DNA of 64,000 nucleotides from Candidatus Omnitrophota bacterium. GTDB lineage: Bacteria > Omnitrophota > Gorgyraeia > Gygaellales > Profunditerraquicolaceae. Both the position numbers and the translations under genes were made by a program. This document shows, in pieces, positions 1-64,000 of the stretch. Location of the stretch: positions 286,855-350,854 of the forward strand of contig JBAZJY010000002.1 in NCBI GenBank assembly GCA_041651115.1, in the 5' to 3' direction. Below the pieces are notes generated by a model, which was given only the letters and a program-made list of their open reading frames with translations, made no database searches and was not told where the DNA came from. How positions within the stretch are numbered: position 1 is the stretch's first letter; every line of letters begins with the position of its first letter.

Positions 1-16
1 AGTAGGGGGGTGAGAG

Positions 17-415
17 ATGGGTAATAGGAAGAGGGTTCTTTTGATTGATGATGAAAAAGACCTTTGCGCGCTCACCAAGAAACTGCTTGAGAAAATAAGC
101 AATTACACAGTCGCTACTGCTACCAGCGGGCAGGAAGGCCTGCAGCTGGCAAAAGAAGACAAGCCGGACCTGATCGTTCTTGATATAATAATGCCGGGGA
201 TGAACGGGTTTGAAGTGCTGGAGGAACTGAAAAAAGACATTTCTTTAGCAGCGGTGCCGGTGATCATTTTAAGCGGCAAGAGCGATGAGGCATCCCGGGT
301 CAAGGCGCTGGAATTATATAATGAAATGTTCCTGATCAAGCCGGTTACTGCGCAGGAATTAAAAACCAAGATCGACGAAATATTCAAGATACGTATGCGG
401 GGAAATAATTTATAA
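17..415 (+). CDS. Stand-alone response regulator receiver domain protein (CheY-like)
   Basis: 132 aa; receiver-domain hallmarks LLIDDE, phospho-acceptor context DLIVLDIIMPGMNG, conserved K near C-terminus; no output domain. Confidence 0.8.
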   Translation: MGNRKRVLLIDDEKDLCALTKKLLEKISNYTVATATSGQEGLQLAKEDKPDLIVLDIIMPGMNGFEVLEELKKDISLAAVPVIILSGKSDEASRVKALELYNEMFLIKPVTAQELKTKIDEIFKIRMRGNNL

Positions 416-421
416 ACAACT

Positions 422-1696
422 ATGCTTGATCTTAAAGCTCTTGATCTGTTAATTTTTATTTCAGCTTACCTGCTCTTTGTTATCCTTCCTGGCCGCAGGA
501 TGCCGGTTGCCGTAGGCGCGGCTGTGTTAATGGTCTTAACAGGGATAATCTCATTAAAGCAGGCTTTTTTTGCGGTTAACTGGAATGTAATGGGGATTTT
601 CGTCGGAACGCTGGTCATCGCAGATATTTTTATGGAAAGCCGTGTTCCGGCATATATTGCCGAAGTTATCGTAAACAAATCGCGCAATACCGCCTGGTCA
701 ATACTATTGATCTGCGCTTTGACGGGTTTTATTTCTGCTTTTGTGGAGAATGTTGCTACGGTTTTGATCGTTGCTCCCATCGCCTTATCGCTGGCCAGGA
801 AATTACAGATCAGCCCGGTAAAAATGATGATTGCTATTGCAGTGTCTAGTAATTTACAGGGAGCGGCAACCTTAATCGGCGATCCGCCAAGCATGCTTTT
901 GGGCGGTTTTGCCAAAATGAACTTCGGAGATTTCTTCTTTTATCGCGGCCGGCCGAGCATATTTTTTGCCGTTGAGATAGGCGCGCTCGCTTCATTTGCC
1001 GTGCTTTATTTTATTTTCCACAGCCATAGGAAAAAGGTGGCGCTGATAGCGGTAGAGAAGGTACGGTCATGGTTTCCTACGGCCTTGTTGGTAAGCCTGA
1101 TCGTTTTACTTGCATTATCGTCTTTTCTTGATACCGGTTTCACGTATATGGCAGGCATATTGTGTATGGCGTTTGCCGTAATTGCGGTAATCTGGGAAAA
1201 ATTCATCAATAAAGGCTCGGTGGTCAAAGGCATAAAGTCCCTTGATTGGGATACAACCTTTTTCTTGATCGGGGTATTTATCCTTGTCGGCAGTATTGCG
1301 CTTAGCGGATGGATAGAGGTGATTTCCGGGCTGCTTGCCGGGATGATCGGTAAAAACATATTTCTCGGCTATACCCTTTTGGTATTTATTTCCGTTATTC
1401 TTTCCGCGTTTATAGATAATGTGCCGTTTCTGGCCGCGATGCTTCCGGTAGCGATCTCGCTTTCTGATAAACTCCAGGTTCATCCGTCGCTATTTCTCTT
1501 CGGTTTACTTATCGGAGCGAGCTTAGGCGGCAATATCACTCCGATAGGCGCCTCGGCAAATATCGTTGCCTGCGGCCTGCTGAAAAAAGAGGGCTATGAG
1601 GTGAAATTCCCGGAATTTATGAAGATCGGCGTGCCGTTTACGCTGGCTGCAGTAACTACGGCTTATTTATTCGTCTGGTTTATCTGGAAAAACTAA
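422..1696 (+). CDS. Polytopic anion permease, ArsB/NhaD (ion-transporter superfamily) type
   Basis: 424 aa, >10 predicted TM helices, duplicated halves with GDPPSMLLGG-like motif typical of ArsB/NhaD/CitMHS-type permeases; family assignment from memory only. Confidence 0.5.
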   Translation: MLDLKALDLLIFISAYLLFVILPGRRMPVAVGAAVLMVLTGIISLKQAFFAVNWNVMGIFVGTLVIADIFMESRVPAYIAEVIVNKSRNTAWSILLICALTGFISAFVENVATVLIVAPIALSLARKLQISPVKMMIAIAVSSNLQGAATLIGDPPSMLLGGFAKMNFGDFFFYRGRPSIFFAVEIGALASFAVLYFIFHSHRKKVALIAVEKVRSWFPTALLVSLIVLLALSSFLDTGFTYMAGILCMAFAVIAVIWEKFINKGSVVKGIKSLDWDTTFFLIGVFILVGSIALSGWIEVISGLLAGMIGKNIFLGYTLLVFISVILSAFIDNVPFLAAMLPVAISLSDKLQVHPSLFLFGLLIGASLGGNITPIGASANIVACGLLKKEGYEVKFPEFMKIGVPFTLAAVTTAYLFVWFIWKN

Positions 1697-1711
1697 ACAG
1701 GGGGTGCCGGA

Positions 1712-2038
1712 ATGGAAATGTTCCATGATCTGATAAACGCGGTTAGTTTTGCCCTGAACATTATCGGGGCGCTGGTGATTATCTGGGGCGTGATCATCAG
1801 CCTGATGGAATTCTTTCAAAGCGCGGCAGCGGAAAAAGGCGACTGCCTGAAGTGTAACGAAATCATCCGCCTTAAGCTCGGCAGCTACCTGGTGCTCGGC
1901 CTTGAATTTTTCATTGCCGGCGACATCATCAAAACCATAATCACGCCGACGTGGCAGAGCCTGGGCATGCTGGGAGTGATCGTGGTTATCCGCACCATCC
2001 TAAGCTATTTTTTGACAAAGGACCTGAGGAAAATATAA
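1712..2038 (+). CDS. Small membrane protein (DUF1622-like)
   Basis: 108 aa, two hydrophobic helices, sequence pattern recalled as DUF1622; RBS GGGGG upstream. Confidence 0.45.
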   Translation: MEMFHDLINAVSFALNIIGALVIIWGVIISLMEFFQSAAAEKGDCLKCNEIIRLKLGSYLVLGLEFFIAGDIIKTIITPTWQSLGMLGVIVVIRTILSYFLTKDLRKI

Positions 2039-2046
2039 CAAGGTAA

Positions 2047-4272
2047 ATGGAAAAGATCATTATCGGTATCCGGGGCATGCACTGCGCTTCCTGCGCCGTA
2101 AATATTGAAAAGTCTTTACGCGGCAGGGACGGAGTGGCCAGCGTAAACGTAAATTTTGCCTCGGAAAAGGCTTACCTTGAATATGATCCCGGTAAAGTCA
2201 CCCCTCCGGATTTAGAAAAAATAATTGAAAAAACAGGTTATCAGGTTGTTAGGCCCGCTGCGTTGCCGAAAGGGATAGAAGAGGATACCGGCCTTGACCG
2301 GGAACTGGTTTTGCGGCGCAAGGAAATATCGGCTGCCAGGATAAAATTTTTTATTTCATTACTGCTTTCCCTGCCGCTGATGTATTTCGGCATGGGCGGA
2401 AAATTCTCTAATATGGCGCTTGTGCAGTTTGTCCTGGCAACCCCGGTGTTGTTTGTCGGGTATCAATTTTTCACCCGTGGCCTGGCCGCTGTTATTACCG
2501 GGGGCAGCGCGAACATGGATACGTTGATCTCTCTTGGTGTGGGATCGGCTTATCTTTATAGTTTATATTCTTCGGTAATGATCTGGACAGGCAGGCAGCA
2601 CGCTGCCATGGAAGGCCTTTATTATGAGACAGCGGCGTTTCTTATTACCTTTATCCTTTTGGGCCGGCTCCTTGAAGCGATTGCCAAGGGCAAGGCTTCC
2701 GAAGCCATAAGAAAGCTTTTGGGTTTACAGCCGAAAACAGCGGTAGTGGTCAGGGAAGGCAAACAAGTAGAGATCCCCGTTAAAGAAGTCATTACCGGGG
2801 ACATAGTAGTGGTAAGGCCGGGCGAAAGGATCCCTGCCGACGGTATAGTTGTTGAGGGCCATTCCAGCGTTGATGAATCAATGATTACCGGCGAAAGCAT
2901 GCCCGTGGAAAAGACAACAGGCAGTCTGGTAACCGGAGCAACCATTAATAAAGCCGGCGCATTTAAATTCCGGGCAACGCGGGTCGGTAAAGATACGGTC
3001 TTGGCGCAGATCATCCGCTTGGTTGAGCAGGCCCAGGGATCCAAGGCACCTATCCAGCAGCTGGCTGATAAAATTTCCGCTTATTTTGTCCCGGCAGTGC
3101 TTTTGACCGCGATAGCAGCATTTCTCATCTGGCTGCTGTCCGGCGCGGAATTCAGCTTTGCTTTAAATATATTTATCTCAGTATTGATCATTGCCTGCCC
3201 ATGCGCCCTGGGCTTGGCTACTCCTACCGCGGTAATGGTAGCTACTGCCGTAGCTGCAAATAACGGCATCCTGATAAAAAATGCCCGTAGCCTGCAACTT
3301 GCCCATAAAATAAAAACGATCGTCTTTGATAAGACCGGGACTTTAACAAAAGGCAGGCCCGAGTTAACTGATATTGTTTCGGTAGGTAGCCTCAGCAGGC
3401 AGGAGGTATTAAAATATGCCGCCATCGCGGAAAAACGTTCGGAGCATCCCCTGGCAGAGGCGATGGTGGAAGCGGCAAAACAAGAAAATTTGGATATTCC
3501 CGACCCGGAAGCGTTTAATTCCCTTACCGGAAAAGGCGTGATCGCCCGTTTTAACTCGGAGATAATTGTTCTGGGTAACCGGAAATTATTCGTTGATCGG
3601 GGCATTGATATTTCCCGCTGGGAAGATAAACTAAGCGCGTTGGAAACGCAAGGCAAAACCGCGGTCTGCGTAAGTTATAAAAATGAGGTCATCGGGATTA
3701 TAGCCGCTTCGGATACGCTTAAGGAATTTTCCCGTAAGGCAGTAGATGCGCTAAAAAAACCGGGCAGGCAGGTATTGATGATTACCGGAGATAACCGCGT
3801 TACTGCCGCAGCGATTGCCCGCGACCTGGAAATAGACCGGGTCATTGCCGAGGTCCTGCCTCAGGAAAAGGCAGCGGAGATCAGAAAGTTGCGTAAGGCC
3901 GGGTCAATAGTGGCGATGGTCGGCGACGGGATCAACGACGCGCCTGCTTTGGCGCAGGCAGACATCGGTATTGCCGTCGGCGCAGGCACGGATATCGCGC
4001 TTGAATCGGCGGACATCGTGCTGATGAGCGATGACCTGCGTGACGTCTCGGCAGCCATAGACCTGTCGCGTTACGCGATGGAAAAGATCAAACAAAATCT
4101 TTTTTGGGCATTTATTTATAATATTATCGGCATTCCGGTTGCCGCGGGCATACTCTATCCCTTTTTTGGCTTCCTCCTCAACCCGGTGTTAGCCGGCGCG
4201 GCAATGGCATTCAGCTCGGTATCGGTAGTAGCTAATTCTTTGCTGATGCGCAGCTATAAGAAAAATATTTGA
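2047..4272 (+). CDS. copA: Copper-translocating P1B-type ATPase
   Basis: 741 aa; N-terminal HMA domain [15 protein letters not shown]; TM CPC motif ([10 protein letters not shown]); DKTGTLT phosphorylation site; GDGINDAP hinge. Confidence 0.9.
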
Positions 4273-4306
4273 CCGATATTTTTTGGGTGTATAATATAAA
4301 GGAAGA

Positions 4307-4337
4307 GATACCCAACTCAATCGGATGAGTTGGTATC
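4307..4337 (+). promoter_or_regulatory. Hairpin 1 with conserved AUCGGAUG loop (12-bp stem GATACCCAACTCA/TGAGTTGGTATC, 1-nt bulge), at predicted 5' end of transcript from TATAAT at 4290
   Basis: Read directly; loop ATCGGA(TG) identical to hairpins at 14697-14718 and 15970-16000 while stems differ (covariation); SD GGAGGAGGG 25 nt downstream. Confidence 0.45.
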
Positions 4338-4362
4338 CCATTTTCTATGGGAGGAGGGAAAG

Positions 4363-4461
4363 ATGATGACGGGGTTGGCAATAATACTTGCAATAGTAAT
4401 AGTGCTTTTTTTGTGCAGGAAATTTGGCGGCGGCTGCGGATGCTGCGGCGGAAAAAAATGA
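4363..4461 (+). CDS. Candidate 32-aa single-TM peptide ending CRKFGGGCGCCGGKK
   Basis: ATG preceded by GGAGGAGGG at 8 nt; hydrophobic TM stretch TGLAIILAIVIVLFL; stop overlaps next start (ATGA) suggesting translational coupling; shares CGCCG motif with peptide at 16026. Confidence 0.35.
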   Translation: MMTGLAIILAIVIVLFLCRKFGGGCGCCGGKK

Positions 4462-5207
4462 AGACGTTCGCCATTAAGGCCCAGTTGGTTGTTTTCCTTT
4501 CCTTCTTTGCGTTTTACCTCTCTTTTATCGATAAAGATAGCCGGTTCCTGCTTGCCCTGCTTGTTGCCGTGGCTTCAACTGCAGCCATAGACACGGCTTT
4601 TACTCTTCTCAAGCAAAAAAAATTCTCCATAACTTCCAGCTCCCTGATATCGGGCTTGATCATCGGGTTTGTGCTTTCAAGCGACCTGCCTTTATGGACT
4701 ATTGCCCTGGCTTCGCTGATCGCCATTGCCTCCAAGCATCTGATCAATTTTAAAGGCAGGCATGTGTATAACCCGGCAGCGCTGGGGATATTCGCGGTGA
4801 TAATAAGCCTGGACGCTTCCACGCAATGGCGGGGCACTTATTTTTGGCAGGCCCTTGTGCCTGCGGGATTATATTTTTCCTATAAGATCAGGAAGCTGGA
4901 GGTTATCGTCAGTTATTTTGTTGCCGGCTTTGCCTTATTCGGCGCTCAGGCTTTAATGCAGGGAGTAAGCCTGTCAAATGTCTTTGGCTACTTTAGTTAT
5001 TTTTACATATTCATCATGGTCATTGAGCCTAAAACAACGCCGACTAATCTGTTGGGTAAAGTGATCTTTGGCGTAATGCTTGCCGGCTTGATCTTTGTCC
5101 TCACCGGCGCAGCTGTCAGATTTGATGTTGAGCTTGCCAGCCTCTTGGCCATGAACAGCGCGACGCCGTTATTGAACCGGCTGAATATCGCCAAAAAGGG
5201 AGGGTAG
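4458..5207 (+). CDS. Integral membrane protein (about 8 TM), possible copper-associated (CopD-like?) or NqrB/RnfD-like; unassigned
   Basis: 249 aa from ATG at 4458 (the 4347 start in the ORF track is an upstream extension in the same frame through the small-ORF region); strongly hydrophobic; genomic context copA / CopC-like. Confidence 0.5.
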   Translation: MKTFAIKAQLVVFLSFFAFYLSFIDKDSRFLLALLVAVASTAAIDTAFTLLKQKKFSITSSSLISGLIIGFVLSSDLPLWTIALASLIAIASKHLINFKGRHVYNPAALGIFAVIISLDASTQWRGTYFWQALVPAGLYFSYKIRKLEVIVSYFVAGFALFGAQALMQGVSLSNVFGYFSYFYIFIMVIEPKTTPTNLLGKVIFGVMLAGLIFVLTGAAVRFDVELASLLAMNSATPLLNRLNIAKKGG

Positions 5208-5549
5208 GTGAAGAGGGCATTTTTTGTTTTATTGCTTATTTTTAGCGTGTGTGCGCCGGCGTTTGCGCACCCGCCATCTAAGATAATTATTTCTTACGAT
5301 CCTACCGTAGGGGAATTGCAGGCGCTGATTATCCATAATGTCAGTTCACCGGAAAGCCATTATATAAAAAAGATAGATATCGGGCTTAACGGTAAGGAGA
5401 TTGCCGAGCTTGAGTTTTCCCGGCAGGACAACAATGTCACCCAGACTCTCACCTATTTTATCCCGAATGTCAAGCCTGGCGATACCCTTTCAGTCGAGGC
5501 GTATTGCAGCATCAGCGGAAAGCTTGAGAAAGAAATAAAGGTCCAGTAG
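5208..5549 (+). CDS. Exported small beta-rich protein, CopC-like periplasmic copper-binding protein candidate
   Basis: 113 aa; signal peptide ...CAPAFA then mature N-terminus HPPSK (CopC family mature proteins begin His-Pro); context next to copA. Confidence 0.35.
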   Translation: MKRAFFVLLLIFSVCAPAFAHPPSKIIISYDPTVGELQALIIHNVSSPESHYIKKIDIGLNGKEIAELEFSRQDNNVTQTLTYFIPNVKPGDTLSVEAYCSISGKLEKEIKVQ

Positions 5550-5587
5550 CAAACTCCGGCCGTAATTTAAAAAATATTATTTTTCCC

Positions 5588-5617
5588 TTGACAAATGATA
5601 CTATTATGGTATCATTT
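5588..5617 (+). promoter_or_regulatory. Promoter (TTGACA -35 / TATCAT -10) overlapped by 9-7-9 perfect palindrome AAATGATAC-N7-GTATCATTT; candidate Rrf2 operator
   Basis: Read directly; sits 20 nt upstream of the Rrf2 regulator start; Rrf2 (NsrR/IscR) sites are AT-rich palindromes of similar size. Confidence 0.45.
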
Positions 5618-5637
5618 ACCAAGAATGGAGAAGAGCG

Positions 5638-6045
5638 ATGAAACTTATAACCAGGGATACGGATTACGCGGTAAGGGCGCTGGCGTATGTCGCAGCGGCC
5701 AGGCAGGACGTAGTTTCTGTAACGGAGTTGGTAAAAAAATTAAAGATCCCGCGGCCTTTCCTGCGCAAGATCCTCCAGACACTCAATAAAAAAGGGATCC
5801 TTGAATCGGCTAAGGGCTTTGGCGGCGGGTTCCGCCTGGCGGTTAAACCCGGGGATGTTTACTTGCTTAAGCTGATGGAAATTTTTCAGGGAAAATTCAG
5901 GCTTAATGAATGCCTTTTAAAAAATAAGTTTTGCCCGAATATTTCCCGCTGTCCGCTGCGCAAGAAAATAAACAACATCGAGCGTTATGTTATATCGGAA
6001 TTAAAAGGCGTTACTCTGGCTTCTTTAAATAAGAGGGGTGGATGA
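5638..6045 (+). CDS. Rrf2-family transcriptional regulator (NsrR/IscR-like, Cys-containing)
   Basis: 135 aa; N-terminal wHTH pattern DYAVRALAYVA...SVTELVKKL; C-terminal cysteines CLLKNKFCPNISRC consistent with Fe-S-binding Rrf2. Confidence 0.8.
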   Translation: MKLITRDTDYAVRALAYVAAARQDVVSVTELVKKLKIPRPFLRKILQTLNKKGILESAKGFGGGFRLAVKPGDVYLLKLMEIFQGKFRLNECLLKNKFCPNISRCPLRKKINNIERYVISELKGVTLASLNKRGG

Positions 6046-6275
6046 TGTTTTCTGGTTGTCCCGGGCAGGATAAACGGAATATTAAGGTTGAGTCAATCGC
6101 TTGTACGGCGTGCGGCTACGCAGTGGAGATATTTTCTGATGAGGCGAGGCAGAAATGCCCGAAATGCGGAAATTGGGCTAACCGCCAGAAGCTTGCCTCT
6201 TGCGCCTTGTGGTGCAAATCCGCCCGGGAGTGTATCGGTGAAGAGCGGTGGGAACAATTAATCAGGGGAGGTTGA
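6042..6275 (+). CDS. Small Cys-rich zinc-ribbon-like protein
   Basis: 77 aa, 8 Cys including CTACG...CPKCG ribbon pairs; overlaps rrf2 stop, immediately precedes hcp. Confidence 0.45.
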   Translation: MMFSGCPGQDKRNIKVESIACTACGYAVEIFSDEARQKCPKCGNWANRQKLASCALWCKSARECIGEERWEQLIRGG

Positions 6276-6278
6276 AAA

Positions 6279-7571
6279 ATGTTCTGCTATCAATGTGAAC
6301 AGACAGCAGGCGGTACCGGATGCCTAAAAACCGGAGTGTGCGGCAAGAATGAAGATATTCAAAGCCTGCAGGATATATTATTATTCGGCTTAAAGGGCAT
6401 TGCCGCGTATGCCTTTCACGCGCAGGAATTGGGCGCCAGAGATGCAGAAGTTGATGCGTTCATGCACGAAGCATTGTTTAAGACCATAACTAACGTCAGT
6501 TTTGACATCAATCAGTATGTCGGCATGGTCTTAAAATGCGGCGAGATGAACTTAAGGGTAATGGAACTTCTGGATAAGGCACATACGCAGAAGTTCGGGA
6601 ATCCCGTGCCTACGGCAGTGCCTACGGGTACGCGCAAAGGGCCGGGGATCCTTATAACCGGCCATGATCTGCTTGACCTTTATGAATTATTAAAACAAAC
6701 CGAAGGTACCGGGATAAACGTTTATACCCACAGTGAGATGCTTCCGGCGCACGGTTATCCGGAACTTAAGAAATTCAAGCATCTGGCAGGAAACTACGGT
6801 GGCGCATGGCAGGAACAAAAGAAGGAATTTAATGAATTTAGCGGCGCGATCCTGGTTACCACTAACTGCGTGCTTATCCCGCCGCAAAATTCCTACCTTG
6901 ACCGGCTGTTTACCGTAGGTATTGCAGGCGTAGAATGCGCAGCACATATAAAAAACAGAGATTTCTCTGCCGTGATTGCAAAGGCAAAGTCCTTGCCGCC
7001 CCTGCCGGAAGCCCCCGGGAAAACCATTATGACCGGTTTTCACCATACGGCGATCCTCGGCCTGGCCGATAAGATCATTGCCGCGGTAAAAGCCGGAAAG
7101 ATCAGGCGTTTCTTCTTGATCGGCGGCTGCGACGGAGCAAAACCGGGGCGTAATTATTATACGCAGCTTGCGGAAATTGTGCCCAAGGATTGCGTGATCC
7201 TGACGCTTGCCTGCGGGAAATACCGTTTCAATAAGCTTGATTTCGGCGAGATCGACGGTATCCCGCGCTTGATTGACATTGGCCAGTGCAATAATGCCTA
7301 TTCGGCAATACAGGTGGCGGCTGCTTTGGCAAAGGCATTTAACTGCAGCGTTAATGAGCTGCCGTTATCGATCGTGCTTTCGTGGTTTGAGCAGAAGGCA
7401 GTGGCAATACTATTGACCCTATTATATCTTGGCATTAAAGGCATGCGTGTCGGCCCGACGCCCCCGGCGTTCATTTCCGCGAACGTGTTCAAGCTGCTTC
7501 AGGAAAAATTCGACCTGAAGTTGATCGCTACTCCGGAAAAGGACCTGGCGGATATGCTGCAGGCAAAATAA
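6279..7571 (+). CDS. hcp: Hybrid-cluster protein (hydroxylamine reductase), short class-III type
   Basis: 430 aa; N-terminal cubane-cluster motif MFCYQCEQTAGGTGC...GVCGK; hybrid-cluster region ligands; length matches the short Hcp class. Confidence 0.85.
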   Translation: MFCYQCEQTAGGTGCLKTGVCGKNEDIQSLQDILLFGLKGIAAYAFHAQELGARDAEVDAFMHEALFKTITNVSFDINQYVGMVLKCGEMNLRVMELLDKAHTQKFGNPVPTAVPTGTRKGPGILITGHDLLDLYELLKQTEGTGINVYTHSEMLPAHGYPELKKFKHLAGNYGGAWQEQKKEFNEFSGAILVTTNCVLIPPQNSYLDRLFTVGIAGVECAAHIKNRDFSAVIAKAKSLPPLPEAPGKTIMTGFHHTAILGLADKIIAAVKAGKIRRFFLIGGCDGAKPGRNYYTQLAEIVPKDCVILTLACGKYRFNKLDFGEIDGIPRLIDIGQCNNAYSAIQVAAALAKAFNCSVNELPLSIVLSWFEQKAVAILLTLLYLGIKGMRVGPTPPAFISANVFKLLQEKFDLKLIATPEKDLADMLQAK

Positions 7572-7654
7572 AAAACGTTTGTTAACACTAAAATAAGAAG
7601 ATATAATAGAGACAGTATTCATCCTGCCTGATATCTTCTGCCTGTGAGTATATA

Positions 7655-8368
7655 ATGGTGAAAGAAATAAGAGCGCGTTTTATAGAAAAAATACCCCGGA
7701 CCGGCTCGGTAGAGAGCTTCCGATTTACGCCGGCTGAAAGCCCCGGCTTTTTACCGGGGCAGGCAGCGCAGCTTATCTTTGACGAAAATAACCGGAATAA
7801 CCGGGAGTTGAATAAATACCTTTCTTTTTCTTCTTCGCCGGAGAGGGCTTATGTAGAGTTTACTAAAAGAATAAGCTCAAGCGCTTTTTCAAAGCAGCTG
7901 GAAAATTTAAAATCCGGCGATGAGGTTTTGCTGAAAGCGCCGGTAGGCAATTGCGTATTCAGGGATGATTACGCAAAGATCGGGTTTTTGATCGGTGGCA
8001 TCGGCATTACTCCGGTTATTTCCATAATTGAGCATATCATGGACAAAAAACTTACTACCGACGCGTTGCTCCTTTATTCTAACCGCACTGATGACGACAT
8101 TGCCTTTAAAGAAGAACTGGACCGCTGGCAGGCGCTCAATAAGAATATTAAGGTAAGCTATATCGTTACAGATTGTCAGCCAAAGGATAATACTTGCATA
8201 CGCGGCGTGATAGATAAAGAGATGGTAAGCGAGAAGGTCTATGAGCTTAACAAAAGGATATTTTTTCTCTTTGGGCCTCCGGGAATGGTCGCGGCGATGA
8301 ACAACCTGTGTTTGGATTTGGGTTGCAGCGGAGAAAATATTAAGGCGGAGAATTTTGTAGGGTACTAA
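7655..8368 (+). CDS. FNR-like FAD/NAD(P)H oxidoreductase (possible Hcp reductase partner)
   Basis: 237 aa; ferredoxin-reductase-type FAD-binding (RxYS-like) and NAD-binding GGIGITP motif; follows hcp. Confidence 0.65.
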   Translation: MVKEIRARFIEKIPRTGSVESFRFTPAESPGFLPGQAAQLIFDENNRNNRELNKYLSFSSSPERAYVEFTKRISSSAFSKQLENLKSGDEVLLKAPVGNCVFRDDYAKIGFLIGGIGITPVISIIEHIMDKKLTTDALLLYSNRTDDDIAFKEELDRWQALNKNIKVSYIVTDCQPKDNTCIRGVIDKEMVSEKVYELNKRIFFLFGPPGMVAAMNNLCLDLGCSGENIKAENFVGY

Positions 8369-8388
8369 TATTAAAATGGAGGTGGAAA

Positions 8389-8784
8389 ATGGCAGGGATG
8401 AAAGAATTATTTCAGGCAGCTGATTGGAAAGCGGAAAAGCACGTACCGGTGATTGAGGCGGCGGATAAGGTAAAAAAAGGCGCATGGGTCGGGATAACCG
8501 TCAGTATCGGCAAAGAGATTCCCCATCCTAATACTACGGAGCATCATATTGCCTGGGCTGCGGTTTATTTTCTAGCTGCGGGTGAAAAGTTCTCTTACGA
8601 AATAGCTAAATTTGAATTTAACGCTCACGGCTCTTCAGTGCAGGGCCCCAACACCAGCACGATCTTTACTCATGCCCAAGGCACCTGTAATTTTAAGACG
8701 GATAAGCCCGGCACGATCATTGCCGCTTCTTATTGCAATATCCACGGCTTATGGGAAAATTTCAAAGAATTGAGTGTAGAATAA
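8389..8784 (+). CDS. Superoxide reductase (neelaredoxin / 1Fe-SOR)
   Basis: 131 aa; EKHVPVI motif, His ligands HH...H and C-NIHGLW (CxxHGxW) typical of desulfoferrodoxin/neelaredoxin centre II. Confidence 0.8.
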   Translation: MAGMKELFQAADWKAEKHVPVIEAADKVKKGAWVGITVSIGKEIPHPNTTEHHIAWAAVYFLAAGEKFSYEIAKFEFNAHGSSVQGPNTSTIFTHAQGTCNFKTDKPGTIIAASYCNIHGLWENFKELSVE

Positions 8785-9663
8785 ATGACTGAGCTGGATC
8801 CGCAGTTAAGGGACAGGATACTTAAGATACAGCAAAACGAGATCACCGAATACTTGATCTATAAAACGCTTGCTGCGATCGCCGGCTTAAAGCAGGATAA
8901 AAATAAAGCCGTGCTTGAGGCGATCTCCAACGATGAACTGTCCCATTATAACTTCTGGAAGAATTTTACGCAGGCGGAGGTAGCGCCGCAGCGGCTTAAG
9001 GTGAATTTTTACCTGTTCCTTGCCAGGACGCTTGGCTTAAGTTTCAGCCTTAAATTGATGGAGTCCGGCGAAGAAAACGCGCAATTAGTTTATGGAAAGC
9101 TTGCCTCGCTCGACCCGCAGGTAGTAAAAGTGATGCAGGATGAAGAACGTCATGAGCAGGAAGTCTTGGCGCTCATTGACGAAGAGCGGCTTAAGTATAC
9201 CGGTTCGATCATCCTCGGCCTTAACGACGCGCTGGTTGAATTGACCGGAGCGCTTTCCGGATTTACCCTAGCTTTGCAGAAAACAAAATTGATTGCCGTA
9301 GTCGGCCTGATTACCGGCATTGCCGCGGCGCTTTCTATGGCAGGTTCGGAATACCTCTCAACTAAAGAAGAGGGGTCAAAGAGCCCGGTTAAAGCGTGCG
9401 TATATACGGGAATAGCCTATATTTTTACCGTTATATTACTGATTCTACCCTTTTTTATCTTTCAGAGCCCTTTTGTCGCATTGGGATTGACAGTGTTTTT
9501 TGTTGCCTGCGTGATCTTTATTTTTACTTTTTACGTATCGGTTGCCAAGGGTCTTAATTTTAAGACGCGTTTTTTTGAGATGCTGGGGATTGCCCTTGGC
9601 GTTGCTATATTGAATTTCTTTATTGGATTGGCAGTAAAAAAATACCTGCATATTGACGCATAA
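8785..9663 (+). CDS. VIT1/CCC1-family iron/manganese transporter with N-terminal ferritin-like domain
   Basis: 292 aa; N-terminal rubrerythrin/ferritin-like helices (ELSHYNFW, EERHEQE); C-terminal membrane domain with GLNDALVELTGALSG signature of the VIT family. Confidence 0.6.
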   Translation: MTELDPQLRDRILKIQQNEITEYLIYKTLAAIAGLKQDKNKAVLEAISNDELSHYNFWKNFTQAEVAPQRLKVNFYLFLARTLGLSFSLKLMESGEENAQLVYGKLASLDPQVVKVMQDEERHEQEVLALIDEERLKYTGSIILGLNDALVELTGALSGFTLALQKTKLIAVVGLITGIAAALSMAGSEYLSTKEEGSKSPVKACVYTGIAYIFTVILLILPFFIFQSPFVALGLTVFFVACVIFIFTFYVSVAKGLNFKTRFFEMLGIALGVAILNFFIGLAVKKYLHIDA

Positions 9664-10517
9664 TGGAAAGAAAGATAACTTTCAAAGCCGGCCCGCTCAC
9701 GCTCGTAGGAAGGAACTTAAAAGTCGGCAACATCGCGCCCGAATTTAACGTAGTTTCCCAGGACCTGGCTGCTGTGCGGCTTTCCGATCTGGGGGCAAAG
9801 ATTAAAGTAATTTCTTCTTTTCCTTCGCTGGATACGCCCGTATGCGACCTGCAGGTAAAGGAATTCAATAAAAGGGCAGCCGGTTTTTCCGATGAAGTGG
9901 TCGTGATCGGGATAAGCAAAGACCTGCCCTTTGCCCAGAAAAGATTTTGCCAGGAAAACAGCATAAAAAACGAGACCGTTCTTTCCGACTATAAATCTTC
10001 TTCTTTTGCCATAAACTACGGCCTGCTCATAAAAGAGCTCAATCTTTTAGCAAGGTCGGTTTTAATCATCGACAAAAACAATATTCTGCGCTATTTTAAG
10101 ATCGTGGGAGAACTGACCAGCCCTCCGGATTACAGCGATGCGCTTAAAAACCTTGAGGAAGTCATAAAAATTCCGCTGCAGGCAGCTTCGAGGCCGGCTT
10201 TACCTGCGCGCTGTAAACCTTGCGAAATCGGCACTCCGCCGCTTTCCGAAGAAAAGATAGAGAAGCTGATTGCCGGATGCCCAGGGTGGGAATTAGTTGA
10301 AGGGAAAAAGATAACCCGGGAACTCAAATTCAAGGATTTCGCGGAGGCAAAATATTTTCTGGACATTGTTGCGCTGATCGCCGAAGAACAGGGGCATCAT
10401 CCGGCGTTGGCTATAATTTATAATAAGCTCAAAATCACGCTGACGACTCATGCATCCGGGGGGCTTACGGAAAACGATTTTATTATGGCCGGGATGATCA
10501 ATGAGCTGGAGGGATAA
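9663..10517 (+). CDS. Fusion protein: thiol peroxidase (Tpx, atypical 2-Cys peroxiredoxin) + pterin-4a-carbinolamine dehydratase (PCD/DCoH)-like domain
   Basis: 284 aa; residues 1-165 align to Tpx (FPSLDTPVC peroxidatic Cys, DLPFAQKRFC resolving Cys, EPDY); residues about 200-284 align to PCD (GWELVEGKKITRELKFKDF...EEQGHHP...TTHASGGLTENDF); linker with CKPC. Confidence 0.75.
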   Translation: MERKITFKAGPLTLVGRNLKVGNIAPEFNVVSQDLAAVRLSDLGAKIKVISSFPSLDTPVCDLQVKEFNKRAAGFSDEVVVIGISKDLPFAQKRFCQENSIKNETVLSDYKSSSFAINYGLLIKELNLLARSVLIIDKNNILRYFKIVGELTSPPDYSDALKNLEEVIKIPLQAASRPALPARCKPCEIGTPPLSEEKIEKLIAGCPGWELVEGKKITRELKFKDFAEAKYFLDIVALIAEEQGHHPALAIIYNKLKITLTTHASGGLTENDFIMAGMINELEG

Positions 10518-10519
10518 AT

Positions 10520-11026
10520 ATGAAGAAAGTGGCTGTTTTAGTTGAAGATCATTATCAGGTCCTGGAAGTATGGTATCCCTATCTACGGCTGCGCGAAGAA
10601 GGCATAGAAACCGTCCTTATCGGTACGGGAAAAAAACAATACTCAAGTAAAGAAGGTTATCCTGCTGAAGCAGAGTTGTCCATAAGGGATGCCAATGTTA
10701 CTGATTTTTCCGGCGTGATCATTCCCGGAGGGTATGCCCCTGACATATTAAGGCGGCATAAGGAAATAAACGATTTTGTGAAAGCAATGGATAAGGCAAA
10801 TAAGCTGGTTGCCGCGATCTGCCATGCGGGATGGGTACTGGTATCTGCTGGCGTGTTAAAGGGCCGCAAGGCAACTTGTTTTTCCGCGATAAAAGACGAT
10901 GTGATAAATGCCGGAGCTGAATATAGCGACAAGGAAGTTGTCGTAGACCGTAACCTTATTACGTCACGTAATCCTTATGACCTGCCGGCTTTTTGCCGGG
11001 AGATCATCAGGTATTTAAAGGGTTAA
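10520..11026 (+). CDS. DJ-1/PfpI family protein (class I glutamine amidotransferase-like)
   Basis: 168 aa; nucleophile elbow AAICHAGWVL, PGGYAP motif. Confidence 0.8.
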   Translation: MKKVAVLVEDHYQVLEVWYPYLRLREEGIETVLIGTGKKQYSSKEGYPAEAELSIRDANVTDFSGVIIPGGYAPDILRRHKEINDFVKAMDKANKLVAAICHAGWVLVSAGVLKGRKATCFSAIKDDVINAGAEYSDKEVVVDRNLITSRNPYDLPAFCREIIRYLKG

Positions 11027-11033
11027 ATCGGTT

Positions 11034-11921
11034 ATGAGTTTAGAACATTATCATTTGCATCATCGGTTGAATAAGCTTTCCCGTTTACGGCTGGCGCTAT
11101 TTTTGACCGGTTCAGGCATGGTCATTGAATTTGCCGGAGGCCTGCTTTCTAATAGCCTTGCCTTAGTTTCCGATGCCTGGCACATGGTAACGCATTTGTT
11201 TGCCCTGGGCATGAGTTATTTTGCCATCGTCCTTGCCTTAAGGCCGGTTACCAAACAGCATACTTACGGTTTATACCGGGCGGAGATCCTCGCGGCATTC
11301 ATTAACGGCATAGTCTTGATCTTTATTTCCGGGTATCTGGTATATGAAGCGGTAATGCGCTTTATCCATCCCGAAGAAGTAAAGATATTAGAAATGTTTT
11401 TAGTGGCGGTCATTGGCCTTATTATCAACGGCGCGAGTATTTATCTTCTTTCGCGCTCCGGTTCACATGACCTGAATATACGCAGCGCCATACTTCATGA
11501 AATAGGCGACCTTATATCAAGTGTTGCCGTAGTCGTCGGCGCCTTGTTTATTTTTTATACCCGAAATTACCTCATTGACGCGCTATTGACGTTCTTTATT
11601 GCCATCCTGATCGTTATCTGGTCAATAAAGCTGCTGGTTGATTCGGCGCATATCTTGCTTGAGGCTGCACCTAAGCATCTTGATATTGACTTGCTAGTCA
11701 CTCTGCTCAAGGATGAAATTCCCGGGATACATGAGGTGCATCATGTGCATGCCTGGACTATTGCTACGTCAATGTACGCGCTTACTGCGCACGTGGTGAT
11801 TGACGACTGTCATGTGAGTAAAGCCAACGATATTCTAATTAAGGTAAACGACCTGCTCAAAAAGAAATTTAATATTGAACATACAAATATTCAGTTTGAA
11901 TGTTTGATTAAAAAGGCATAA
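11034..11921 (+). CDS. Cation diffusion facilitator (CDF) family metal exporter (CzcD-like)
   Basis: 295 aa; His-rich N-terminus, 6 TM, HxxxD-type sites (SDAWHMVTH, HEIGD), C-terminal cytoplasmic domain. Confidence 0.8.
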   Translation: MSLEHYHLHHRLNKLSRLRLALFLTGSGMVIEFAGGLLSNSLALVSDAWHMVTHLFALGMSYFAIVLALRPVTKQHTYGLYRAEILAAFINGIVLIFISGYLVYEAVMRFIHPEEVKILEMFLVAVIGLIINGASIYLLSRSGSHDLNIRSAILHEIGDLISSVAVVVGALFIFYTRNYLIDALLTFFIAILIVIWSIKLLVDSAHILLEAAPKHLDIDLLVTLLKDEIPGIHEVHHVHAWTIATSMYALTAHVVIDDCHVSKANDILIKVNDLLKKKFNIEHTNIQFECLIKKA

Positions 11922-11946
11922 CGCCTAATCCGATAGGAGGATAAAA

Positions 11947-12138
11947 ATGAAAGCAGTAGTTAATCCAGAAATATGCATCGGCTGTACGCTTTGCGTAGGC
12001 ACATGCGCGGAAGTATTCCGGATGGAAGGGGACAAGGCAGTTGCCAACCGCGATCCGGTGCCGCCGAATTTATATGATTGCTGCAGAAGGGCTGCGGAAG
12101 AATGCCCGGTAGCGGCAATAGAGATTACCGAGGATTAA
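11947..12138 (+). CDS. Small [4Fe-4S] ferredoxin
   Basis: 63 aa; CIGCTLCVGTC...CP motif; precedes korAB. Confidence 0.75.
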   Translation: MKAVVNPEICIGCTLCVGTCAEVFRMEGDKAVANRDPVPPNLYDCCRRAAEECPVAAIEITED

Positions 12139-12154
12139 CAGGAGGCAGGAAAGG

Positions 12155-13828
12155 ATGAACGATGTTTCTATCCTTATCGGCGGTAAAGCCGGCTTTGGCA
12201 TAGATGCCGCCAGCCTGATTATCGGCGCCATACTAAATAAGCTGGGCTATCGCATCTATATCTACCGCGAGTATCCATCTCTTATCCGGGGCGGCCATAC
12301 GTTTTCCATTATCCGCGGCTGCCGGGAAAAGGTCTATACCCACCGCAATAAAATTGATTTTCTTCTTGCCTTAAATCAGGACACGTTCAACTTTCATAAG
12401 GATAAATTAAGAGACAACGGGGTTGTGGTTTATGACTCTGATGTGGTGAACATCGGCGATCTGCAGCCCGGTATGCAGGTTCTGGCTATTCCGGCTTCAA
12501 AAGTAGCCAAAGAAGAGAATGCCGCCGAAATTATGCGTAATACCTGTTTGATCGGAGCATTTTGTAAGGCTGCGGGCATAGGCTGGCCTATCCTGGAACA
12601 AGTATTTAAGAAGCGCATACCCAGAGAAACCGAGCAGAATTTAAAGGTTGCCTCGGTTGCTTATAACGAGGCGCATGAATTAGTAAAAATCCCCGGCTTG
12701 GATCAACCGGCATTGCCTATTATTACCGGCAACGAAGCTATTGGTTTAGGGTTAGTTGCAGCCGGCCTGAATGCTTACATTGCTTATCCTATGACCCCGT
12801 CTTCTGCTATCCTGCATTTTTTAGCCGGCATTACCGATAAAATCCCCTTAAAAGTCATCCATCCGGAGAGCGAGATCGCCGTAATGCTTATGGCATTAGG
12901 TGCTGCTTATGCCGGAGATAAGGTTGCTGTCGGCACTTCAGGCGGCGGATTCTGCCTGATGACCGAAGGCCTCAGCCTTAGCGCAATGGCAGAGCTTCCG
13001 GTCACGATTGTCTTGGGACAGAGAACCGGGCCAAGTACCGGCCTTCCGACTTATACCGGCCAGACAGAGCTACAATTTGCTTTAAGCGCCGGCCACGGCG
13101 AATTCAGTCGCTTTGTGGTTGCTCCCGGAGACGCCGAAGAAGCGTATTTCTGGTCGGCAGCCGCGTTAAACATGTCTTCCAAATATCAGATCCCGTCCAT
13201 TATTTTATCGGATAAGACCCTTGCCGAAGGCACGTATAGTTTTGATATTGCATCAGCCGGCGAAGTCAGCGCAGAGAAATTCCTTTTATGGGATAGGCAG
13301 GGGCAATATAAAAGATATCTGGATGCAGAAAACGGCGTATCTGGCCTGGCTTTTCCTTCGGATAAGGACGCGGTAGTAAAAATAAACAGCTACGAGCATG
13401 ACGAATACGGGATTACCACCGAAGACCCGGCAATCACCGTTAAAATGCAGGAAAAACGGCTGTGTAAAGGCGAATGCCTTAGCCAAGAATTAGAGAATTA
13501 TAAAACCGTGAACGTATACGGCAATGCTAAATCTAAAACAGCAGTACTTTGCTGGGGATCAAATAAGGGCGTTTGTATTGAAGCGGCAGAGAGCCTCGGA
13601 TTAAAAGTCATCCAGCCTGTGGTATTGTGGCCGTTTTCCGTTGGACAGTTCAAGCTCGCCCTAAAAGGCGTTAAACAGCTGATCTGCGTAGAAAACAGCG
13701 CTACTGGCCAGTTACCGGCTTTACTTAACAGTTTTGGCATTAAGACGGATAAAATGATCTTAAAATACGACGGTAGGCCGTTTGAATTGGCCGAGCTTGA
13801 AGCAAAGATTAAAGAGGCAATAAAATGA
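12155..13828 (+). CDS. korA: 2-oxoacid:ferredoxin oxidoreductase, fused gamma-alpha subunit
   Basis: 557 aa; N-terminal gamma-like domain plus alpha core (GNEAIGLG, YPMTPSS motifs). Confidence 0.8.
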   Translation: MNDVSILIGGKAGFGIDAASLIIGAILNKLGYRIYIYREYPSLIRGGHTFSIIRGCREKVYTHRNKIDFLLALNQDTFNFHKDKLRDNGVVVYDSDVVNIGDLQPGMQVLAIPASKVAKEENAAEIMRNTCLIGAFCKAAGIGWPILEQVFKKRIPRETEQNLKVASVAYNEAHELVKIPGLDQPALPIITGNEAIGLGLVAAGLNAYIAYPMTPSSAILHFLAGITDKIPLKVIHPESEIAVMLMALGAAYAGDKVAVGTSGGGFCLMTEGLSLSAMAELPVTIVLGQRTGPSTGLPTYTGQTELQFALSAGHGEFSRFVVAPGDAEEAYFWSAAALNMSSKYQIPSIILSDKTLAEGTYSFDIASAGEVSAEKFLLWDRQGQYKRYLDAENGVSGLAFPSDKDAVVKINSYEHDEYGITTEDPAITVKMQEKRLCKGECLSQELENYKTVNVYGNAKSKTAVLCWGSNKGVCIEAAESLGLKVIQPVVLWPFSVGQFKLALKGVKQLICVENSATGQLPALLNSFGIKTDKMILKYDGRPFELAELEAKIKEAIK

Positions 13829-14676
13829 GTGATAAGAATTTAAATACTTACGCCGTCAACACATGGTGCCCGGGTTGCGGCAACTTTTCCATACTTAACG
13901 CGATCAAGTCCGTACTTTTGTCTTTGGCGCAGGAAGGGCTTGGCCTGGAAAACGTAGTTTTGGTGTCCGGCATAGGATGCCACGCAAAGATCGTGGATTA
14001 CATAGACGTAAACAGTTTTTATTCCATACACGGCAGGGCAACCCCGGCTGCCAGCGCGATAAAGATCAGCCGTCCGGGATTAAAAGTGATCGCTTTTGCC
14101 GGAGACGGAGACGCTTACGGCGAGGGTTTAGAACATTTAATATTTGCCGCAAAGCGTAATGTTGATATCACGATGATCATCCATAATAACCGTGTTTACG
14201 GGCTGACCACCGGCCAATACACACCTACCTCGCCGTTGGGTTTTAAAGGAAAGTCCACTCCGATGGGGACAAAAGAATCGCCGATAAATCCGCTTGAGTT
14301 GATGCTTTCCTGTGGCGCAGGCTTTATCAGCCGCGGCACGTCCCACGGTATAGAGCTGCTCAAAAAAATCTTTAAAGAAGCGATACTTCATAAGGGGTTT
14401 TCCATCGTAGACGTGCTACAGGTTTGCGTAACGTATTATAATATGTATGAATATTACGATAAGCGCGTTTATGAGCTTACCGGCCATAATCCGCAGGATT
14501 ACAAGCTGGCTATGGATAAAATACGCGAGTGGGATTATAATAAAGACGCTCCTATTGGTTTGGGGGTTTTTTACAAAAAAGAGTCAGCTGTATTCGAAGA
14601 AGGTTTTCCCAGGGCAGCTACAGCGGACACGGAGAGGCCGGAAAAAATAAAGCAAATCCTGGCGGGTAGGCTTTAG
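13825..14676 (+). CDS. korB: 2-oxoacid:ferredoxin oxidoreductase, beta (TPP-binding) subunit
   Basis: 283 aa; CPGCG N-terminal Cys cluster, TPP motif GDGDAYGEG...NN; start overlaps korA stop. Confidence 0.85.
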   Translation: MSDKNLNTYAVNTWCPGCGNFSILNAIKSVLLSLAQEGLGLENVVLVSGIGCHAKIVDYIDVNSFYSIHGRATPAASAIKISRPGLKVIAFAGDGDAYGEGLEHLIFAAKRNVDITMIIHNNRVYGLTTGQYTPTSPLGFKGKSTPMGTKESPINPLELMLSCGAGFISRGTSHGIELLKKIFKEAILHKGFSIVDVLQVCVTYYNMYEYYDKRVYELTGHNPQDYKLAMDKIREWDYNKDAPIGLGVFYKKESAVFEEGFPRAATADTERPEKIKQILAGRL

Positions 14677-14751
14677 CACCCGAACCTAAAATGCACCTTG
14701 CCCTATCGGATGGGCAAGTGTCCCGCCTACTGCGGGAATGGTTCGGTGTGC
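14676..14751 (+). promoter_or_regulatory. Composite hairpin element 2: outer stem GCACCCGAACC/GGTTCGGTGTGC enclosing hairpin CTTGCCC-TATCGGAT-GGGCAAG and hairpin CCCGC-CTACT-GCGGG; begins at korB stop codon
   Basis: Read directly; same outer stem sequence and same ATCGGATG loop as element at 15970-16000; followed by small hairpin and SD AAGAGG before fprA ATG. Confidence 0.45.
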
Positions 14752-14775
14752 ACTTGCTGTGCAAAGAGGCACATT

Positions 14776-15963
14776 ATGGCACGTATAGAGATCAAAAAAA
14801 ATATATTCTGGGTAGGCGCAGTTGACTGGAACATCAAGAATTTTCACGGCCATACCTATACGACAACAAGGGGTACGACTTATAACGCTTATTTGGTTAT
14901 TGATGATAAGATCGCCCTGGTAGATACTGTTTACGGCCCGTTCAGCGCAGAGCTCATTGAGAGAATAAGGCAGGTTATTGACCCGGCAAAGATAGATTAT
15001 ATTATAGCAAACCACGTAGAGACTGATCATTCAGGCGCTATGCCGGAGATCATGAAGCTCTGCCCCAAGGCAAAAGTTTTAGGCACAGCTAAATGCAAAG
15101 AAGGCCTATACAGAAATTATTACGGCAATTGGGATTTTCAAGTCGTAAAAACCGGGGATAAGCTGGAATTAGGCAAGAGGACCTTGTCTTTTATTGAAGC
15201 GCCGATGATCCATTGGCCGGATAGCATGTTTACTTATTGTCCTGAAGAGAAGCTTTTAATGCCCAATGATGCTTTTGGCCAGCACTATGCAACGGCAGAA
15301 AGATTTGATGATGAGGTAAGTGATTGCGAACTGATGGATGAGGCGGAAAAATATTACGCTAATATCCTCTGGCCGCTAAGCGCGATCATTGGCAAAAAAC
15401 TTGAAGAAATAATCAGTATGAATATTCCTATTGATATGATCGCGCCCAGCCACGGCATAATCTGGCGCAAGGACCCAAAAAAGATCATCAATGCGTATTC
15501 CTCGTGGGTAAAGAATACAACCCAGCCCAAAGCAGTCGTGCTTTATGAAACCATGTGGCGCTCCACGGAAATAATGGCGCGTAGAATCGCAGATGGCATT
15601 ATTGATTCCGGGATAATGGCAAAGGTTATTGATATAACGCAGGCTGACCGTACGGAAACGATCAAGGCATTATTCCAGGCAAAAGGTTATGTTATAGGCT
15701 CGTCCACCCACGATAACGACATGTTGCCGAATTTAGCAGGGTTCCTCGAGTTTCTTAAAGGGCTTAAGCCTCAAAATCGGCTTGCTGCGGCATTTGGTTC
15801 GTATGGTTGGGCAGGGGGTGCCGTAAAAAATATTGAGTCGGTATTGGGCGCTTCAGGGATCAAGATCGTCCAGCCGGGGCTGGGTATTCAATACGTCCCG
15901 GATCAGGCCGGCCTGCAACAATGTTATGATTTCGGGAAGAGTTTTGCGGAAAACGTGAAATAG
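14776..15963 (+). CDS. fprA: Flavodiiron protein (rubredoxin:oxygen/NO oxidoreductase)
   Basis: 395 aa from ATG 14776 (the ORF-track start at 14698 would translate through the structured element; rejected); metallo-beta-lactamase-like diiron domain (HVETDHSG) + C-terminal flavodoxin domain. Confidence 0.85.
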   Translation: MARIEIKKNIFWVGAVDWNIKNFHGHTYTTTRGTTYNAYLVIDDKIALVDTVYGPFSAELIERIRQVIDPAKIDYIIANHVETDHSGAMPEIMKLCPKAKVLGTAKCKEGLYRNYYGNWDFQVVKTGDKLELGKRTLSFIEAPMIHWPDSMFTYCPEEKLLMPNDAFGQHYATAERFDDEVSDCELMDEAEKYYANILWPLSAIIGKKLEEIISMNIPIDMIAPSHGIIWRKDPKKIINAYSSWVKNTTQPKAVVLYETMWRSTEIMARRIADGIIDSGIMAKVIDITQADRTETIKALFQAKGYVIGSSTHDNDMLPNLAGFLEFLKGLKPQNRLAAAFGSYGWAGGAVKNIESVLGASGIKIVQPGLGIQYVPDQAGLQQCYDFGKSFAENVK

Positions 15964-15969
15964 CAAGTA

Positions 15970-16000
15970 GCACCCGAACCTATCGGATGGTTCGGTGTGC
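15970..16000 (+). promoter_or_regulatory. Hairpin 3: GCACCCGAACC-TATCGGAT-GGTTCGGTGTGC, directly after fprA stop, followed by GCGC hairpin and SD AAGGAGG
   Basis: Read directly; loop identical to hairpins 1 and 2. Confidence 0.45.
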
Positions 16001-16025
16001 GCTTAACTGCGCAAAGGAGGACGAT

Positions 16026-16091
16026 ATGGGTTGCGGATGTTGCGGAGCAGCAAAGAAGAAGCCGAAAAAGAAAGCAAAGAAGAGAAAATAA
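16026..16091 (+). CDS. Candidate 21-aa peptide MGCGCCGAAKKKPKKKAKKRK (Cys-rich N-terminus, polybasic tail)
   Basis: ATG 5 nt after perfect SD AAGGAGG; shares CGCCG motif and nucleotide string TGCGGATG(C/T)TGCGG with the 4363 peptide; not in supplied ORF track (<60 aa). Confidence 0.35.
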   Translation: MGCGCCGAAKKKPKKKAKKRK

Positions 16092-16165
16092 ACATTATTG
16101 CCTTAACCGGCTTTGGCTTATAACCCGAGCCGGTTGAGGCAGCATCAACAACAGGAGATCTTAGT

Positions 16166-16324
16166 ATGGCTAAATATCGTTGCACTGTTTGCGGTTATGT
16201 TTATGATCCTGCTGCCGGAGACGCGACTCAAGGCATTGCCCCGGGCACAGCGTTTGAAAGCCTTCCTGCGGGATGGACCTGCCCTGAATGCGGAGTAGGC
16301 AAGGACATGTTTGAAAAAATTTAA
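16166..16324 (+). CDS. Rubredoxin
   Basis: 52 aa [15 protein letters not shown]...[17 protein letters not shown]; two CxxCG knuckles; SD ACAGGAG upstream; not in ORF track (<60 aa). Confidence 0.85.
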
Positions 16325-16331
16325 AGCCGGC

Positions 16332-16805
16332 ATGAAAAGAATCCCAGAAGACATCGTGCATTTTTTTCGGGAACAAGGGTTTGTCATTGTTTCTACGTTA
16401 GATGACCGGGGCCGGCCTCATAATTCCTGTAAAGGGATAATAAATATCTCGCCGTCCGGGAAAGTTTACCTGCTGGATGTTTACCTGAAAAATACTTATA
16501 GTAACCTTAAACGTAACTCAAATGTCAGTATTACCGCTGTTGACGAGCATAAATTCAAAGGCTACTGCCTTAAGGGCAAGGCTAACATTATTAATCGCGA
16601 GCAGATCAATCCGCAGATAAGAAAAGAATGGGATGGTCGCATTGCCGGCAGGATCACGCAGCGGCTGATCAAAAATATCCGCGAACAAAAAGGGCATCCG
16701 AAGCACCCGGAAGCGCTCCTGCCGCATCCGGAATATATGATCGTGATGGAAGTCAGCGAGATCGTTGACCTGACTCCCCATAATTTAAAAGGAGAGGTCC
16801 AGTAA
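16332..16805 (+). CDS. Pyridoxamine 5'-phosphate oxidase-like FMN-binding split-barrel protein (flavin reductase-like)
   Basis: 157 aa from ATG 16332 (track start 16311 is a TTG overlapping rubredoxin); split-barrel pattern; oxidative-stress operon context. Confidence 0.5.
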   Translation: MKRIPEDIVHFFREQGFVIVSTLDDRGRPHNSCKGIINISPSGKVYLLDVYLKNTYSNLKRNSNVSITAVDEHKFKGYCLKGKANIINREQINPQIRKEWDGRIAGRITQRLIKNIREQKGHPKHPEALLPHPEYMIVMEVSEIVDLTPHNLKGEVQ

Positions 16806-17281
16806 TGGGAAATATATTTGCCGCCAGCGAGATCGTAGAGATCGGCATTCAGATTGAAAAGAACGGCAGGGATTTTTATAATGTGCTTTGCCGTAAGTCA
16901 AAAGACCAGAATGCCGTAGAGGTTTTTAAATTCTTGTCAGGAGAAGAGGAAAAGCATATCCAGGTTTTTAAAAGTATCCTTGAGACGACCGAGAAATACG
17001 AGCCGCCTCAAGCGTATGCCGATGAGTATTTTGCGTATATGAACGTGCTGGCAAGCGAATATGTCTTTACCCAAAAGGATAAAGGCGCTGAAATGGCCGG
17101 CAAGATCAAAAGCGACAAAGAAGCCGTGGAGATAGGCATTGGTTTTGAAAAAGACTCAATAATCTTTTATGAAGGGATGAAAAAGGCAGTGCCGGAATAC
17201 AATGTATCCATAGTAGAAGAATTAATACATCAGGAGCAGAAACATTTACAGCAGCTGGTAAAATTAAAGGAGAAAATATGA
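16805..17281 (+). CDS. Rubrerythrin-family ferritin-like diiron protein (no rubredoxin domain)
   Basis: 158 aa; two ExxH-type diiron motifs (EEEKH, EQKH) in four-helix-bundle pattern. Confidence 0.6.
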   Translation: MGNIFAASEIVEIGIQIEKNGRDFYNVLCRKSKDQNAVEVFKFLSGEEEKHIQVFKSILETTEKYEPPQAYADEYFAYMNVLASEYVFTQKDKGAEMAGKIKSDKEAVEIGIGFEKDSIIFYEGMKKAVPEYNVSIVEELIHQEQKHLQQLVKLKEKI

Positions 17282-17514
17282 CCAAGAGCGTGAAGGTTTA
17301 CAGTACTTCCACCTGCCCTTATTGCATCCGCGTAAAGCAGTTCTTAAAAGATAATAATATTGCCTTTGAAGACGTTGATGTCGCGTCTAACGAGAAGGAA
17401 GCTGAGCTAATGGTGGAAAAATCCGGCCAGATGGGCGTGCCGGTGCTGGACATAGATGGCGAGATTATTGTCGGTTTTGATAAGGAGAGAATAAAAGAGG
17501 CGCTGGGACTATAA
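17278..17514 (+). CDS. Glutaredoxin-like protein
   Basis: 78 aa; CPYC active site, GVPVLDIDGE thioredoxin-fold motif. Confidence 0.75.
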   Translation: MTKSVKVYSTSTCPYCIRVKQFLKDNNIAFEDVDVASNEKEAELMVEKSGQMGVPVLDIDGEIIVGFDKERIKEALGL

Positions 17515-17515
17515 T

Positions 17516-18427
17516 ATGTATGACCTGATTATCATCGGAGCAGGGCCGGCAGGCATTACTGCCGCTGTCTATGCCGCCCGCAAGAGGATCAAACAGCTGG
17601 TCATTAGCATGGATATCGGCGGCCAGGCAGCATGGAGCGGCGACATTGAAAACTACACCGGCTATCAATTTATTTCCGGGCCTGAACTGGCAGCTAAGTT
17701 TGAAGAGCATATGCGCAAGTTTGAGATAGAATTGAAGGAACAGGAAACGGTTACGCAAGTCTTGAGGTCCGGAGACAAGATATTGGTTAAGACTAATAAG
17801 ACTGAATATGCGGCAGCAAGCGTGATCATTGCCTCGGGCAAAAGGACGCGGGAATTAGGCGTGCCGGGTGAAACAGAGTTTAAGAATAAGGGCCTGACTT
17901 ATTGCGCGACCTGCGACGCGCCGCTGTTTTCCGGAAAGAACGTGGCGGTTATTGGCGGAGGCAATTCCGCGTTGGACGCCGCTATACAGCTGATGCGCAT
18001 TGCAAAACATGTATACATCATTAATATTGCCGCGGCTTTAACGGGTGACGCGATAATGCAGGAGCAGGTAAATACAAGCCCGCTGGTTACGGTAATAAAC
18101 AACAGCCAGGTAACTGCTGTTTTGGGCGACAAAATGGTAAGCGCCATACAGATAAAAAAAGAAGGCAGGATTGAAACTATTCCTCTTGAAGGCATATTCG
18201 TAGAGATCGGCTTGATCCCGAATTCAGAATTCGCCAGTTCCATAGAAAAAAACCAGCTGGGAGAGATCAAGGTAAACTGCCGTAATGAAACCAGTATTGA
18301 AGGGATCTTTGCCGCCGGAGACGTTACCGACGTGCCGGAAAAACAGATCATCATTGCTGCAGGAGAAGGCTCAAAAGCCGCGCTTAGCGTTTTTCGTTAC
18401 CTCATCCAGCATCGCTTCGGGGCATAA
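17516..18427 (+). CDS. trxB: Thioredoxin-disulfide reductase
   Basis: 303 aa; FAD site IIGAGPAG, redox-active CATC (TYCATCDAPLF), NAD(P) site GGGNSA. Confidence 0.8.
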   Translation: MYDLIIIGAGPAGITAAVYAARKRIKQLVISMDIGGQAAWSGDIENYTGYQFISGPELAAKFEEHMRKFEIELKEQETVTQVLRSGDKILVKTNKTEYAAASVIIASGKRTRELGVPGETEFKNKGLTYCATCDAPLFSGKNVAVIGGGNSALDAAIQLMRIAKHVYIINIAAALTGDAIMQEQVNTSPLVTVINNSQVTAVLGDKMVSAIQIKKEGRIETIPLEGIFVEIGLIPNSEFASSIEKNQLGEIKVNCRNETSIEGIFAAGDVTDVPEKQIIIAAGEGSKAALSVFRYLIQHRFGA

Positions 18428-18508
18428 TACAGGAATCCTTTGACTTGCTTCTCGTTTTGTGTTAACATTTTTCAATTTACCCGCTTCAGTAAGAAGGGAG
18501 GTGAAAAA

Positions 18509-18883
18509 ATGAAGAAGTTAATCCTTACGGCTATGGTTTTATGCCTGGCGGCAGGTTTTGCCTTTGCCGAAGAGGCTGCCATGGAAACTGCAAGCATGCC
18601 GATGATGGTCAAGGGCACGATCATCGACAATATGTGCGCAGGAGCGCATGGCGCGGATCTTGCGGAGTTTATCAAAACACATCCTAAGAGTTGCGCATTG
18701 ATGCCTGATTGCGAAGCCAGCGGTTACGCTATCTATGCCGACGGCAAATTAATGAAGTTCGATATGGCGTCAAACGCGAAAGTCGCGGAATTCCTGAAGA
18801 AGGAAGATAGTAAGCTGGAAGTGGTTGTTGAAGTAGAAAAAGCAGGAGAAGAATTAAAGCTGGTTTCTATAAAGAATCAATAA
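18509..18883 (+). CDS. Exported hypothetical protein with 3 Cys
   Basis: 124 aa from ATG 18509 preceded by GGGAGG; signal peptide MKKLILTAMVLCLAAGFAFA; no recognisable family. Confidence 0.45.
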   Translation: MKKLILTAMVLCLAAGFAFAEEAAMETASMPMMVKGTIIDNMCAGAHGADLAEFIKTHPKSCALMPDCEASGYAIYADGKLMKFDMASNAKVAEFLKKEDSKLEVVVEVEKAGEELKLVSIKNQ

Positions 18884-18901
18884 TTCTCCAGTATTTGTTC
18901 A

Positions 18902-18945
18902 AGGGCCGTTTCTTTTTTTGAAAAGAAACGGCCCTTTCATTTATT
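18902..18945 (+). terminator. Intrinsic terminator (15-bp stem AGGGCCGTTTCTTTT/AAAAGAAACGGCCCT with flanking T/A runs; potentially bidirectional)
   Basis: Read directly downstream of 18883 stop. Confidence 0.65.
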
Positions 18946-19024
18946 AAAAAAATACTTGACAAATTATTGTTCTCATGTATACTATACTATGTTGATAGAG
19001 TTAATAGAATAAAGAGGAAAAAAG

Positions 19025-19465
19025 ATGAAGATTACCTATAAGGGCGATTATGCATTAAAGGCGGTTTTGGACCTGGCAATACATTATGATCGGGAGTTAG
19101 TCACCAGCCATGATATGGCTAATCGCATAGATACTCCGATTAAGTTCCTGGAACAGATATTACTGGATCTCAAAAAGGGCGGTTTTATTGAAAGCCGGCG
19201 CGGGAAAGTCGGAGGTTATTTATTAGCCAAATCTCCCGCTGAAATTACAGTAGGGGACGTAATCAGGTTTATTGAAGGGCCGATAGAGCCGGTTGCCTGC
19301 GCAAAAGACGGATACACAGAATGCAGGGACTTATATAAATGTGTTTTTAGGAAAATCTGGCAGGATGTGGCACAAGCAACATCAGGGATTATAGACAACA
19401 TTACTTTTAAAGAGTTGGCCAGCCGGGTTAGTTCTGCGCAGCAACTGCCGGCTTACTCAATTTAA
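19025..19465 (+). CDS. Rrf2-family transcriptional regulator (second copy)
   Basis: 146 aa; wHTH DYALKAVLDLA...; Cys triad CAKDGYTECRDLYKC; TTGACA/TATACT promoter upstream. Confidence 0.75.
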   Translation: MKITYKGDYALKAVLDLAIHYDRELVTSHDMANRIDTPIKFLEQILLDLKKGGFIESRRGKVGGYLLAKSPAEITVGDVIRFIEGPIEPVACAKDGYTECRDLYKCVFRKIWQDVAQATSGIIDNITFKELASRVSSAQQLPAYSI

Positions 19466-19477
19466 AGGAGAAAATAC

Positions 19478-19564
19478 GTGGCCGTTTATTTCTATGATAA
19501 TACGATGATGTGTTATGCGGTAATGATGTGCCGCCTCTTTGGTGGGGAGGGGCCTCCTATGTAG
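19478..19564 (+). CDS. Candidate Met/Cys-rich leader peptide MAVYFYDNTMMCYAVMMCRLFGGEGPPM
   Basis: GTG 7 nt after SD AAAGGAG; 28 codons with 5 Met codons (two ATG-ATG pairs plus a final ATG) after the GTG initiator, and 2 Cys; two MMC triplets; 30 nt upstream of intrinsic terminator and met/cys biosynthesis operon. Confidence 0.4.
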   Translation: MAVYFYDNTMMCYAVMMCRLFGGEGPPM

Positions 19565-19593
19565 CATTATTACGATATATATAGGATGGACAG

Positions 19594-19626
19594 CCCACTA
19601 CCGAGGAGAGCGGTCAGTGGGTTTTT
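19594..19626 (+). terminator. Intrinsic terminator: CCCACT-A-CCG aggagag CGG-tc-AGTGGG followed by TTTTT
   Basis: Read directly; an alternative pairing of CCTC..TGGTGGG (19536-19548, inside the leader ORF) with CCCACTA..GAGG (19594-19606) could act as anti-terminator. Confidence 0.6.
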
Positions 19627-19657
19627 ATTTGGTGCAAATTAAACTTAGGAGGGAAAA

Positions 19658-21138
<1,481 letters not shown>

Positions 21139-21147
21139 GGGGGGACA

Positions 21148-22083
21148 ATGGGAAAAATATTTTCCGATATTACGAAAACCGTGGGCAATACACCTTTGGT
21201 GAAATTGAACCGTATCACCGAAGGGCTGGAGGCAACAGTATTGGTAAAGCTGGAATCTTTTAACCCACTCTCCAGCGTAAAAGACCGCATAGGAGTGTCA
21301 TTGATCGAAGATGCCGAGCGCAGAGGCTTGCTTAAAAAAGGCACTACGATAATTGAGCCGACCAGCGGTAACACAGGAATTGCTCTGGCATTCGTAGCTG
21401 CGGCAAAAGGCTACAAGCTTATTTTGACCATGCCCGATACCATGAGCCTTGAGCGCAGACAATTGCTCAAGATATTCGGCGCCGAGCTTGTGCTCACTGA
21501 AGGCGTAAAAGGGATGAAGGGAGCAATAGAGAAAGCCGAAGAGCTGGCAAAAAATACTCCTAATGGTTTTGTACCGCAGCAATTCAATAATCCGGCAAAT
21601 CCTGAGATCCACCGTAAGACTACAGCGGAGGAAATCTGGAATGATACAGACGGTAAGATCGATATTCTTGTTTCCGGAGTCGGCACCGGCGGCACGATCA
21701 CTGGAGTTGCGGAGGTAATAAAAAAGCGTAAACCTGAATTTAAGGCGATCGCGGTTGAGCCGGATGCTTCGCCGGTATTATCCGGCGGTAACCCTGGACC
21801 GCACAAGATCCAAGGCATCGGAGCGGGATTTGTGCCCCAGGTTCTAAATCGGGCGGTTATTGATGAGGTTATCCGCGTCACCAATGACCAGGCCGGAGAA
21901 ACCAGCCGTCAGCTGGCAAAACTGGAAGGTATTCTTGCGGGAATTTCCAGCGGCGCTAGCGTTTGGGCGGCATTGGAAGTGGCGAAAAGAAAAGAAAACA
22001 AAGGAAAGCTCATTGTGGTAGTGCTTCCCGATACGGGCGAGCGCTATCTTACTACATGGCTTTTCCAAGAGGTTAATCCATGA
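21148..22083 (+). CDS. cysK: Cysteine synthase A (O-acetylserine sulfhydrylase)
   Basis: 311 aa; PLP-lysine motif [26 protein letters not shown]. Confidence 0.85.
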
Positions 22084-23195
22084 CGAAGGAATATTTCAGC
22101 CTTGACGTGCTTGCCCTGGAAAATGGGGACAGGTTCGGGCCGGTAATACTTGCATATGAAACATACGGTACGTTGAATAAGGAAAAGACCAATGCTATTC
22201 TTGTTCTGCATGCCTTTTCAGGGGATGCGCATGCCGCAGGTCTCTATGACGACAAGAATGATCCGGGTTGGTGGGATTCAATGATCGGTCCGGGAAAGGC
22301 ATTTGATACCGATAAATATTTCGTGATCTGTTCAAATGTCCTTGGGGGCTGTAAAGGTTCAACTGGCCCGTCGAGCATAAATCCTAAAACCGGCAAGCCT
22401 TATGCGCTTAGCTTTCCGCTTATCAGTATCGGCGATATAGTTAATGCGCAAAAGCGCCTTATTGACCATCTGGGTATAGAAAAACTGCTGACGGTGGCGG
22501 GCGGATCAATGGGCGGAATGCAGGCTTTAGCATGGCTGGTAAAATATCCAAAGAGCATACGCAGCGCAATACCGATTGCCACTGCTGTCAGGCATTCTTC
22601 GCAGCAGATCGCGTTTAACGAAGTAGGCAGGCAGGCGATCATGGCCGATACTCATTGGAAAGAGGGAAATTATTACGGCGGGCCGCTGCCGGACAAGGGC
22701 TTGGCAGTTGCCCGGATGATCGGCCATATTACTTACATGAGCGAACGGTCCATGGCGGAAAAATTCGGAAGGCAGAAAAAAGACAACATACAGCCGTTCA
22801 AGTTTACAGCTGATTTTGAGGTAGAAGGATATTTGCGTTATCGCGGGGATAACTTCGTAAAGCGGTTTGACGCCAATTCCTATCTTTATATCACTAAAGC
22901 AATGGATAATTTCGACGCCTCGCAAGATAAGCCTTTGCAAGAAGCCTTGCGGGGAGTAAAGGCCAAACTGTTAGTGATCGCCTTTAAGTCAGACTGGTTG
23001 TATCCTGCGTATCAGTCTAAGGAAATTGTCAGGGCTTGTAAACTTTCCGGCGTAGAAGCTACTTATTGCGAAATAGATTCTACTTACGGCCATGACGCGT
23101 TCCTTCTGGAAGCAGAAGAAGAGACGCACCTGATCGCGCATTTCCTAAAGAAAGTTTTTTATGAATACGAGGTGACGGGTAATTATGCAATATAA
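22080..23195 (+). CDS. metX: Homoserine O-acetyltransferase
   Basis: 371 aa; alpha/beta hydrolase, nucleophile elbow GGSMGG, conserved D/H. Confidence 0.85.
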
Positions 23196-23814
23196 GGACA
23201 TCCATCCGGATCATAGGGCAATATTAGGGCTGGTTAATCCCCGCTCCTCTGTCTTGGACCTTGGCTGTGGTACAGGAGACCTGTTGTATCTTTTAATCAA
23301 AGAGAAAGATGCGGCCGGCCATGGCATAGAGATAGATGAGCAGGCAATATACCAATGCGTCAGCAGGGGGGTAAATGTCCTGCACGGGGATATTGATACC
23401 GGGCTTGCCGAATACCAGGATAAGTCGTTTGATTACGTGATCCTTAACCAAAGCCTGCAACAGATAAGGCATGTCGATAAAGTGCTTCAGGACGCCTTAC
23501 GGGTAGGTAAAAAAGTGATCGTCGGATTTCCTAATTTTGCCCATTACAAGTCAAGGCTGCAGATGTTGTTCCGGGGCAGGACGCCGATAACCGGCGCCTT
23601 GCCTTACCAGTGGTATGAAACGCCGAACCTGCATTTTTTGAGCATTTCCGACTTTACGGCATATTGCCGGTCAAAAAATATCACTATTGAGCAGAGTGAA
23701 TGCATAAGCGGGAACAGGCGTATCCGCATACTGCCGAACCTATTTGCGCAGGTGGGGATATTTTTAATTAAAACTGTGGATAAGACAAAGGAGGACAGAG
23801 ATGCCGTATATTAA
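23185..23814 (+). CDS. metW: Methionine biosynthesis protein MetW (methyltransferase-like)
   Basis: 209 aa; SAM-MTase glycine motif [10 protein letters not shown]; overlaps metX end as in metXW operons. Confidence 0.75.
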
Positions 23815-23980
23815 TCTTAAGGTAGCAGGGAAACTGAATAAGCAGCAGAAGCAAGCGATCGCGAAAGAATTCTCCGATACGTTATTAAAAGTCGCAGGTA
23901 AGAAAAAAGAGAGCACATATCTGGTGATCGACGAAGTAAGCGGCAAAAACTGGGCGCAGGGAGAAAGGTTTTTTGAGTAG
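23801..23980 (+). CDS. 4-oxalocrotonate tautomerase family protein
   Basis: 59 aa MPYINLKV... with Pro-1; SD AGGAGGACAG upstream; not in ORF track (<60 aa). Confidence 0.55.
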   Translation: MPYINLKVAGKLNKQQKQAIAKEFSDTLLKVAGKKKESTYLVIDEVSGKNWAQGERFFE

Positions 23981-24022
23981 ATTTAGGCCCGGATAAGTAA
24001 TATAATAAGGCAGGAGGTAACG

Positions 24023-25237
24023 ATGAATTCTGTAAATATTCGTAAAGTATATCTTGACCACAATGCCACTACGCCGCTGCACCCGGAAGTCAAAGCCGCG
24101 TTGATCGAAGCAATGGAAGTTTTTGGCAATCCTTCCAGCCTGCATCAGTTCGGCAGGCAGGCGCGTAAACTTGTTGAGGATGCGCGCGAGAAGATCGCTT
24201 CTTTTATCAATGCCGGCCCGGATGAACTGATCTTTGTCGGCAGCGGTTCGGAGGCAAATAATACCGTGATCAATCTTTTTTCCTGTATCGGGTATAAGGC
24301 CTGCGAGGTTCCGTCGCTTAAGCCGGCTAAAAAGGAGATCATCACTACCAAGATCGAGCATCCTTGCGTTTTGGAGTCAACCGCCTGTCTGCAAGCCAGA
24401 GGCACAAAAGTCAACTATATCGGGGTTGATCAATACGGAAAGATCGATCTTGAGGAATTGAGAAAAGTGTTGTCAAAAAATACAGGGTTAGTTTCGGTAA
24501 TGACCGCCAATAATGAAATCGGTACGACCCAGGATATTAAGCCGATCGCAGAAATCGTCCATCAGGCAGGAGCTTTATTTCATACTGATGCTGTGCAGGC
24601 ATTGGGCAAGATCCCCCTTGATGTAAAAGAGCTGGACATAGATTACCTTTCTTTTTCCGCGCATAAGATCTACGGCCCAAAAGGCGTAGGCTGTCTTTAT
24701 GTAAAAAAAGGCGCCCCGTTCTGTCCTTTTATCCGTGGCGGCCATCAGGAAATGGGAAGAAGGGCCGGCACGGAAAATACGCTGGGGATTATCGGATTGG
24801 CAAAGGCAATAGAAATGCGGCAAAAGGAGATGGCCTCGGAAGCCAAGCGGCTGGCTGTGCTGAAAAATAAACTGCGTGAAGGTATTGAGAAGAATATCCC
24901 GGATATCCAATTTAACGGCCATCCCGTAGATAATTTACCGAGCACCTTGAATGTTTCTTTTAATGCCGCCGAAGGAGAGTCAATCCTGCTTTATCTTGAC
25001 TTGGAGGGGATAGCGGTTTCTACCGGCTCTGCCTGTGCCTCTGGTTCGCTTGACCCGTCCCATGTTTTGCTGGCAACCGGCATTGCCCAGGAACGCGCGC
25101 ATGGCTCTATCCGCATGAGCATGGGCAGGGATACCAATGAAGAGGATATTGATTATACCGTAGATAAACTCACGCAAGTCTTAAAACGCGTGAGGCAAAT
25201 TTCTACGATCTCCTCGTCAGGAGGTAAGCATGGATAA
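24023..25237 (+). CDS. nifS: Cysteine desulfurase (NifS/IscS class)
   Basis: 404 aa; PLP lysine SAHKIYGPKGVG; active-site loop SGSACAS. Confidence 0.85.
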   Translation: MNSVNIRKVYLDHNATTPLHPEVKAALIEAMEVFGNPSSLHQFGRQARKLVEDAREKIASFINAGPDELIFVGSGSEANNTVINLFSCIGYKACEVPSLKPAKKEIITTKIEHPCVLESTACLQARGTKVNYIGVDQYGKIDLEELRKVLSKNTGLVSVMTANNEIGTTQDIKPIAEIVHQAGALFHTDAVQALGKIPLDVKELDIDYLSFSAHKIYGPKGVGCLYVKKGAPFCPFIRGGHQEMGRRAGTENTLGIIGLAKAIEMRQKEMASEAKRLAVLKNKLREGIEKNIPDIQFNGHPVDNLPSTLNVSFNAAEGESILLYLDLEGIAVSTGSACASGSLDPSHVLLATGIAQERAHGSIRMSMGRDTNEEDIDYTVDKLTQVLKRVRQISTISSSGGKHG

Positions 25238-25844
25238 TCCGTCAGACTGGCTTTATACGGAAAAAGTCAAAGATCATTTTATGCATCCGCGTAATTTACT
25301 TATGGATGAGGCTTCTTTTCAGGCAGACGGCAGGGGAGTGATCGGTAATATCAAATGCGGCGACGAAATGATCGTATTGATAAAGGTCAATGAAGAAAAA
25401 GGCACGATCGCCGAATGTAAATGGAAGACCTATGGTTGCGCCAGCGCGATCGCCTCTACTTCGGTGCTTTCAGAGCTGGCTATCGGTAAGACACTTGATC
25501 AGGCTTATGCTTTGAGTTCCCGCGATATTGCCGAAGCCTTGGGCGGGCTGCCGGAACACAAGATCCATTGTTCGGTGCTTGGCGATAAGGCTTTGCGCGC
25601 GGCGATTGATGATTATTATACGCGCAAAGGCATGACCGATAAGGTAAAAAAAGAAAAAGAGCATGTGATCTGCCAGTGTTTGGGCATCACAGACTCTGAA
25701 ATTGAACATGCCGTACTTGAAGGGGCAAGGAATTATTACCAGCTCCAGGAGAGGACAAAGATCGGCACAGTCTGCGGCAAATGCAAGGAGAAATCCATAA
25801 AGCTGCTTGAAGAATACAAGATTAAGTATTTTAATAAACCATGA
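25230..25844 (+). CDS. nifU: Fe-S cluster assembly scaffold NifU (U-type N-terminal domain + BFD-like [2Fe-2S] domain)
   Basis: 204 aa; IscU-like Cys (GDEMIV, GCASAIAS); C-terminal CQC...CGKC. Confidence 0.8.
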   Translation: MDNPSDWLYTEKVKDHFMHPRNLLMDEASFQADGRGVIGNIKCGDEMIVLIKVNEEKGTIAECKWKTYGCASAIASTSVLSELAIGKTLDQAYALSSRDIAEALGGLPEHKIHCSVLGDKALRAAIDDYYTRKGMTDKVKKEKEHVICQCLGITDSEIEHAVLEGARNYYQLQERTKIGTVCGKCKEKSIKLLEEYKIKYFNKP

Positions 25845-27112
25845 TAAAAAAGACGTTATTTGTTGCGTCTATATTAAATTTCCTGATCGTTATCTTTCCC
25901 GCGCCTTCGTATTCTTCCGATATCTTCAGCTTGAATTTATTAATCGATGAGTGCCTTACGAACAACCCGCAGATCCAGGCGGCAAAGCAGCGTTATGAGG
26001 CTGCTCAAGCAAGGGTAAGACTCTTGCGCACCCTGGAAGATCCCAAGATAGAATATGAGTATAATAAAATAATACCGGATATGATCGCGGGGGGAACCGG
26101 GAATGCCGGAGCTATGCGCACATTTCAAGTTTCTCAGGAAATTCCTTTTCCTACCAAGCTTTTTCTACGAAAACAATCCGCGCAAAAAGAAGCCAACGCC
26201 TATGAGCAGGAATATAAAGAAACAGAACGCAAAGTCATAAAAGATCTGAAGGATTCATATTTTCAGTTATTCTTAAATGACAAAAAAATTGAGGTTACTA
26301 AAGAAAATTTAGGCCTGCTTTCACAATTCATTGAGATTGCGAATAAAAAATACGCGGTAAATAAAACCGGCCAACAGGACTCTTTAAAAGCGCAGGTAGA
26401 ATATTCAAAACTTTCCAATCAGTTTGTGTTATTAGAGCAGGAAAAGAAAATCTTTCAAAGCATGTTAAATTCTCTCCTTAACCGTTCTCAGGATATAGAG
26501 CTTAGTAATATAGAAGAAAAAAGCAATAAGGCTCTGGAGCTGGATGAACAGAGGATCCTTAAGTTAACAAAAGAAAACCGTCCTGAGTTGAGGTCGTTTA
26601 AGGAGATGTTGAGAAAAGCGGAAATAGATTACGCTTTGGCAAAACAGGAGTACTTCCCGGATTTTATGATTAAATACAAGAGACAAGAGAAAAACGGCGG
26701 AGTTGGTTCTTGGTCCGGTATGCTGGGGATAACTGTTCCCCTGTGGTTTTGGGAAAAACAGGATTCTTTTGTGAAAGAAGCCCATGCCAATGTCGGCGTA
26801 GGAAAGGCAGAATACCAGGCTGAAGAGAATATGGTTTTATTTGAGGCACGCAGCGCATATGCAAGGTTTGAGGCAGGAAAAAAGTTGGTAAAAATTTATG
26901 AGACGGGAGTTCTTCCGCAGGCGCAGGCTGCTTTGGAGACCGCGCAGCGCGGTTATGAGACAGGCGCGGTAAGTTTTCTTGATTTATTGGATTCCCTGCG
27001 GACTTTGCGGGAATTCCAGATAGAATATTTTGAAGCATTGGCTAATTTGGAGATTGCTTTAGCGGATTTAGAGCGGACTGTTGGCGTTGATTTAAGTGAG
27101 GTGAAAAAATGA
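25841..27112 (+). CDS. TolC-family outer-membrane efflux protein
   Basis: 423 aa; signal peptide; two repeated coiled-coil/beta halves typical of OEP family. Confidence 0.7.
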   Translation: MIKKTLFVASILNFLIVIFPAPSYSSDIFSLNLLIDECLTNNPQIQAAKQRYEAAQARVRLLRTLEDPKIEYEYNKIIPDMIAGGTGNAGAMRTFQVSQEIPFPTKLFLRKQSAQKEANAYEQEYKETERKVIKDLKDSYFQLFLNDKKIEVTKENLGLLSQFIEIANKKYAVNKTGQQDSLKAQVEYSKLSNQFVLLEQEKKIFQSMLNSLLNRSQDIELSNIEEKSNKALELDEQRILKLTKENRPELRSFKEMLRKAEIDYALAKQEYFPDFMIKYKRQEKNGGVGSWSGMLGITVPLWFWEKQDSFVKEAHANVGVGKAEYQAEENMVLFEARSAYARFEAGKKLVKIYETGVLPQAQAALETAQRGYETGAVSFLDLLDSLRTLREFQIEYFEALANLEIALADLERTVGVDLSEVKK

Positions 27113-28254
27113 AGAATAAGTTAAAGAATCTTATTGTATTAAGTATCATCTGGATTTTGGGTTTAGGCAATATTCTGTTGTTTATGCGCACTACATACGC
27201 GGCTGAGGAGAAAGGGAGGCAAAAGGTCCTATATTACCGCAATCCCATGGACCCCTCGATCACCTCGCCTACATTCATGAAAGATTCTATGGGTATGGAT
27301 TATATTCCGGTATATGAGGAAGACAGAGATGGTGTAAATGCCTCATCTGCGGAAACCGTAAAGATAAGCAAAGATAAACAGGAGCTTATCGGCGTTAAGA
27401 CCGAAGCAGTATTGAAAAGGCCGTTAATGCGTATGGTTCGTACGGTAGCTCAAATTGCTTACGATCCGGACTTATATGTAGCCCAGGAAGAATATATCCA
27501 GTCCTTAAGAACCGCAGAGGCTACGAAAAACAGCGCGCTTGCTTCTGTTTCGGCGCAATCAAATTCTCTCGTTGAGGCAGCTAATCTTAAGCTAAAATTA
27601 CTGGGTTTGAGCGACAGGCAGATCGAAGAATTAAGGGCTAAGGCAGAATCTGACCGGGGGCTTATCATTTCCGATTCGCTTACGCCTTATGTTTGGGCTT
27701 ATTTGACAATATACGAATATGATCTTGATACTGTAAAAGTTGGCGGCCGCGTTGCTTTAAGGGCCATCGCATACCCGGGAGAGGAATTCCAGGGAGAAAT
27801 AGTTTCCATTGATCCGGTCTTGGATATGAATACGCGTAGCGTCCGCGGCCGCGTAAGGATCGATAACCTGCAGGGGAAACTTAAGCCTAATATGTATGCG
27901 GATGCCTTCTTGCATATTGATTTAGGAGAGAGCTTGGCCTTGCCTAAAGAAGCAGTTTTGGATACAGGGATAAAAAAGATTATCTATATAGATTTGGGCA
28001 AGGGAGAATTTGCGGCGCGTGAGGTAGAAGTTGGGCAGGAGGCAATAGCGGTGATTGATGGCCAAGAGCGTAGATTCTTCCCTGTTATAAAAGGAATAAG
28101 CGAGAATGAAATTATAGTTACCAGCGGAGCTTTTCTAATAGATTCGCAAAGCCAGCTTACCGGAGGTATGTCTGCATTGTGGGGTAGCGCCAGTGAAATA
28201 GAGCAGGAAGCAGTTCAAAAAACCGGAGAACCTAAGACGCAGCACAAGCATTAA
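27109..28254 (+). CDS. cusB: RND efflux periplasmic adaptor, CusB-like heavy-metal type
   Basis: 381 aa; N-terminal Met-rich metal-binding segment YYRNPMDPS...MKDSMGMDYIP; beta-barrel/lipoyl MFP core. Confidence 0.7.
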   Translation: MKNKLKNLIVLSIIWILGLGNILLFMRTTYAAEEKGRQKVLYYRNPMDPSITSPTFMKDSMGMDYIPVYEEDRDGVNASSAETVKISKDKQELIGVKTEAVLKRPLMRMVRTVAQIAYDPDLYVAQEEYIQSLRTAEATKNSALASVSAQSNSLVEAANLKLKLLGLSDRQIEELRAKAESDRGLIISDSLTPYVWAYLTIYEYDLDTVKVGGRVALRAIAYPGEEFQGEIVSIDPVLDMNTRSVRGRVRIDNLQGKLKPNMYADAFLHIDLGESLALPKEAVLDTGIKKIIYIDLGKGEFAAREVEVGQEAIAVIDGQERRFFPVIKGISENEIIVTSGAFLIDSQSQLTGGMSALWGSASEIEQEAVQKTGEPKTQHKH

Positions 28255-28273
28255 AAGATAGAAGGAATGACGC

Positions 28274-31200
28274 ATGATAAATAAATTAATAAATTATTGC
28301 TTAAAGACCCCGTTTGTAGTGGTCGTCGTTTATATCTCTTTATTCTTCTGGGGGCTCTGGGCAATGACAAATATCCCGGTTGACGCCATACCGGATATCG
28401 GCGAAAAACAGGTGATTGTCTATACGGAGTGGCCGGGCCGTTCTGCCAAAGACGTAGAAGATCAGGTTACCTATCCACTTTCGGTATCCTTGCGCGGGGT
28501 TCCGGGGGTAAGAACTATCCGCGCTTCCTCGGCCTTTGGTTTCTCCGAAGTATACCTTATTTTTAAAGACAACGTGGATTATTACTGGGCGCGCTCCAGG
28601 GTTTTGGAAAAGTTAAACCTTTCTGCAGGGCGGCTGCCAATGGGTGTTGTCCCTGTCTTGGGCCCGGATGCGACCGGCTTAGGACAGGTCTTCTGGTATA
28701 CGGTTGAAGGTAAGGGTTATAGTATAGATAAATTAAGAAGCCTGCAAGACTGGTTTATCCGTTATCAGCTTAATTCCGTAGAAGGTGTCTCCGAAGTTGC
28801 TTCTATCGGAGGTTTTGTTAAACAATACCAGATTGATATTGATCCTAATAAAATGCTCAGCCTTAACATCCATTTAGGCGAGGTAATGGAAGCAGTTAAG
28901 AGGTCCAATGTCGATGTGGGCGCGAAAGTCATTGAGAATAATGCCATAGAATATATTATCCGCGGCTTAGGGTTTATTAAATCTCTGGATGATATTGAGA
29001 ATATAGTAGTAGGCGAGAGTAACGGAACGCCGATTTACGTAAAGAATATTGCTACAGTGCAGCTTGGGCCGGAATTCAGGCGCGGCGCCCTGGATAAGGA
29101 CGGGCAGGAAGCAGTAGGCGGCGTGGTAATTATGCGTTACGGCGAGAATGCGATGCAGGTTATACATCGCGTAAAAGAGGCGATAAAAGAATTGGAAAAA
29201 GGCCTGCCCGCCGGAGTCAAGATCATCCCCTTTTACGACCGTACTGAACTTATCCACCGTACTATCGGTACCTTAAGAGAGGCCTTGGTTCTCGAGATAA
29301 TAATTACCATGGCAGTAGTTGTGCCGTTTCTGGCGCATTTCTGGGCAGGGATAATGATCTGCCTGACTTTGCCATTTTCCGTGCTATTGGCTTTTATTGC
29401 CATGTATTACCTTAAAATAGATTCTAATATTATGTCTTTATCCGGCATTGCTATCGCTATCGGCACATTGGTGGACATGGGAGTTGTGATGACTGAAAAT
29501 GCCTATCGTCATTTGATCATCCATGCCGATGAGATCAAGCGGGGCGTAAAATCACGTTTGGAAGTTGTATTTAAAGCTGCCAGCGAAGTAGGTTCTGCGG
29601 TAATAACCGCAATCTTAACCACAGTTGTTTCTTTTTTGGCGGTTTTTGCTTTGGAAGCGCAAGAAGGCAAGCTTTTTAAGCCCCTTGCTTATACCAAAAC
29701 CTTTGTTCTACTTGCTTCGGTAGTAGTGGCTTTAACTTTGATCCCAGTACTAAGTATGTATTTCCTGAAAGGTAAATTACGCCCGCCCGAAGAAAACCCA
29801 TTGGTGAAGATGCTCCAGCGCAATTATGAGAAAGTCCTGCGCTGGTGCTTAAGTCATCGCGTTACCTTCTTGCTTATTCCGGCAGTTATTTTGATAACTA
29901 GCCTCGCCTTTATTCTGCCTAAAGATATTATTTCTTTAATTGTTTTCGCCGGGATTGTCCTGGCAGTGCTTATCTTTATTCTTCCTAAAAAAGTAAAATC
30001 GGCTTTACTTATAGCATTGATTGCAGCTTTAAGTTTAACCTGGTTTTGGTTTAGCCCGCGTATCGGCCGGGAGTTTATGCCTGCGCTTGATGAAGGCTCC
30101 ATTCTTTTTATGCCGGTGATGCGTCCGTCTGTCTCTTTAACCGAGGCAGTAAGGGTGATCCAGATACAGGATAAAATTATTAGTTCTTTTCCGGAAGTAG
30201 AAATGGTAGTGGGTAAGGTTGGCAGAGCAGAATCAGCTACGGATCCTGCGCCGGTTGAGATGTTTGAGACCATTGTTACCTTAAAACCAAAGAACCAATG
30301 GCGAAAAGGCATGACTAAAGATAGGCTTGTTAGGGAGATGGATGCGGTCTTGCAAATACCCGGCGTTTCCAATATCTGGACCCAACCGATTGTAAATCGC
30401 ATTGATATGTTGGCTACCGGGATAAGGACTTCGGTGGGGGTCAAGGTGTTTGGTCCGGATTTAAATAAGATTGAAGAAATTGCGACAGAGGTAGAAAAGG
30501 TAGTTAAAACTATTCCCGGAGCAGTAGATTTGTATGCGGAGAAAATTGTCGGTAAGCCTTACATTGAATTTAAGATTAAAAGAGAAGAGGTGGCGCGTTA
30601 CGGCATCTCTATCCGCGACGTTCAGGATGTGATAGAGATGGCTATTGGAGGAGAAAATCTTACTACCACGGTTGAAGGCAGGGAGCGTTATCCGGTACGC
30701 GTGCGCTATGCCAGGGAATTACGCGATAATATCGATGCGCTTAAGCGCGTGCTTGTCTCTACCAAATCCGGTGCGCAGATTCCCATCGTCCAATTGGTGG
30801 ATATATATTTTGTTACCGGGCCGGCAATGATTAATTCGGAGAACGGGCTCCTGCGCGCCTATGTGCTAATGAATGTGCGCGGCCGCGATATGGTTGGTTT
30901 TGTGGAAGAAGCTTCCAAGATAGTTGCCAAGGAGATAAAATTGCCCCCGGGTTATTTCCTGCAATGGTCAGGCCAGTTTGAGAATCAGGTGCGCGCCAAG
31001 AACAAGATAGCCATACTTTTGCCCATAAGCCTTTTAATTAATTTTATGCTCATCTATATGAATTTCCGCTCTATTATAAAATCGGTGTTTATTTTTACCG
31101 CCGTTCCGGTGACATTAGCGGGAGGGATTTGGTTATTAGCCTTTTCCGGGTTCAACTTTTCCGTGGCAGTTTGGGTCGGTTTTATCGCGCTCTTCGGAGT

Positions 31201-31525
31201 TGCGGTTGACGATGGCGTGCTGATCACCACTTATCTTAATGATGTATTTAAAGAACGCGAGGATAAGATAAAGACGCGGCAGGAGGTAGTTGAAGCTACG
31301 GTGTATGCGGGGTTGGGTCGAATCCGGCCGGCATTCCTGACTACAGTCACCACCATGGCAGCATTATTACCGATAATGTTCTTAAAAGGGACAGGCGCCG
31401 AGATAATGCAGCCAATGGCCATACCTTTAATCGGCGGGATGGTCGTTGAAATGATCACCTGGTTTATTGTACCCACACTTTATTCGTGGCGCGAAGAAAA
31501 AAAATTAGCCAAGCAAAAGACTTAA
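28274..31525 (+). CDS. cusA: Heavy-metal efflux RND transporter (CusA/CzcA family)
   Basis: 1083 aa; 12-TM RND architecture with two large periplasmic loops. Confidence 0.85.
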   Translation: MINKLINYCLKTPFVVVVVYISLFFWGLWAMTNIPVDAIPDIGEKQVIVYTEWPGRSAKDVEDQVTYPLSVSLRGVPGVRTIRASSAFGFSEVYLIFKDNVDYYWARSRVLEKLNLSAGRLPMGVVPVLGPDATGLGQVFWYTVEGKGYSIDKLRSLQDWFIRYQLNSVEGVSEVASIGGFVKQYQIDIDPNKMLSLNIHLGEVMEAVKRSNVDVGAKVIENNAIEYIIRGLGFIKSLDDIENIVVGESNGTPIYVKNIATVQLGPEFRRGALDKDGQEAVGGVVIMRYGENAMQVIHRVKEAIKELEKGLPAGVKIIPFYDRTELIHRTIGTLREALVLEIIITMAVVVPFLAHFWAGIMICLTLPFSVLLAFIAMYYLKIDSNIMSLSGIAIAIGTLVDMGVVMTENAYRHLIIHADEIKRGVKSRLEVVFKAASEVGSAVITAILTTVVSFLAVFALEAQEGKLFKPLAYTKTFVLLASVVVALTLIPVLSMYFLKGKLRPPEENPLVKMLQRNYEKVLRWCLSHRVTFLLIPAVILITSLAFILPKDIISLIVFAGIVLAVLIFILPKKVKSALLIALIAALSLTWFWFSPRIGREFMPALDEGSILFMPVMRPSVSLTEAVRVIQIQDKIISSFPEVEMVVGKVGRAESATDPAPVEMFETIVTLKPKNQWRKGMTKDRLVREMDAVLQIPGVSNIWTQPIVNRIDMLATGIRTSVGVKVFGPDLNKIEEIATEVEKVVKTIPGAVDLYAEKIVGKPYIEFKIKREEVARYGISIRDVQDVIEMAIGGENLTTTVEGRERYPVRVRYARELRDNIDALKRVLVSTKSGAQIPIVQLVDIYFVTGPAMINSENGLLRAYVLMNVRGRDMVGFVEEASKIVAKEIKLPPGYFLQWSGQFENQVRAKNKIAILLPISLLINFMLIYMNFRSIIKSVFIFTAVPVTLAGGIWLLAFSGFNFSVAVWVGFIALFGVAVDDGVLITTYLNDVFKEREDKIKTRQEVVEATVYAGLGRIRPAFLTTVTTMAALLPIMFLKGTGAEIMQPMAIPLIGGMVVEMITWFIVPTLYSWREEKKLAKQKT

Positions 31526-31543
31526 AAGTCGAAAAACCTGCCG

Positions 31544-32347
31544 GTGAATAAAATAAAAATCGACGCATATAGTTTACTGAAAAAGATCAGGGCGGAGAAA
31601 CCCGTGGTGCATCACTTGACCAACTGGGTAACGATCTATGATTGCGCCAATGTCGTTAAAGTGTTGGGCGCTTCTCCGGTAATGGCGCATGCCAAAGAAG
31701 AAGTCAGTCAAATGGCAGGTATTGCCTCCAGCCTGGTTTTAAATATCGGCACGCTTACTCCGGAATTTGTGGAAGCAATGAAGCTCGCGGCAAAAAGCGC
31801 CAATAAAAAAGGTATTCCGGTTATCCTTGATGTCTGCGGCGCAGGCGCTACGCAACTGCGTGATAAGAAATGCTTTGAGCTGCTTGATCAAACTAAGATA
31901 AATATTGTCAAGGGTAATGCCTCTGAGATCGCCAGGATCAGCGGAGAATCCGTAAAAACAAAAGGCGTTGACAGTGGTTATGTTGCTAAAGATATGATAA
32001 AAATCGCCCAAGTTCTTGCGCGAAAACGCAAGGCTACGGTAGTGGTAACCGGCAAAGAAGACATTGTTACCGACGGTAAAAAGGCCTATATTATAAAAAA
32101 CGGTCATCCGATGATGACGCATATTGTCGGCACGGGCTGTATGGCTGCTTCGGTGATCGGAACATTTGCTGCCGTAGAGAAGGATCTGGTTTATGCCGCC
32201 AGCGCAGGTTTAGCCTGTTTTGAGATCGCCGCGGAATGCGCGGTAAGATCATCTGCTGGCCCGGGCACGTTTAAAGAGAAGCTTTTTGACTGCCTTTATC
32301 ATTTAGACAGGAAAACGCTTGAAAAGAAACAAAAAATAGAATGCTAA
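31544..32347 (+). CDS. thiM: Hydroxyethylthiazole kinase
   Basis: 267 aa; GTD motif and HHLTNWV. Confidence 0.8.
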   Translation: MNKIKIDAYSLLKKIRAEKPVVHHLTNWVTIYDCANVVKVLGASPVMAHAKEEVSQMAGIASSLVLNIGTLTPEFVEAMKLAAKSANKKGIPVILDVCGAGATQLRDKKCFELLDQTKINIVKGNASEIARISGESVKTKGVDSGYVAKDMIKIAQVLARKRKATVVVTGKEDIVTDGKKAYIIKNGHPMMTHIVGTGCMAASVIGTFAAVEKDLVYAASAGLACFEIAAECAVRSSAGPGTFKEKLFDCLYHLDRKTLEKKQKIEC

Positions 32348-32952
32348 AAGGTTATTATTTTATTACAGATACAGGCCTTAGCCGCGCGGGAAACATAAGC
32401 GACGTGAAAAATGCCTTGGCAGCAGGCGTCACGGCTGTCCAATACAGGAATAAGCAGGCAAGCACGCGGCAGATGTGTAAAGAGGCGATAAAATTAAGGT
32501 CACTTTGCCGGCGCGCGCTTTTTCTGGTCAATGACCGGCTGGATATAGCTTTAGTAGCAGACGCTGACGGAGTGCATTTAGGCAGCGATGATCTGCCTTA
32601 TCGGGTAGCCCGCAAAATACTGGGTAAAAAGAAAATTATCGGGATGACCGTGCATAATCTGAAACAGGCAAAAGAAGCGCAAAGGTTGGGCGCGGATTAT
32701 ATCGGGGTAGCACCGGTATTCGCCACAAAAACTAAAAAAGACGCCGGAAAACCCGCAGGCGTACGGCTGATAGAAGAAATACACAGGCAGGTCTCAATAC
32801 CCATAATTGCCATCGGCGGAATAAAATTATCTAATGCCGCGGAAGTCATCAAGGCCGGAGCTGACGGCTTATGCGCCATATCCGCGGTGGTTACAAAGCC
32901 GGACGTAAAAAGAGAAATAAAAAAGTTTCAATCGCTGTTTTTAGAGCAATAA
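32341..32952 (+). CDS. thiE: Thiamine-phosphate synthase
   Basis: 203 aa; YFITD start, GADGVHLG, IAIGGI motifs. Confidence 0.85.
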   Translation: MLKGYYFITDTGLSRAGNISDVKNALAAGVTAVQYRNKQASTRQMCKEAIKLRSLCRRALFLVNDRLDIALVADADGVHLGSDDLPYRVARKILGKKKIIGMTVHNLKQAKEAQRLGADYIGVAPVFATKTKKDAGKPAGVRLIEEIHRQVSIPIIAIGGIKLSNAAEVIKAGADGLCAISAVVTKPDVKREIKKFQSLFLEQ

Positions 32953-33008
32953 AGTATGGAAATATGGCTGATGCGATGTTATAATGGAACATATCAAATC
33001 TTCTTTTA

Positions 33009-33935
33009 ATGCAAAAAATCGCTAAAGATATTACTGAACTTATCGGTAACACACCCATGGTATACCTGAATAGGGTAACCGGGGATAGTGCTGCCAAAGT
33101 CGCGGCAAAACTGGAATTTTTTAATCCCTGTTCTTCGGTCAAAGACCGCATTGGCTTGAGTATGATTGAAGATGCCGAAAAACAGGGAAAAATAAACAAA
33201 GATACAATAATTGTTGAGCCAACGTCCGGAAATACCGGCATTGCTTTGGCTTTTGTCTGCGCGGTAAAAGGTTACCGGCTGATCTTAACCATGCCGGAAA
33301 CAATGAGCATTGAGCGCAGAAAACTTTTAGCTGCCCTGGGAGCTGAAATCGTGCTTACTCCGGGCGTTGAGGGAATGACCGGCGCAGTCAAAAAGGCGGA
33401 AGAGTTAACGAAATCGGGCAGGCAGTATTTTATGCCGCAGCAGTTTAAGAATCCGGCTAATCCTGAGATCCATCGTAAGACCACGGCGCAGGAAATCTGG
33501 CGCGATACCGAGGGAAAAGTTGACATTCTGGTTGCCGGGGTGGGCACAGGCGGTACGCTCACCGGGATCGCCGAAGTGCTTAAGAAAAAAAATCCTTCTT
33601 TTAAGGTAATTGCCGTTGAACCAAAAGAATCTCCGGTATTATCCGGCGGAAAAACCGGGCCGCATAAAATCCAGGGCATTGGCGCTGGTTTTATCCCGGA
33701 AGTGTTAAACACTAAGACAATCGATGAAGTGATCTCCGTATCCAGCGAGGACGCCATGCAAATTTCCCGCAGGCTGATACGCGAAGAAGGGATCATGGCA
33801 GGTATTTCTTCGGGTGCGGCGGTATTTGCTGCCCTTGAAGTGGCGAAAAGAACGGAGAATAAAGACAAACTGATTGTGGTAATTCTTCCCGATACAGCTG
33901 AACGTTACATCAGTACAGATTTATTTAATGGATGA
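33009..33935 (+). CDS. Cysteine synthase (second CysK/CysM paralog, about 65% identical to 21148-22083)
   Basis: 308 aa; [21 protein letters not shown]. Confidence 0.85.
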
Positions 33936-34041
33936 GTCCCGCAGCTAAGCGCTCGTAGATTTTGTAAAAATCTACTCGCAGCCGCGGGATTAATTCGGCC
34001 CAACAACTTATGTTCGCTATTGCTCCATAAGTTGTGGCCTC
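33936..34041 (+). repeat. Extragenic palindromic element A (two hairpins; core CAACAACTTATG-N13-CATAAGTTGTGG)
   Basis: About 65-nt core near-identical to reverse complement of 37913-37975. Confidence 0.55.
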
Positions 34042-34057
34042 ATTTAAGGAGAGCAAA

Positions 34058-34279
34058 ATGAAAGAAAAAGTTGAGAAAGCGTTAGAAAAGATCCGTCCGA
34101 TGCTTATGGCTGACGGCGGCAATGTGGAATTAATTGATGTCAGCGCCGACGGCGTGGTAAAGGTAAAACTTACGGGAAGCTGCGGCTGCTGCCCGATGAG
34201 CCAGATGACCTTAAAGATGGGCGTGGAAAGAATATTGAAACAAGAGGTGCCGGAAGTAAAGGAAGTTATCTCCCTATAG
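34058..34279 (+). CDS. NifU C-terminal-domain (Nfu-type) Fe-S carrier protein
   Basis: 73 aa from ATG 34058 (SD AAGGAGAG); CxxC in TGSCGCCPMS. Confidence 0.75.
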   Translation: MKEKVEKALEKIRPMLMADGGNVELIDVSADGVVKVKLTGSCGCCPMSQMTLKMGVERILKQEVPEVKEVISL

Positions 34280-34299
34280 AGGGGGTTTGAGGTTTAAAT

Positions 34300-35514
34300 A
34301 TGAAAACGATAAAAGAAATAAACGAAAAAATAAAAAAAGGCGACGCGGTGGTGGTTACTGCCGAGGAAATAATTGACCTCGTAGATAAGAAGGGCGCAAA
34401 GAAGGCGGCGCAGGAAGTTGATGTTGTGACTACCGGCACGTTCGGCCCGATGTGTTCATCGGGCGCTTATTTTAACATCGGCCATTCCCGCCCCAGGATC
34501 AAGATCGGCGGGGGCACCTGCAAGTTTAACGACGTGCCTGCTTATTGCGGCTTTGCGGCAGTGGATGTTTATCTGGGCGCGACCGCTATCCCCGATGATG
34601 ACCCGCGCAACAAAGTTTTTCCCGGCGAGTTTAAATACGGCGGCGGCCATGTTATACAGGAACTGGTAGCGGGTAAAGACGTGCGGCTTGAGGCAACTTC
34701 ATACGGCACGGATTGCTATCCGCGTAGAAAGCTTGAAACGCTGGTCAATATCAAAGACCTGAATGAAGCAGTGCTTTTTAATGTCAGGAACTGTTATCAG
34801 AATTATAATGTCGCGGTTAATCTTTCCGATAAGACGATCTATACCTATATGGGGATGCTTAAGCCGGAACTCGGCAATGCTAATTATTGTTCCGCGGGCC
34901 AGCTTTCTCCGCTTTTAAAAGATCCGTATTATAAAACCATTGGTATCGGCACGCGGATCTTCTTAGGCGGCGGCATCGGCTATGTTTCCTGGCAGGGCAC
35001 GCAGCATAATCCTTCGGTAAAAAGGAAGGAAAACGGCATTCCTCAGGCTCCGGCAGGGACCATCGCGGTGATTGGTGATTTGAAACAAATGAAACCGCAG
35101 TATCTGGTGGGTATTAGTATGCTTGGTTACGGCGTGACTATGGCAATAGGCATAGGCGTGCCCATACCCGTATTAAGCGAGGAGATCCTTGCTTGCGCGG
35201 CAGCCAAGGACGAGGAAATATATACGCAGATCGTTGATTACAGCGAAGCATATCCTCAAATGGTTTCCCAGAGCCTGGGTGAAGTAAGTTATGCCCAGTT
35301 AAAGTCAGGAAAAATTATTGTGCGGGGTAAAGAAGTGCCTACCGGCAACCTTTCAAGTTATTCCAAGGCCTGTGAGATCGCCGAAGAGCTTAAGGCTTGG
35401 ATCAAGAAAGGGGAATTTTTCCTTTCTGAGGCCGTGGCGCCTTTACCGGGCGCGGAATCAGGCTATACCTTTAAGCCTTTAAAAGAAAGGCCGATCCCGG
35501 AGGTAGGAAAATGA
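34300..35514 (+). CDS. Homocysteine biosynthesis protein, DUF39/COG1900 (putative L-aspartate-semialdehyde sulfurtransferase)
   Basis: 404 aa; family resemblance to methanogen MA1821-type proteins; followed by NIL-ferredoxin partner. Confidence 0.7.
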   Translation: MKTIKEINEKIKKGDAVVVTAEEIIDLVDKKGAKKAAQEVDVVTTGTFGPMCSSGAYFNIGHSRPRIKIGGGTCKFNDVPAYCGFAAVDVYLGATAIPDDDPRNKVFPGEFKYGGGHVIQELVAGKDVRLEATSYGTDCYPRRKLETLVNIKDLNEAVLFNVRNCYQNYNVAVNLSDKTIYTYMGMLKPELGNANYCSAGQLSPLLKDPYYKTIGIGTRIFLGGGIGYVSWQGTQHNPSVKRKENGIPQAPAGTIAVIGDLKQMKPQYLVGISMLGYGVTMAIGIGVPIPVLSEEILACAAAKDEEIYTQIVDYSEAYPQMVSQSLGEVSYAQLKSGKIIVRGKEVPTGNLSSYSKACEIAEELKAWIKKGEFFLSEAVAPLPGAESGYTFKPLKERPIPEVGK

Positions 35515-35918
35515 TCTCTAAAAAAATAGTGCTGCATTTTCCTAAGCGGCTGGTGGATGAGCCGATCGTTTATAAGCTGGTTAAGGATTACGATCTCAAA
35601 TTCAATATCCTTAAAGCCTCGGTCACTCCGCAGGAAGAAGGTTTGATGGTCCTGGAGCTAAGCGGCAAAGCGGAGAATTACGATAATGGCGTTGAATATC
35701 TTAAATCCTGCGGGGTTAAGATCCAGTCTTTGAGCCACGACGTAACGCGCAATGAAAAAAAATGCACTGACTGCGGCGTATGCATACCTATTTGCCCGGT
35801 GGAGGCGCTTACGGCTGACCCTAAAACGCGCAAGGTAAGCTTTGATAATAAGAAATGTATTGCCTGCGAACTCTGCGTAAAGATCTGCCCTACCCGGGCA
35901 ATGGAAGTGCATTTCTAA
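35511..35918 (+). CDS. NIL-domain + 2x[4Fe-4S] ferredoxin protein (COG2122-like partner of DUF39)
   Basis: 135 aa; CTDCGVCIPICP and CIACELCVKICP. Confidence 0.7.
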   Translation: MISKKIVLHFPKRLVDEPIVYKLVKDYDLKFNILKASVTPQEEGLMVLELSGKAENYDNGVEYLKSCGVKIQSLSHDVTRNEKKCTDCGVCIPICPVEALTADPKTRKVSFDNKKCIACELCVKICPTRAMEVHF

Positions 35919-35956
35919 GGCATGCGCAGGAAATGCAATTTCTAATCTCCTCTTTG

Positions 35957-36751
35957 ATGTCCAAGCTGGAAAAATTAAAAAAAATATTAAAAGGCATGCG
36001 CTCTGCGCTTTTGGCTTATTCCGGAGGGGTGGACAGCGCTTTTTTGCTTAAGGTTTCCCGCGATACGCTTGGCGACAAAGTATTGGCAGTGACTGCAGTT
36101 TCCGCCACTTATCCGCGGGAAGAGCTGGAATCTGCAAGAGAAACCGCTTTAAGGCTTAAGGCAAAGCATAAGATCATCCGTACGCTTGAATTGAAACAAC
36201 CTAATTTTGTTTCCAACCCCGTTAACCGCTGTTATTTTTGTAAGAAAGAGCTGTTTGGAAAATTGAAAAAGATCGCCTGTGACAACGATCTTAATTTTGT
36301 GATTGACGCAAGCAACGTGACGGATAAAAAAGATTTCCGCCCGGGAGATAGGGCAAAAAAAGAGTCTGGCGTGCGTTCTCCGCTTCAAGAAGCGGGGTTT
36401 ACTAAGAATGAGATACGCAGGTTAAGCCGGGAATTGCGCTTGGCTACTTGGGATAAGCCCAGCCTTGCTTGCCTTGCCTCACGTATTCCTTACGGGAGCA
36501 GGATCACGCCAGCGGTTTTATCCCGGATCGAAAAAGCGGAGAGCCTGATCAAGGCATTAGGGTTCAAACAGGTAAGGCTGCGGCATTACGGCGAACTTTG
36601 CCGCATTGAAGTTGAGCCTGATAAGGCCGGGCAGCTGGTAAAAAAACGCAGTTTAATTGTAGCGCAGCTCAAGAAGCTGGGTTATAATTATGTAACCGTA
36701 GATTTAGAGGGCTACCGCGTTGGCAGCCTTAATGAAGCGATAAAACGATGA
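35957..36751 (+). CDS. PP-loop ATP pyrophosphatase, LarE-like sulfur transferase family (TIGR00268-like)
   Basis: 264 aa from ATG 35957 (start uncertain; 35996 alternative); PP-loop SGGVDSAF; CYFCKK motif. Confidence 0.6.
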   Translation: MSKLEKLKKILKGMRSALLAYSGGVDSAFLLKVSRDTLGDKVLAVTAVSATYPREELESARETALRLKAKHKIIRTLELKQPNFVSNPVNRCYFCKKELFGKLKKIACDNDLNFVIDASNVTDKKDFRPGDRAKKESGVRSPLQEAGFTKNEIRRLSRELRLATWDKPSLACLASRIPYGSRITPAVLSRIEKAESLIKALGFKQVRLRHYGELCRIEVEPDKAGQLVKKRSLIVAQLKKLGYNYVTVDLEGYRVGSLNEAIKR

Positions 36752-37914
36752 AAAAGATCTATTTTGATTATGCGGCTACTGCGCCCACCGATCCGAAAGT
36801 TATTGAGGCGATGCAGCCTTATTTTTTTGAAAAATTCGGCAATTCCTCCAGCATACATTCTTTTGGGCAGGATGCGCGTAAGGCAATTGATGATTCAAGG
36901 GAGATAACCGCATCTTTTTTGGGCGCTGATCCGGAAGAGATCGTTTTTACCTCCGGCGGTACAGAATCAAATAATTTTGTGGCCCAGGGCATTGCCTATG
37001 CAATGCAGCATAAGGGCGACCATATCATTACTACTGCCATTGAGCACCACGCAATAACCGAGCCCTGCAAGGCCCTGGAAAAACGCGGGTTCAAAATTAC
37101 CTCTATTGGCGTAGATAAAACCGGCCTTGTTGACCCGCAAGATATCAAGAAAGCGATCACAGATAAAACTATCCTTGTTTCCGTAATGCATGCCAACAAT
37201 GAAATAGGTACAATACAGCCGATAGCTGAAATCGGAAAGATCACCCGCGAAAAAGGCGTATATTTCCATACCGATGCGGTCCAGACTGTCGGCCATATCC
37301 CGGTTAATGTGGATGAGCTAAACGTTGACCTGTTATCGCTTTCAGCCCATAAATTTTACGGGCCCAAAGGCGTGGGCGCGTTATATATCAGAAAAGCAAC
37401 TCATATAGAAACGTTCTTGCGCGGAGGAGACCAGGAAAAAGGCAGGCGCGCTTCCACGCACAACACCCCCGGCATAGTCGGCTTGGCTTGCGCACTTGAG
37501 ATTTGTAAAGAAAAAATGGCCCAAGAGGCAAAATTCCAGGCAGGATTAAGGGATAAGTTGATCAAACAAATGCAACAGGAGATACCCGATACTTTCTTGA
37601 ACGGCCATCCGGTAAAGAGGCTGCCGAACAATGCTAATTTTTCCGTCAAGTATATTGAGGGAGAATCAATGCTTTTAAACCTGGACATGCTGGGCATTGC
37701 CGCCTCAACCGGCTCTGCCTGTACTTCTACGTCCCTTGAGCCGTCCCACGTGCTTTTGGCGATAGGATTACCCCATGAGATCGCCCATGGTTCCCTCAGG
37801 TTCACTTTCGGCAGGTGGACAAAAGAAGAGGACGTAAATTATCTGATGGAAAACCTTCCGAAAATCGTGAAAAAATTACGCCAGATGTCCCCTCTCTATG
37901 AGAAAAATAAGTGA
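36748..37914 (+). CDS. Cysteine desulfurase (second NifS/IscS-class paralog)
   Basis: 388 aa; SAHKFYGPKGVG; SGSACTS loop. Confidence 0.85.
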   Translation: MKKIYFDYAATAPTDPKVIEAMQPYFFEKFGNSSSIHSFGQDARKAIDDSREITASFLGADPEEIVFTSGGTESNNFVAQGIAYAMQHKGDHIITTAIEHHAITEPCKALEKRGFKITSIGVDKTGLVDPQDIKKAITDKTILVSVMHANNEIGTIQPIAEIGKITREKGVYFHTDAVQTVGHIPVNVDELNVDLLSLSAHKFYGPKGVGALYIRKATHIETFLRGGDQEKGRRASTHNTPGIVGLACALEICKEKMAQEAKFQAGLRDKLIKQMQQEIPDTFLNGHPVKRLPNNANFSVKYIEGESMLLNLDMLGIAASTGSACTSTSLEPSHVLLAIGLPHEIAHGSLRFTFGRWTKEEDVNYLMENLPKIVKKLRQMSPLYEKNK

Positions 37915-38030
37915 GGCCGCAACTTATGGAGCGGATGGCGAACATAAGTTGCTTGGCCGAACTTACCCCCGCAGCTTCGCTTTGCGAAGCAAAGCGGCGG
38001 AGGTTAATTCGCGCAAATGATTTACTCGCA
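37913..38030 (-). repeat. Extragenic palindromic element B (inverted copy of element A core plus CGCTTTGC-GAA-GCAAAGCG hairpin)
   Basis: 37913-37975 reverse-complement aligns to 33978-34041 with few mismatches. Confidence 0.55.
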
Positions 38031-38061
38031 CTTTCGTGTTCGTAAATCATGCGCTCATTAA

Positions 38062-39018
38062 ATGCATAATAAGATCATTGATTTCCTGAAACGCAAACAC
38101 GAATATGTTTCCGGTGAAGAAATCAGCAGTCATCTAAAAGTGAGCAGGCAGGCATTGTGGAAGCACATTGAAGCCCTGCGTGATTCCGGGTATGAGATCG
38201 TCGCTGTGCCGCATCTGGGGTATAAGCTTGTTTCCGTGCCTGACCGGCTTTTTCCTTCGGAAATAGAAGCCGGCCTAAAGACAAAATTTATTGGAAAGAA
38301 GATATATTATTTTGATAGCATTGCCTCAACAATGGACATGGCAATGCAGCTGGGAATGAAGCAAGCAACAGAAGGGACAATTGTCTTGTCTGAAGCGCAG
38401 CATAAAGGCAGGGGCAGGATGGGCAGGGACTGGGCATCGCCAAAATACAAGGGCATATATATGTCCTTGATACTCAGGCCCGAAGTCTTTCCCGGCCAGC
38501 TGCCCATACTTACGCTTCTGGCTGCGGTAAGCATCTGCGAGGCAATAGGGCATGAGACAGGCCTGGAGGTAAAGATAAAGTGGCCTAATGATATTTTTAT
38601 TCATAATAAGAAACTCGGCGGCATCCTGACTGAATTAAGCGCTGAGGCTGATGAAGTGCGTTTTGTGGCCATCGGCATAGGCCTTAATGTAAACAACGAT
38701 AAAAAATCGCTGGTTAGCGGAGCAACGTCGGTAAGGGAAGAAAAAGGCGAAGCAGTCAGCCGCATATCCCTGTTTCAGGAAATCTTGCGCAGGATAGAAG
38801 AGAATTACCTGGTCTTCCAAAAAAAAGGCCCTAACCCGGTAACCGACAAATGGCGCCAGTATAATATTACCTTAGGCATGAGGGTAAGGGTGGCTTTTCA
38901 TAAGCATCACCTGGAGGGAGAGGCTAGCGATATTGACTCCGACGGCGCGCTTTTAGTGCGCAAGGATTCCGGGATAGTGCAGAAGGTTACTGCCGGAGAT
39001 GTCGTGCACTGCAGGTAA
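38062..39018 (+). CDS. birA: Bifunctional biotin-[acetyl-CoA-carboxylase] ligase / biotin operon repressor
   Basis: 318 aa; N-terminal HTH; GRGRMGR biotin-binding loop; KWPNDI. Confidence 0.85.
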   Translation: MHNKIIDFLKRKHEYVSGEEISSHLKVSRQALWKHIEALRDSGYEIVAVPHLGYKLVSVPDRLFPSEIEAGLKTKFIGKKIYYFDSIASTMDMAMQLGMKQATEGTIVLSEAQHKGRGRMGRDWASPKYKGIYMSLILRPEVFPGQLPILTLLAAVSICEAIGHETGLEVKIKWPNDIFIHNKKLGGILTELSAEADEVRFVAIGIGLNVNNDKKSLVSGATSVREEKGEAVSRISLFQEILRRIEENYLVFQKKGPNPVTDKWRQYNITLGMRVRVAFHKHHLEGEASDIDSDGALLVRKDSGIVQKVTAGDVVHCR

Positions 39019-39071
39019 TCGTCAACTTAAAATAAATTTATAGTTGACAATATCCTCATGTTTCTTATAAT
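39019..39071 (+). promoter_or_regulatory. Palindrome TCGTCAACT-N14-AGTTGACAA overlapping -35 (TTGACA) of promoter (-10 TATAAT 39066-39071) of the TonB-dependent receptor gene; candidate BirA operator
   Basis: Read directly; geometry (9-bp half sites, 14-bp AT-rich spacer) resembles known bioO sites. Confidence 0.4.
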
Positions 39072-39077
39072 ATCCGC

Positions 39078-40886
39078 ATGCAGAAGTTATGCGCATGCGG
39101 AATATTTTTTATTATAGCTTTCTTAGTTCCTTTCTATCCTGTATTTTCCGGAGAAGATGCCCCGGTGAGCCTTGAGCGGATCGTCGTTTCTAGGCCAAAT
39201 ACCCGCCTTTCCAGTGTATATTCCCGCGATTACGACAGCCTTGAGAGCCTGCCCGCAGTTTTTTCGGCGGTTGAAGCTTTAAATTTTCTTCCGGTTGACA
39301 TGCAGGGACGCGTACTTAATACCGGCACGTTCACTGATTTTTCCATGCGCGGCTCTAATTTTCAGGGCGTTTTAATGCTTTTAAACGGCCAGCGTATTAA
39401 CGACCCGCAAACCGGGCATTTTAATTCCGAGATCCCTTTGACCAAAGAAGACATTGAAAGCGTTAAGGTAATGCCCGGGGCTTGTTCGTCACTGTTTGGC
39501 CCGGATGCGATTGGCGGAGCGCTGGATTTTCAGGTTAAAAAACCCGAAGAAAATAAGCTGGTCATGGAAATAAACGGCGGAAGTTTTAATTCTGCAGCCG
39601 GAATTTTTAGCGTAAGTAAGCGGCTGACAGATAATTTTAACGCCCGGCTGTCTCTGCAGCGCAGGGAGTCCGGAGGTTTTCGCTTTGATACGGACTTTAA
39701 AGAGTTTATTTCCAGTATTACCGCTTCTTTAAAAATTCCAGACGGAGAGCTGAATACGGTTTTCGGCTATCAGGATAAGAGTTTCGGCGCGTTTGATTTT
39801 TATACTCCGGGCTTGGGGTATCCGTCTAAAGAATGGACTAAAACTTATCTCTTGGATCTGGGCCTGGCCGTAAATAAACCAGGATTTACGGCCAGGCCAA
39901 ATTTTATCTGGCGCAGGCATTACGATAAATTTGTGCTTGATAAGACCGGCATAAAAAGCACCTACCTTAATCATCACCGTAACGACATATTCACGCCTAA
40001 TGTTTATTTTCAGAAAGATGCCGGGATGCTTGGCAGGGTAGGCGCAGGCATTGAATACGGCCAGGAGCGCATCAGCTCCACAAATTTAGGCAAGCACGTG
40101 CGCGAACACAAAAGCATATTTATTGATGACGCTAAAGACCTGGCTCCGGAACTTTCTCTCGGTTTATCTTTACGGGCTGATGATTTTGCAGGGTTTGATA
40201 AGGCATATACCGGTTCATTTAACCTGAAGTACCGGGTTTCTGCAGCCGGGGCATTAAACTTAGGCTTAGCGCAGAATATCCGCGTCCCGTCTTTCACCGA
40301 GCTGTACTATAGCGACCCTACGACAGTAGGCGATCCGGGCCTGTCCAGGGAAAAAGCAATAAATTATCAATTAGGCTACGCGTACGCCGGCACAGATTTT
40401 TCATCCGGCGCAACGCTCTTTTTCCGGGATGAAAAAGATATGATTGACTGGGTAAAGACTGCAGCCAATCAGGCTAAGTTCAAAGCCGACAACATTACCG
40501 AAGATCAGGTCTATGGCATTGAGGCATATGCAAAGTTAAAGCTTAGCGGGTGGTGGAATTTAGATGTTAATTATGCCTATGCCAATAAGCATACAGATAA
40601 AAAAGGATACATTTATAAATACGGCCAAAATTATACCCGGCATTTAGCCAATGCCTTATGTACTTTTCGCCTGCCCTTTGGAACGCAAAGCTTTGGTTGG
40701 ACTTATAAAAAGAAACCCGGCCGCAGCAGTTGGGTCATTATGGATGCCCGCTTTTCTTACGATTTTAATCCTCGCAGCCGCATTTTTGTCAATCTTACCA
40801 ATTTATTTAATACTAAATACGAAGAAATAGCCGGAATCCCGCAAGCCGGCCGCTACATTGAAGGCGGCCTAAGGTTTGAATGGTAA
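39078..40886 (+). CDS. TonB-dependent outer-membrane receptor (small BtuB-like)
   Basis: 602 aa; signal peptide; plug domain motifs (RGSNFQGVLMLLNGQRINDP, ESVKVMPGACSSLFGPDAIGGALDF); C-terminal aromatic residue. Confidence 0.65.
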   Translation: MQKLCACGIFFIIAFLVPFYPVFSGEDAPVSLERIVVSRPNTRLSSVYSRDYDSLESLPAVFSAVEALNFLPVDMQGRVLNTGTFTDFSMRGSNFQGVLMLLNGQRINDPQTGHFNSEIPLTKEDIESVKVMPGACSSLFGPDAIGGALDFQVKKPEENKLVMEINGGSFNSAAGIFSVSKRLTDNFNARLSLQRRESGGFRFDTDFKEFISSITASLKIPDGELNTVFGYQDKSFGAFDFYTPGLGYPSKEWTKTYLLDLGLAVNKPGFTARPNFIWRRHYDKFVLDKTGIKSTYLNHHRNDIFTPNVYFQKDAGMLGRVGAGIEYGQERISSTNLGKHVREHKSIFIDDAKDLAPELSLGLSLRADDFAGFDKAYTGSFNLKYRVSAAGALNLGLAQNIRVPSFTELYYSDPTTVGDPGLSREKAINYQLGYAYAGTDFSSGATLFFRDEKDMIDWVKTAANQAKFKADNITEDQVYGIEAYAKLKLSGWWNLDVNYAYANKHTDKKGYIYKYGQNYTRHLANALCTFRLPFGTQSFGWTYKKKPGRSSWVIMDARFSYDFNPRSRIFVNLTNLFNTKYEEIAGIPQAGRYIEGGLRFEW

Positions 40887-40931
40887 AAAGGCTGCGTTGC
40901 TGTATAATATTAATATTACAAAGGGGGCCAT

Positions 40932-41963
40932 ATGGACGAATTATTAAGGAAACTATTGAACGCATCGGGAGTATCCGGGCATGAAAGCGAAATTGCCGGA
41001 ATAATGCAGCAGGAACTCAAAAATAGCTGCGATGAAGCGAGCATTGATAATTTCGGCAATGTCATTGCCCGCAAAGGAAGCGGCGGTAAAAAGATCATGC
41101 TTGCTGCGCATATGGACGAAGTCGGGCTGATGGTCAAGCATATCTCTAAAGACGGATACATAAACTTTATTAAGGTCGGTGGAGTTGATGACCGGATCCT
41201 GCCGGGTCAGCGCGTGGTGGTCAAAGCCAAAAAAGGCGATGTTTTAGGCATCATCGGGAGCAAGCCGCCGCATCTTCAGAAAGAAGAAGAGAAAAAGCAT
41301 CCAATAAAATACGAAGATATGTTCATTGATATCGGCTGTAAGAATAAAGAAGAGGCGCTGGAAAAAGTATCGCTGGGAGACTCAATGATCTTTGAGCCGA
41401 ATTGCGGCGAGCTAAGCAGCAAGCTCTGTTATGGAAAGGCGGTTGATAACCGCCTTGGCTGTTTTATTTTATTAAAAGTAATGGAGCGGTTGAAGGTCAA
41501 TGCAGAAGTTTACGCCGTGGCTACTGCGCAGGAAGAGGTCGGCTTAAAAGGCGCTAGGACATCTTCGTTTAAGGTTAACCCGGATTTTGCTATTGCCATA
41601 GACACGACCATGGCCGGAGATACGCCCGGTATCAAAGAAAGCGAGACCCCGCTGAAATTAGGCGAAGGACCGGCAATCATCATGATTGAGGCCAGCGGCC
41701 GCGGGTTTATTATCAGCGAAAAGACAAAAGATATTTTTATTGAAACCGCCAAGGAGCATAAGATAAAGCATCAGGTCGCGGTAATTGAAGGCGGCATGAC
41801 CGACGGCGCAATGATCTATATGAACCGCGAAGGCGTGCCCACCGGCGTTTTGAGCGTGCCGACGCGTTATGTGCACGCGCCCACCGGCGTATTCAGCCTT
41901 GACGACATCAATAGCGCCATTGACCTGACAGTAAAAGTTGTCGAAAAAGTTGCCAAGATATAG
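40932..41963 (+). CDS. M42-family aminopeptidase (FrvX/PepA/CelM-like)
   Basis: 343 aa; metal-binding His/Asp/Glu pattern (HMDEVG, DNRLG, EEVG). Confidence 0.8.
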   Translation: MDELLRKLLNASGVSGHESEIAGIMQQELKNSCDEASIDNFGNVIARKGSGGKKIMLAAHMDEVGLMVKHISKDGYINFIKVGGVDDRILPGQRVVVKAKKGDVLGIIGSKPPHLQKEEEKKHPIKYEDMFIDIGCKNKEEALEKVSLGDSMIFEPNCGELSSKLCYGKAVDNRLGCFILLKVMERLKVNAEVYAVATAQEEVGLKGARTSSFKVNPDFAIAIDTTMAGDTPGIKESETPLKLGEGPAIIMIEASGRGFIISEKTKDIFIETAKEHKIKHQVAVIEGGMTDGAMIYMNREGVPTGVLSVPTRYVHAPTGVFSLDDINSAIDLTVKVVEKVAKI

Positions 41964-41974
41964 TTATTGATGAT

Positions 41975-42415
41975 TTTGCTGGGCCTGCCTTGGGTAGTTT
42001 CTCGCGGGGACGTTCGCCCCGCCCAGCGTGCGGGGCCTCACTCGGAAGAAATTCTCGCTCTGCCTTAACGTAAGCGAGGGCAACCGTGCCCGCTCGAATT
42101 TCTTACGCCCCGCTCAAAACCACCCAAGTCACCCGCAAAATCATAAACAATTAGCCTATAAAATGAATCTGGCGGCTATTCGAGCGGATTAGGCGATTTT
42201 AGGCGGTTTGCTATGCTTATGCGAAGGGTTTTGTTCGCGCGCATTGTAAACTCTTGCCAATTCGTTCCAGAGATCAGTCGGCAAGGCTTTACGGCGAGTG
42301 AAAGCCCTAATGTTACGAAAGTATGCCTGAGAGCGAGCTGTAAACCGTAGCCGACGGCAAGATGTTTGCAGCGCGCGAAGCAAAGCCCTGAAGCATAAAG
42401 CATGACAATGCAGAC
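41975..42415 (+). ncRNA. Candidate structured non-coding RNA region(s): module 1 (about 41975-42130) of nested hairpins; module 2 (about 42205-42412) a >200-nt imperfect rod
   Basis: 470 bp without credible ORF, GC clearly above local average, dense complementary segments (e.g. CTTGGGTAGTTT/AAACCACCCAAG; CGGAAGAAATTC/GAATTTCTTACG; TTTGCTATGCTTATGCGAAGGG...CCCTGAAGCATAAAGCATGACAA); strand unknown. Confidence 0.25.
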
Positions 42416-42432
42416 GCTAAATTCGAAATGAT

Positions 42433-43521
42433 ATGATGAAAAAGAAAATACGCGTGGTGGTGGCGATGAGCGGAGGAGTGGATTCTTCGGTTGCCGCCGC
42501 CTTATTACAGAAGCAAGGCTATGAAGTTATCGGTATTACGATGTGCTTTAACCTGCCGGATGCCGTTACGAAGAAGCCGCGCTGCTGCGGCCTGAAAGGC
42601 ATTGAAGACGCGCGGCGCGTGGCGCATAAGCTGGGGATAAAGCATTATGTCTTAAATATGCAAAAGGCCCTGGAAGAAAAGGTGATCAGGGAATTCTGCC
42701 TTGAGTATTTAAGCGGCAGGACGCCCAATCCTTGCGTCAGGTGTAATCAATATATAAAATTTGACGCGTTGCTAAAAAAGGCGCTTTCTTTGGGAGCACA
42801 ATACCTTGCTACCGGCCATTACGCGCGGATCACAAAGGCATATTTATTAAAAAAAGCAAAAGACCTGCGCAAGGACCAGTCTTATTTTCTCTATCGCCTT
42901 AGCCAAAAACAATTAAAACATATTTTATTCCCGTTGGGCAATTATACGAAAGAAGAAGTAAGGAAGCTGGCAAAGGGGTTTGCCTTACCGGTCGCGGAAA
43001 AGGCAGAAAGCCAGGAAATCTGTTTTCTTCCCCGCAATAACTACCGCGAATTTCTGGAGCATAAACTGCCCCAATATAAAAACCGTTTTAGTAAAGCGAT
43101 TAAGCCCGGGCCTATCGTTGATACGCAGGGAAAAACCGTTGGCCAGCATAAAGGCATTGCGTTCTATACTATCGGCCAGCGTCAGGGGTTGGGTATTGCC
43201 TTTGGCCGGCCTGTCTATGTGATAAAGATCAACAGCCGCAATAACCGCGTAGTCATTGGCACAAAAGAAGAAGCAGCCAGCCGGGAATTTTTAGTAAAAG
43301 ACACGCATTATCCCTGCCGACCTATAAAAAAGAAAGTTGCGGTAAGCGTTAAGATAAGGTATAATCACGCTGAAACACCTGCAGAAGCAGCCCCATGCGG
43401 TAAATCCTTAAAGGTTAAGTGTAAAATGCCTCAGTTTGCGGTTACTCCCGGACAGTCCGCGGTATTTTACAGTAAAGATACGGTGATCGGCGGCGGTATC
43501 ATAGATAAGGTGATAAGCTAA
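42433..43521 (+). CDS. mnmA: tRNA-specific 2-thiouridylase
   Basis: 362 aa; PP-loop SGGVDSSVAA; catalytic Cys. Confidence 0.9.
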   Translation: MMKKKIRVVVAMSGGVDSSVAAALLQKQGYEVIGITMCFNLPDAVTKKPRCCGLKGIEDARRVAHKLGIKHYVLNMQKALEEKVIREFCLEYLSGRTPNPCVRCNQYIKFDALLKKALSLGAQYLATGHYARITKAYLLKKAKDLRKDQSYFLYRLSQKQLKHILFPLGNYTKEEVRKLAKGFALPVAEKAESQEICFLPRNNYREFLEHKLPQYKNRFSKAIKPGPIVDTQGKTVGQHKGIAFYTIGQRQGLGIAFGRPVYVIKINSRNNRVVIGTKEEAASREFLVKDTHYPCRPIKKKVAVSVKIRYNHAETPAEAAPCGKSLKVKCKMPQFAVTPGQSAVFYSKDTVIGGGIIDKVIS

Positions 43522-44444
43522 TGTTCAAGAAATTTTTTAAAGACGACCTGGCAAAGAAGATCCGTGAGTTAAAGAAAAAGCGCGACGCGGTGATCCTGGC
43601 GCATAATTATCAACTTCCTGAAGTTCAGGAGGTTGCCGACTTTTGCGGCGATTCTCTTGAACTTAGCCGTAAGGCTGCCAAGACCGAAGCAAAAATAGTG
43701 GTGTTTTGCGGCGTGCATTTCATGGCTGAGACCGCGTCCATACTTTGCCCGCAGAAAAAGATCATTGTTCCGGATATCCATGCCGGATGCCCGATGGCAA
43801 ATATGATCACTGTGGATGACCTTAAGCAATTGAAAAAGGAACACCCCGATGCCGTGGCAGTAGGGTATGTAAATACCTCGGCTGCGGTAAAGGCAGAGCT
43901 TGATTATTGTTGTACCTCTACGAATGCCGTGGCGGTCGTCAATGCCCTGAAAGATGCCAAAGAGATCATTTTTATTCCCGACAAATACCTTGCGGATTAT
44001 ACTTCCAAGCGGACCGGCAGAAAGCTTATTGCCTGGAATGGTTTCTGCCCGACGCATGTTAAGATCCTGCCGGAAGATATAAAGCGTGAAAAACGTTTTC
44101 ATCCCGAAGCAAAAGTGATCGTCCATCCGGAATGCCTGTCTTCGGTAGTGGCCTTAGCCGATGCCGTGCTTTCTACCAGCCAGATGTCTAAGTTCGCCAA
44201 AGAAACATCCGCAAAGGAGATGATCGTCGGCACGGAAGTCGGCATGATTTACCGGTTGAAGAAAGATAATCCGGACAAAGAATTTTACCCGGCTTCCGAA
44301 AGGGCAGTCTGTCCGAACATGAAACGCACCACGCAGGAGAAGATCCTTTGGGCCCTGGAAGAATTAAAAGAAGAGGTCAGGGTTTCGGATGAAATCCGCA
44401 GCCGCGCCAAAAAAGCAATTGACCGCATGCTTGAGATCGTATAG
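43521..44444 (+). CDS. nadA: Quinolinate synthase
   Basis: 307 aa; three-Cys [4Fe-4S] ligands in conserved NadA repeats. Confidence 0.85.
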   Translation: MFKKFFKDDLAKKIRELKKKRDAVILAHNYQLPEVQEVADFCGDSLELSRKAAKTEAKIVVFCGVHFMAETASILCPQKKIIVPDIHAGCPMANMITVDDLKQLKKEHPDAVAVGYVNTSAAVKAELDYCCTSTNAVAVVNALKDAKEIIFIPDKYLADYTSKRTGRKLIAWNGFCPTHVKILPEDIKREKRFHPEAKVIVHPECLSSVVALADAVLSTSQMSKFAKETSAKEMIVGTEVGMIYRLKKDNPDKEFYPASERAVCPNMKRTTQEKILWALEELKEEVRVSDEIRSRAKKAIDRMLEIV

Positions 44445-45041
44445 GTGGAGATACCGGTAATTTTTGAAGACGATTGGTTATTAGTAGTAAATAAACCCGC
44501 CAGCCTGCTGACCATACCCGGTCATAAAGGCGAACCCCAAACCCTTACCAGCCTGCTTGGCCTTCATCCCTGCCATCGCTTAGACAAAGAAACTTCCGGG
44601 TTGATCATTTATGCCAAAGGAAAATCAACCCAGCAGAAAACAATGGCGTTATTCCATGGGCATAAAGTTAAGAAAACATATATTGCTTTTGTGCAGGGTA
44701 AAATTGAAAGGCCGCAAGGCGAGATAAAGCAGCGCATTGAAGGTCAGCCGGCATTAACGCGTTACCGCGTTATCGAGCAGCGCAGTGATTTCGCGGTCGT
44801 AGAGGTCCAGCCTTTTACCGGGAGGACCAACCAGATCAGGATCCATTTTAAATCCATCGGCCATCCTTTAGTAGGGGAAAAGAAATTCGCTTTCCGGAAA
44901 GATTTCAGCCTTAAGGCAAACCGGCTTTGCCTGCACGCGCAGATTTTGGAATTTCCGCATCCAATAACCGGGAAAACCATCAGCCTAAAAACAGAACTGC
45001 CGGCAGGCATGAAGAATTTTTTGGAAAAGCATGTATATTAA
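44445..45041 (+). CDS. RluA-family pseudouridine synthase
   Basis: 198 aa; catalytic motif HRLDKETSGL. Confidence 0.75.
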   Translation: MEIPVIFEDDWLLVVNKPASLLTIPGHKGEPQTLTSLLGLHPCHRLDKETSGLIIYAKGKSTQQKTMALFHGHKVKKTYIAFVQGKIERPQGEIKQRIEGQPALTRYRVIEQRSDFAVVEVQPFTGRTNQIRIHFKSIGHPLVGEKKFAFRKDFSLKANRLCLHAQILEFPHPITGKTISLKTELPAGMKNFLEKHVY

Positions 45042-45047
45042 GGTAAG

Positions 45048-45821
45048 TTGATCATGAGTATAATACAGGCGGTTATTTTCGGGATTGTAGAGGGCATCAC
45101 GGAATTCCTGCCTATTTCTTCTACCGGGCATCTGATGCTTACTGCCCGGTATCTGGGCATAGCGCAGACAGAATTCGTAAAGAGTTTTCAAATCGCTATT
45201 CAATTCGGCGCGATCCTTGCGGTAGTAGTCCTGTATTGGAAAACGCTGGTTAAAGGCGGCAGTATCTGGGCTAAGCTTTTGGCGGCTTTTCTGCCTACCG
45301 CAGTGATTGGCGCGTTGTTCTATAAAATCATCAAAGGCTTCCTGCTTAACAGCAATAGCGTTGTACTTTGGGCTTTGTTCTTGGGAGGTATCGCTTTGAT
45401 CATCTTTGAATTTTTTCACCTGGAAAAGGAAAACGCCGCAGGGACGCTGTCAGAGATATCTTATCCGCAAGCGCTGATGATCGGTTTATTCCAATCGCTG
45501 GCGATTATCCCGGGCGTTTCACGCGCAGCCGCGACTATCGTCGGCGGCCTGAGCGCCGGGCTCAAGCGCAAAACGATAGTAGAATTTTCTTTTTTACTTG
45601 CCATACCCACGATGGTTGCGGCAATGGCTTTGGACCTTCTAAAAAGCGCGGTTGCCTTTAATCGCAGCCAATTCCTGGTGCTGGCCGTGGGATTTCTGGT
45701 ATCGTTTATTGTCGCGCTTATAGCGATCCGTTTCCTGCTTGTTTTTATTAAAAGGCATACTTTTATTCCGTTCGGCATATATAGGATAATCATAGCGTTA
45801 ATATTCTGGTTTATTTATTAG
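45048..45821 (+). CDS. uppP: Undecaprenyl-diphosphatase
   Basis: 257 aa; BacA motifs (EFLPISSTGH, PGVSRAAATI). Confidence 0.85.
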   Translation: MIMSIIQAVIFGIVEGITEFLPISSTGHLMLTARYLGIAQTEFVKSFQIAIQFGAILAVVVLYWKTLVKGGSIWAKLLAAFLPTAVIGALFYKIIKGFLLNSNSVVLWALFLGGIALIIFEFFHLEKENAAGTLSEISYPQALMIGLFQSLAIIPGVSRAAATIVGGLSAGLKRKTIVEFSFLLAIPTMVAAMALDLLKSAVAFNRSQFLVLAVGFLVSFIVALIAIRFLLVFIKRHTFIPFGIYRIIIALIFWFIY

Positions 45822-45893
45822 GGACGGTTCTCAGCCAAGGAGAAAAATGTCCCCGAATGGGGACACTTTTCCCTTGGTCTGAGAACCGTCCCT
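45820..45893. repeat. 74-bp palindromic extragenic element copy 1 (TTAGGGACGGTTCTCAG...CTGAGAACCGTCCCTAA), starts on uppP stop codon
   Basis: Near-identical to 46804-46876 (loop GAAT vs AAAA); embedded AAGGAG-N5-ATG mini-ORF MSPNGDTFPLV. Confidence 0.7.
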
Positions 45894-45905
45894 AAGGAGA
45901 GAATA

Positions 45906-46805
45906 ATGAGTATTATCGTTCTTGGCACTGTAGCATTAGACACCGTAAAAACGCCTTTTGGCGTAAGGAAACACATGCTCGGCGGTTCTGCCGTGCATTT
46001 TTCCATGTCTGCCCGGCTGTTTACAGATGTAAATTTAGTCGCGATCATCGGCGAAGACTTTCCCCGTAAGCATATTGATTTCCTGCGCAGGAAAGGGCTT
46101 AATCTGGCTTCGCTTATCCGTACGCCGGGTCAAACTTTCAAGTGGGCAGGTGAATATCGCGGCGACCTTAATGCCGCGCTTACCCTAAGTACGGAATTGG
46201 GCGTGCTTTCTACTTTTCAGCCGCGGGTATCCGAAGCGCAGCGGAAAATAAAAAATATCTTTCTGGCAAACGTTGATCCCGATGTGCAGGAGCATCTCTT
46301 AACTCATATGCATTCTCCGGATCTGGTGGGCTTAGACAGCATGAATTTTTGGATAAAAAATAAGCGCCGCAGCCTGCTTAAGCTGCTTAAGCGGGTGCAT
46401 ATTTATGTTGCTAATGACCAGGAGGCAAAGGATTTGACCGGAGAGCATAATCTGATCAGGGCTGCTAAACGGCTACGCGGATTTGGGCCGCGGATTGTTC
46501 TGATCAAAAAAGGAGAGCACGGCGTGTTTTTATACAGCGATAAATTCATTTTTTCCTTGCCGGCGTATCCGACGGATAAGGTGATCGATCCTACCGGCGC
46601 AGGCGATACATTTGCCGGCGGCCTGATGGGTTATTTGGCAAAGGTAAAAAAAGTTAACATGGCTACCTTAAGAAAGGCAGTGGCCTATGGTACAGTGGCT
46701 GCTTCGTTCAATGTGGAAGGTTTCGGGGTTACCGTGACTGCCGGCCTTACGCTTAGCCGGCTGGAAAAAAGGCTTAAAGTTTTCCGCGAATCAGTTCTAT
46801 TTTAG
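45906..46805 (+). CDS. PfkB-family carbohydrate kinase (ribokinase-like)
   Basis: 299 aa; DPTGAGDTF anion-hole motif. Confidence 0.75.
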   Translation: MSIIVLGTVALDTVKTPFGVRKHMLGGSAVHFSMSARLFTDVNLVAIIGEDFPRKHIDFLRRKGLNLASLIRTPGQTFKWAGEYRGDLNAALTLSTELGVLSTFQPRVSEAQRKIKNIFLANVDPDVQEHLLTHMHSPDLVGLDSMNFWIKNKRRSLLKLLKRVHIYVANDQEAKDLTGEHNLIRAAKRLRGFGPRIVLIKKGEHGVFLYSDKFIFSLPAYPTDKVIDPTGAGDTFAGGLMGYLAKVKKVNMATLRKAVAYGTVAASFNVEGFGVTVTAGLTLSRLEKRLKVFRESVLF

Positions 46806-46876
46806 GGACGGTTCTCAGCCAAGGAGAAAAATGTCCCCAAAAGGGGACACTTTTCCCTTGGTCTGAGAACCGTCCC
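46804..46876. repeat. Palindromic extragenic element copy 2, starts on kinase stop codon
   Basis: See copy 1; embedded mini-ORF MSPKGDTFPLV. Confidence 0.7.
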
Positions 46877-46894
46877 TAACCATGGAGGAGAGAA

Positions 46895-47347
46895 ATGCTG
46901 GAAGAAAAGATCTTGAATGATTACAAGGATGCGATGAAGGCAAGGGACAGCCTGAAGAGTTCGGTTTTAAGTTGCCTGCGCGCGGAGATCATGAATACGG
47001 CGCTGGCAAAAAAGAAAAATAATCTTGACGATAACGAGGTACTTGCCGTTATCAAAAAGCAGGTTAAGCAGCATCAGGATTCTATTGACCAGTTCACTAA
47101 GGGCAACCGGCTTGACCTTGCGGAAAAGGAAGCAAAAGAGCTGAAGATCCTGGAAGCATACCTGCCGGCGCAGCTCTCTGCGGATGAGCTTAAGAAAATC
47201 GTTGAAGAAATAATCGTTTCTACCGCTGCCAGCGGCATGAAAGACATGGGCAAGGTAATGAAGGAAGCAACTGCCCGCGTAGGCGCCAGCGCCGACAGTA
47301 AAACCTTAAGCGACCTGGTAAGGGCAAAGCTGGCAAGCCCCGCCTAA
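46895..47347 (+). CDS. GatB/YqeY domain protein
   Basis: 150 aa; characteristic KDAMKARD...LRAE N-terminus. Confidence 0.8.
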   Translation: MLEEKILNDYKDAMKARDSLKSSVLSCLRAEIMNTALAKKKNNLDDNEVLAVIKKQVKQHQDSIDQFTKGNRLDLAEKEAKELKILEAYLPAQLSADELKKIVEEIIVSTAASGMKDMGKVMKEATARVGASADSKTLSDLVRAKLASPA

Positions 47348-47368
47348 AGAGTATTTTTTAGAAATTTC

Positions 47369-47452
47369 TTGACAAACAGCCGGATATAAGGTATATTTTG
47401 ACTATTGGAACACCACTATTTTTTTAGGGCCGCTTTGTGATACTTTTCACAA
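47369..47452 (+). promoter_or_regulatory. Promoter TTGACA-N17-TATATT followed by perfect Rex operator TTGTGA-TACTTT-TCACAA (47435-47452)
   Basis: Read directly; matches Rex consensus TTGTGAAnnnnnnTTCACAA at every conserved position; upstream of hydrogenase operon. Confidence 0.65.
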
Positions 47453-47527
47453 GATAGATCCTGCACAAAAATAGGTTCCCCCAGAGACGAGTTACTCACA
47501 ATTCAGTAATACTTCAGGAGCGATGAG

Positions 47528-48007
47528 ATGACCCAAGAAGAAGTTTCCACTGATATCAAAGCTCTCGTTGAGAAGTGGAAGGATAAGCCCGGCAATTTGA
47601 TCATGATCCTCCACGAGCTGCAGAATCACTATGGCTATGTCCCGCGCGTTGCCGCCCTTGAGTTGTCAAAAATACTCGATGTGCCCCTTGCCAGAATATA
47701 CGAAGTAATTACCTTCTATAATTTATTCAAATTAGAGCCGCCCGGTAAACACCGGATCTCCGTGTGCATGGGCACTGCCTGTTATTTGAAAGGCGCTGCG
47801 GTGATCCTGAATGAGATCAAAAACATGCTCAACGTGGCAGAGGGCCGCACGACTAACGACGGGCTTTTTCAGCTTGAAGTTGTCCGCTGCCTCGGCTGCT
47901 GCGGTTTGGCGCCGGTGATCATGATCGACGAGAAGGTATACGGCAAGGTAAAAAAGAACGAAGTAATGGATATCCTTTCGCAATACGGCAATCATAAAGA
48001 GGGGTAG
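47528..48007 (+). CDS. hndA: [FeFe]-hydrogenase complex NuoE-like [2Fe-2S] subunit
   Basis: 159 aa; thioredoxin-like 2Fe-2S Cys pattern CMGTAC...CLGCCGLAP. Confidence 0.8.
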   Translation: MTQEEVSTDIKALVEKWKDKPGNLIMILHELQNHYGYVPRVAALELSKILDVPLARIYEVITFYNLFKLEPPGKHRISVCMGTACYLKGAAVILNEIKNMLNVAEGRTTNDGLFQLEVVRCLGCCGLAPVIMIDEKVYGKVKKNEVMDILSQYGNHKEG

Positions 48008-48361
48008 ATGAAAAAGCTTACTAATCAGGACTTAGAAAAAATAAAGGCAGGCTCCGCCAAAGAACCGAAGAACTGGATCAAGGTAGGCATGAGCACCTGC
48101 GGTATTGCCGCGGGAAGCGACGTTGTATTCAATACCCTTGTTGAAGAGGCGAAAAAACGCAATACCGGCATCCAGATAAAAAGATGCGGCTGCCAGGGGA
48201 TGTGTTTTGCCGAGCCGCTGGTAGAGGTAAAGACCGAAGGCCTGCCCGCGGTTATTTACGGCAAGGTCAATAAAGACGTGGCGATAAAGATACTGGAAAA
48301 ACACGTCTGCGCCGGCATTCTGGTCAAAGACCATATTTTTGAGCTAAGGAGCAAGGTGTAA
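48008..48361 (+). CDS. hndB: [2Fe-2S] thioredoxin-like ferredoxin subunit (HndB-like)
   Basis: 117 aa; MSTCG...RCGCQGMC pattern. Confidence 0.65.
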   Translation: MKKLTNQDLEKIKAGSAKEPKNWIKVGMSTCGIAAGSDVVFNTLVEEAKKRNTGIQIKRCGCQGMCFAEPLVEVKTEGLPAVIYGKVNKDVAIKILEKHVCAGILVKDHIFELRSKV

Positions 48362-48366
48362 TTTTT

Positions 48367-50109
48367 ATGGATAAGAAGATCATATTATTAAAGGATACCG
48401 AAAGCTCTGCCCAGGATACTACCCGCGACGTTTACACGCTTTTTGTAAATCAGGTCAGGGAAGGCGGGCTTGAAGAAAAAGTACAGGTAGTCAGGGTGGC
48501 TGACATCGGTATTTATAACCAGGGCGTGATCGTTAAGGTCATGCCGGATAACGTCATATACTCCAATGTCAAGGAGCCTGATATCAGCCGGATCATTGAG
48601 CAGACCGTAAAAACGGGCAAGGTGATTGAAGAATTGCGCTTTAAACAGCCGCCCAAGCAGATAAGGATCGTGCTGCGTAATTGCGGAGTGATTGACCCGG
48701 AAAATATAGACGATTATATTGCCGTTGACGGCTATCAGGCATTAAGGAAAGTTTTATTTGAATATACCCCGGAAAAAGTCATTGAAGAAATGAAAAAAAG
48801 CAGCTTGCGCGGCAGAGGAGGCGCAGGTTTTCCTACTTGGCTGAAATGGAAGCTTACCCGCGACATAAAAGCCGATCAGAAATATATTATCTGTAATGCC
48901 GATGAAGGCGATCCGGGCGCGTATATGGACAGGAGCGTACTGGAAGGCGATCCGCATTCAGTCATTGAAGGCCTGGCCATTGCCGGTTTTGCCATCGGCG
49001 CCTCCCAGGGCTATTTTTATGTCAGGGCAGAATATCCGCTGGCAGTAGAAAGGGCTAAGAAGGCGATTACGCAGGCGCGTGAATACGGGCTTTTGGGAAA
49101 AGATATTTTAGGGAGCGGCTTTGATTTTGACTTAGACATAAGGTTAGGCGCCGGGGCATTTGTCTGCGGCGAAGAAACCGCGTTGATCGCTTCAATCGAA
49201 GGCAAACGCGGCACCCCGCGTCCGCGTCCGCCGTATCCTTCAGTCAAAGGGTTATGGGATAAACCTACGGCGATCAATAACGTTGAAACGCTGGCAAATA
49301 TCGCTCCGATAATCTTAAAAGGCGGGGATTGGTATGCTTCAATCGGCACGGAAAAATCAAAAGGCACCAAGGTATTTGCGCTTACCGGAAAAGTAAAAAA
49401 TTCCGGGCTGGTAGAAGTGCCGATGGGCATTACTTTGCGGGAGATAGTTTTTGATATTGGCGGCGGGATGATCTCTTCCAAAGGCATAAAGGCAGTGCAG
49501 ACCGGCGGCCCGTCAGGCGGGGTGATCCCCAAAGAATACCTGGATACGCCGGTTGATTATGAGAACCTGCAGAAGCTCGGCTCGATCATGGGTTCAGGCG
49601 GCATGATCGTCATGGACGAAGACGATTGCATGGTGGACATTGCCAAATTTTATCTCGGGTTTTGCGTGGATGAATCTTGCGGTAAGTGCGTTCCCTGCCG
49701 CATCGGCGGCTATCAGATGCTTACGGTATTAAACAGGATATCCGAAGGTAAGGGCGTTTCTTCCGATAAGGATAAATTAAAGAAGATCGCGCAGGCGATG
49801 CAAAAGGCTTCGCTCTGCGCCTTGGGGCAGACCGCGGCAAACCCGGTTATTTCCACGCTTAAATATTTTGAAGAAGAATATAACGACCATATTGCCAACA
49901 AAAAATGCCGTTCGCACAAATGCACCCATTTACTGGCGTATAACATTATCCAGGAAAAATGCAAGCGCTGCCGGGTATGCGTGATCAATTGCCCGGTCAA
50001 TGCCATTGAAGGCGATAAGGAAAAAGGCTTTAATATCCGTATGGATACTTGCGTAAAATGCGGAAAGTGTTTTGAGGTATGTAAATTCGGGGCAATCTCC
50101 AAGGAGTAA
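48367..50109 (+). CDS. hndC: NuoF-like NAD(P)H-binding flavoprotein subunit with Fe-S clusters
   Basis: 580 aa; FMN/NADH motifs ([16 protein letters not shown]), C-terminal 4Fe-4S ferredoxin-like Cys motifs. Confidence 0.85.
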
Positions 50110-50113
50110 ATGA

Positions 50114-51859
50114 ATGGTTAACGCCAAGATCAACGATATCCCGGTAAGCGTAAAGCAAGGCACAACGATCCTTGACGCCGCAAAACAGGTGCAGATCAAG
50201 ATCCCGACCCTGTGCAAACATCCGGACCTGCCTCCGGGAGCAGGCTGTGGGCTATGCATTGTAAAGATCAAGGGTTCACAAAAAATGCTTAGGGCTTGCT
50301 GCACGCCGATTGAAAACGGGATGGAAGTGGTTACGCATGACCCGGAGATCGTTGCGGTAAGGCGGACAGTAGTTGAATTAATACTTTCCAACCATCCTAA
50401 TGACTGCCTGCAGTGCGGAAGGAATAATAATTGCGAGCTCCAGGCGCTGGTAGCGGATTTCGGCATCAGGCAGGAACCGTTTGATAAATTTTTACCGGAT
50501 GTTGCCAAGGATGATTCCACTAAGACTATCGTGCTCGATGCCCAAAAGTGCATCCGCTGCGGCAGGTGCGTGGAAGTATGCCAGGATATGCAGGATGTCT
50601 GGGCATTGTCGTTTTTAGAAAGAGGATTTTGCACCCGGATATCTCCTGCCGGTGACATCAAGCTTGCGGATTCTCCCTGTATCAGGTGCGGGCAGTGCTC
50701 AAACCATTGCCCGACAGGCGCGATCGTAGAAATGGATGAGACTGCCAGAGTCTGGGAAGCGCTGCAGGACCAGGATAAATATTGTGTGGTCCAGATCGCT
50801 CCGGCAGTAAGGGTGGCGATCGGCGAGGCTTTCGGATTTCCGATCGGCACGAACCTGACGAAAAAATTATACGCACTTTTACGCAGGATAGGTTTTAAAG
50901 CGGTATTTGACACCAATTTCGGCGCGGACGTAACGATCATGGAAGAGGGAAATGAGTTCATCGATAAATTCACGAAGAACCCTTCAGCGCTTCCCTTGAT
51001 CACCAGCTGCTGCCCGGCATGGGTGGATTTCATGGAAAAGTTCCATCCTGACATGATCAGCCATTTTTCCTCCTGTAAGTCGCCGCATGAGATCGTGGGA
51101 GTGCTGTCAAAAACATATTATGCCCAGAAAAATAATATTGACCCGGCAAAGATATTTGTCGTCTCGGTCATGCCTTGCACCGCTAAAAAGAACGAGATCG
51201 TCCGGGGCGAGGAAATGTTTTCTTCCGGATCGCAAGACGTGAATGTCTCTCTTACTACCCGCGAATTGGCAAGGATGATAAAGCAGGCAGGTATTGATTT
51301 TGCCAATTTGCCGGATGAGGATCCGGATTATATATTGGGCGACTATACCGGCGCCGGAGTGATTTTTGGGGCAACCGGCGGGGTAATGGAAGCTGCGCTG
51401 CGTACTGCCTACTTTGTTTTGAACGGAAAAAATTTGGAGAACATCGACCTTACGCAGGTCAGGGGGCTGGACGGCGTCAAGGCCGCGGAAATTCCGATCA
51501 ACGGCAAGGTAGTTAAAGTCGCCGTAGCGCACGGCTTGAGCAACGTAGAATATGTTTTGAATAAAATAAGGGAAGCCAAAAAGAATAAACAGGAACCGCC
51601 GTATCATTTTGTGGAAGTTATGGCCTGTCTCGGCGGATGCGTAGGCGGCGGCGGACAGCCTTACGGGGTAACCGATGAATTAAGGATGAAGCGCGCAAGC
51701 GGCATTTACCAGGACGATAAAGAATGCAAACAACGCTTTTCCCACGAGAACCCTCATGTGAAAAAGCTTTACGAAGAATTCTTGGATAAACCGCTGAGCA
51801 AAAAATCGCACAAGTATCTACACACGCGTTATAAAGCAAGGCCGGTGTATTCAAAATAA
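50114..51859 (+). CDS. hndD: [FeFe] hydrogenase catalytic subunit (group A, multimeric NAD(P)-linked type)
   Basis: 581 aa; N-terminal 2Fe-2S + two 4Fe-4S domains; H-cluster motifs L1 TSCCPAW, L2 MPCTAKKNE, L3 EVMACLGGCVGGGGQP. Confidence 0.9.
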   Translation: MVNAKINDIPVSVKQGTTILDAAKQVQIKIPTLCKHPDLPPGAGCGLCIVKIKGSQKMLRACCTPIENGMEVVTHDPEIVAVRRTVVELILSNHPNDCLQCGRNNNCELQALVADFGIRQEPFDKFLPDVAKDDSTKTIVLDAQKCIRCGRCVEVCQDMQDVWALSFLERGFCTRISPAGDIKLADSPCIRCGQCSNHCPTGAIVEMDETARVWEALQDQDKYCVVQIAPAVRVAIGEAFGFPIGTNLTKKLYALLRRIGFKAVFDTNFGADVTIMEEGNEFIDKFTKNPSALPLITSCCPAWVDFMEKFHPDMISHFSSCKSPHEIVGVLSKTYYAQKNNIDPAKIFVVSVMPCTAKKNEIVRGEEMFSSGSQDVNVSLTTRELARMIKQAGIDFANLPDEDPDYILGDYTGAGVIFGATGGVMEAALRTAYFVLNGKNLENIDLTQVRGLDGVKAAEIPINGKVVKVAVAHGLSNVEYVLNKIREAKKNKQEPPYHFVEVMACLGGCVGGGGQPYGVTDELRMKRASGIYQDDKECKQRFSHENPHVKKLYEEFLDKPLSKKSHKYLHTRYKARPVYSK

Positions 51860-51926
51860 GATCTTAACGATCCTGCGGTAAGGAACCATGCGGTTCTGAA
51901 ACTAAGGGAAAGAGCGAGGAAAAATT

Positions 51927-51970
51927 GTCCCGATCTTTTCAGCAGGAACGAAGAGGTCGGGACTTATTTA
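51927..51970 (+). terminator. Putative terminator hairpin GTCCCGA-N23-TCGGGAC + TTATTTA
   Basis: Read directly after hndD stop; weak T-run. Confidence 0.35.
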
Positions 51971-52015
51971 TAATGATCCGTTTTGCGGGTCCTGCCTAAA
52001 AGGATGGAGGAGTTT

Positions 52016-52267
52016 ATGGAACGCAGGTTGGGATTTGTGGGGATTATCGTTGAGAACAGGAAAGCCGCGGCAGCCAGCGTGAACAAGGTACTTTCTGATT
52101 CCGGGGAGATCATCGCGGCAAGGATGGGCCTGCCGTACGCCAAGAAAAATTGCTGCGTGATTACCCTGATCGTTGACGCGACTACGGATGAGGTGGGCGC
52201 CTTGACCGGAAAGCTGGGCTTGATAAAAGGCGTATCGGTTAAATCCGCGCTGAGTAAATGCGGATAA
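52016..52267 (+). CDS. TM1266-like small ACT-fold protein (putative iron-only hydrogenase system regulator)
   Basis: 83 aa from ATG 52016 (SD GGATGGAGGAG); family recalled as co-occurring with hydEFG. Confidence 0.55.
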   Translation: MERRLGFVGIIVENRKAAAASVNKVLSDSGEIIAARMGLPYAKKNCCVITLIVDATTDEVGALTGKLGLIKGVSVKSALSKCG

Positions 52268-52274
52268 AAGAATA

Positions 52275-53666
52275 ATGAAGTATATTAACGAAACAAAGAT
52301 TAACGGTTTGTTGGAAGCGGCAAAAAAAGCAAGGCCGTTTGATATAGGCGCCATATTAGAGAAAAGCCGGAAACTTAAACGCCTCAATTTGGCAGAAACT
52401 GCTGCGCTTTTGGCTGCCGATGATCCGGAAAGCATAAAAAAGATCTTTGCCGCCGCCTCTTACGTAAAAGATACCATTTACGGCAGGCGGGTGGTGCTTT
52501 TTGCGCCCCTTTATATCAGTAATATCTGCGCTAACAACTGCCTTTACTGCGCGTTCAAGTCTGACAATACCATGACAAAGCGCCGCGCGCTTTCCGCGCG
52601 AGAGATAAAAGAACAGACAGAATGGCTGTTAAACCGCGGGCACAAACGCATTTTAATGGTTGCCGGAGAAGCTGCTCCGTCGGGAATGGCAAACGTTGAT
52701 TATTATGTTGAAGCAGTGCGGGCGATCTATTCTGCCGGCGTGGGGCAGCACCGCATAAAGCGCGTCAATGTCAACTGCGCGCCGTTAAGCACCGAAGAAT
52801 TCAAAAAATTAAAGGCTTCCGGCATCGGCACATACCAGTTATTTCAGGAAACTTATCATGAGGCGACTTACCGTAATGTACACATTAAAGGCCCGAAGTC
52901 AGACCCTGATAACCGCATCGACGCGGTTGACCGCGCGTTCCTTGCGGGCATAGACGATATCGGTATCGGCGCGCTTTACGGGCTCTATGACTGGAAATTT
53001 GAAACGCTGGCAATGCTTATGCACATAGAGCATATGGAGAGCCGCTTTAATGTCGGGCCGCATACGATCTCTGTGCCGCGCATTGAGCCTGCGCTGGGGG
53101 TGAGCTTTACGGAAGATATGCCTTATGCATTAAGCGATAATGAATTCAAGCGCTTAGTCGCGGTGTTAAGGCTTTCCGTGCCTTACACCGGCATAATCCT
53201 TTCCACGCGCGAGAGCCCTGATATGCGCGACGCGCTTTTCTCTCTGGGTGTATCACAGATCAGCGCCGAATCGCGCACTTCGCCCGGCGGCTATTCTTCG
53301 GATGATAATAACCGTAATCACGACATCCAATTCACCATCGGGGACCAGCGAAGCCTTGATGAGGTCATCGGTTCGTTGATCAAGCAAAAATTCATCCCCA
53401 GTTTCTGCGCTGCCTGTTACCGTAAAGAGCGCACGGGAAAGGCCTTTATGAAATTGGCAAAACCCGGAACGATTAAAGGTAAATGCAGCATGAACGCGCT
53501 GATTACTTTAAAAGAATACCTGGATGATTTTGCTTCAGCGGCGGTGAAACAGGAAGGTTACGCGCTTATCAATAAGCTTAAAGGAACCCTGGATCCTGCG
53601 GATCGAGAGATTTTGGCAAAATTTTTCCGTGGTATAGATAAAGGTAAGCGAGATGAGTTCGTTTAA
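52275..53666 (+). CDS. hydG: [FeFe] hydrogenase maturase HydG (radical SAM tyrosine lyase)
   Basis: 463 aa; CANNCLYC radical-SAM motif; C-terminal CxxC-N22-C auxiliary cluster. Confidence 0.85.
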   Translation: MKYINETKINGLLEAAKKARPFDIGAILEKSRKLKRLNLAETAALLAADDPESIKKIFAAASYVKDTIYGRRVVLFAPLYISNICANNCLYCAFKSDNTMTKRRALSAREIKEQTEWLLNRGHKRILMVAGEAAPSGMANVDYYVEAVRAIYSAGVGQHRIKRVNVNCAPLSTEEFKKLKASGIGTYQLFQETYHEATYRNVHIKGPKSDPDNRIDAVDRAFLAGIDDIGIGALYGLYDWKFETLAMLMHIEHMESRFNVGPHTISVPRIEPALGVSFTEDMPYALSDNEFKRLVAVLRLSVPYTGIILSTRESPDMRDALFSLGVSQISAESRTSPGGYSSDDNNRNHDIQFTIGDQRSLDEVIGSLIKQKFIPSFCAACYRKERTGKAFMKLAKPGTIKGKCSMNALITLKEYLDDFASAAVKQEGYALINKLKGTLDPADREILAKFFRGIDKGKRDEFV

Positions 53667-54705
53667 GATCCTGGTTTTATTAAAAGATGTATTGGACAGT
53701 CCTATGCCTGACCGTCGCGCCTTGGAATTTCTGCTTGGTCTTCAACGCGATGATCAAAAAAGGGTGCTTTTTGATTACGCCGATGCCATACGCAAACAAT
53801 TTGCCGGAGACGGTATACTTTTACGGGGCATAATTGAATTTTCCAGCTATTGCAAGAACCGCTGTTTTTACTGCGGGCTAAGCAGCCGCAATAAAGCGTT
53901 AAAGCGTTATCGCCTTAGCCTTGAGGAAATATTAGAAAGCGCCGAACAGGTCGCTTCGGCAAAAATTAAGACTGTTGTTTTACAGTCAGGCGAAGACCCG
54001 AAAACTGACAGTAAATGGCTGGCGGAAATAATCAAGGAAATAAAATCCCGTTTTGCCGATATGGCAGTCACTCTGGCCGTAGGCGAAAGGCCGGCTAAAG
54101 ACTATAAACTTTGGCGAAGGGCAGGCGCGGACAGGTATTTACTTAAGATCGAGACATCGGATAGGAAATTATACCGCAGGCTGCATCCGGGAATGAGCTT
54201 TGAAAACCGGCTAAAGTGCCTTAAGGAGTTGAAGAAGTCGGGTTATCAAGTCGGCTCGGGAAATATTATCGGCCTAAAAGGCCAGACCATAGAGAGTATC
54301 GCGCGTGATATTATTTTTTTTAAGGAGCGCGGCTTTGAAATGATCGGCATTGGGCCGTTCATCCCGCATGATAAGACCGAGCTGGCAAAAGAAACTCGCG
54401 GCGATATAGCGCTTACTTTAAAAGCGCTGGCATTGACGCGCGTAGTTACCAAATACGCGCATCTACCGGCAACCACTGCTTTAGGCAGCCAGGAAAAAGA
54501 CTTTCGTATAGACGGGCTTAAGGCAGGGGCAAACGTTTTGATGCCGAATTTTACCCCTCAAGGATACAAGGCGCGTTATGAAATATATCCGGGTAAAAGG
54601 TGCGTCGGAGAGTCTTCCGGTGAATGCAGCGGTTGCATGGAAGCAAAAGCAAGGTCAATTGGCAGGTTCATAGATTATTCACGAGGAGACGCGTTAAATG
54701 TATAG
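53653..54705 (+). CDS. hydE: [FeFe] hydrogenase maturase HydE (radical SAM)
   Basis: 350 aa; CKNRCFYC motif; BioB-like fold. Confidence 0.8.
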   Translation: MSSFKILVLLKDVLDSPMPDRRALEFLLGLQRDDQKRVLFDYADAIRKQFAGDGILLRGIIEFSSYCKNRCFYCGLSSRNKALKRYRLSLEEILESAEQVASAKIKTVVLQSGEDPKTDSKWLAEIIKEIKSRFADMAVTLAVGERPAKDYKLWRRAGADRYLLKIETSDRKLYRRLHPGMSFENRLKCLKELKKSGYQVGSGNIIGLKGQTIESIARDIIFFKERGFEMIGIGPFIPHDKTELAKETRGDIALTLKALALTRVVTKYAHLPATTALGSQEKDFRIDGLKAGANVLMPNFTPQGYKARYEIYPGKRCVGESSGECSGCMEAKARSIGRFIDYSRGDALNV

Positions 54706-55906
54706 GACGCCGGCAAGTAACAGATTGCATATAGGGATATTCGGCAAGAGGAATACAGGTAAATCCAGCTTGATCAACGCACTGACCGGGCAGGATACTG
54801 CTATTGTCTCAGAGATTGCCGGCACGACCACCGATCCGGTTTATAAGGCAATGGAGATCAACCCTATCGGTCCGTGCATGTTAATCGATACTGCGGGTAT
54901 TGACGATGAAGGGATACTGGGAGAAGAACGGGTTAAACGTACATTAAAGGTTTTACGGAAAACCGACGTTGGGATTATTGTTGTTAACCCGGATACTCTA
55001 ATAGATAAATTTGAGGATGACCTGACAGCAGTTTTTAAAGATAAGAAGCTTCCCTTTATTTTCGTGATTAATAAATGTGATTTGGCAGGAACCAGGGCCG
55101 AGGAATACCTTAGGGCTGGGTCTTTGCCTTATATTAAAGTAAGCAGCGCTACCAAGGAAGGCATTGAAGAATTAAAGAAAAAAATCATGGATATTGCTCC
55201 GGGGCATTGGTCGCCGGTGCCTTTGGTAGGCGATATAATCAACAGCAAAGATACGATCGTGCTTGTCTGCCCGATTGACAGTGCTATGCCGCAAGGCAGA
55301 TTGATCTTGCCGCAGGTGCAGGTAATGCGCGACATACTTGACAACAACGCAATGGCTTTTGTCACCAAGGAAACAGAGCTGGATGCGGTCATCGCTTCTT
55401 TAAAAGAAAAACCCAGGCTGGTGATCACTGATTCACAGGTATTTGAGATTGTGCGCGACAGCCTGCCTAAAGATATCCCTTTAACGTCTTTCTCAACGGT
55501 TTTTGCCCGGCACAAAGGCGACTTACGCGCGTTTATCCAGGGAGTTTACGCAGTGGAGCATTTATCAGACGGCGACGAAATACTCATCGCGGAAGCCTGC
55601 ACGCACCATGTGCAGCCTGAAGATATCGGCAGGACCAAGATCCCCACCTGGCTTTTGAATTACACGCATAAGGAATTGCATTATGAGGTAACTGCCGGCG
55701 GTGATTTTCCCGACGACCTAAGCAGGTTTAAGCTGGTGATCTCCTGCGGCGGGTGTATGGTTAATCGCCGCGAATTATTGCACCGCATAGAAAAAGCGAA
55801 AAGTCAGAATATACCGATCACCAATTACGGTGTGTTAATGGCTTACCTTTCCGGAATTTTAGACCGCATCATTGAGCCTTTTAAAGGCGGGGTAGTAGCA
55901 GTATAA
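54698..55906 (+). CDS. hydF: [FeFe] hydrogenase maturation GTPase HydF
   Basis: 402 aa; P-loop GKRNTGKSS; C-terminal CxH...HCGGC cluster motif. Confidence 0.85.
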   Translation: MYRTPASNRLHIGIFGKRNTGKSSLINALTGQDTAIVSEIAGTTTDPVYKAMEINPIGPCMLIDTAGIDDEGILGEERVKRTLKVLRKTDVGIIVVNPDTLIDKFEDDLTAVFKDKKLPFIFVINKCDLAGTRAEEYLRAGSLPYIKVSSATKEGIEELKKKIMDIAPGHWSPVPLVGDIINSKDTIVLVCPIDSAMPQGRLILPQVQVMRDILDNNAMAFVTKETELDAVIASLKEKPRLVITDSQVFEIVRDSLPKDIPLTSFSTVFARHKGDLRAFIQGVYAVEHLSDGDEILIAEACTHHVQPEDIGRTKIPTWLLNYTHKELHYEVTAGGDFPDDLSRFKLVISCGGCMVNRRELLHRIEKAKSQNIPITNYGVLMAYLSGILDRIIEPFKGGVVAV

Positions 55907-55959
55907 AAATCTTGTGGCAAGAAGTTGCGGACAGTGTTAATATATGAAGGGGTGAACAT

Positions 55960-56322
55960 ATGAAAAAAGCCGTAATCGCGCTTATCGTATTGGTCGTGGC
56001 AGCAGCGTTCACTTGGCTGTTCCTGTATAACGGCATTGGCCGCTATAAATCAATGGTATTTGCGACCAATAACAGCAAGAACGCGGAAAAGCTAAAAGCA
56101 GGCATGGTCAAAAGCGAAGTGCTGACGATCATGGGCCCGCCTAATAAAGTGGAAATATATTCCGTAAACGGCCAGATACTTGAATTTTTGCTTTATCGCA
56201 CCAAAGCCTTTGATTTTTTCTTTAAGGATAAAGAGGCTAATTTTCTGCCTGTTGCCGTGGATAACACAAGCGGAAGGGTATTGAGCCTGGACAGGAGTTT
56301 TTATCTGGAGACCAGGAAATAA
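55960..56322 (+). CDS. Hypothetical N-terminally membrane-anchored protein
   Basis: 120 aa; single TM. Confidence 0.4.
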   Translation: MKKAVIALIVLVVAAAFTWLFLYNGIGRYKSMVFATNNSKNAEKLKAGMVKSEVLTIMGPPNKVEIYSVNGQILEFLLYRTKAFDFFFKDKEANFLPVAVDNTSGRVLSLDRSFYLETRK

Positions 56323-56337
56323 TTACCGTGGGGCGTT

Positions 56338-57369
56338 ATGCATAAAAAATTTATTTTTTCCGGTATTATTCTGTTTCTCGGCATTTGCCTTGGCGTTACG
56401 ACATCCTACGCGGAAAATAATGATTTTACAACCGGCTATCTCTGCGACTACGCGATGCAGCTGCACAGGCAAGGCAGGACCAGCGATGCCGTGCACCAAC
56501 TGGAAATAGCCCTTACTATTGACCCGGGGAATCAACTTGCCCTTAAATATCTTGATAAGATCAGCCCCGGGAACAAAAGATCCCGCAAGCCTGCCGGCAG
56601 CAGCCAAGCAGATGACTATGCCGCCAGGTTAAGGTCAATGCAGGAGGTGCAGGACGTTGCATTAGAGCGTGAAAAGGAATTACAGCTTTCAGTTAAGGAT
56701 AAAGAAAGCCGGCTTGAAACCTTGAGCAGCCAGCTGGAAAATTTTAAGTCTGCGATGGCTCAAAAAGATAAGGAATTGAAGCAAATAGAATCACAGTTGG
56801 AATCTGAAAAAGGCAGCCTTGCCAGCAAGGAAGAGGAACTAAGCTCTTTGCTCCAAGATAAGCAAAACGAGGTAGAACAGCTTAAGAAAAAGATGCTCGA
56901 GTTGGAGGGGGAAAAACGTTCCTATGAGAACGAACTGGAATCCCTTAACGCGTCCCTTTCGGAAAAAGAAAGCAGCCGTCAGGAACTTACCCGGGAACTT
57001 GAATCATTAAAAGGCCAATACGCCGAAGACCTCAAGCGCAACGAAGAGGATTTGGAAAAGGCGAGGCAGGATTATGAAAACCGCCTGATCTCTCTCGGCG
57101 GACAGCTTCAGGTAAAAGAAACGCTGATCCAAAAATTAAAGGATGATAATGCGGCAATGCTGGAAAAAGGCAAGCAGGAAAGACAAGAACAGTTAGGCCG
57201 GGTAGAAAAATTAATGGGTGAAATAGAAGAAATATTCCCCGATAAAGAAGAGTTGAAAGGCCGGACAGCAACTTCGTATGATGATATTGACGCAAAGAAC
57301 CGGCAGTTGGACAGAATAGACAGGCTGATGAAAGAAATTGAGGAAGTCCTGCCCGAATCCGATTTGTGA
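56338..57369 (+). CDS. Exported TPR + long coiled-coil protein
   Basis: 343 aa; signal peptide; heptad-rich (LE/SLK repeats). Confidence 0.5.
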   Translation: MHKKFIFSGIILFLGICLGVTTSYAENNDFTTGYLCDYAMQLHRQGRTSDAVHQLEIALTIDPGNQLALKYLDKISPGNKRSRKPAGSSQADDYAARLRSMQEVQDVALEREKELQLSVKDKESRLETLSSQLENFKSAMAQKDKELKQIESQLESEKGSLASKEEELSSLLQDKQNEVEQLKKKMLELEGEKRSYENELESLNASLSEKESSRQELTRELESLKGQYAEDLKRNEEDLEKARQDYENRLISLGGQLQVKETLIQKLKDDNAAMLEKGKQERQEQLGRVEKLMGEIEEIFPDKEELKGRTATSYDDIDAKNRQLDRIDRLMKEIEEVLPESDL

Positions 57370-57438
57370 ATTTACGCATTCTCCGTTCGTAATATCCCGT
57401 ATTAATAAAAAAGCAACTTTCTGTGCGAGGAGCTATAG

Positions 57439-57798
57439 ATGAAAAGATTTGTGCTTTATTTATTTCGTTGGCAGTTAAGTACCCCGATACTCTGGTTGGT
57501 GTTGAGAAAAATGGGCGCGGGCATATTTGCGACGGTAGTCGCGAACTTGATCGGCGGAGCGATATTCTTCTGGGTGGATAAATTTATCTTTACTTCGCAT
57601 GCGATCGAAGTCTGGCACATTAAAGAAAAAGGCATCTGCGATAAATGCGGCAAGGAAGCAAGCGTCTGGAGGCTGGTCAAGGCAAAAAATTACGACCGTT
57701 CAGGGTCAAGGCCGGTTTTCCTTTGCAGCCGCTGTTCTAAGGAAAAACTTAGCGAATTAAAATCAAGGGGAATCAAACCAAATAGCCCGATAAAATGA
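57439..57798 (+). CDS. Membrane protein with C-terminal CxxC...CxxC zinc-ribbon
   Basis: 119 aa; 2 TM then CDKCG...CSRCS. Confidence 0.4.
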   Translation: MKRFVLYLFRWQLSTPILWLVLRKMGAGIFATVVANLIGGAIFFWVDKFIFTSHAIEVWHIKEKGICDKCGKEASVWRLVKAKNYDRSGSRPVFLCSRCSKEKLSELKSRGIKPNSPIK

Positions 57799-59720
57799 TC
57801 GCCATAAATAACCTTTCCAAGAATTACGGCAAGAAAGTCCTTTTTAACGATCTTAGCCTTACAATTAACCGGGGAGAGAAAATCGGCCTTATCGGGCCAA
57901 ACGGCACAGGTAAGACTACGCTTTTTTCCATGATCCTCGGAGAGACAGAGCCGTCAAGCGGCTCGGTGCAGGTCTTAAAAAATACCCGTATCGGCTACCT
58001 GCCGCAGGAAGCCAGTTTTAAATCTGCTCACACGGTTTTATCCGAGGTTGCCGGAGGCGACAGCCATATCATGCGGCTGATAAATGAAAAAGAGCAGCTG
58101 GAGTCCAAAAACGAAGCCGGCTCAAAACGATACGGCGAAGTATTGCATGAATTGGAAACACTCGGATATTTTGAGTTGGAATATAAAGCAAAAAAGATCC
58201 TCATGGGACTTGGTTTTAAGGAAACGGATTTTAACCGCCCGATAACCGAGCTAAGCGGCGGCTGGCAGATGCGTACGCTGCTGGCAAAGCTCCTGGCATT
58301 TCATTATGATATTCTTCTCTTAGACGAGCCCACCAATTACCTGGACTTGAATGCCGCGATCTGGCTTAAAGATTACCTTGCCGGCTTTAAAGGCACGTTC
58401 CTGATGATCTCCCATGATAAGGCTTTCCTCAACGAGGTAACCAATTACACTTTAATCCTGGAAAACGGCTCGATCTTTAAAGTACAGGGAAATTATGAGC
58501 ATTACGAGGCAATAAAAGAAGAGCGGCGCACTTTCCTGATTAGGCAATTTAAGGAAACCGAGAAAAAGCGCGAGCAGCTGGAGAAATTCATTGCCCGTTT
58601 TCATGCCCAACCCAATAAAGCAGCGGCAGTGCGGGCAAAGCGCACGGCGCTGGAGCGCCTGGAAGAGGTCATTGTCCCGCCTGATCCCCGCGAGAGCATC
58701 CACAGTTTTCGTTTTCCGCCTACGCATCAAAGCGGCCAGCGGGCGATCTCGCTTAAGAAAATTTCCAAAGCCTATGGCCAGCTTCAGGTATATAAAGATT
58801 TTGATTTTGAGATTGAGCGCGGAGAAAAGGCAGTGCTTGCCGGTGAAAACGGCGCGGGTAAATCCACGCTGCTTAAAATACTTGCCGGCGTGATCAACAT
58901 TGACTCCGGAGAACGGAGCCCCGGATACAATGTGGACATCGGGTATTTTTCCCAGACGCGGCTTGACGTGCTTAACCCGGAAAATAGCGTGCTGCAGGAG
59001 GCGTATACTGCTGCGCCGGGATATATGTCACAGGAGGTGATCCGCACGGTGCTGGGGGCATTTTTATTCACCGGAGACGATTCCGATAAAAAAGTCAAAG
59101 TGCTTTCCGGCGGCGAGAAGAGCCGGTTGATACTGGCAAAGCTTTTACTTAACCCTCCCAATTTCCTGCTGCTGGATGAGCCGACAACTCACCTTGACGT
59201 GGATGCGGTGGATGCGCTGATCAAGGCGCTTAATTCCTACGAAGGTACGATCGTCTTTATCAGCCACGATATCCATTTTGTGCGTTCGGTAGCCAATACC
59301 GTCTTTGAGGTAAAAGACGGCAGGGTAAGGAAATTCCCCGGCAGCTTTGATTATTATCTGGAGAAGAAAGAAAAAGGGGAATTACCTCTAGCGGATACCG
59401 GGCATAAGCCGGGCTTGGCACGGCAAGAAAAACCTGCGGCAAAAGCAAGGAAAGAAGGCGAAGAATTAAGGCATAAAGAAGATGAAACAAGGCGCAAATT
59501 CCATAATTTTGAAGTTAAGGAGAAAATAAAGAAATTAAAAGCGGAGAAAGAAAGCCTTAATTTAGAATATCTTGCCAAGAAGCGCGCCGTAGAAAACCCC
59601 CGCAGTTACCGCGATAATGAGGCGTTAGAGCAATACATTGAGCGCATACAGGAGATCGAGCAGCGCTTCTGCGAGATCAGCGACCAAATCCGTTCTCTTA
59701 AGAAGCAAATTGAGAAATAG
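57795..59720 (+). CDS. ABC-F family ATPase (two ABC domains + C-terminal coiled coil)
   Basis: 641 aa; two Walker A (GPNGTGKTT, GENGAGKST), two LSGG signatures, no TM domain. Confidence 0.85.
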   Translation: MIAINNLSKNYGKKVLFNDLSLTINRGEKIGLIGPNGTGKTTLFSMILGETEPSSGSVQVLKNTRIGYLPQEASFKSAHTVLSEVAGGDSHIMRLINEKEQLESKNEAGSKRYGEVLHELETLGYFELEYKAKKILMGLGFKETDFNRPITELSGGWQMRTLLAKLLAFHYDILLLDEPTNYLDLNAAIWLKDYLAGFKGTFLMISHDKAFLNEVTNYTLILENGSIFKVQGNYEHYEAIKEERRTFLIRQFKETEKKREQLEKFIARFHAQPNKAAAVRAKRTALERLEEVIVPPDPRESIHSFRFPPTHQSGQRAISLKKISKAYGQLQVYKDFDFEIERGEKAVLAGENGAGKSTLLKILAGVINIDSGERSPGYNVDIGYFSQTRLDVLNPENSVLQEAYTAAPGYMSQEVIRTVLGAFLFTGDDSDKKVKVLSGGEKSRLILAKLLLNPPNFLLLDEPTTHLDVDAVDALIKALNSYEGTIVFISHDIHFVRSVANTVFEVKDGRVRKFPGSFDYYLEKKEKGELPLADTGHKPGLARQEKPAAKARKEGEELRHKEDETRRKFHNFEVKEKIKKLKAEKESLNLEYLAKKRAVENPRSYRDNEALEQYIERIQEIEQRFCEISDQIRSLKKQIEK

Positions 59721-59793
59721 GGCCAGGTGTATTTAGCCAATTCAGCGGTAATCCAGCCATTGACAGATAGGGGAATAGGGGTAAAATAATAGT

Positions 59794-60321
59794 ATGAAAC
59801 GAAGCACGAAAATACTGTTAATTATCTTAATTGTTGCTCTCGCGGCCTTTGTAGCCAGGGCGTATGTCCTGCTTGCTGCCAGGCTTGTAGAGAACAACAT
59901 AGAGATGCAGGAAAACAGGGCGCAGCTAAAGCAGGAGCAGGAAGCAAGGCAGTTGCTGGAGCTTGAATTAAAGGCAACGCAGGAACAGCTGCAAAAGGTC
60001 ATCGCTGAGCTGAAGACCGTCAGCGATAAGCTTAGCAGCGCCGAAAAGAATAACCAGGCGTTATTGCAAGAAAAAAAGGAATTAGAAGCTAAATTGCATT
60101 CTTTAAAGGAACTGAAAAAAGCAATAAGGCAGACAAAAGCAGAATATCGCCAGGAGAAGGCGCAGCAATACCGCGCCAAGAAAGAAAAACAGAAAGAGAT
60201 CGATGCCCAGAGACTGGCGCAGGGCAACCGCGGTTTTCTGGTCAGGGATGGCCAACCCACCCATCAGCCAAAAGTAAAGATCGCAGTCGAACCTACAAGC
60301 GGGTTATTTCAGGGTAATTGA
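59794..60321 (+). CDS. Membrane-anchored coiled-coil protein
   Basis: 175 aa; N-terminal TM then Q/E/K-rich heptads. Confidence 0.45.
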   Translation: MKRSTKILLIILIVALAAFVARAYVLLAARLVENNIEMQENRAQLKQEQEARQLLELELKATQEQLQKVIAELKTVSDKLSSAEKNNQALLQEKKELEAKLHSLKELKKAIRQTKAEYRQEKAQQYRAKKEKQKEIDAQRLAQGNRGFLVRDGQPTHQPKVKIAVEPTSGLFQGN

Positions 60322-60717
60322 CATAACTTTACTCTCGTTGTTCTTCATGAGAGTGTATTCAACGCTAACTTTATCCCCCGCCTTCAAATCCTTTAGCTTC
60401 AGGATATTCTTTTTATAATCCAACACCATGATCAGCCCGGGCACAAAAGAAAAATCCCGCTGGTTACCTTTGTCATCAACCACCGTAATTTTATATGTTG
60501 AACCCTGGCTATTCCCGGGTTTTGTTATTGCCTCTATTTTTCCTTCAAAAACATCTGAGTTAATAAAAGTATCTGCCGTAAGGTCAGTTTTATACCGGAT
60601 CTCCTTTATAAACGGCACATGTTCGCCCTCTCTGATCCTTGTTTCTTCCACTTCCAGGGCTAAGCATAAAGGAACAAGGGATAAAATAAAGAATACGGCA
60701 AGCAGCATCTTTTTCAT
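60304..60717 (-). CDS. Exported hypothetical protein (the only convincing minus-strand gene in the window)
   Basis: 137 aa; signal peptide MKKMLLAVFFILSLVPLCLA; convergent overlap with 59794 gene. Confidence 0.55.
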   Translation of the reverse strand: MKKMLLAVFFILSLVPLCLALEVEETRIREGEHVPFIKEIRYKTDLTADTFINSDVFEGKIEAITKPGNSQGSTYKITVVDDKGNQRDFSFVPGLIMVLDYKKNILKLKDLKAGDKVSVEYTLMKNNESKVMSITLK

Positions 60718-60829
60718 ACATTTAATTTACACTGTTTTAACGCATAAGTCAAGCATTGCCCTTTTTTCCTTGCTAATTTCAAACAAGTGTAGTATATTAT
60801 AGAAGTTCTTCTTTTTATTTTTGCAATTT

Positions 60830-60847
60830 TTGTGATAAATTTCACAA
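60830..60847 (+). promoter_or_regulatory. Second perfect Rex operator TTGTGA-TAAATT-TCACAA, 30 nt upstream of the 60877 gene
   Basis: Read directly; TATATT -10-like box at 60793. Confidence 0.6.
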
Positions 60848-60876
60848 AGAACCAGTTATTTTAATCTACTTGCAGG

Positions 60877-61932
60877 GTGCATAACTTCTATTATCTAGAA
60901 AGCGCCGGAATAAACGAATTATTAACCCGCCTGAAAAACGATCACGCTATTTTTTTTCCCGTCGTAAGGCCCGCTAATTTCACCAAGGAAACCGACTATT
61001 CTTACCAGAATTTTTCCGACAACCGGCAGTTTATTTTTAATCCTTATCGCGTGATCGAGCCGCTTAAGTCTTTTCTTACGCCGGCAATGGAAAAAACCGC
61101 CGATTATTTCAGCCCCCAAAAAGAAGCGGTTGATCCGGGAAAAACAATTATTTTCGGTGCGAAAAATTGTGACATTGCTTCACTGAAGATCCAGGATTTT
61201 GTCTTTATGGAAGGCGTGGAAGTGGATTATTCTTACCGCGTCAAGCGCGAAAACACAATTATCGTTTCCAGCGACTGCACGGAATATAAAGAAGTTTGTT
61301 TTTGCCTTGCCCTTGACATCCTGCCTTATCCCACGCAGGGTTTTGATATAAACCTTTCGCCGGTATCCGACGGATACCTGGTTGAGGCCGGTTCGGAAAA
61401 GGGAAAAAATTTCATCCGGCAATTCAGGGATTATTTTTCCGAAGCAAAGGACGCGCAGGTTTGGGCAAGGAAGACAAAACGGGAAGACATTGTCCAGCGG
61501 CTTAAGCGCCACCTCCTGCCGCAGAACATACCTGCCAAAGACAGCCTGCAGCGCCTGGTCAAAGACGGGTATGGCCTTGATACCTGGAAGCAGTTCATGC
61601 TTACCTGCGTTGAATGCGGCGGATGTAATTTCGTCTGCAATACCTGCCATTGTTTTCTTCTGGCTGACAAAAGCGAAGACGGCCGCAATAAGCGGCTTAA
61701 GGCCTGGGATTCCTGCCAATACGCGAATTACGCGACAGTAGCCGGAGGCGCCAATCCTCTAAAGCTGCGCCATGAACGGCTGCGGTTCAGGTTCACTAAA
61801 AAATTTGATTTTTTTATGGAAAATCTGGGCATGCCTGCCTGCTGCGGCTGCGGCAGGTGCATTGAAGTTTGCCCGGGAAAGATCGATCTCAGGGAAGTCT
61901 GGAAAGACCTGGAGCAAAAATTAAAGAAATGA
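60877..61932 (+). CDS. AsrA / sulfhydrogenase-beta-like Fe-S subunit
   Basis: 351 aa (GTG start); C-terminal CxxCxxCxxxC and CCGCGRC motifs. Confidence 0.55.
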   Translation: MHNFYYLESAGINELLTRLKNDHAIFFPVVRPANFTKETDYSYQNFSDNRQFIFNPYRVIEPLKSFLTPAMEKTADYFSPQKEAVDPGKTIIFGAKNCDIASLKIQDFVFMEGVEVDYSYRVKRENTIIVSSDCTEYKEVCFCLALDILPYPTQGFDINLSPVSDGYLVEAGSEKGKNFIRQFRDYFSEAKDAQVWARKTKREDIVQRLKRHLLPQNIPAKDSLQRLVKDGYGLDTWKQFMLTCVECGGCNFVCNTCHCFLLADKSEDGRNKRLKAWDSCQYANYATVAGGANPLKLRHERLRFRFTKKFDFFMENLGMPACCGCGRCIEVCPGKIDLREVWKDLEQKLKK

Positions 61933-62744
61933 GAAATATTTATACCCCGTTTGAAGCTATTGTCGAAGAGATTATCCCTGAAACGCCGGCAATAAAAACT
62001 TTTGTCATCAGGCCGAAGGAAAAATTCAGCTTTAGGACCGGCCAGTTCATCGAGTTGACCCTTCCGGGGATAGGGGAGGCGCCGTTTACTCCGTCTTCTG
62101 ACCCGGACGTAAAAGACAGATTTGAAGTGACCGTGATGAATGCCGGCAGGGTAACTTCTTTACTGCACGCGCTGCGGAGCAATTTTTCCGTCGGTATACG
62201 CGGCCCTTACGGCAAGGGCTATCCTTTGGATACGTTCAGCGGTAAGGATATCCTGATCGTCGGAGGAGGCGTGGGGCTGGCGCCGCTGCGTTCGCTTTTA
62301 TTCAGCCTTTTTTCCGGGATGGATAAATATAATAAAGTTGTGCTGCGCTACGGCGCGCGCTCTCCGGAAGACATCGTTTACCGGCAGGCGATACCGCAGT
62401 GGCAGCAAAAGGACAAAGTTGATATTGTTGTGACCGTAGATAAAGGGGACAGCCAGTGGAAGGGTAATGTCGGTGTGGTCACTACCATCTTGAATGACCT
62501 GCCTGTTGACCTGAAAAATTGCGCGGTGATTGTCTGCGGCCCGCCGGTAATGATGAAATTCGCTACGATGAAGTTGCTGGAAGTGGGTTTTCAGCCGAAT
62601 GACATTTATCTCTCAATGGAAAAAAACATGTCCTGCGGCCTGGGAAAATGCGGGCATTGCCGCATCGGCAAGTTCTATACCTGTAAAGACGGCCCGGTGT
62701 TTACTTACGGTCAGATCAAGGATATTTACGATATTTGGGAGTAA
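61929..62744 (+). CDS. AsrB / sulfhydrogenase-gamma / PyrK-like FAD-NAD(P)H oxidoreductase with C-terminal [2Fe-2S]
   Basis: 271 aa; RxYS-type FAD site, GGGVGLAP NAD site, C-terminal CGLGKCGHC...C. Confidence 0.65.
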   Translation: MRNIYTPFEAIVEEIIPETPAIKTFVIRPKEKFSFRTGQFIELTLPGIGEAPFTPSSDPDVKDRFEVTVMNAGRVTSLLHALRSNFSVGIRGPYGKGYPLDTFSGKDILIVGGGVGLAPLRSLLFSLFSGMDKYNKVVLRYGARSPEDIVYRQAIPQWQQKDKVDIVVTVDKGDSQWKGNVGVVTTILNDLPVDLKNCAVIVCGPPVMMKFATMKLLEVGFQPNDIYLSMEKNMSCGLGKCGHCRIGKFYTCKDGPVFTYGQIKDIYDIWE

Positions 62745-62746
62745 GG

Positions 62747-63238
62747 ATGAAACGCCTGTTCATAGACCTGGATATCTGTAATGAATGCGCGGAATGCCGC
62801 GTGGTTTGCGGGTATTTTTATCACCCCCAGAATAACGGCGTGGCTAACCTCCGGGAATACGCTACATTCGCGACTATCTGCCGGCATTGCGATGAGGCGC
62901 CCTGCGTGAATTCCTGTTATCATAACGCGCTTGAGCGTGCCAGCGACGGACATTTAAAGCGCTATAAGATGCGCTGCACCAGCTGCAAGTCTTGCACAAT
63001 AGCTTGCCCGTTCGGCATAATCTTCCAGGATTTCATACCTTATCTTGACTCCAAGTGCGATTATTGCTTGGGGCTGGCCGGAAAGCTTCCCAAATGCGTG
63101 ACGAGCTGCCCGGAAAAAGCCATAGAGCTCAAAGAAATAGAAGAAGACCCTGGGCAGAATATTTATTTGATCGGAGACCGCCTGGCAGTGCGCACGCGGA
63201 AATGGTCAAGGGAAGACATCAAGGCCAAGAAAAAATAA
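62747..63238 (+). CDS. HycB/HyfA-like polyferredoxin (4x[4Fe-4S])
   Basis: 163 aa; four Cys clusters CNECAECRVVC / CRHCDEAPC / CTSCKSCTIACP / CDYC...C...CP. Confidence 0.7.
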   Translation: MKRLFIDLDICNECAECRVVCGYFYHPQNNGVANLREYATFATICRHCDEAPCVNSCYHNALERASDGHLKRYKMRCTSCKSCTIACPFGIIFQDFIPYLDSKCDYCLGLAGKLPKCVTSCPEKAIELKEIEEDPGQNIYLIGDRLAVRTRKWSREDIKAKKK

Positions 63239-63247
63239 AGGGCAAAG

Positions 63248-64000
63248 TTGATAAAAACATTTTTCAATTATTTGGTATTTCCCGGTTTTATTTTCAGCGC
63301 GGTTATCGGGCTGATCGCCGGATGGGTTGACCGCAAGGTCAGCGCGCGACTTCAGTGGCGCGTAGGGCCGCCCTGGCATCAGAATTTTACCGACATTATA
63401 AAACTCTTCGGTAAGGAGATCATTGTGCCGCTCAACGGCCGCTGGACATTTTTACTTGCCCCTTATATCGGGCTTTTGGGTCTGACCCTGGCAGCGACGA
63501 TCTTAGGCAAGGCAGCCGGTTTATCTTTTGGAGGGTTTAGCGGCGACTTGATCGTTATTTTGTATCTTCTGCTGATGCCGGCAGCTTCTTTGATCATCGG
63601 CGCTTCGGCGTCCGGCAACCCGCTTGCTTCCGTGGGCGCCTCCAGGGAAATGAAGCTTGTGCTGGCATATGAATTGCCGCTTATCCTTTCGGTGATCGCG
63701 GTAGCGATCAAGGCCGCGGGCGCGATAAGGCTGGAACAGCTTATCCTTGCGCAATCTGCATCCGGGTCGTTCATTTTTTCTTTTTCCGGGGCGCTCGCTT
63801 TTATCGCAGCGCTTATTGCAACTCAAGCAAAATTAGGCCTTGCGCCGTTTGATGTTTCCGAGGCAGAGCAGGAAATAATGGCCGGGGTATTGATTGAATA
63901 TTCCGGCCTGCCTTTGGCAGTGTATAAGTTAAATAAAGCGATCCTCCTTTATACCATGCCGTTATTTTTGATCCTGCTGTTCTTGGGCAAGGACCTGAAT
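63248..64000 (+). CDS. NuoH/HycD/EchB-family membrane subunit of an energy-converting (group-4 [NiFe]-hydrogenase/complex-I-like) complex; 3' partial, runs off window
   Basis: TTG start; open frame to window end; NuoH signature GWVDRKVSARLQWRVGPP...QNFTDIIKLFGKE; not in ORF track because no stop in window. Confidence 0.6.
   Translation, partial: MIKTFFNYLVFPGFIFSAVIGLIAGWVDRKVSARLQWRVGPPWHQNFTDIIKLFGKEIIVPLNGRWTFLLAPYIGLLGLTLAATILGKAAGLSFGGFSGDLIVILYLLLMPAASLIIGASASGNPLASVGASREMKLVLAYELPLILSVIAVAIKAAGAIRLEQLILAQSASGSFIFSFSGALAFIAALIATQAKLGLAPFDVSEAEQEIMAGVLIEYSGLPLAVYKLNKAILLYTMPLFLILLFLGKDLN

Follow-up and report, generated by a model that had tools for sequence, protein, structure and literature searches.

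The DNA analysed here is a 64-kb stretch (hereafter the window) of a Candidatus Omnitrophota metagenome contig, in which 65 of the 68 open reading frames are co-oriented. Three sites in the window hold four copies of a unit of approximately 48 nt made of two hairpins, P1 and P2, and site 2 consists of one copy nested in another. The three hairpins of the original prediction are confirmed as genuine, with their ATCGGA loops located as predicted at 4320–4325, 14705–14710 and 15982–15987. The parts of the sites and their neighbours are listed below, with the scores of two covariance models, R1 and R2.

4269–4297, + strand: candidate sigma-70-like promoter (TTGACC-N17-TAATAT), only a 9/12 match to the consensus, directly 5' of site 1
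4307–4337, + strand: P1 hairpin of site 1 (sequence; R1 match), with lower stem GAUAC 4307–4311/GUAUC 4333–4337, bulged C 4312, upper stem CAACUCA 4313–4319/UGAGUUG 4326–4332 and hexaloop AUCGGA 4320–4325
4338–4350, + strand: P2 hairpin of site 1, CCAU-UUUCU-AUGG, merging into the SD sequence GGAGGAGGG (4350–4358)
4363, + strand: start codon of the gene downstream of site 1, encoding a 32-aa Cys-rich peptide
14677–14763, + strand: outer unit of site 2, interrupted by the nested copy (sequence; z = -4.7)
14677–14686, + strand: 5' half of the outer unit, CAC 14677–14679, bulged C 14680 and CGAACC 14681–14686, followed by the 5' part of the loop, UAAAAU(G)
14694–14736, + strand: complete inner unit of site 2 (sequence; 41.5 bits with R1, 15.9 bits with R2)
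14694–14710, + strand: 5' arm and loop of the inner P1, CAC 14694–14696, bulged C 14697, UUGCCCU 14698–14704 and AUCGGA 14705–14710
14711–14720, + strand: 3' arm of the inner P1, UGGGCAA 14711–14717 and GUG 14718–14720
14722–14736, + strand: inner P2, CCCGC-CUACU-GCGGG
14737–14748, + strand: 3' half of the outer unit, rest of the loop AAU 14737–14739, GGUUCG 14740–14745 and GUG 14746–14748
14749–14763, + strand: outer P2, UGCAC-UUGCU-GUGCA, followed by the SD sequence AAGAGG (14764–14769)
14776, + strand: AUG of fprA, downstream of site 2
15969–16012, + strand: unit of site 3 (sequence; 40.7 bits with R1, 16.6 bits with R2)
15971–15987, + strand: 5' arm and loop of its P1, CAC 15971–15973, bulged C 15974, CGAACCU 15975–15981 and AUCGGA 15982–15987
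15988–15997, + strand: 3' arm of its P1, UGGUUCG 15988–15994 and GUG 15995–15997
15999–16012, + strand: its P2, GCGC-UUAACU-GCGC, followed by the SD sequence AAGGAGG (16014–16020)
16026, + strand: AUG of the gene downstream of site 3, encoding the 21-aa peptide MGCGCCGAAKKKPKKKAKKRK

The sites lie just 5' of SD sequences, as originally described, and the hairpin that adjoins the SD is P2 (4338–4350, 14749–14763 and 15999–16012), which had been overlooked. Site 3 and the outer unit of site 2 indeed have identical stem arms, and the 'two extra hairpins' noticed inside the loop of site 2 are present, representing a complete second unit with its own P1 and P2. Other details required correction. 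The stems covary in relatives, but they are not perfectly complementary, each P1 carrying a bulged C on its 5' side (4312, 14697, 15974, and 14680 in the outer unit of site 2). Of the supposed 8-nt loop, only the hexamer AUCGGA is conserved; the U before it and the U, A or G after it form the closing position, and the UG included in the original loop belongs to the stem and is not conserved in relatives. An exact start at the preceding stop codon holds for site 2 (TAG, 14674–14676), whereas site 3 begins 6–7 nt past the FprA stop (15961–15963). From the bulged C to the AUG there are 51 nt at site 1, matching other sense copies, and 52 nt at site 3. The lower-stem variant UAC/GUA of site 1 recurs in loci L034, L062, L068 and L199. 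If functional, the candidate promoter would place P1 of site 1 less than about 10 nt from the transcript 5' end; analogous promoter-proximal copies are found in L140, L151, L193 and L196.

Relatives have the same unit with different stems. P1 is composed, in order, of R-CAC, a single bulged C, a variable upper helix of 6–7 bp, the loop and GUG-Y; its lower stem follows the consensus RCAC/GUGY and its upper stem covaries freely. The loop has the core A-U-N-G-G-(A/U) and falls into two classes, the hexaloop of the window copies and a commoner 11-nt variant, U(A)AUNGG(A/U)AUU, the conserved arms being 3 nt further apart in one class than in the other. P2, a hairpin of 4–6 bp with an NNGU or UUCU-type loop, follows P1 in 98 of 105 copies versus 47 in shuffles, and the SD core starts -1 to +2 nt from its end in 45 of the 49 copies with a detected SD core. 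In most single sense copies the bulged C is 48–54 nt from the AUG. The edges of the unit are sharp, its flanks are not conserved, and no Rfam family matches it.

The hairpin structure is far above chance, unlike the 8-mer loop sequence, which alone is not significant (4 observed versus 2.1 expected). In a sequence-only anchor scan for ACC-N7-ANNGGA-N7-GT over 1.28 Mb, at least six of the seven positions were paired in 9 of 14 matches, whereas none of the 24 matches to five control loops reached this level. A metagenome pattern scan not anchored on any gene gave matches on at least 120 contigs, and 107 of the 126 matches listed were fully paired, with approximately 3% estimated by chance. The search for further copies in relatives, suggested with the original prediction, thus yielded many, and on this point the prediction stands. 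Model R1 gave site 1 39.1 bits, although site 1 was part of its seed alignment. Model R2, built from metagenome copies only and from class B only, placed site 3 at the top of the 64-kb window, followed by the inner site-2 hairpin, with a rough E of about 0.1; this class-B-only model did not recover site 1. Candidatus Omnitrophota genomes carry many scattered copies of the two-hairpin unit, at a density of up to 5 per 11–15 kb, and among the metagenome loci listed only 23 of 120 have a labelled Omnitrophota link by nucleotide similarity.

Covarying stems around a conserved loop argue for structure-constrained hairpins and against a double-stranded protein operator, as originally proposed. An operator whose inverted repeat GACAC...GUGUC would be recognised by a dimeric transcription factor such as one of the Rrf2 regulators encoded nearby is extremely unlikely. 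The conserved lower-stem sequence would suit such a factor, as would the units preceding Rrf2 genes themselves (L008, L033); however, the centre of the palindrome retains complementarity and not sequence, the arm distance varies between loop classes, and the element is strand-biased and asymmetric (bulged C, non-palindromic loop, one-sided P2). In the window itself, the promoter of the Rrf2 gene is covered by a perfect palindrome that differs from the unit (5593–5617). The excess of G.U over A.C (86 to 27) is confined to the two lower-stem positions farthest from the loop, where pairing competes with P2, and none is seen in the upper stem; consequently, the excess does not separate selection at the RNA level from selection at the single-stranded DNA level.

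Units are almost confined to short transcribed spacers. They often start 0–20 nt past a stop codon or just past a promoter, end at the next SD or tRNA 5' end, and frequently fill the spacer completely, from the stop codon through to the SD. About 90% are co-oriented with the flanking genes, with 58 sense versus 4 antisense copies in co-directional spacers among the metagenome matches listed, and 88 versus 10 over all loci in a looser scan. The antisense copies (about 10%) keep P1 and P2 and have no SD; reversed copies adjoin TPP riboswitches in L014 and L021. Because gene co-orientation is itself extreme, in the window and in 86% of adjacent gene pairs overall, 'sense to genes' is confounded with 'fixed relative to replication'.

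The downstream genes had been taken for a coherent oxygen, NO and metal stress set. In FprA-centred loci the unit does lie 5' of fprA, rubredoxin, SOR, hcp, nifU-like, Rrf2 and Cys-rich peptide genes, and the SD of some copies has an alternative pairing partner in the pyrimidine-rich 5' half of P2, both of which would suit a riboswitch-like or stress-specific cis-regulator whose P1 senses a signal and whose P2 exposes or hides the SD. However, the set becomes incoherent once sampling is not FprA-centred: among the matches listed from the metagenome scan, the downstream genes are of many kinds, some with N-termini like those of EF-Tu, ribosomal protein L16, DnaK, Pgk, ArgH and NifU, and units also occur inside tRNA operons, 5' of tRNA genes. 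The impression of a stress regulon is a sampling artefact of viewing a stress island and of the FprA-centred loci of the first survey. The element is also too small and its loop too variable for a ligand pocket, it lacks an Rfam match, and it occurs in tandem, nested and antisense copies. Such a switch is highly improbable.

CsrA/RsmA-type repression, the architecture first put forward, would have a CsrA dimer bridge the GGA of the P1 loop and that of the SD, blocking ribosome binding. At all three window sites the loop GGA lies 25–55 nt 5' of a GGA-containing SD, a spacing within the bridging range of the dimer. However, this reading is not supported, since GGA is not invariant: of the 126 metagenome matches listed, 84 have A after GG, 34 have U and 7 have C. 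Neither loop class presents A(N)GGA in an ANGGAN hexaloop, because U or G, not A, stands two positions before GGA, which occupies loop positions 4–6 instead of 3–5. The conserved bulged C, lower stem, fixed geometry and P2 are not accounted for, nor are antisense copies and copies 5' of tRNA genes. A search of 2.0 Mb detected no csrA gene, which is weak evidence. We consider CsrA control very unlikely.

Exact tandem duplicates of 47–48 nt (L086, L172), convergent pairs and truncated copies occur, and near-identical copies are found within a genome (in L008, that at 7298 equals that at 11586, and that at 5894 resembles that at 11211). All 17 nested cases, site 2 of the window included, share orientation and loop position, the insertion point being ...NG^[G-CAC-C...P2]^(A)AUU. 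Approximately 8 of 75 FprA orthologue leaders carry the unit, and empty junctions (UAUUAGGAGG) can be compared with filled ones (UAUUAG[CACC...GGCA]AGGAGG). The same homologous composite leader fronts a nifU-like gene in L052 and hcp in L073. At the units we saw neither a target-site duplication nor a conserved target sequence, and we identified no gene for a transposase or another mobilising function; apart from a Zixibacteria locus, no IS200/RAYT was found in the 2.0 Mb examined, a sample too small to exclude one per genome.

The best reading, and in our opinion a probable one, is a new strand-specific, REP/MITE-like structured repeat co-transcribed in leaders. Such a unit would multiply as a non-autonomous, strand-specific element, its hairpin, bulged C and loop being recognised in single-stranded nucleic acid by a trans-acting factor for which an HUH/RAYT-like enzyme acting on the lagging-strand template would be the closest precedent. 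In compact co-oriented genomes, insertions may be tolerated only where they fall after a stop codon and before the following SD, which would explain why units abut both. The inserted unit would be co-transcribed and form two stable hairpins beside the SD; any effect on expression would be generic (5'-end protection, insulation of the ribosome-binding site) and not a response to oxygen, metal or CsrA.

A selected RNA function would also account for the bias towards sense copies, for how precisely units fit the SD and for the compensatory changes at the nifU-like site. In a genome-wide RNA module, which we regard as possible though rather unlikely, the P1 loop and bulged C would bind a dedicated RNA-binding protein or endoribonuclease. 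This factor would process polycistronic transcripts, tRNA operons included, at unit boundaries or, alternatively, shield the 5' end and prepare the downstream cistron for translation, copy growth being secondary. The termination of P2 at the SD or tRNA +1, the narrow range of distances from bulged C to AUG in most single sense copies and the presence of some copies at transcript 5' ends (predicted promoters) are consistent with such a module, as is the retention of units 5' of nifU-like genes with compensatory stem changes at one orthologous site (L052, L062, L111, L121). Hairpins recognised by proteins typically conserve the loop, the bulge and the lower stem, as P1 does, while the upper stem is fixed in length but free in sequence. 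However, the unit is patchy at orthologous junctions, antisense copies keep both hairpins without an SD, and self-nested, tandem and truncated copies suggest proliferation rather than design; the tiny available spacers can account for the tight spacing, and no candidate protein was found.

As a structured repeat, the unit resembles the REP/BIME sequences of proteobacteria, mobilised by RAYT, an HUH Y1 transposase-like nuclease. Both are short imperfect palindromes with a bulge or mismatch (REPs of 20–40 nt), extragenic, co-transcribed and of high copy number, occur singly, in tandem or as inverted pairs and form sequence families within a genome; the REP hairpin is recognised as single-stranded nucleic acid, as is proposed for the unit. 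However, the Omnitrophota unit has no conserved 5' GTAG head, includes a second hairpin and conserves its loop with a free stem, whereas REPs conserve the stem; most of its copies directly precede an SD or a tRNA instead of occupying 3' UTRs, with a strong single-strand bias, stereotyped loop self-insertion and no RAYT found. Miniature elements derived from IS200/IS605 (PATEs), with imperfect subterminal hairpins recognised by TnpA, likewise lack target-site duplications; they are strand-specific, TnpA reads an extrahelical base and the loop, and their orientation depends on the lagging-strand template, as would be the case for the unit. Their left and right ends differ from each other, and they integrate 3' of a fixed tetra- or pentanucleotide, whereas the 5' flank of the Omnitrophota unit is unconserved and the entire element only about 48 nt. 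Mycobacterial interspersed repetitive units (MIRUs) and the intercistronic ERIC, BOX and Correia elements are also repeats (40–150 bp) within operons, gene co-oriented and co-transcribed, with size variants arising by internal insertions and possible changes in neighbouring-gene expression. However, MIRUs are direct repeats with small coupled ORFs, not hairpins, the other three are longer, with terminal inverted repeats or modular boxes, and none has the two-hairpin anatomy or comparable placement in tRNA spacers. CsrA/RsmA sites share a hairpin-loop GGA 5' of a GGA-containing SD; they differ in A(N)GGA context and loop register, in an invariant GGA, in the lack of a fixed scaffold (bulged C, RCAC/GUGY) and in the presence of Omnitrophota copies in tRNA operons. 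Finally, IRE/IRP, the PP7 and MS2 coat-protein operators and the dual hexaloops of ANTAR targets have a bulged nucleotide at a set distance below a sequence-specific hexaloop on a free stem. With the hexaloops of ANTAR targets, the Omnitrophota hexaloop further shares an A in position 1 and a G in position 4. However, the IRE (CAGUGN) and PP7 (AUAUGG) loops differ from it, the bulge-to-loop distance is 7 bp versus 5 or 4, P2 has a tetraloop instead of a second hexaloop, no terminator overlaps, and the copy number of the unit is far above that of any operator.

The original prediction had placed three hairpins with related loops in the window, and the sequence bears this out: the three loops lie at the claimed positions and each is closed into a hairpin. 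The anatomy proposed for them was however too unspecific, as a lower stem, an unpaired C and a second hairpin are also present. The first hairpin, P1, begins with the 5' strand of the lower stem, which is GAUAC at site 1 and, after A-G, CAC at the other two sites. A single unpaired C, an upper stem of 6–7 bp and the loop hexamer AUCGGA come next, and GUAUC or GUG closes the hairpin on the 3' side; P1 is 31–34 nt long with one bulge. The UG that had been counted with the loop is actually the first stem pair. At all three sites P1 is directly followed by a small hairpin, P2, that extends up to the SD. The units of the window are as follows.

4307–4350, + strand: site 1, P2 CCAU-UUUCU-AUGG, upstream of a tiny Cys-rich ORF
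14677–14763, + strand: site 2, outer unit with a nested inner unit, outer P2 UGCAC-UUGCU-GUGCA, upstream of fprA
14694–14720 and 14722–14736, + strand: P1 and P2 of the inner unit of site 2
15969–16012, + strand: site 3, P2 GCGC-UUAACU-GCGC, upstream of a tiny Cys-rich ORF

The two extra hairpins attributed to site 2 are present, and together they are one full second unit, lying in the loop of an outer unit that has the same arms as site 3. Of the three sites, only the nested one was predicted to fold clearly better than shuffled sequences (site 2, z = −4.7; −1.7 at site 1 and −2.0 at site 3), and the 8-mer ATCGGATG alone is not significant in the window (4 observed versus 2.1 expected). A sigma-70-type promoter at 4269–4297, weaker than those before some other copies, precedes site 1. 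The sequence 3' of P2 is A-rich and carries the SD. The absence of a U tract, together with the absence of any + strand intrinsic terminator call at the three sites, led us to reject a terminator reading. The unit was not retained as a promoter either, the window's own promoters being of canonical sigma-70 type and located upstream of the unit rather than within it. Rfam 15 gave no match to the window sites at the gathering threshold or at E ≤ 10, and in seven related unit-rich loci it detected nothing except one unrelated TPP riboswitch.

The three sites are situated in an oxygen- and metal-related gene island comprising genes for a CopA-type ATPase, Rrf2 regulators, hybrid-cluster protein, superoxide reductase, peroxiredoxin, a CDF transporter, 2-oxoacid:ferredoxin oxidoreductase, FprA, rubredoxin, rubrerythrin, glutaredoxin and TrxB. 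The window is part of a 487-kb metagenome contig in ENA. Relatives of the window FprA in GTDB genomes are nearly all from Candidatus Omnitrophota MAGs, with an identity of at most 73%. The tiny Cys-rich ORFs, all with strong SDs, were found at 4363–4461 and 16026–16091 of the window and at 11265–11324 of L008, one of the compared loci; they have in common a G-C-G-C-C-G motif at the DNA level, TGCGGATG(C/T)TGCGG. The peptide MMTGLAIILAIVIVLFLCRKFGGGCGCCGGKK contains a TM helix and its gene ends in an ATGA overlap with the RnfD-like membrane protein gene that starts at 4458, while MGCGCCGAAKKKPKKKAKKRK is encoded between fprA and rubredoxin and has an orthologue, MSCGSCGPKKPKKKAKKKK, at the equivalent position in L008. 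No match to these peptides was found in Pfam or NCBIfam, and a suspected likeness of the site-1 peptide to ‘FeoB-associated Cys-rich’ proteins was not confirmed by either database. A small desulforedoxin-like protein (PF06397, E 6e-5) encoded at 11312–11485 of locus L019 has a long Lys-rich tail (…KPKSKVKAKAKPGKKAKKR), and similar basic tails end the ORFs directly upstream of fprA in L002, L005 and L010. A perfect palindrome at 5593–5617 of the window, AAATGATAC-TATTATG-GTATCATTT, overlaps a strong sigma-70-like promoter (TTGACA-N16-TATCAT, 11/12 matches; feature span 5588–5617) just 5' of the Rrf2 gene at 5638. It is likely an autoregulatory operator, unrelated to the hairpin repeat.

Copies in other Omnitrophota loci were found by regular expression and then with a covariance model (R1) whose seed included site 1 of the window. 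The P1 hairpin recurs there with unrelated stem sequences, either with the hexaloop variants AUAGGA, AUUGGA, AAAGGA and AAUGGA or, more commonly, with a 6-bp upper stem and an 11-nt loop, U(A)AUNGG(A/U)AUU. Double (compensatory) changes occur at 10/10 P1 pairs of the seed alignment, the sequences of which had been chosen for pairing. A test without selection on pairing was therefore run over 1.28 Mb with the sequence anchors ACC-N7-ANNGGA-N7-GT alone, and at least six of the seven positions were paired in 9/14 matches, compared with 0/24 for five control loops. In single sense copies, 48–54 nt separate the bulged C from the start codon.

An early survey centred on FprA suggested a regulon consisting of fprA, rubredoxin, SOR, hcp, nifU-like, Rrf2 and Cys-rich peptide genes. 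Three observations did not fit. Some copies are antisense to both neighbouring genes (the hcp leader of L073, the nifU-like leader of L052 and the thi4 leaders of L014 and L021), copies of one genome are frequently near-identical, and the unit is present at only about 8 of 75 FprA orthologues. At most FprA orthologues the upstream stop codon overlaps the SD (UAUUAGGAGG), and the filled sites read UAUUAG[CACC...]AGGAGG. The regulon was finally contradicted by a metagenome scan that used a degenerate pattern for the 11-nt-loop class and was not anchored on any gene. At least 120 contigs carry this pattern, and units can be as dense as 5 per 11–15 kb. Judged by N-terminal sequence, the genes downstream of the matches listed include likely EF-Tu, ribosomal protein L16, DnaK, Pgk, ArgH and NifU, as well as many without assigned identity. 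The unit is also found inside tRNA operons, in the orientation of the tRNAs: between tRNA-Tyr and tRNA-Gly in L186, between tRNA-Leu and tRNA-Gly in L103 and L110, and elsewhere before tRNA-Gly, tRNA-Lys and tRNA-Pro. Because the downstream genes are so diverse and tRNA operons are among the contexts, we consider the stress regulon to be a sampling artefact; the coherent set of stress targets originally proposed is abandoned with it. The same diversity makes it extremely unlikely that the unit is a stress riboswitch.

Hexaloop copies of the window type share contigs with 11-nt-loop copies, and a model built from 97 metagenome copies of the latter class only (R2) placed site 3 and the inner hairpin of site 2 at ranks 1 and 2 in 64 kb, with marginal scores (16.6 and 15.9 bits, respectively; rough E about 0.1); site 1, which has a UAC/GUA foot, was missed. 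The upper stem is fully paired in 107 of the 126 matches listed (chance estimate about 3%), and among these matches it falls into a few families that differ by compensatory pairs: CCGCGC, CGGCGC, CGACGC, CAACGC and UGGCGC. At least 23 of the 120 contigs listed show 65–86% nucleotide similarity to labelled Omnitrophota loci, and one of them, L121, is syntenic over about 10 kb.

Several leaders associate the unit with additional structures. TPP riboswitches are located 5' of thi4 at 4810–4920 of L008 (Rfam match, 67 bits) and at approximately 16440–16560 of L014 and 14950–15090 of L021, the latter two, which have terminator hairpins, being identified by eye. Both L014 and L021 carry a reversed unit between the riboswitch terminator and the thi4 SD, and in L021 an additional nested reversed copy lies 5' of the riboswitch. 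Composite leaders precede different genes in L062 (12960–13110), L068 (8350–8530), L113, L119, L127 and L194, with the order full unit, CGCUAGGUAGCG-type P2, orphan 3' half (AUU-GCGCGG-GUG), second P2 and SD; one homologous composite leader is common to L052 and L073, ahead of different genes. The orphan 3' half can pair with the 5' arm of the neighbouring unit, making mutually exclusive folds possible. These leaders are mostly explained as nested copies. Upstream of a Pgk-like gene in L157 (− strand of the locus), P2 is GUGUCUGUACAC and is followed by AAA-AUG with no recognisable SD, and in the orthologous leaders of L128 and L155 (CUCC-UUGU-GGAGG) the SD itself is the 3' strand of P2.

The borders of the unit are sharp: information begins at R-CAC-C, with none upstream of position −2, and fades 16–18 nt past GUG, both flanks being unconserved. 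The unit frequently starts 0–20 nt past the upstream stop codon, and the distance from the 3' GUG to the following start codon has its largest cluster at about 18–32 nt. P2 (stem of at least 4 bp) was detected in 98/105 copies versus 47 in shuffles; it mostly consists of 6 bp with an NNGU tetraloop, the loops overall being NNGU or UUCU of 4–5 nt. An SD core is found near P2 in 49 copies and begins −1 to +2 nt from the end of P2 in 45 of them. Most sense copies are followed by a GGA-containing SD; there are also copies before tRNA genes and antisense copies. Some copies lie 5–20 nt downstream of good sigma-70-type promoters. The tight fit between stop codon and SD is to be expected of any insertion obliged to spare the coding sequence and to leave the SD-AUG distance intact where the original spacer measured 0–15 nt. 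Of the 11-nt-loop metagenome copies listed that lie in co-directional spacers, 58 are sense and 4 antisense; over all loci, a looser scan with some chance matches among its results counted 88 and 10. The sense bias is inseparable from a bias in replication direction because gene co-orientation is extreme, with 65/68 ORFs (≥70 aa) of the window on the + strand and 86% of adjacent ORF pairs co-oriented across all loci.

Rearranged copies carry the signs of a proliferating element. Exact tandem duplicates of the 47–48 nt unit (P1 and P2, without the SD) are present in L086 and L172, antisense copies nearly always adjoin a sense copy to form a convergent pair in one spacer, and truncated 3' halves occur. 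A complete unit was found within the loop of another in 17 cases, including site 2 of the window, always in the same orientation (17/17), and the outer loop is always split at one point, so that the 5' part ends in ...NG, the insert runs from G-CAC-C to P2 and the remainder is (A)AUU. Together these signs form the pattern of REP/BIME, ERIC, BOX, MIRU and IS200-derived dispersed repeats, whereas riboswitches and operator sites do not show such a combination of tandem, convergent, truncated and nested copies.

The family, the places where it lies and its rearranged copies are observed directly. We think it probable that the unit represents a strand-specific, non-autonomous, two-hairpin repeat family of about 48 nt, which multiplies in Omnitrophota and is co-transcribed with its neighbours. 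New copies would arise by insertion or duplication, with transcribed spacers and the repeat's own loop as targets. By analogy with known elements, its mobilisation may involve recognition of the single-stranded hairpin through the loop and the bulged C, possibly by an HUH-type enzyme acting on the lagging-strand template. Effects on expression would then be generic, arising from stable hairpins at transcript 5' ends or from insulation of the ribosome-binding site. Alternatively, selection could maintain the unit as a genome-wide RNA module that a protein or nuclease of its own recognises. Such a module is favoured by the strand bias, by the way the unit fits the SD or tRNA position +1 and by the compensatory changes at nifU-like leaders, but the patchy presence of the unit and the antisense, nested and truncated copies make this unlikely in our opinion.

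Among the matches listed, the stems contain 86 G.U against 27 A.C combinations, a significant difference overall; the excess is confined to the two outermost positions of the lower stem, the upper stem showing none. We discounted it as evidence of RNA selection because the 3' partners of these positions can start P2 instead. The GC skew of the gene strand (+0.10 overall; +0.07 to +0.14 throughout the window) is about 0 at third codon positions and is consequently uninformative about the leading strand. That a regulator binds the unit as a duplex-DNA operator has an almost negligible probability, given that complementarity is kept without sequence conservation, that the spacing of the arms is variable and that the unit is asymmetric.

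Candidate partner genes were sought in 2.0 Mb of sequence, a sample too small to exclude one gene per genome, and no IS200, RAYT, CsrA or Hfq gene was present apart from one RAYT-like ORF; tblastn with the CsrA of Escherichia coli and Bacillus subtilis gave no match in the same sample. That ORF belongs to a Zixibacteria locus (L078, 11404–11877), has 23% identity to E. coli YafM (E 8e-5) and is flanked by two hairpins (about 11379 and 12038) that have TCAGGGGA as their common loop. The arrangement is typical of classical REP-RAYT systems and has no relation to the Omnitrophota unit.

It is tempting to speculate, although we hold this for doubtful, that the unit is the visible half of an undescribed Omnitrophota-specific system. 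This could be a miniature mobile element, with the loop (...NGG^AAUU) as both the recognition and the preferred insertion site of a strand-specific mobilising enzyme. It could instead be a phylum-wide RNA ‘punctuation’, the loop and the bulged C serving as recognition features for a dedicated binding protein or nuclease that would cleave or shield polycistronic mRNAs and tRNA precursors where one cistron meets the next. The strand bias of about 90%, the fixed scaffold, the fit to the SD or tRNA position +1 and the consistently oriented self-nesting would be accounted for in both cases.

Omnitrophota are an uncultured phylum of ultra-small bacteria, possibly predatory or host-dependent. Their genomes carry an abundant hairpin element that is strand-specific, nests in itself and fits exactly between a stop codon and the next ribosome-binding site; it is also found in tRNA operons. 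Scans of Omnitrophota MAGs for structured 5' UTRs will meet it repeatedly, and it should not be annotated as a gene-specific regulator, CsrA site or riboswitch candidate. As a compact marker sequence, the unit can flag Omnitrophota contigs, and its presence or absence at junctions is a source of variation between related genomes. If selected, it would point to transcript processing or translation set-up that operates at a general level. Demonstration of a mobile-element mechanism or of a processing function would make it more interesting still.

Among known systems, CsrA-type repression had been proposed for the hairpins. The CsrA consensus is A(N)GGA, with GGA at positions 3–5 of an ANGGAN hexaloop. 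GGA is present in 4/4 window copies; CsrA sites require it to be invariant, whereas the base after GG in the 126 matches listed is A in 84, U in 34, C in 7 and G in 1. The loop register is also wrong, since in the window loops (A-U-C-G-G-A) GGA occupies positions 4–6 with U two positions before, and the A(N)GGA context is found only in the rare variants AAAGGA and AAUGGA. As CsrA moreover leaves the scaffold and the tRNA contexts unexplained, we regard this reading as very improbable. Riboswitches and cis-regulators of a gene class differ from the unit, which has neither a coherent downstream set nor an Rfam 15 match. ANTAR targets consist of two adjacent hairpins with A1 and G4 in their hexaloops, and a terminator or SD overlaps the second hairpin. 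The P1 hexaloop does have A1 and G4, but the P2 loop is of 4–5 nt, the commoner P1 loop is of 11 nt and terminators are absent.

Integron attC sites have R''/R' core sites (RYYYAAC...GTTRRRY), a length of at least about 57 nt and a location in cassette arrays; the RCAC/GUGY foot, the short P1 and the context of conserved housekeeping and tRNA operons led us to reject this reading, and CRISPR was rejected for mismatches in anatomy and context. Kissing between the loop of a sense copy and that of its reversed neighbour was not retained: the loops are complementary in L052 and L008a and not in L073 and L008b, and the former match is unremarkable because any reverse complement of one loop gives it. 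Pairing between the P1 and P2 loops shows no covariation. Mimicry of the tRNA-Pro anticodon loop (U-NGG-R) is contradicted by U at position ‘37’ in 27% of copies, and the T-loop and T-box UGGN analogies by a variable or non-U first base. A SECIS or read-through signal was rejected as well, the stops before sites 2 and 3 being UAG and the proteins appearing complete.

Full-text searches of the literature, in which a 2026 complete-genome survey of Omnitrophota and a 2025 cross-phylum REP survey were covered, yielded no description of such an element in Omnitrophota. Like REPs, the unit is a high-copy extragenic imperfect palindrome, with P1 within the 20–40 nt class; it differs from them in lacking GTAG at the 5' foot of the hairpin, which is R-CAC-C instead. 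Unlike those of MITEs, its ends (R-CAC-C... and the 3' end of P2) do not form an inverted repeat, and unit flanks and nested junctions show no consistent target-site duplication, a 2-nt AG duplication at the FprA junction of L043 being possible but ambiguous. In kind, the unit belongs with the small dispersed structured repeats. It is unusual among them in that the loop is conserved and the stem free, in its integral second hairpin, in its location just 5' of an SD or tRNA, in its strong strand bias and in its oriented self-insertion at one loop position.

Follow-up and report, generated by a model that had tools for sequence, protein, structure and literature searches.

Two short open reading frames, ORF1 and ORF2, in the 64-kb stretch of Omnitrophota DNA analysed here (the window) are probably (probability about 0.6) both genuine translated microprotein genes whose products are likely thiol- or metal-binding, that of ORF1 in the membrane and that of ORF2 tethered to a polyanion or an acidic partner. 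Both are missed by current annotation, and their families are found across Omnitrophota. Neither peptide was present among 15 billion predicted proteins, indicating that the two ORFs are unannotated in the source MAG. ORF1 lies in the following surroundings:

2047 to 4272: P-type ATPase with an HMA domain (copA), the gene 5′ of ORF1
4269 to 4297, forward strand: promoter-like site TTGACC-17-TAATAT, directly 5′ of hairpin copy A
4307 to 4338, forward strand: hairpin copy A (P1), with a bulged C and the loop AAUCGGAU; covariance model score 41.2 bits, E = 9e-10
4337 to 4359, forward strand: pyrimidine tract CCCAUUUUCU plus Shine–Dalgarno sequence (SD) GGAGGAGGG
4363 to 4461, forward strand: ORF1, 32 codons, with its ATG at 4363 and its TGA ending at 4461
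4458 to 5207, forward strand: RnfD/NqrB-like membrane protein (PF03116), 249 aa, without Cys, translationally coupled to ORF1
5208 to 5549, forward strand: secreted beta-sandwich protein, 113 aa, 3′ of the RnfD-like gene

ORF1 encodes the 32-aa peptide MMTGLAIILAIVIVLFLCRKFGGGCGCCGGKK, which is predicted to cross the membrane once and has RKFGGGCGCCGGKK as its C-terminal tail. The stop codon of ORF1 overlaps, as ATGA, the start codon at 4458 that NCBI calls for the RnfD-like gene. The predicted ORF1 transcript has hairpin A at its 5′ end, the relatives L009 and L098 keep the block TTTTTGGGTGTATAATAT at the promoter-like site, and in the predicted MFE fold the SD is paired with the pyrimidine tract. 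The secreted protein has a signal peptide that ends in AFA with an invariant His directly after it, its invariant residues are H21, H43, H51 and C100, and its modelled fold resembles that of SOR or SoxZ.

Comparison with relatives showed that L009 and L010 carry an 87%-identical ORF1 homologue in the same position. Between ORF1 and its L009 counterpart there were 13 synonymous and five non-synonymous changes and one in-frame codon indel, while the other two frames across the same stretch contained stops or showed the reversed substitution pattern. For ORF1 pN/pS was 0.13–0.27, with pS at 0.35–0.78. The members of its family are 27–37 aa long and consist of a TM helix, KK, a Gly run, CC, CGCC or CGCGCGC, and then KK; this TM-KK-GG-C(G)CC-KK architecture is common to seven GTDB species genomes and to the called homologues P0140–P0146, L179 and L180. 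Among loci found through FprA and RnfD-like queries, a way of retrieval that biases the context statistics of both families, the ORF1 homologue was directly 5′ of an RnfD-like gene in every locus with context retrieved (the seven GTDB loci, L009/L010 and L179/L180), and the gene on its own 5′ side encoded CopA, a YHS-domain permease, CitMHS or a cupredoxin with a CuA-like motif. Of the 79 genomes with usable upstream sequence, most keep the pair of RnfD-like and secreted proteins. Only seven of 79 RnfD-like loci contain ORF1, implying that the pair functions without it; ORF1 is most likely an optional accessory to this pair.

By the positive-inside rule the C-terminal tail of ORF1 would be cytoplasmic, so that ORF1 would be an inner-membrane protein whose KK, Gly run, CC/CGCC and second KK face the cytoplasm. 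The Cys thiolates of this tail most likely bind or pass on electrons or a metal, either Cu or Fe, a role that would be comparable to that of NqrM for Na+-NQR or of PF12669 proteins with FeoB. The PF12669 (FeoB_associated) proteins resemble ORF1 in being very small, in the order N-terminal TM helix, basic linker and Gly/Cys-rich C-terminal tail, and in having a gene that adjoins that of a metal-handling membrane protein. PF12669 was also the sole Pfam model with any signal on relatives of ORF1, at 14.8 bits for L110 and 15.8 bits for P0146, both below the Pfam gathering threshold of 27 bits, and the ORF1 of the window gave no match at E ≤ 1; membership of this family was rejected. The PF12669 Cys motif is Cx3-5Cx2-3Cx6-8C and the gene is 3′ of feoB (PMC8749426), whereas ORF1 has the spacing CC, CGCC or CGCGCGC, lies 5′ of the RnfD-like gene with no feoB nearby, and is hosted by Omnitrophota instead of Firmicutes or Bacteroidetes.

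NqrM (DUF539), which has a proposed role in supplying Fe to the Fe-S centre within the membrane part of Na+-NQR (PMC12174285, PMC6209661), would be the best functional analogy, as it is likewise a small membrane-bound Cys protein encoded with NqrB/RnfD-type subunits. However, NqrM is about twice as long, the ORF1 locus is without NqrD/E-type subunits and the RnfD-like partner is without Cys, and ORF1 and its relatives gave no Pfam or NCBIfam match to the NqrM model at E ≤ 10. ORF1 was rejected as an NqrM itself, since the nqrABCDEF plus apbE context is absent and a lone RnfD/NqrB-like gene with a secreted protein is found instead. It was also rejected as CcoS/FixS, the small TM protein encoded 3′ of a Cu-ATPase and transcribed with it: there was no Pfam match, ORF1 is served by a conserved promoter-like site of its own and is coupled to the gene that follows it, and in other genomes the gene 5′ of it is not an ATPase.

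ORF2 sits in an FprA-Rd-PNPOx-rubrerythrin-Grx-TrxR operon, where Rd is rubredoxin:

14678 to 14757, forward strand: hairpin copy C, before fprA; z = −3.4, with the covariance model copy at 14692–14723
14776 to 15963, forward strand: fprA (flavodiiron protein), the gene 5′ of ORF2
15969 to 16000, forward strand: hairpin copy B (P1), with the loop UAUCGGAU, before ORF2; covariance model score 44.9 bits, E = 7e-11
15999 to 16020, forward strand: P2 mini-hairpin GCGC-UUAACU-GCGC, then the SD AGGAGG, 5′ of ORF2
16026 to 16091, forward strand: ORF2, 21 codons, with its ATG at 16026 and its TAA ending at 16091
16099 to 16142, forward strand: strong 16-bp hairpin without a U-tract, between ORF2 and rubredoxin; −30 kcal/mol, z = −4.6
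16166 to 16324, forward strand: rubredoxin, the gene 3′ of ORF2

The ORF2 peptide, MGCGCCGAAKKKPKKKAKKRK (21 aa), starts with MGCGCCG and continues as the Lys-rich tail AAKKKPKKKAKKRK, and its SD at 16015–16020 ends 5 nt before the ATG. Its family has 13 distinct members of 15–26 aa with the form M-[G/S/A]-C-G-x-C plus a Lys-rich tail, and GGAGG was found 5–8 nt 5′ of the start in all 13. Every member lies in an O2-defence cluster (fprA directly precedes 11 of them, SOR one and a ferredoxin gene one), with rubredoxin as the next gene in 10 of the 13, and FprA identity among the loci that carry ORF2 is only 67–73%. In a variant of the peptide, MCKSCGC is joined to a basic tail; it was found after a ferritin-like gene and an MsrA-like gene. 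Of 80 FprA loci only 12 carried ORF2, and the other close rubredoxin contexts checked were without it. The Cys3 codon was TGC in eight members and TGT in five, and the Cys6 codon was TGC in 10 and TGT in two of the 12 members with Cys at codon 6; the remaining member, in L094, reads C-G-C-G-C. Residue 2 is written with seven different codons and is always small (G, S or A), suggesting that removal of the initiator Met would be favoured.

The C-G-x-C of ORF2 is most likely a redox-active or metal-binding dithiol, and the polycationic tail may tether it to a polyanion (DNA, RNA or membrane) or to an acidic partner such as rubredoxin. The form M-[GSA]-C-G-x-C literally fits the MxCxxC Cu(I) site of HMA domains (CopZ, Atx1 and the CopA N-terminus), and a copA with an HMA domain beside ORF1 is a second likeness to these systems. 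ORF2 was nevertheless rejected as an HMA domain, as only the six-residue pattern fits and no PF00403 match was found; unlike HMA domains, it is without the ferredoxin-like fold of about 65 aa, and its Met is simply the initiator. ORF2 also resembles the C(P)XCG micro-proteins and rubredoxin knuckles, which work through a CxxCG metal knuckle, in being small, in having C-G-x-C-G and in adjoining rubredoxin. The archaeal C(P)XCG zinc-finger micro-proteins have at least two CxxC and 40–70 residues (PMC11241148), whereas ORF2 has one CxxC, 15–26 residues and more than 60% Lys or Arg. With a single C-G-x-C and no Rubredoxin match, it was rejected as a rubredoxin or zinc-knuckle protein, and a tetrahedral site cannot be formed from one CxxC without oligomerisation, which counts against the metal reading of ORF2. 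The tail KKPKKKAKKKKK has a K/P/A composition like that of the DNA-binding C-terminal tails of histone H1. Compared with the Lys-rich nucleic-acid-binding tails of the histone H1 CTD, the Dps N-terminus and small basic ribosomal proteins such as bL36, it showed no homology and ORF2 is far shorter. Among oxidative-stress proteins, Dps sets a precedent for attachment to DNA through a Lys tail.

The sequence-only reading of the window had given the coordinates and translations of both ORFs, the stop overlap and the SD 5 nt 5′, and all were borne out on recheck; the neighbours that it named, copA before ORF1 and rubredoxin after ORF2, were likewise found, the former as a P-type ATPase with an HMA domain. 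It had also reported a motif shared at the DNA level, and TGCGGATGYTGCGG indeed occurs exactly twice in the 64 kb, at 4435 and 16032. CGCCG is present in both peptides, as claimed, and in no other small ORF of the window. The idea of one shared family did not hold, as the invariant core is CC in ORF1 and C-G-x-C in ORF2, and relatives usually have V, K, S, Y or R in place of the middle Cys of CGCCG. ORF1 and ORF2 belong to two distinct families, and CGCCG is the conserved core of neither. Neither micro-ORF had a match in Pfam, NCBIfam, Rfam or PDB, which upholds the earlier view that no described family has this motif.

A conserved hairpin before each ORF had been noticed as well, and the covariance model located copies A and B there. 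Across the window the model gave three significant copies and no more, each on the forward strand. In copy C the outer stem sequence equals that of copy B and encloses two inserted stem-loops, and the inner loop at 14692–14723 is again UAUCGGAU. In the alignment 99% of cells were paired and seven of 10 pairs showed a compensatory change, and compensatory changes also distinguish hairpin A from its counterpart in L009. The leader hairpin is thus a covarying RNA module, and in relatives it also stands before other O2/ROS-defence genes, lying 5′ of Rd, SOR, Grx, Rrf2 and both micro-ORFs. In Rfam the hairpins of the window had no match at gathering score, with chance-level matches only at E ≤ 10.

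ORF2 could instead be mainly a cis-regulatory uORF or leader peptide, in which translation of the Cys codons and Lys run controls access to, or transcription of, rubredoxin and the peptide itself has no function. The position of rubredoxin downstream in 10 of 13 loci is consistent with this, as are the strong hairpin between ORF2 and Rd, the similar stems after the stop in most relatives, and the fact that Lys-codon runs can slow ribosomes. However, the distance to the next gene varies from 10 to about 300 nt, that gene is sometimes rubrerythrin-like or encodes a DoxX-like protein, and in L036 a canonical intrinsic terminator and three leader hairpins lie between the micro-ORF and Rd, which is preceded by the terminator plus about 450 nt. 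No conserved pair of alternative structures (terminator/antiterminator) was seen in the ORF2 loci, and amino-acid identity is under selection (synonymous Cys codons; G, S or A at residue 2), which a positional uORF does not need. An attenuator leader peptide was rejected on the variable downstream gene and spacing, and a regulatory uORF as the main role, one of the options raised by the sequence-only reading, is unlikely. That both ORFs are chance frames, or that ORF1 is a misreading of what is only the extended N-terminus of the RnfD-like gene, is effectively refuted already by sequence comparison. One gene caller, Logan, starts the RnfD-like gene at 4347 (a 286-aa call) and another at 4440, but the RnfD profile alignment begins near residue 11 of the 249-aa form, the RnfD frame shows 1.5 synonymous and 14.5 non-synonymous changes against L009 compared with 13 and 5 in the ORF1 frame, and homologous micro-ORFs were seen in more than 15 independent loci.

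RNA-level constraint does act on ORF2: all 13 members use GGA for the Gly at codon 4, whereas in neighbouring genes GGA makes up 15–16% of Gly codons. This invariance and a 23-nt identity between the window and L011 (AAGCCGAAAAAGAAAGCAAAGAA) show that part of the constraint is on the RNA and not the peptide, and the codon may be an extra RNA signal, possibly a protein-binding site beside the SD. It is very improbable that RNA alone, as GGA sites for a CsrA-like protein in the loop, SD and early ORF, is the functional entity and the frames are incidental. As in CsrA-controlled leaders, GGA occurs tens of nucleotides apart in the hairpin loop (AUCGGAU, AAAGGAU; nine of 12 seed loops), the SD (GGAGG) and the early coding region, and L094 has tandem arrays of up to five hairpins. 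Unlike those leaders, the module has a conserved stem sequence of its own, ACACCC...GGUGU, in which a C is bulged out, and is followed by a second mini-hairpin whose loop is U-rich, and some loops are without GGA. Moreover, all variation in the Cys codons is synonymous, the ORFs have kept their length, start codon and SD spacing, ORF1 has the low pN/pS given above, and micro-ORFs are kept without the hairpin in L011, L020, L028, L036 and L098. The suggestion of additional GGA-rich CsrA-titrating RNA is not supported for ORF1, as relatives have GGC in place of its GGA, and is supported in part for ORF2. A tblastn search for CsrA found nothing significant in about 0.8 Mb of flanking DNA, a coverage too small to be informative.

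The proposal that both ORFs encode real microproteins, for which conservation in relatives had been named as the check, is strongly supported, since the ORFs and their strong SD are kept in diverged relatives under purifying selection. In the source genome these two micro-ORFs, which lie in metal- and oxygen-defence operons, share the same 5′-leader hairpin module.

ORF1 and ORF2 are coding genes, conserved among relatives and located in operons for metal and O2 defence; in this genome a structured RNA leader is common to the two. The features concerned are as follows.

Features of the window and of relatives' loci (L numbers)
4363-4461, + strand: ORF1, 32 amino acids, translation MMTGLAIILAIVIVLFLCRKFGGGCGCCGGKK
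16026-16091, + strand: ORF2, 21 amino acids, translation MGCGCCGAAKKKPKKKAKKRK
4307-4338, 14678-14757 and 15969-16020, sense strand: leader RNA module, with the main hairpin P1 (ACACCC...GGUGU stem, bulged C), a mini-hairpin with UUUCU-type loop (P2) and a Shine-Dalgarno sequence (SD)
L094:3186-3407, L077:3186-3264, L027:3193-3271, L036:3606-3764, L001:5785-5955, L166:1499-1621: leader RNA module in relatives
4262-4362, compared with L098:940-1000: promoter-like block TTTTTGGGTGTATAATAT, common to both
4458-5549, and around position 2500-3600 in L099-L175: gene pair for an RnfD/NqrB-like membrane protein and a secreted beta-sandwich protein
16099-16142: 16-bp hairpin without U-tract between ORF2 and the rubredoxin gene (-30 kcal/mol, z = -4.6)
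L090:3577-3627 and L117:4643-4684: variant micro-ORFs MCKSCGCEEAKPKPKK and MCKSCGCKKKPRK, strong SD on both

The positions, the stop overlap, the SD and the neighbouring genes described by the sequence-only reading were all found in the sequence. ORF1 is preceded by a gene for a P-type ATPase with an HMA domain and ends in a TGA that overlaps the start codon (ATG at 4458) of a PF03116 gene. ORF2 carries AGGAGG 5 nt upstream of its start and lies between the genes for FprA (NCBI MFA5156728) and rubredoxin (NCBI MFA5156729).

A phmmer search of 1.84 billion representative proteins returned one relative of ORF1, P0020, which is encoded on two metagenome contigs at the matching position, 5′ of an RnfD-like gene and a 108-aa gene. 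Alignment with the DNA of the relative L009 showed 13 synonymous and 5 non-synonymous differences and one in-frame codon deletion in the ORF1 frame, with the ATGA overlap retained; the remaining two frames contained stops or chiefly non-synonymous change. Comparison of the window, L009 and L098 gave a pN/pS of 0.13-0.27. A homologous micro-ORF was present at the same position in 7 of the 79 GTDB species genomes carrying the RnfD-like gene (about 9% of loci). A profile search, in which the first row of the profile was the 43-aa TTG-extended form of ORF1, added the members P0140-P0146; P0145, the one whose contigs (L179, L180) were retrieved, also adjoins an RnfD-like gene. The family consensus is M-x(1-3), a transmembrane helix of about 18 residues, KK and G(2-5), followed by CC, CCC, CGCC or CGCGCGC, then G/S/T and a C-terminal KK, in 27-37 aa (a single relative has 48 aa); conservation does not extend to the juxtamembrane Cys18 of the window protein. 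One gene caller had assigned the region to an N-terminal extension of the RnfD-like gene (a 286-aa call), a reading that was rejected on the result of the frame test and the starting point of the Pfam alignment. Minus-strand ORFs over ORF1 (4232-4474) and ORF2 (16003-16185) were also discarded, having no family match and lying antisense to a block of same-strand genes.

Contigs encoding the rubredoxin P0014 (>90% identical) showed the gene order fprA-gap-rd-PNPOx-rubrerythrin-grx-trxR, as in the window. The fprA-rd gap on these contigs encodes MSCGVCGPRKPKKKAKKKKK, preceded by GAGGAGG, and their FprA is only 70% identical to that of the window. A metagenome scan with FprA returned 80 loci, 12 of which keep an ORF2-type micro-ORF with its SD; examples are MSCGKCGARKKKKTKKRSR, MGCGVCGSRKPRKKAKKKKKR, MGCGCCAPKKAKKKAKKKKR, MSCGSCGPKKPKKKAKKKKK, MGCGYCAPKKKAKKKVVKKKK, MSCGKCGKKKTAKKTTKKKATKKKKR, MSCGKCGAKKKKKKK, MGCGRCKAKKAKKKTKKKR, MACGVCGPKKPKKKAKKKKK and MACGCGCRKAKKAKKKTKKKK. 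Every family member has GGAGG 5-8 nt upstream; loose-pattern ORFs without an SD bore no resemblance to the family and were set aside, as was an in-frame upstream ATG at 15987, an unconserved codon within the hairpin loop that lacks an SD. The codons for both cysteines vary (TGC/TGT 8/5 at Cys3 and 10/2 at Cys6, the thirteenth member, L094, reading C-G-C-G-C), residue 2 is G, S or A, encoded by seven different codons, and residue 5 is unconstrained (C, V, K, S, Y or R). Codon usage of this kind speaks for selection acting on the peptide itself. Because of this residue and codon pattern, the invariant core of the family is M-[GSA]-C-G-x-C with a polybasic tail, not CGCCG. Two variants, after a ferritin-like and an MsrA-like gene, read MCKSCGC with a basic tail. 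Rubredoxin is the next gene in 10 of the 13 core members, and a small rubrerythrin-like or other protein in the rest; an obligatory partnership with rubredoxin was rejected, since rubredoxins >90% identical (P0006, P0009, P0011, P0012) occur in rearranged operons without ORF2. Stems like the 16099-16142 hairpin follow the micro-ORF stop in most relatives, the one in L036 being a canonical terminator. The same operons also encode small Cys-rich basic proteins of 45-52 aa (L001:5135-5278 and its L002 and L004 equivalents; L185:1896-2054), for example MKKPLRYRCAECGLAVTLERSCCCRQPFDITCCGELMRQGGRSRK and MAKRAKNTTKARKAKKGYSCSVCGLEITVDNVCGCVDTCDIICCGKDMNPRK, with 8 Cys and a basic tail at either end; these had no Pfam family.

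The sequence-only reading had joined ORF1 and ORF2 through a common CGCCG motif. This bond did not hold, as the two belong to separate families, and the likeness is largely coincidental, arising from Gly/Cys-rich composition. The shared DNA motif TGCGGATGYTGCGG does occur exactly twice, once per ORF; at the matching place, however, every relative of ORF1 has GGC instead of GGA, and the 14-nt motif is therefore specific to this genome. The suggestion that the micro-ORFs are GGA-rich, CsrA-titrating RNA accordingly finds no support in ORF1 and partial support in ORF2, where the Gly4 codon is GGA in 13/13 members against a GGA share of Gly codons of 15% in window genes and 16% in neighbouring fprA genes. 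Within the same family GGA is never used at Gly2 and all four codons are used at Gly7, and the window and L011 have an identical 23-nt tract in the Lys tail. The invariant GGA suggests that this part of the ORF2 mRNA is, in addition, recognised by some factor. The leaders and ORF2 show the CsrA-target sequence pattern, and a tblastn search with E. coli and B. subtilis CsrA, confined to operon-flank DNA, gave no significant match. That the micro-ORFs act purely as RNA is weakened by codon patterns that speak against it, the GGA at codon 4 of ORF2 being the point in favour of an RNA-level reading. A role of ORF2 as a regulatory upstream ORF is likewise weakened, by a downstream arrangement that varies between loci and by the terminator in L036. 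Both ORFs are best read as translated, conserved genes (probability about 0.9).

The hairpin alignment comprised twelve copies from seven loci and the window. In P1, a 10-bp stem with a bulged C closes a loop of 8-11 nt that in most cases contains GGA; 99% of the alignment cells pair, compensatory changes occur at 7/10 pairs, and every register-shift control collapses. These covariation counts apply to P1 alone, the P2 stems having been read directly from the sequence. With a covariance model, only three copies in the 64-kb window were significant; they lie on the sense strand, one each before ORF1, fprA and ORF2. The copies before fprA and ORF2 agree in the outer stem, within which the fprA copy holds two additional stem-loops. 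In relatives, the module is single or tandem (up to 5 copies); next come a mini-hairpin of 4-5 bp, whose loop is U-rich, and the SD. The module precedes genes for rubredoxin, superoxide reductase, glutaredoxin, Rrf2, Hsp20-like and EF-G-like proteins as well as both micro-ORFs. Many Omnitrophota have it, often in tandem, 5′ of genes for oxidative stress (rd, sor, grx, rrf2, fprA). The module is optional, ORF2 directly following the fprA stop in L011, L020, L028 and L036. In L098, the promoter-like block is kept and leads straight to the SD of ORF1 without a hairpin; the module thus resembles an insert placed between the -10 element and the SD. A promoter-like TTGACC-17-TAATAT lies just 5′ of the copy before ORF1, in the predicted fold of which the SD is paired with an upstream CCCAUUUUCU tract. 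Rfam, at the gathering score and at E <= 10, gave no relevant match for the hairpin, and the module itself appears to be a cis-regulatory motif not described before. Other repeats were seen as well: an 85-nt inverted-repeat element (TTAGGGACGGTTCTCAGCC...GGCTGAGAACCGTCCCTAA; 45811-45895 and 46795-46879, 94% identity) looks like a REP- or MITE-type element, and L064 has a related GGGGACGGTTCTCA repeat between ORF2 and rd (about 3415-3520). The stretches 21276-21848 and 33137-33709, about 73% identical and 11,861 bp apart (repeat families D1, D2, D7), are probably paralogous genes.

The RnfD-like protein beside ORF1 (NCBI MFA5156714) has about 250 aa and no Cys. A gene for a secreted protein of 113-118 aa lies 3′ of it in most of the 79 genomes. 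The signal peptide of this protein ends in A-x-A, immediately followed by an invariant His (AxA|HPPSDI), so that His is the predicted mature N-terminus; H21, H43, H51 and C100 are invariant. Its AlphaFold model (pLDDT 89.8) is a seven-strand beta-sandwich, for which the best PDB matches, superoxide reductases and SoxZ, are weak (E about 1e-3, TM 0.46-0.58). The protein could hold a His-brace-type metal site. The pair appears to be linked to metals, because its 5′ neighbours are CopA, a YHS-domain ArsP_1 permease, a CitMHS transporter or a protein with a CuA-like motif (H..C...C...H..M). ORF1 would be the sole source of cytoplasmic thiolates in the module, yet an optional one. Directly 3′ of the ORF1 operon (5638-7571) are genes for an Rrf2 regulator, a 77-aa protein with a rubredoxin-like zinc ribbon and a hybrid-cluster protein, and a second Rrf2 gene is found at 19025-19465; the genes from 4 to 19.5 kb together look like an O2/NO stress island.

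Neither peptide nor its relatives matched Pfam or NCBIfam above threshold, and neither window peptide was among about 15 billion predicted proteins. PDB sequence searches gave only a transmembrane-like chance match to a designed protein for ORF1 and no match for ORF2. With PF12669, NqrM, FixS, rubredoxin/zinc-knuckle micro-proteins, HMA domains and attenuator leaders, the peptides share general architecture and none of the defining features. In the literature search, neither peptide family nor the leader hairpin was described in any paper found, and nothing pertinent came up on CxxC/polybasic bacterial microproteins, small ORFs near flavodiiron/rubredoxin genes or CsrA in Omnitrophota. Both peptides are new variants within the broad class of Cys-containing microproteins, with a putative thiol/metal function.

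By the positive-inside rule, ORF1 would be oriented N-out, C-in, and its cytoplasmic Gly/Cys tail may hand metal or electrons on to the module of RnfD-like and secreted proteins. This proposed role resembles that of NqrM, which Na+-NQR requires for the insertion of its Fe-S centre (PMC12174285, PMC6209661), and that of PF12669 proteins, which adjoin FeoB (PMC8749426). In ORF2, Met1 is probably removed, because residue 2 is small, which would leave C-G-x-C as a candidate dithiol or metal site; the H1-like Lys/Pro/Ala tail may be a tether to a polyanion or to acidic partners, and the glutaredoxin and thioredoxin-reductase-like flavoprotein also encoded in the operon could recycle a disulfide. 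The odds on the proposed thiol/metal chemistry of the microproteins are about even. A more far-reaching reading, improbable when all its parts are taken together, is that Omnitrophota encode a previously unrecognised class of gene-encoded mini-thiols in two forms. One would be a 15-26-aa peptide with N-terminal [G/S/A]-C-G-x-C as a redox-active or metal-binding centre (Cu, Fe or Ni being candidates, with N2S2-type coordination, cf. the Ni-hook or a Cys-Gly-Cys site). The polylysine tail would bring it to nucleic acid, membrane or acidic redox partners, and the Grx/TrxR of the same operon would recycle it. The other, a membrane-anchored counterpart, would feed the new module of the RnfD-like protein and the secreted protein with predicted mature N-terminal His. 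Both would belong to a post-transcriptional O2-stress regulon, in which a GGA-binding factor reads the new tandem hairpin RNA motif.

Standard gene callers drop genes of <30 codons, and both micro-ORF families are therefore essentially invisible. Omnitrophota are a large, uncultured and mostly anaerobic phylum, and both genes are central in their oxygen- and metal-defence operons. The common leader hairpin offers a handle on a candidate stress regulon in this phylum, and the ORF1 operon draws attention to an uncharacterised membrane module, which most of the 79 species genomes examined share. The dithiol/metal reading is cheap to examine, because synthetic peptides suffice; should it prove right, the two peptides would rank with the smallest conserved gene products known to act in redox or metal handling.

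Follow-up and report, generated by a model that had tools for sequence, protein, structure and literature searches.

The 64-kb stretch of DNA that we analyzed here (the window) belongs to a Candidatus Omnitrophota MAG and encodes a yezD-metY-cysK-metX-metW operon preceded by a short leader that lies directly 3' of a gene for an Rrf2-family transcriptional regulator (Table 1). A sequence-only reading had proposed that this leader is a ribosome-mediated attenuator standing immediately before metY-cysK-metX-metW; the operon is as it described, but the first gene past the leader is yezD (DUF2292) rather than metY, and the adjoining Rrf2-family gene was absent from its account. A database protein identical to the window's YezD is named as a YezD family member from Candidatus Omnitrophota, and the Rrf2-family protein scores below the IscR and CymR equivalog cut-offs of NCBIfam.

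The leader contains a 28-codon ORF running from a GTG to a TAG codon, with a Shine-Dalgarno (SD) sequence 7 nt upstream that overlaps the TAA stop of the Rrf2 gene. It carries two tandem ATG pairs, each followed by a Cys codon, together with a terminal ATG (19559-19561), all of which had been described correctly from the sequence. The ORF is followed by an intrinsic terminator, previously placed at 19594-19626 with a T5 run and found here to extend to 19630, in which CCCACTACCG (19594-19603) pairs with CGGT(C)AGTGGG (19611-19621) in a 10-bp stem that has a single bulged C and closes a 7-nt loop, ahead of a T5ATTT tract (19622-19630). The predicted energy of this hairpin is about -14 to -16 kcal/mol. 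A simple terminator scan missed it, possibly because that scan disallows the bulge.

Table 1. Features of the Omnitrophota leader and the genes around it
Feature	Coordinates	Strand	Basis
Sigma-70-like promoter, TTGACA-16-TATACT	18956-18983	+	11/12 matches in promoter scan
Operator-like motif TACTATGTTGATAGAG, putative binding site of an Rrf2-family regulator	18985-19000	+	Conserved position; function putative
Rrf2-family transcriptional regulator gene	19025-19465	+	Pfam PF02082, E=8e-37; NCBIfam superfamily TIGR00738
SD of leader ORF, AAAGGAG	19464-19470	+	Sequence
Leader ORF, peptide MAVYFYDNTMMCYAVMMCRLFGGEGPPM	19478-19564	+	Sequence: GTG start 19478, TAG end 19564
Regulatory codon cluster 1, ATG ATG TGT (Met10 Met11 Cys12)	19505-19513	+	Sequence; MM(M)C(C) kept in family
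Regulatory codon cluster 2, ATG ATG TGC (Met16 Met17 Cys18)	19523-19531	+	Sequence; M-x-M-C-C/R kept in family
Antiterminator 5' strand, codons Phe21 to Met28 and first two stop-codon bases	19539-19563	+	Minimum-free-energy pairs
Antiterminator 3' strand	19578-19604	+	Folding; pairs with 19539-19563
Intrinsic terminator, stem and U-tract	19594-19630	+	Conserved pairing with covariation
yezD (DUF2292), small protein, first gene past terminator	19658-19849	+	Pfam PF10055; SD AGGAGG 19648-19653
metY, O-acetylhomoserine sulfhydrylase (homocysteine synthase)	19846-21138	+	TIGR01326, 684 bits
cysK, cysteine synthase A	21148-22083	+	TIGR01139, 482 bits
metX, homoserine O-acetyltransferase	22080-23195	+	NF001209, 511 bits
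metW	23185-23814	+	TIGR02081, 240 bits

A strong terminator at 18901-18936 precedes the sigma-70-like promoter, which is probably the start of a transcript carrying both the Rrf2 gene and the leader, and the promoter scan found no promoter-like site between 19030 and 19657. With just about 27 nt between the U-tract and the start codon of yezD, a promoter has no space there, and expression of the downstream genes must depend on read-through of the terminator. We also considered an internal promoter at the AT-rich TATGATAAT (∼19495-19503) with a leaderless start at the ATG at 19505, and judged it unlikely given that the promoter scan was empty there and that the homologues are SD led. In most of seven distinct matching relatives with an adjoining Rrf2 gene, the operator-like motif lies 25 to 40 nt 5' of the Rrf2 start, and in two loci (L156 and L177) it stands directly 5' of the leader with no Rrf2 gene between. 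An Rrf2-type repressor binding at this conserved motif probably exerts a second, promoter-level control.

Homologous leaders and their coding content

We collected 22 distinct homologous leaders from genomes and metagenomes, 15 of them from first scans and the rest through nhmmer and extra contigs, with nhmmer E-values for complete leaders between 1e-39 and 4e-16. The first 80 metY loci gave no blastn match to the leader, and homologues surfaced only via loci fetched by the Rrf2 protein and via nhmmer. Conservation of the mini-ORF in related genomes, on which the attenuator proposal depends, was borne out: the leader frame is open in all 22 homologues, with its Met and Cys codons kept, while the other two frames hold between 0 and 4 stops (zero in one frame of three leaders). 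The start is mostly ATG, preceded in most leaders by a purine-rich SD-like stretch (AGGA, GAGG, AAGG or similar).

Met and Cys codons are the sole strongly conserved coding feature of the mini-ORF. Internal Met accounts for 18.6% and Cys for 14.4% of leader residues, whereas long ORFs of the window contain 2.2% and 1.5%, and each family member has at least three internal Met codons and at least one Cys codon. Taken alone, the Met/Cys richness of the window's ORF is moderately unusual (binomial 4e-5 per ORF), and three further loosely similar ORFs occur within the 64 kb; it is conservation in 22 distinct homologues, with a pooled binomial p of about 3e-117 for the enrichment, that places the leader ORF beyond chance. 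Third positions of Gly, Cys, and Pro codons vary with the amino acid preserved (the Cys codons comprise 45 TGT and 35 TGC), and the order of Met and Cys differs among leaders (MMCYAVMMC, MMMCCSMAMCC, MMCCSMCC, and others), an arrangement that argues for codon identity over a fixed peptide or RNA motif. The exact 28-residue peptide is absent from a collection of 15 billion proteins, for which gene callers rarely report such short ORFs, and it matched no NCBIfam family. A reading of the ORF as a RiPP precursor was set aside, since maturation enzymes are absent from the neighborhood.

Wherever it was found, the homologous element lies 5' of sulfur amino acid genes, whether yezD-metY-cysK-metX-metW, metY alone, or a putative PAPS-reductase-like gene. 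Its position directly 3' of the Rrf2 stop codon in the window and in most loci retrieved would fit a hairpin that simply terminates the Rrf2 gene, with the ORF a chance frame. We find this scarcely credible, and comparison of the loci contradicts it: at L156, L118, L172, and L177 no Rrf2 gene lies upstream of the element, which has its own promoter at L156, whereas at loci that have no leader the Rrf2 gene abuts metY or yezD and the terminator is absent, and the ORF persists in 22/22 homologues.

Riboswitch search and analogous leaders in other phyla

The absence of a SAM-I or SAM-II consensus from the leader, remarked on in the sequence-only reading, agrees with our covariance-model scans. 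No Rfam 15 family reached its gathering score in the window, the single match at E≤10 between 19350 and 19750 was a spurious mir-135, and no riboswitch or T-box model at gathering thresholds matched the leader in twelve homologous loci; the models of SAM-I, SAM-II, SAM-III, SAM-IV, SAM-V, SAM-VI, and the T-box were all without a match. Because met operons are usually controlled by riboswitches, and because RNA sequence is conserved around GGAYGGGACARCCC, we considered a ligand-binding riboswitch or protein-binding leader (responding, for example, to SAM, homocysteine, or the Rrf2 protein) in which the ORF would be incidental. Besides the scans of the window's leader and the twelve loci, the predicted fold is one interrupted hairpin whose loop varies rather than a multihelix aptamer, and the open frame, the SD and start codon, and the variation at third positions indicate translation, all of which makes this explanation very improbable even though SAM-I adjoins analogous leaders in Balneolaceae, Bacteroidota, and Ignavibacteria loci.

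These analogues are unrelated Met/Cys-rich mini-ORFs with their own terminators that lie 5' of metY in Elusimicrobia (L020), Ignavibacteria, and Balneolaceae/Bacteroidota, and that share only composition and terminator with the Omnitrophota family. A Met/Cys mini-ORF with a terminator is present at 20 of 80 metY loci, where 4 would be expected. In Ignavibacteria, Balneolaceae, and Bacteroidota the mini-ORF is arranged in tandem with a genuine SAM-I aptamer, in most cases preceding it, so that mini-ORF/terminator and aptamer are two distinct modules. We give about even chances to the view that Met/Cys-codon leader attenuators form an unrecognized class spread over several phyla and controlling metY-type sulfhydrylase operons. 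If so, the tandem loci would be natural two-input attenuators, in which a single transcript integrates the charging of Met- and Cys-tRNA, read by the ribosome, with SAM, read by the aptamer. We note separately that some loci (L099 and L106) carry far larger Cys/Met-rich ORFs.

Competing hairpins and a model of attenuation

Every homologous leader has a terminator after its ORF. Across the family alignment 87% of terminator cells are paired, three or four pairs show compensatory changes (including A-U/G-C and G-C/A-U), and the covariation score was reached by 0 of 500 shuffles, a statistic that overstates independence since the homologues are phylogenetically related. An antiterminator pairing 19536-19548 with the 5' arm of the terminator had been suggested from the sequence; such a hairpin is indeed predicted, but it is longer, with a 5' strand that takes in the 3' end of the ORF. 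Its 3' strand includes 19594-19603, the terminator's own 5' arm, and the two folds are consequently mutually exclusive, as had been proposed.

A homologous interrupted hairpin is predicted in most of the 15 leaders folded. Fixed-column covariation on a MAFFT alignment was uninformative for the antiterminator because the variable loop region is misaligned, and in its place we used a structure-aware, covariance-model-guided alignment and a partner-swap test. All 22 leaders align to the antiterminator model, with 75% of cells pairing compared with 35 to 45% when the strands are slid, and the covariation score on this alignment was reached by 6 of 500 shuffles, independence again being overstated by shared ancestry. 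Inner-helix duplexes average -9.3 kcal/mol for cognate strands versus -6.5 kcal/mol for swapped partners (permutation p<5e-5). The outer helix (Gly codons with CCCAC) is without covariation because both of its strands are conserved.

The conserved ORF, the covarying terminator, the competing hairpin, and the negative riboswitch scans together support the proposal of leader-peptide attenuation for this met operon, and we consider it likely, on comparative and modeling grounds, that the element is a ribosome-mediated transcription attenuator with Met and Cys as its regulatory codons. Translation of the ORF, ribosome stalling, and the direction and magnitude of regulation are inferred in the following scheme. 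Transcription from the promoter 5' of the Rrf2 gene would enter the leader, and a ribosome would initiate at the leader's own SD and GTG. With Met-tRNA and Cys-tRNA plentiful, it would pass the Gly-Gly-x-Gly-Pro-Pro-Met codons to the stop and cover the antiterminator 5' strand (19539-19563); with the antiterminator blocked, the terminator arms would pair, and RNA polymerase would halt at the U-tract ahead of the operon. With Met or Cys short, the ribosome would stall at the ATG-ATG-TGY clusters (19505-19531), upstream of that strand, the antiterminator would form and prevent the terminator, and the biosynthetic genes would be transcribed. Met starvation should also cut initiation at the leader, which complicates this logic.

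Ribosome-mask folding of the window gives a terminator probability of at most 0.01 with a ribosome stalled at M10, M11, C12, M16, or M17 and of 0.99 with a ribosome at the stop codon, provided that its footprint reaches at least 18 nt 5' of the A site; with a minimal footprint (A-15), the outer helix can form behind the stop-codon ribosome and the probability is 0.16. Equilibrium modeling of the family is heterogeneous, favoring the terminator in every state in ∼8 homologues and the antiterminator in two, and the stop versus stalled contrast across the family is weak (Wilcoxon p=0.03). An equilibrium model of arm pairing that omitted the terminator 3' arm did not discriminate the states, and its full-transcript version was partly informative. 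Given these mixed results, the attenuation model relies on kinetic, cotranscriptional folding. A trp-like 1:2 hairpin, in which Cys codons pair with Gly codons, is found in the L130/L137/L144, L147/L123/L111, and L108 groups and is not clear in the window or L087.

Conservation of the terminal AUG-stop and of an SD-like GGAGG just 5' of it exceeds the needs of the attenuation model. GGAGG or GGUGAU lies 6 to 8 nt 5' of a nearly invariant AUG/GUG-stop in ∼17 of the 22 leaders, the pairing partner of the AUG-stop covaries while the AUG-stop itself is fixed, and in L162 the leader ORF ends early with an AUGUAG kept out of frame. These features would suit an attenuator that depends on translation but has no specificity for Met or Cys, in which a ribosome that elongates from upstream or initiates at a "start-stop" minimal ORF blocks the antiterminator and reports translation capacity or initiator-tRNA supply, the Met and Cys codons being secondary. 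That reading is unlikely: the AUG is absent in four or five leaders (L021, L104, L156, L177), G-rich codons are needed anyway to pair with the C-rich terminator arm, and both the extreme, variable-pattern Met/Cys enrichment upstream and the MCMCMC leaders of other phyla, which have no GGAGG...AUG-stop motif, are left unexplained. Within a Met/Cys-responsive attenuator, the SD-like sequence and AUG-stop may provide a start-stop site where ribosomes land and through which the Omnitrophota leaders sense initiator Met-tRNA too.

We also considered whether the ORF instead codes for a small peptide, rich in Cys and Met, with a function of its own (such as metal or sulfur binding, or as an Rrf2 partner), with the hairpin serving as its leaky terminator into the met genes. 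The peptide sequence is conserved and has a G-x-G-G-P-P-M tail and aromatic residues close to its N terminus, the Cys/Met-rich ORFs at L099 and L106 are much larger, and one leader peptide, peTrpL, reportedly acts in trans. The tail, however, coincides with the antiterminator strand, and L162 dispenses with it as peptide while retaining its RNA sequence. With downstream expression dependent on read-through, with analogues in other phyla sharing only composition and terminator, and with neither an NCBIfam family nor an exact protein match for the peptide, we regard this possibility as decidedly unlikely.

Relation to known leaders and implications

Leader-peptide attenuation is documented for Trp, His, Thr, Leu, Ile/Val, and Phe, and sensing of several amino acids has precedents in thr (Thr and Ile) and ilv (Ile, Val, and Leu), while methionine biosynthesis is, in the textbook view, controlled by riboswitches, T-boxes, or protein repressors. 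The Omnitrophota leader resembles the classical attenuators (trpL, hisL, thrL, leuL, ilvL, and pheL of Proteobacteria, also known in Actinobacteria and Bacilli) in its short, SD-led ORF rich in product codons, its intrinsic terminator 5' of the structural genes, an antiterminator with which the terminator has its 5' arm in common, and a stop codon ∼60 to 70 nt before the U-tract. It differs in that its regulatory codons are Met and Cys, the antiterminator 5' strand lies inside the ORF (the last 8 codons and the stop) where classically it follows the ORF, the trp-like 1:2 hairpin is not consistently present, and the leader often sits between cistrons, immediately after a regulator gene, in a host of the phylum Omnitrophota; it has no sequence or Rfam relationship to them. 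In the SAM-I (S-box) leaders found 5' of metY, premature intrinsic termination likewise occurs ahead of methionine biosynthesis genes, but there SAM is sensed by a four-helix aptamer, of which the Omnitrophota leader is devoid.

The sequence-only reading placed Met-specific peptide attenuators outside the established repertoire, and in the literature that could be searched we likewise came across no account of leader attenuators with Met codons, whereas Cys-codon ones are known. The uORFC-8-2 motif 5' of cysS in Rhodobacterales combines a Cys-codon uORF with a terminator and U-run at its end (PMC8632094), mycobacteria have leaderless polycysteine sORFs (bioRxiv 10.1101/834739), and actinobacterial cys/cbs leaders have no conserved terminator hairpin, with Rho-dependent termination proposed (PMC1262725). 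These are likewise short upstream ORFs, and sensing of Cys-tRNA charging by their tandem Cys codons, with control of cysteine-related genes, has been proposed or demonstrated. They contain Cys codons only and target cysS or cysK/cbs, whereas in the Omnitrophota leaders conservation of Met codons equals or exceeds that of Cys codons and the regulated operon serves both homocysteine and cysteine synthesis. The context of uORFC-8-2 and the mycobacterial sORFs differs and their peptides bear no resemblance to ours; we treat them as mechanistic relatives only.

A dual Met and Cys response would be a new amino acid specificity within classical ribosome-mediated attenuation, and as a prediction it is well supported computationally. 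If true, it would extend one of the oldest regulatory paradigms and would mean that ribosome stalling at AUG codons can be used as a regulatory signal even though Met also serves initiation. Mini-ORFs of this type are missed by gene callers. The idea lends itself to direct testing through the analogues beside SAM-I in Balneolaceae (Gracilimonas) and Bacteroidota (Thermonema rossianum DSM 10300), which are culturable, and for the uncultured phylum Omnitrophota the leader would represent a first cis-regulatory element.

The leader and its genomic setting

In the window, a mini-ORF rich in Met and Cys codons and an intrinsic terminator stand between a gene for an Rrf2-family regulator and the genes yezD, metY, cysK, metX and metW, in that order (see table). 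The features described in the sequence-only reading, a Shine-Dalgarno (SD) sequence, a GTG-initiated ORF, two ATG-ATG-TGY clusters and a terminator, are all present in the sequence at 19460-19660, and the element is real. The leader SD overlaps the Rrf2 stop codon. The terminator hairpin has an energy of about -14 to -16 kcal/mol (ViennaRNA) and was not picked up by a consensus terminator scan of the window; the 192-nt leader folds more stably than its own shuffles (z = -2.6). The exact peptide has no copy in a 15-billion-sequence protein collection, and it matches no NCBIfam model. The YezD of the window has an identical counterpart encoded on a 579-kb contig of a Candidatus Omnitrophota MAG.

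The yezD start codon follows the U-tract after only about 27 nt, too short a gap for a promoter, and the sole good promoter-like site lies 5' of the Rrf2 gene; we therefore infer that the biosynthetic genes are expressed only by passing the leader terminator. Most matching loci, among them L081, L086, L088, L122, L133 and L167 (L-numbers denote loci fetched from other genomes or metagenomes, each with its own coordinates), have a conserved promoter/operator block (TTGACA...TAYWNTRTTGATAGAG) 5' of the Rrf2 gene; where no Rrf2 gene intervenes, the block lies directly 5' of the leader. This block is probably the operator of the Rrf2 regulator, which would give two-tier control by repressor and attenuator.

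The redox cluster 5' of the Rrf2 unit comprises PNPOx-like, rubrerythrin, glutaredoxin and thioredoxin-reductase-like genes and an unassigned 147-aa ORF whose hydrophobic N terminus is, by eye, a possible signal peptide. The cluster adjoins the locus in P0004's contigs too, and its thioredoxin-reductase-like gene recurs beside Rrf2 in L081, L082 and L168. A DUF3034 gene (about 280 aa) sits between yezD and metY in most relatives (L021, L085, L108 and L161-L178 compared); the window has none. YezD weakly resembles OscA, a protein of sulfur starvation (NCBIfam, 35 bits, under the cut-off).

Coordinates of the leader, its surroundings and related elements (window positions unless a locus is named)
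Feature	Location	Strand	Description or basis
Redox cluster	16311-18883		5' of Rrf2 unit
Strong terminator	18901-18936		closes redox cluster
Promoter/operator block	18948-19014; L156:83-150; L177:1146-1161		putative operator
Promoter-like TTGACA-16-TATACT	18956-18983	+	promoter scan
Rrf2-family regulator gene	19025-19465	+	directly 5' of leader
Leader SD AAAGGAG	19464-19470	+	sequence
Leader ORF, 28 codons, GTG start	19478-19564	+	sequence; encodes MAVYFYDNTMMCYAVMMCRLFGGEGPPM
ATG-ATG-TGY cluster 1	19505-19513	+	sequence
ATG-ATG-TGY cluster 2	19523-19531	+	sequence
Antiterminator, outer pairs	19539-19547 with 19595-19604; 19549 with 19594		folding
Antiterminator, further pairs	19552-19554 with 19588-19591; 19555-19563 with 19578-19586		folding
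SD-like element and AUG/GUG-stop	19547-19564		also in homologues
Terminator stem	19594-19603 with 19611-19621	+	10 bp, one bulged C, 7-nt loop
Terminator tail T5ATTT	19622-19630	+	sequence
yezD/DUF2292	19658-19849	+	first gene 3' of terminator
yezD-metY start overlap	19846-19849		4 nt
Degenerate leaders	L150:3448-3513; L091:3452-3560		
TPP riboswitches (RF00059)	L108:1830-1944; L023:7862-7973		
Elusimicrobia leader	L020:3769-3970		mini-ORF and terminator
Mini-ORF + SAM-I tandems	L073:3497-3819; L078:3516-3837; L069:2967-3290; L058:3599-3899; L045:3583-3885; L039:3430-3786; L051:3503-3855; L072:3513-3815; and others		
45-aa Met/Cys-rich ORFs	L099:139-276; L106:2236-2373	-	

Homologous leaders and their codon content

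Scanning one genome per species with metY yielded 80 loci. Those nearest to the window are from Omnitrophota, at 90% identity, and just one of the 80 (L021, Omnitrophota) has a related gap. Its mini-ORF, MFFFPNNMGLMMCRIEMRGQGGLPIK, is accompanied by a terminator that differs from that of the window by a compensatory change (CCCGCT/AGCGGG versus CCCACT/AGTGGG). Searching metagenomes with the Rrf2 protein and fetching contigs via YezD homologues enlarged the set to 22 distinct homologous leaders with a Met/Cys mini-ORF and terminator; a search for such leaders was proposed from sequence alone.

The leader frame is open in 22/22, the other two frames usually containing stops (0-4), and in most homologues the start is ATG after an SD-like purine-rich stretch. 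Excluding the start codon, Met accounts for 18.6% and Cys for 14.4% of leader residues, against 2.2% and 1.5% in the long ORFs of the window (pooled binomial p about 3e-117). The order of M and C varies from member to member, and Cys is encoded by both TGT (45) and TGC (35). Over the last 14 codons third-position conservation is 0.55, versus 0.62 and 0.66 at first and second positions, with the laxity most evident at Gly, Cys and Pro codons.

We considered whether the element is simply the terminator of the Rrf2 gene. Leaders with no upstream Rrf2 gene exist in L118, L172 and L177, where they lie 3' of a probable cation-efflux gene (by eye), a Thi4-like gene and a DHH gene, respectively, and in L156, where the leader has its own promoter (TTGACA-17-TAATCT); many other relatives lack both leader and terminator, and in these Rrf2 directly abuts metY, yezD or cysK. 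We therefore reject this explanation and assign the element to the downstream genes, which are sulfur amino-acid genes in every case in the 22-leader set. The leader is followed by yezD(-DUF3034)-metY-cysK... or, in L111 and L153, by metY directly; in L083 and L087 the leader precedes a putative PAPS-reductase-like gene, read from the sequence by eye.

Two degenerate variants were seen: L150 has lost the ORF and kept the terminator module GGGACAACCCACTGCC, and L091 has kept a short ORF, MKVRLMCCMRMRGLFSGGELE, with no terminator ahead of the next gene. Two relatives have TPP riboswitches close to their sulfur-metabolism loci, and L161, L172 and, by eye, probably L125/L126 have Thi4-like genes beside the Rrf2/yezD locus.

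Competing structures and ribosome position

The terminator is conserved across the family, with 87% of cells paired, A-U/G-C and G-C/A-U exchanges, and a covariation score reached by 0/500 shuffles. Folding gave a long interrupted hairpin of three helices that competes with it: an outer helix of Gly codons (GGUxGxGG) with the terminator 5' arm (CCCACURCC), a middle helix of GGUCC with GGGAC, and an inner helix in which the last codons and stop pair with a variable segment adjoining the 5' side of the conserved GGAYGGGAC. In the window this hairpin takes the terminator 5' arm, the mutually exclusive pairing predicted at first reading, and its segment reaches -31 kcal/mol (small upstream hairpin included) versus about -15 for the terminator.

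Support for the antiterminator is mixed. With fixed columns on a plain MAFFT alignment, 73% of its cells are paired versus 31-48% in slid controls, and there is no covariation beyond shuffles. Cognate inner-helix strands pair better than non-cognate ones in a swap test (-9.3 versus -6.5 kcal/mol, permutation p<5e-5); the outer helices show no cognate preference because both strands are conserved. A covariance-model-guided alignment of the 22 leaders, whose figures must be read as biased towards the model, has 75% of cells paired versus 35-45% when slid, nine double-changed pairs, and a covariation score reached by 6/500 shuffles.

The regulatory codons stop 8-10 nt short of the antiterminator strand. 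The stop codon is itself part of the inner helix, with about 60-70 nt between it and the U-tract, and this geometry is similar to that of trpL. In folding the full leader we forced a stretch the size of a ribosome to stay single-stranded; because attenuation is kinetic, the resulting equilibrium probabilities indicate compatibility and not proof, and for the window terminator they were at most 0.01 with the ribosome stalled at M10, M11, C12, M16 or M17, 0.22 at C18, and, at the stop codon, 0.16 with the mask from A-15 and 0.99 from A-18 or further. Family-wide modelling was mixed, with the terminator favoured in every state in about eight members, the antiterminator in two, and a stop > stalled contrast over the whole family of p=0.03. 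Codon-specific switching appeared in L130, L137, L144 and L147, a modelled behaviour consistent with a 1:2-type (trp-type pause/anti-antiterminator) hairpin of Cys codons with Gly codons.

At the ORF end, a nearly invariant AUG/GUG with an immediate stop follows an SD-like GGAGG (in one clade GGUGAU) at a distance of 6-8 nt, an arrangement similar to a "start-stop" minimal ORF and conserved more than pairing demands. The leader ORF of L162 ends early, and AUGUAG is still kept, out of frame.

Analogous leaders and known attenuators

Scanning all fetched loci revealed that other phyla have nonhomologous Met/Cys-rich mini-ORFs a short way 5' of metY: Elusimicrobia (L020, C-terminal part ...MPMCMCCCGAGTLCAYDR), Ignavibacteria (L051 and L039, the latter with ...AMCCCCMMC...), Balneolaceae/Gracilimonas (L073, MKLFQQNITFPNATMCCMCMCKAQT) and Bacteroidota (L072 and L065, Thermonema rossianum). 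Such mini-ORFs occur within 1.1 kb upstream of metY in 20/80 loci versus 4.0 expected (Poisson 9e-9, the lineages not being independent). Most analogues examined, L065 excepted, have their own terminator 3' of the mini-ORF, with a 5' arm that by eye is pairable with bases at the stop codon or immediately beyond it. The convergence on Met/Cys composition and terminator strongly supports a codon-sensing role.

In L020, the terminator (CCCCGCCA..TGGCGGGG+T7) lies just before metY and its 5' arm is pairable with Gly codons GUGGGGC; the design is that of the Omnitrophota leader, but there is no detectable homology. The 45-aa ORFs of L099 and L106 (20-22 M+C, e.g., MCTSGDMKCCKMIQDCCECMMTMMEAGCMCCMCMNNTPVCCGCSK) probably represent true small proteins that bind metal and have no relation to the leader.

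Fifteen of the loci with such a mini-ORF upstream of metY also have, in tandem with it, a bona fide SAM-I aptamer (RF00162, 63-83 bits), usually between the mini-ORF terminator and metY and, in L065, 5' of the mini-ORF. The Balneolaceae/Gracilimonas, Ignavibacteria and Bacteroidota loci thus look like a leader-peptide attenuator and a riboswitch in tandem.

Described Cys-codon leaders include uORFC-8-2, which precedes cysS in Rhodobacterales (PMC8632094), the cys leaders of Actinobacteria, which lack terminators (PMC1262725), and polycysteine sORFs in mycobacteria (10.1101/834739). A Met leader is not mentioned in broad attenuator surveys (PMC2965389), and we found no relevant literature on Met-rich leader peptides or on tandems of SAM riboswitch and leader peptide, in the accessible papers, where absence is not proof. 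The sequence-only claim that Met-specific peptide attenuators lie outside the known repertoire agrees with this accessible literature. We retain a Met/Cys leader-peptide attenuator as the best explanation and consider it quite likely to be correct. Leader-peptide attenuation is a known mechanism; its Met + Cys codon version is new relative to the literature found.
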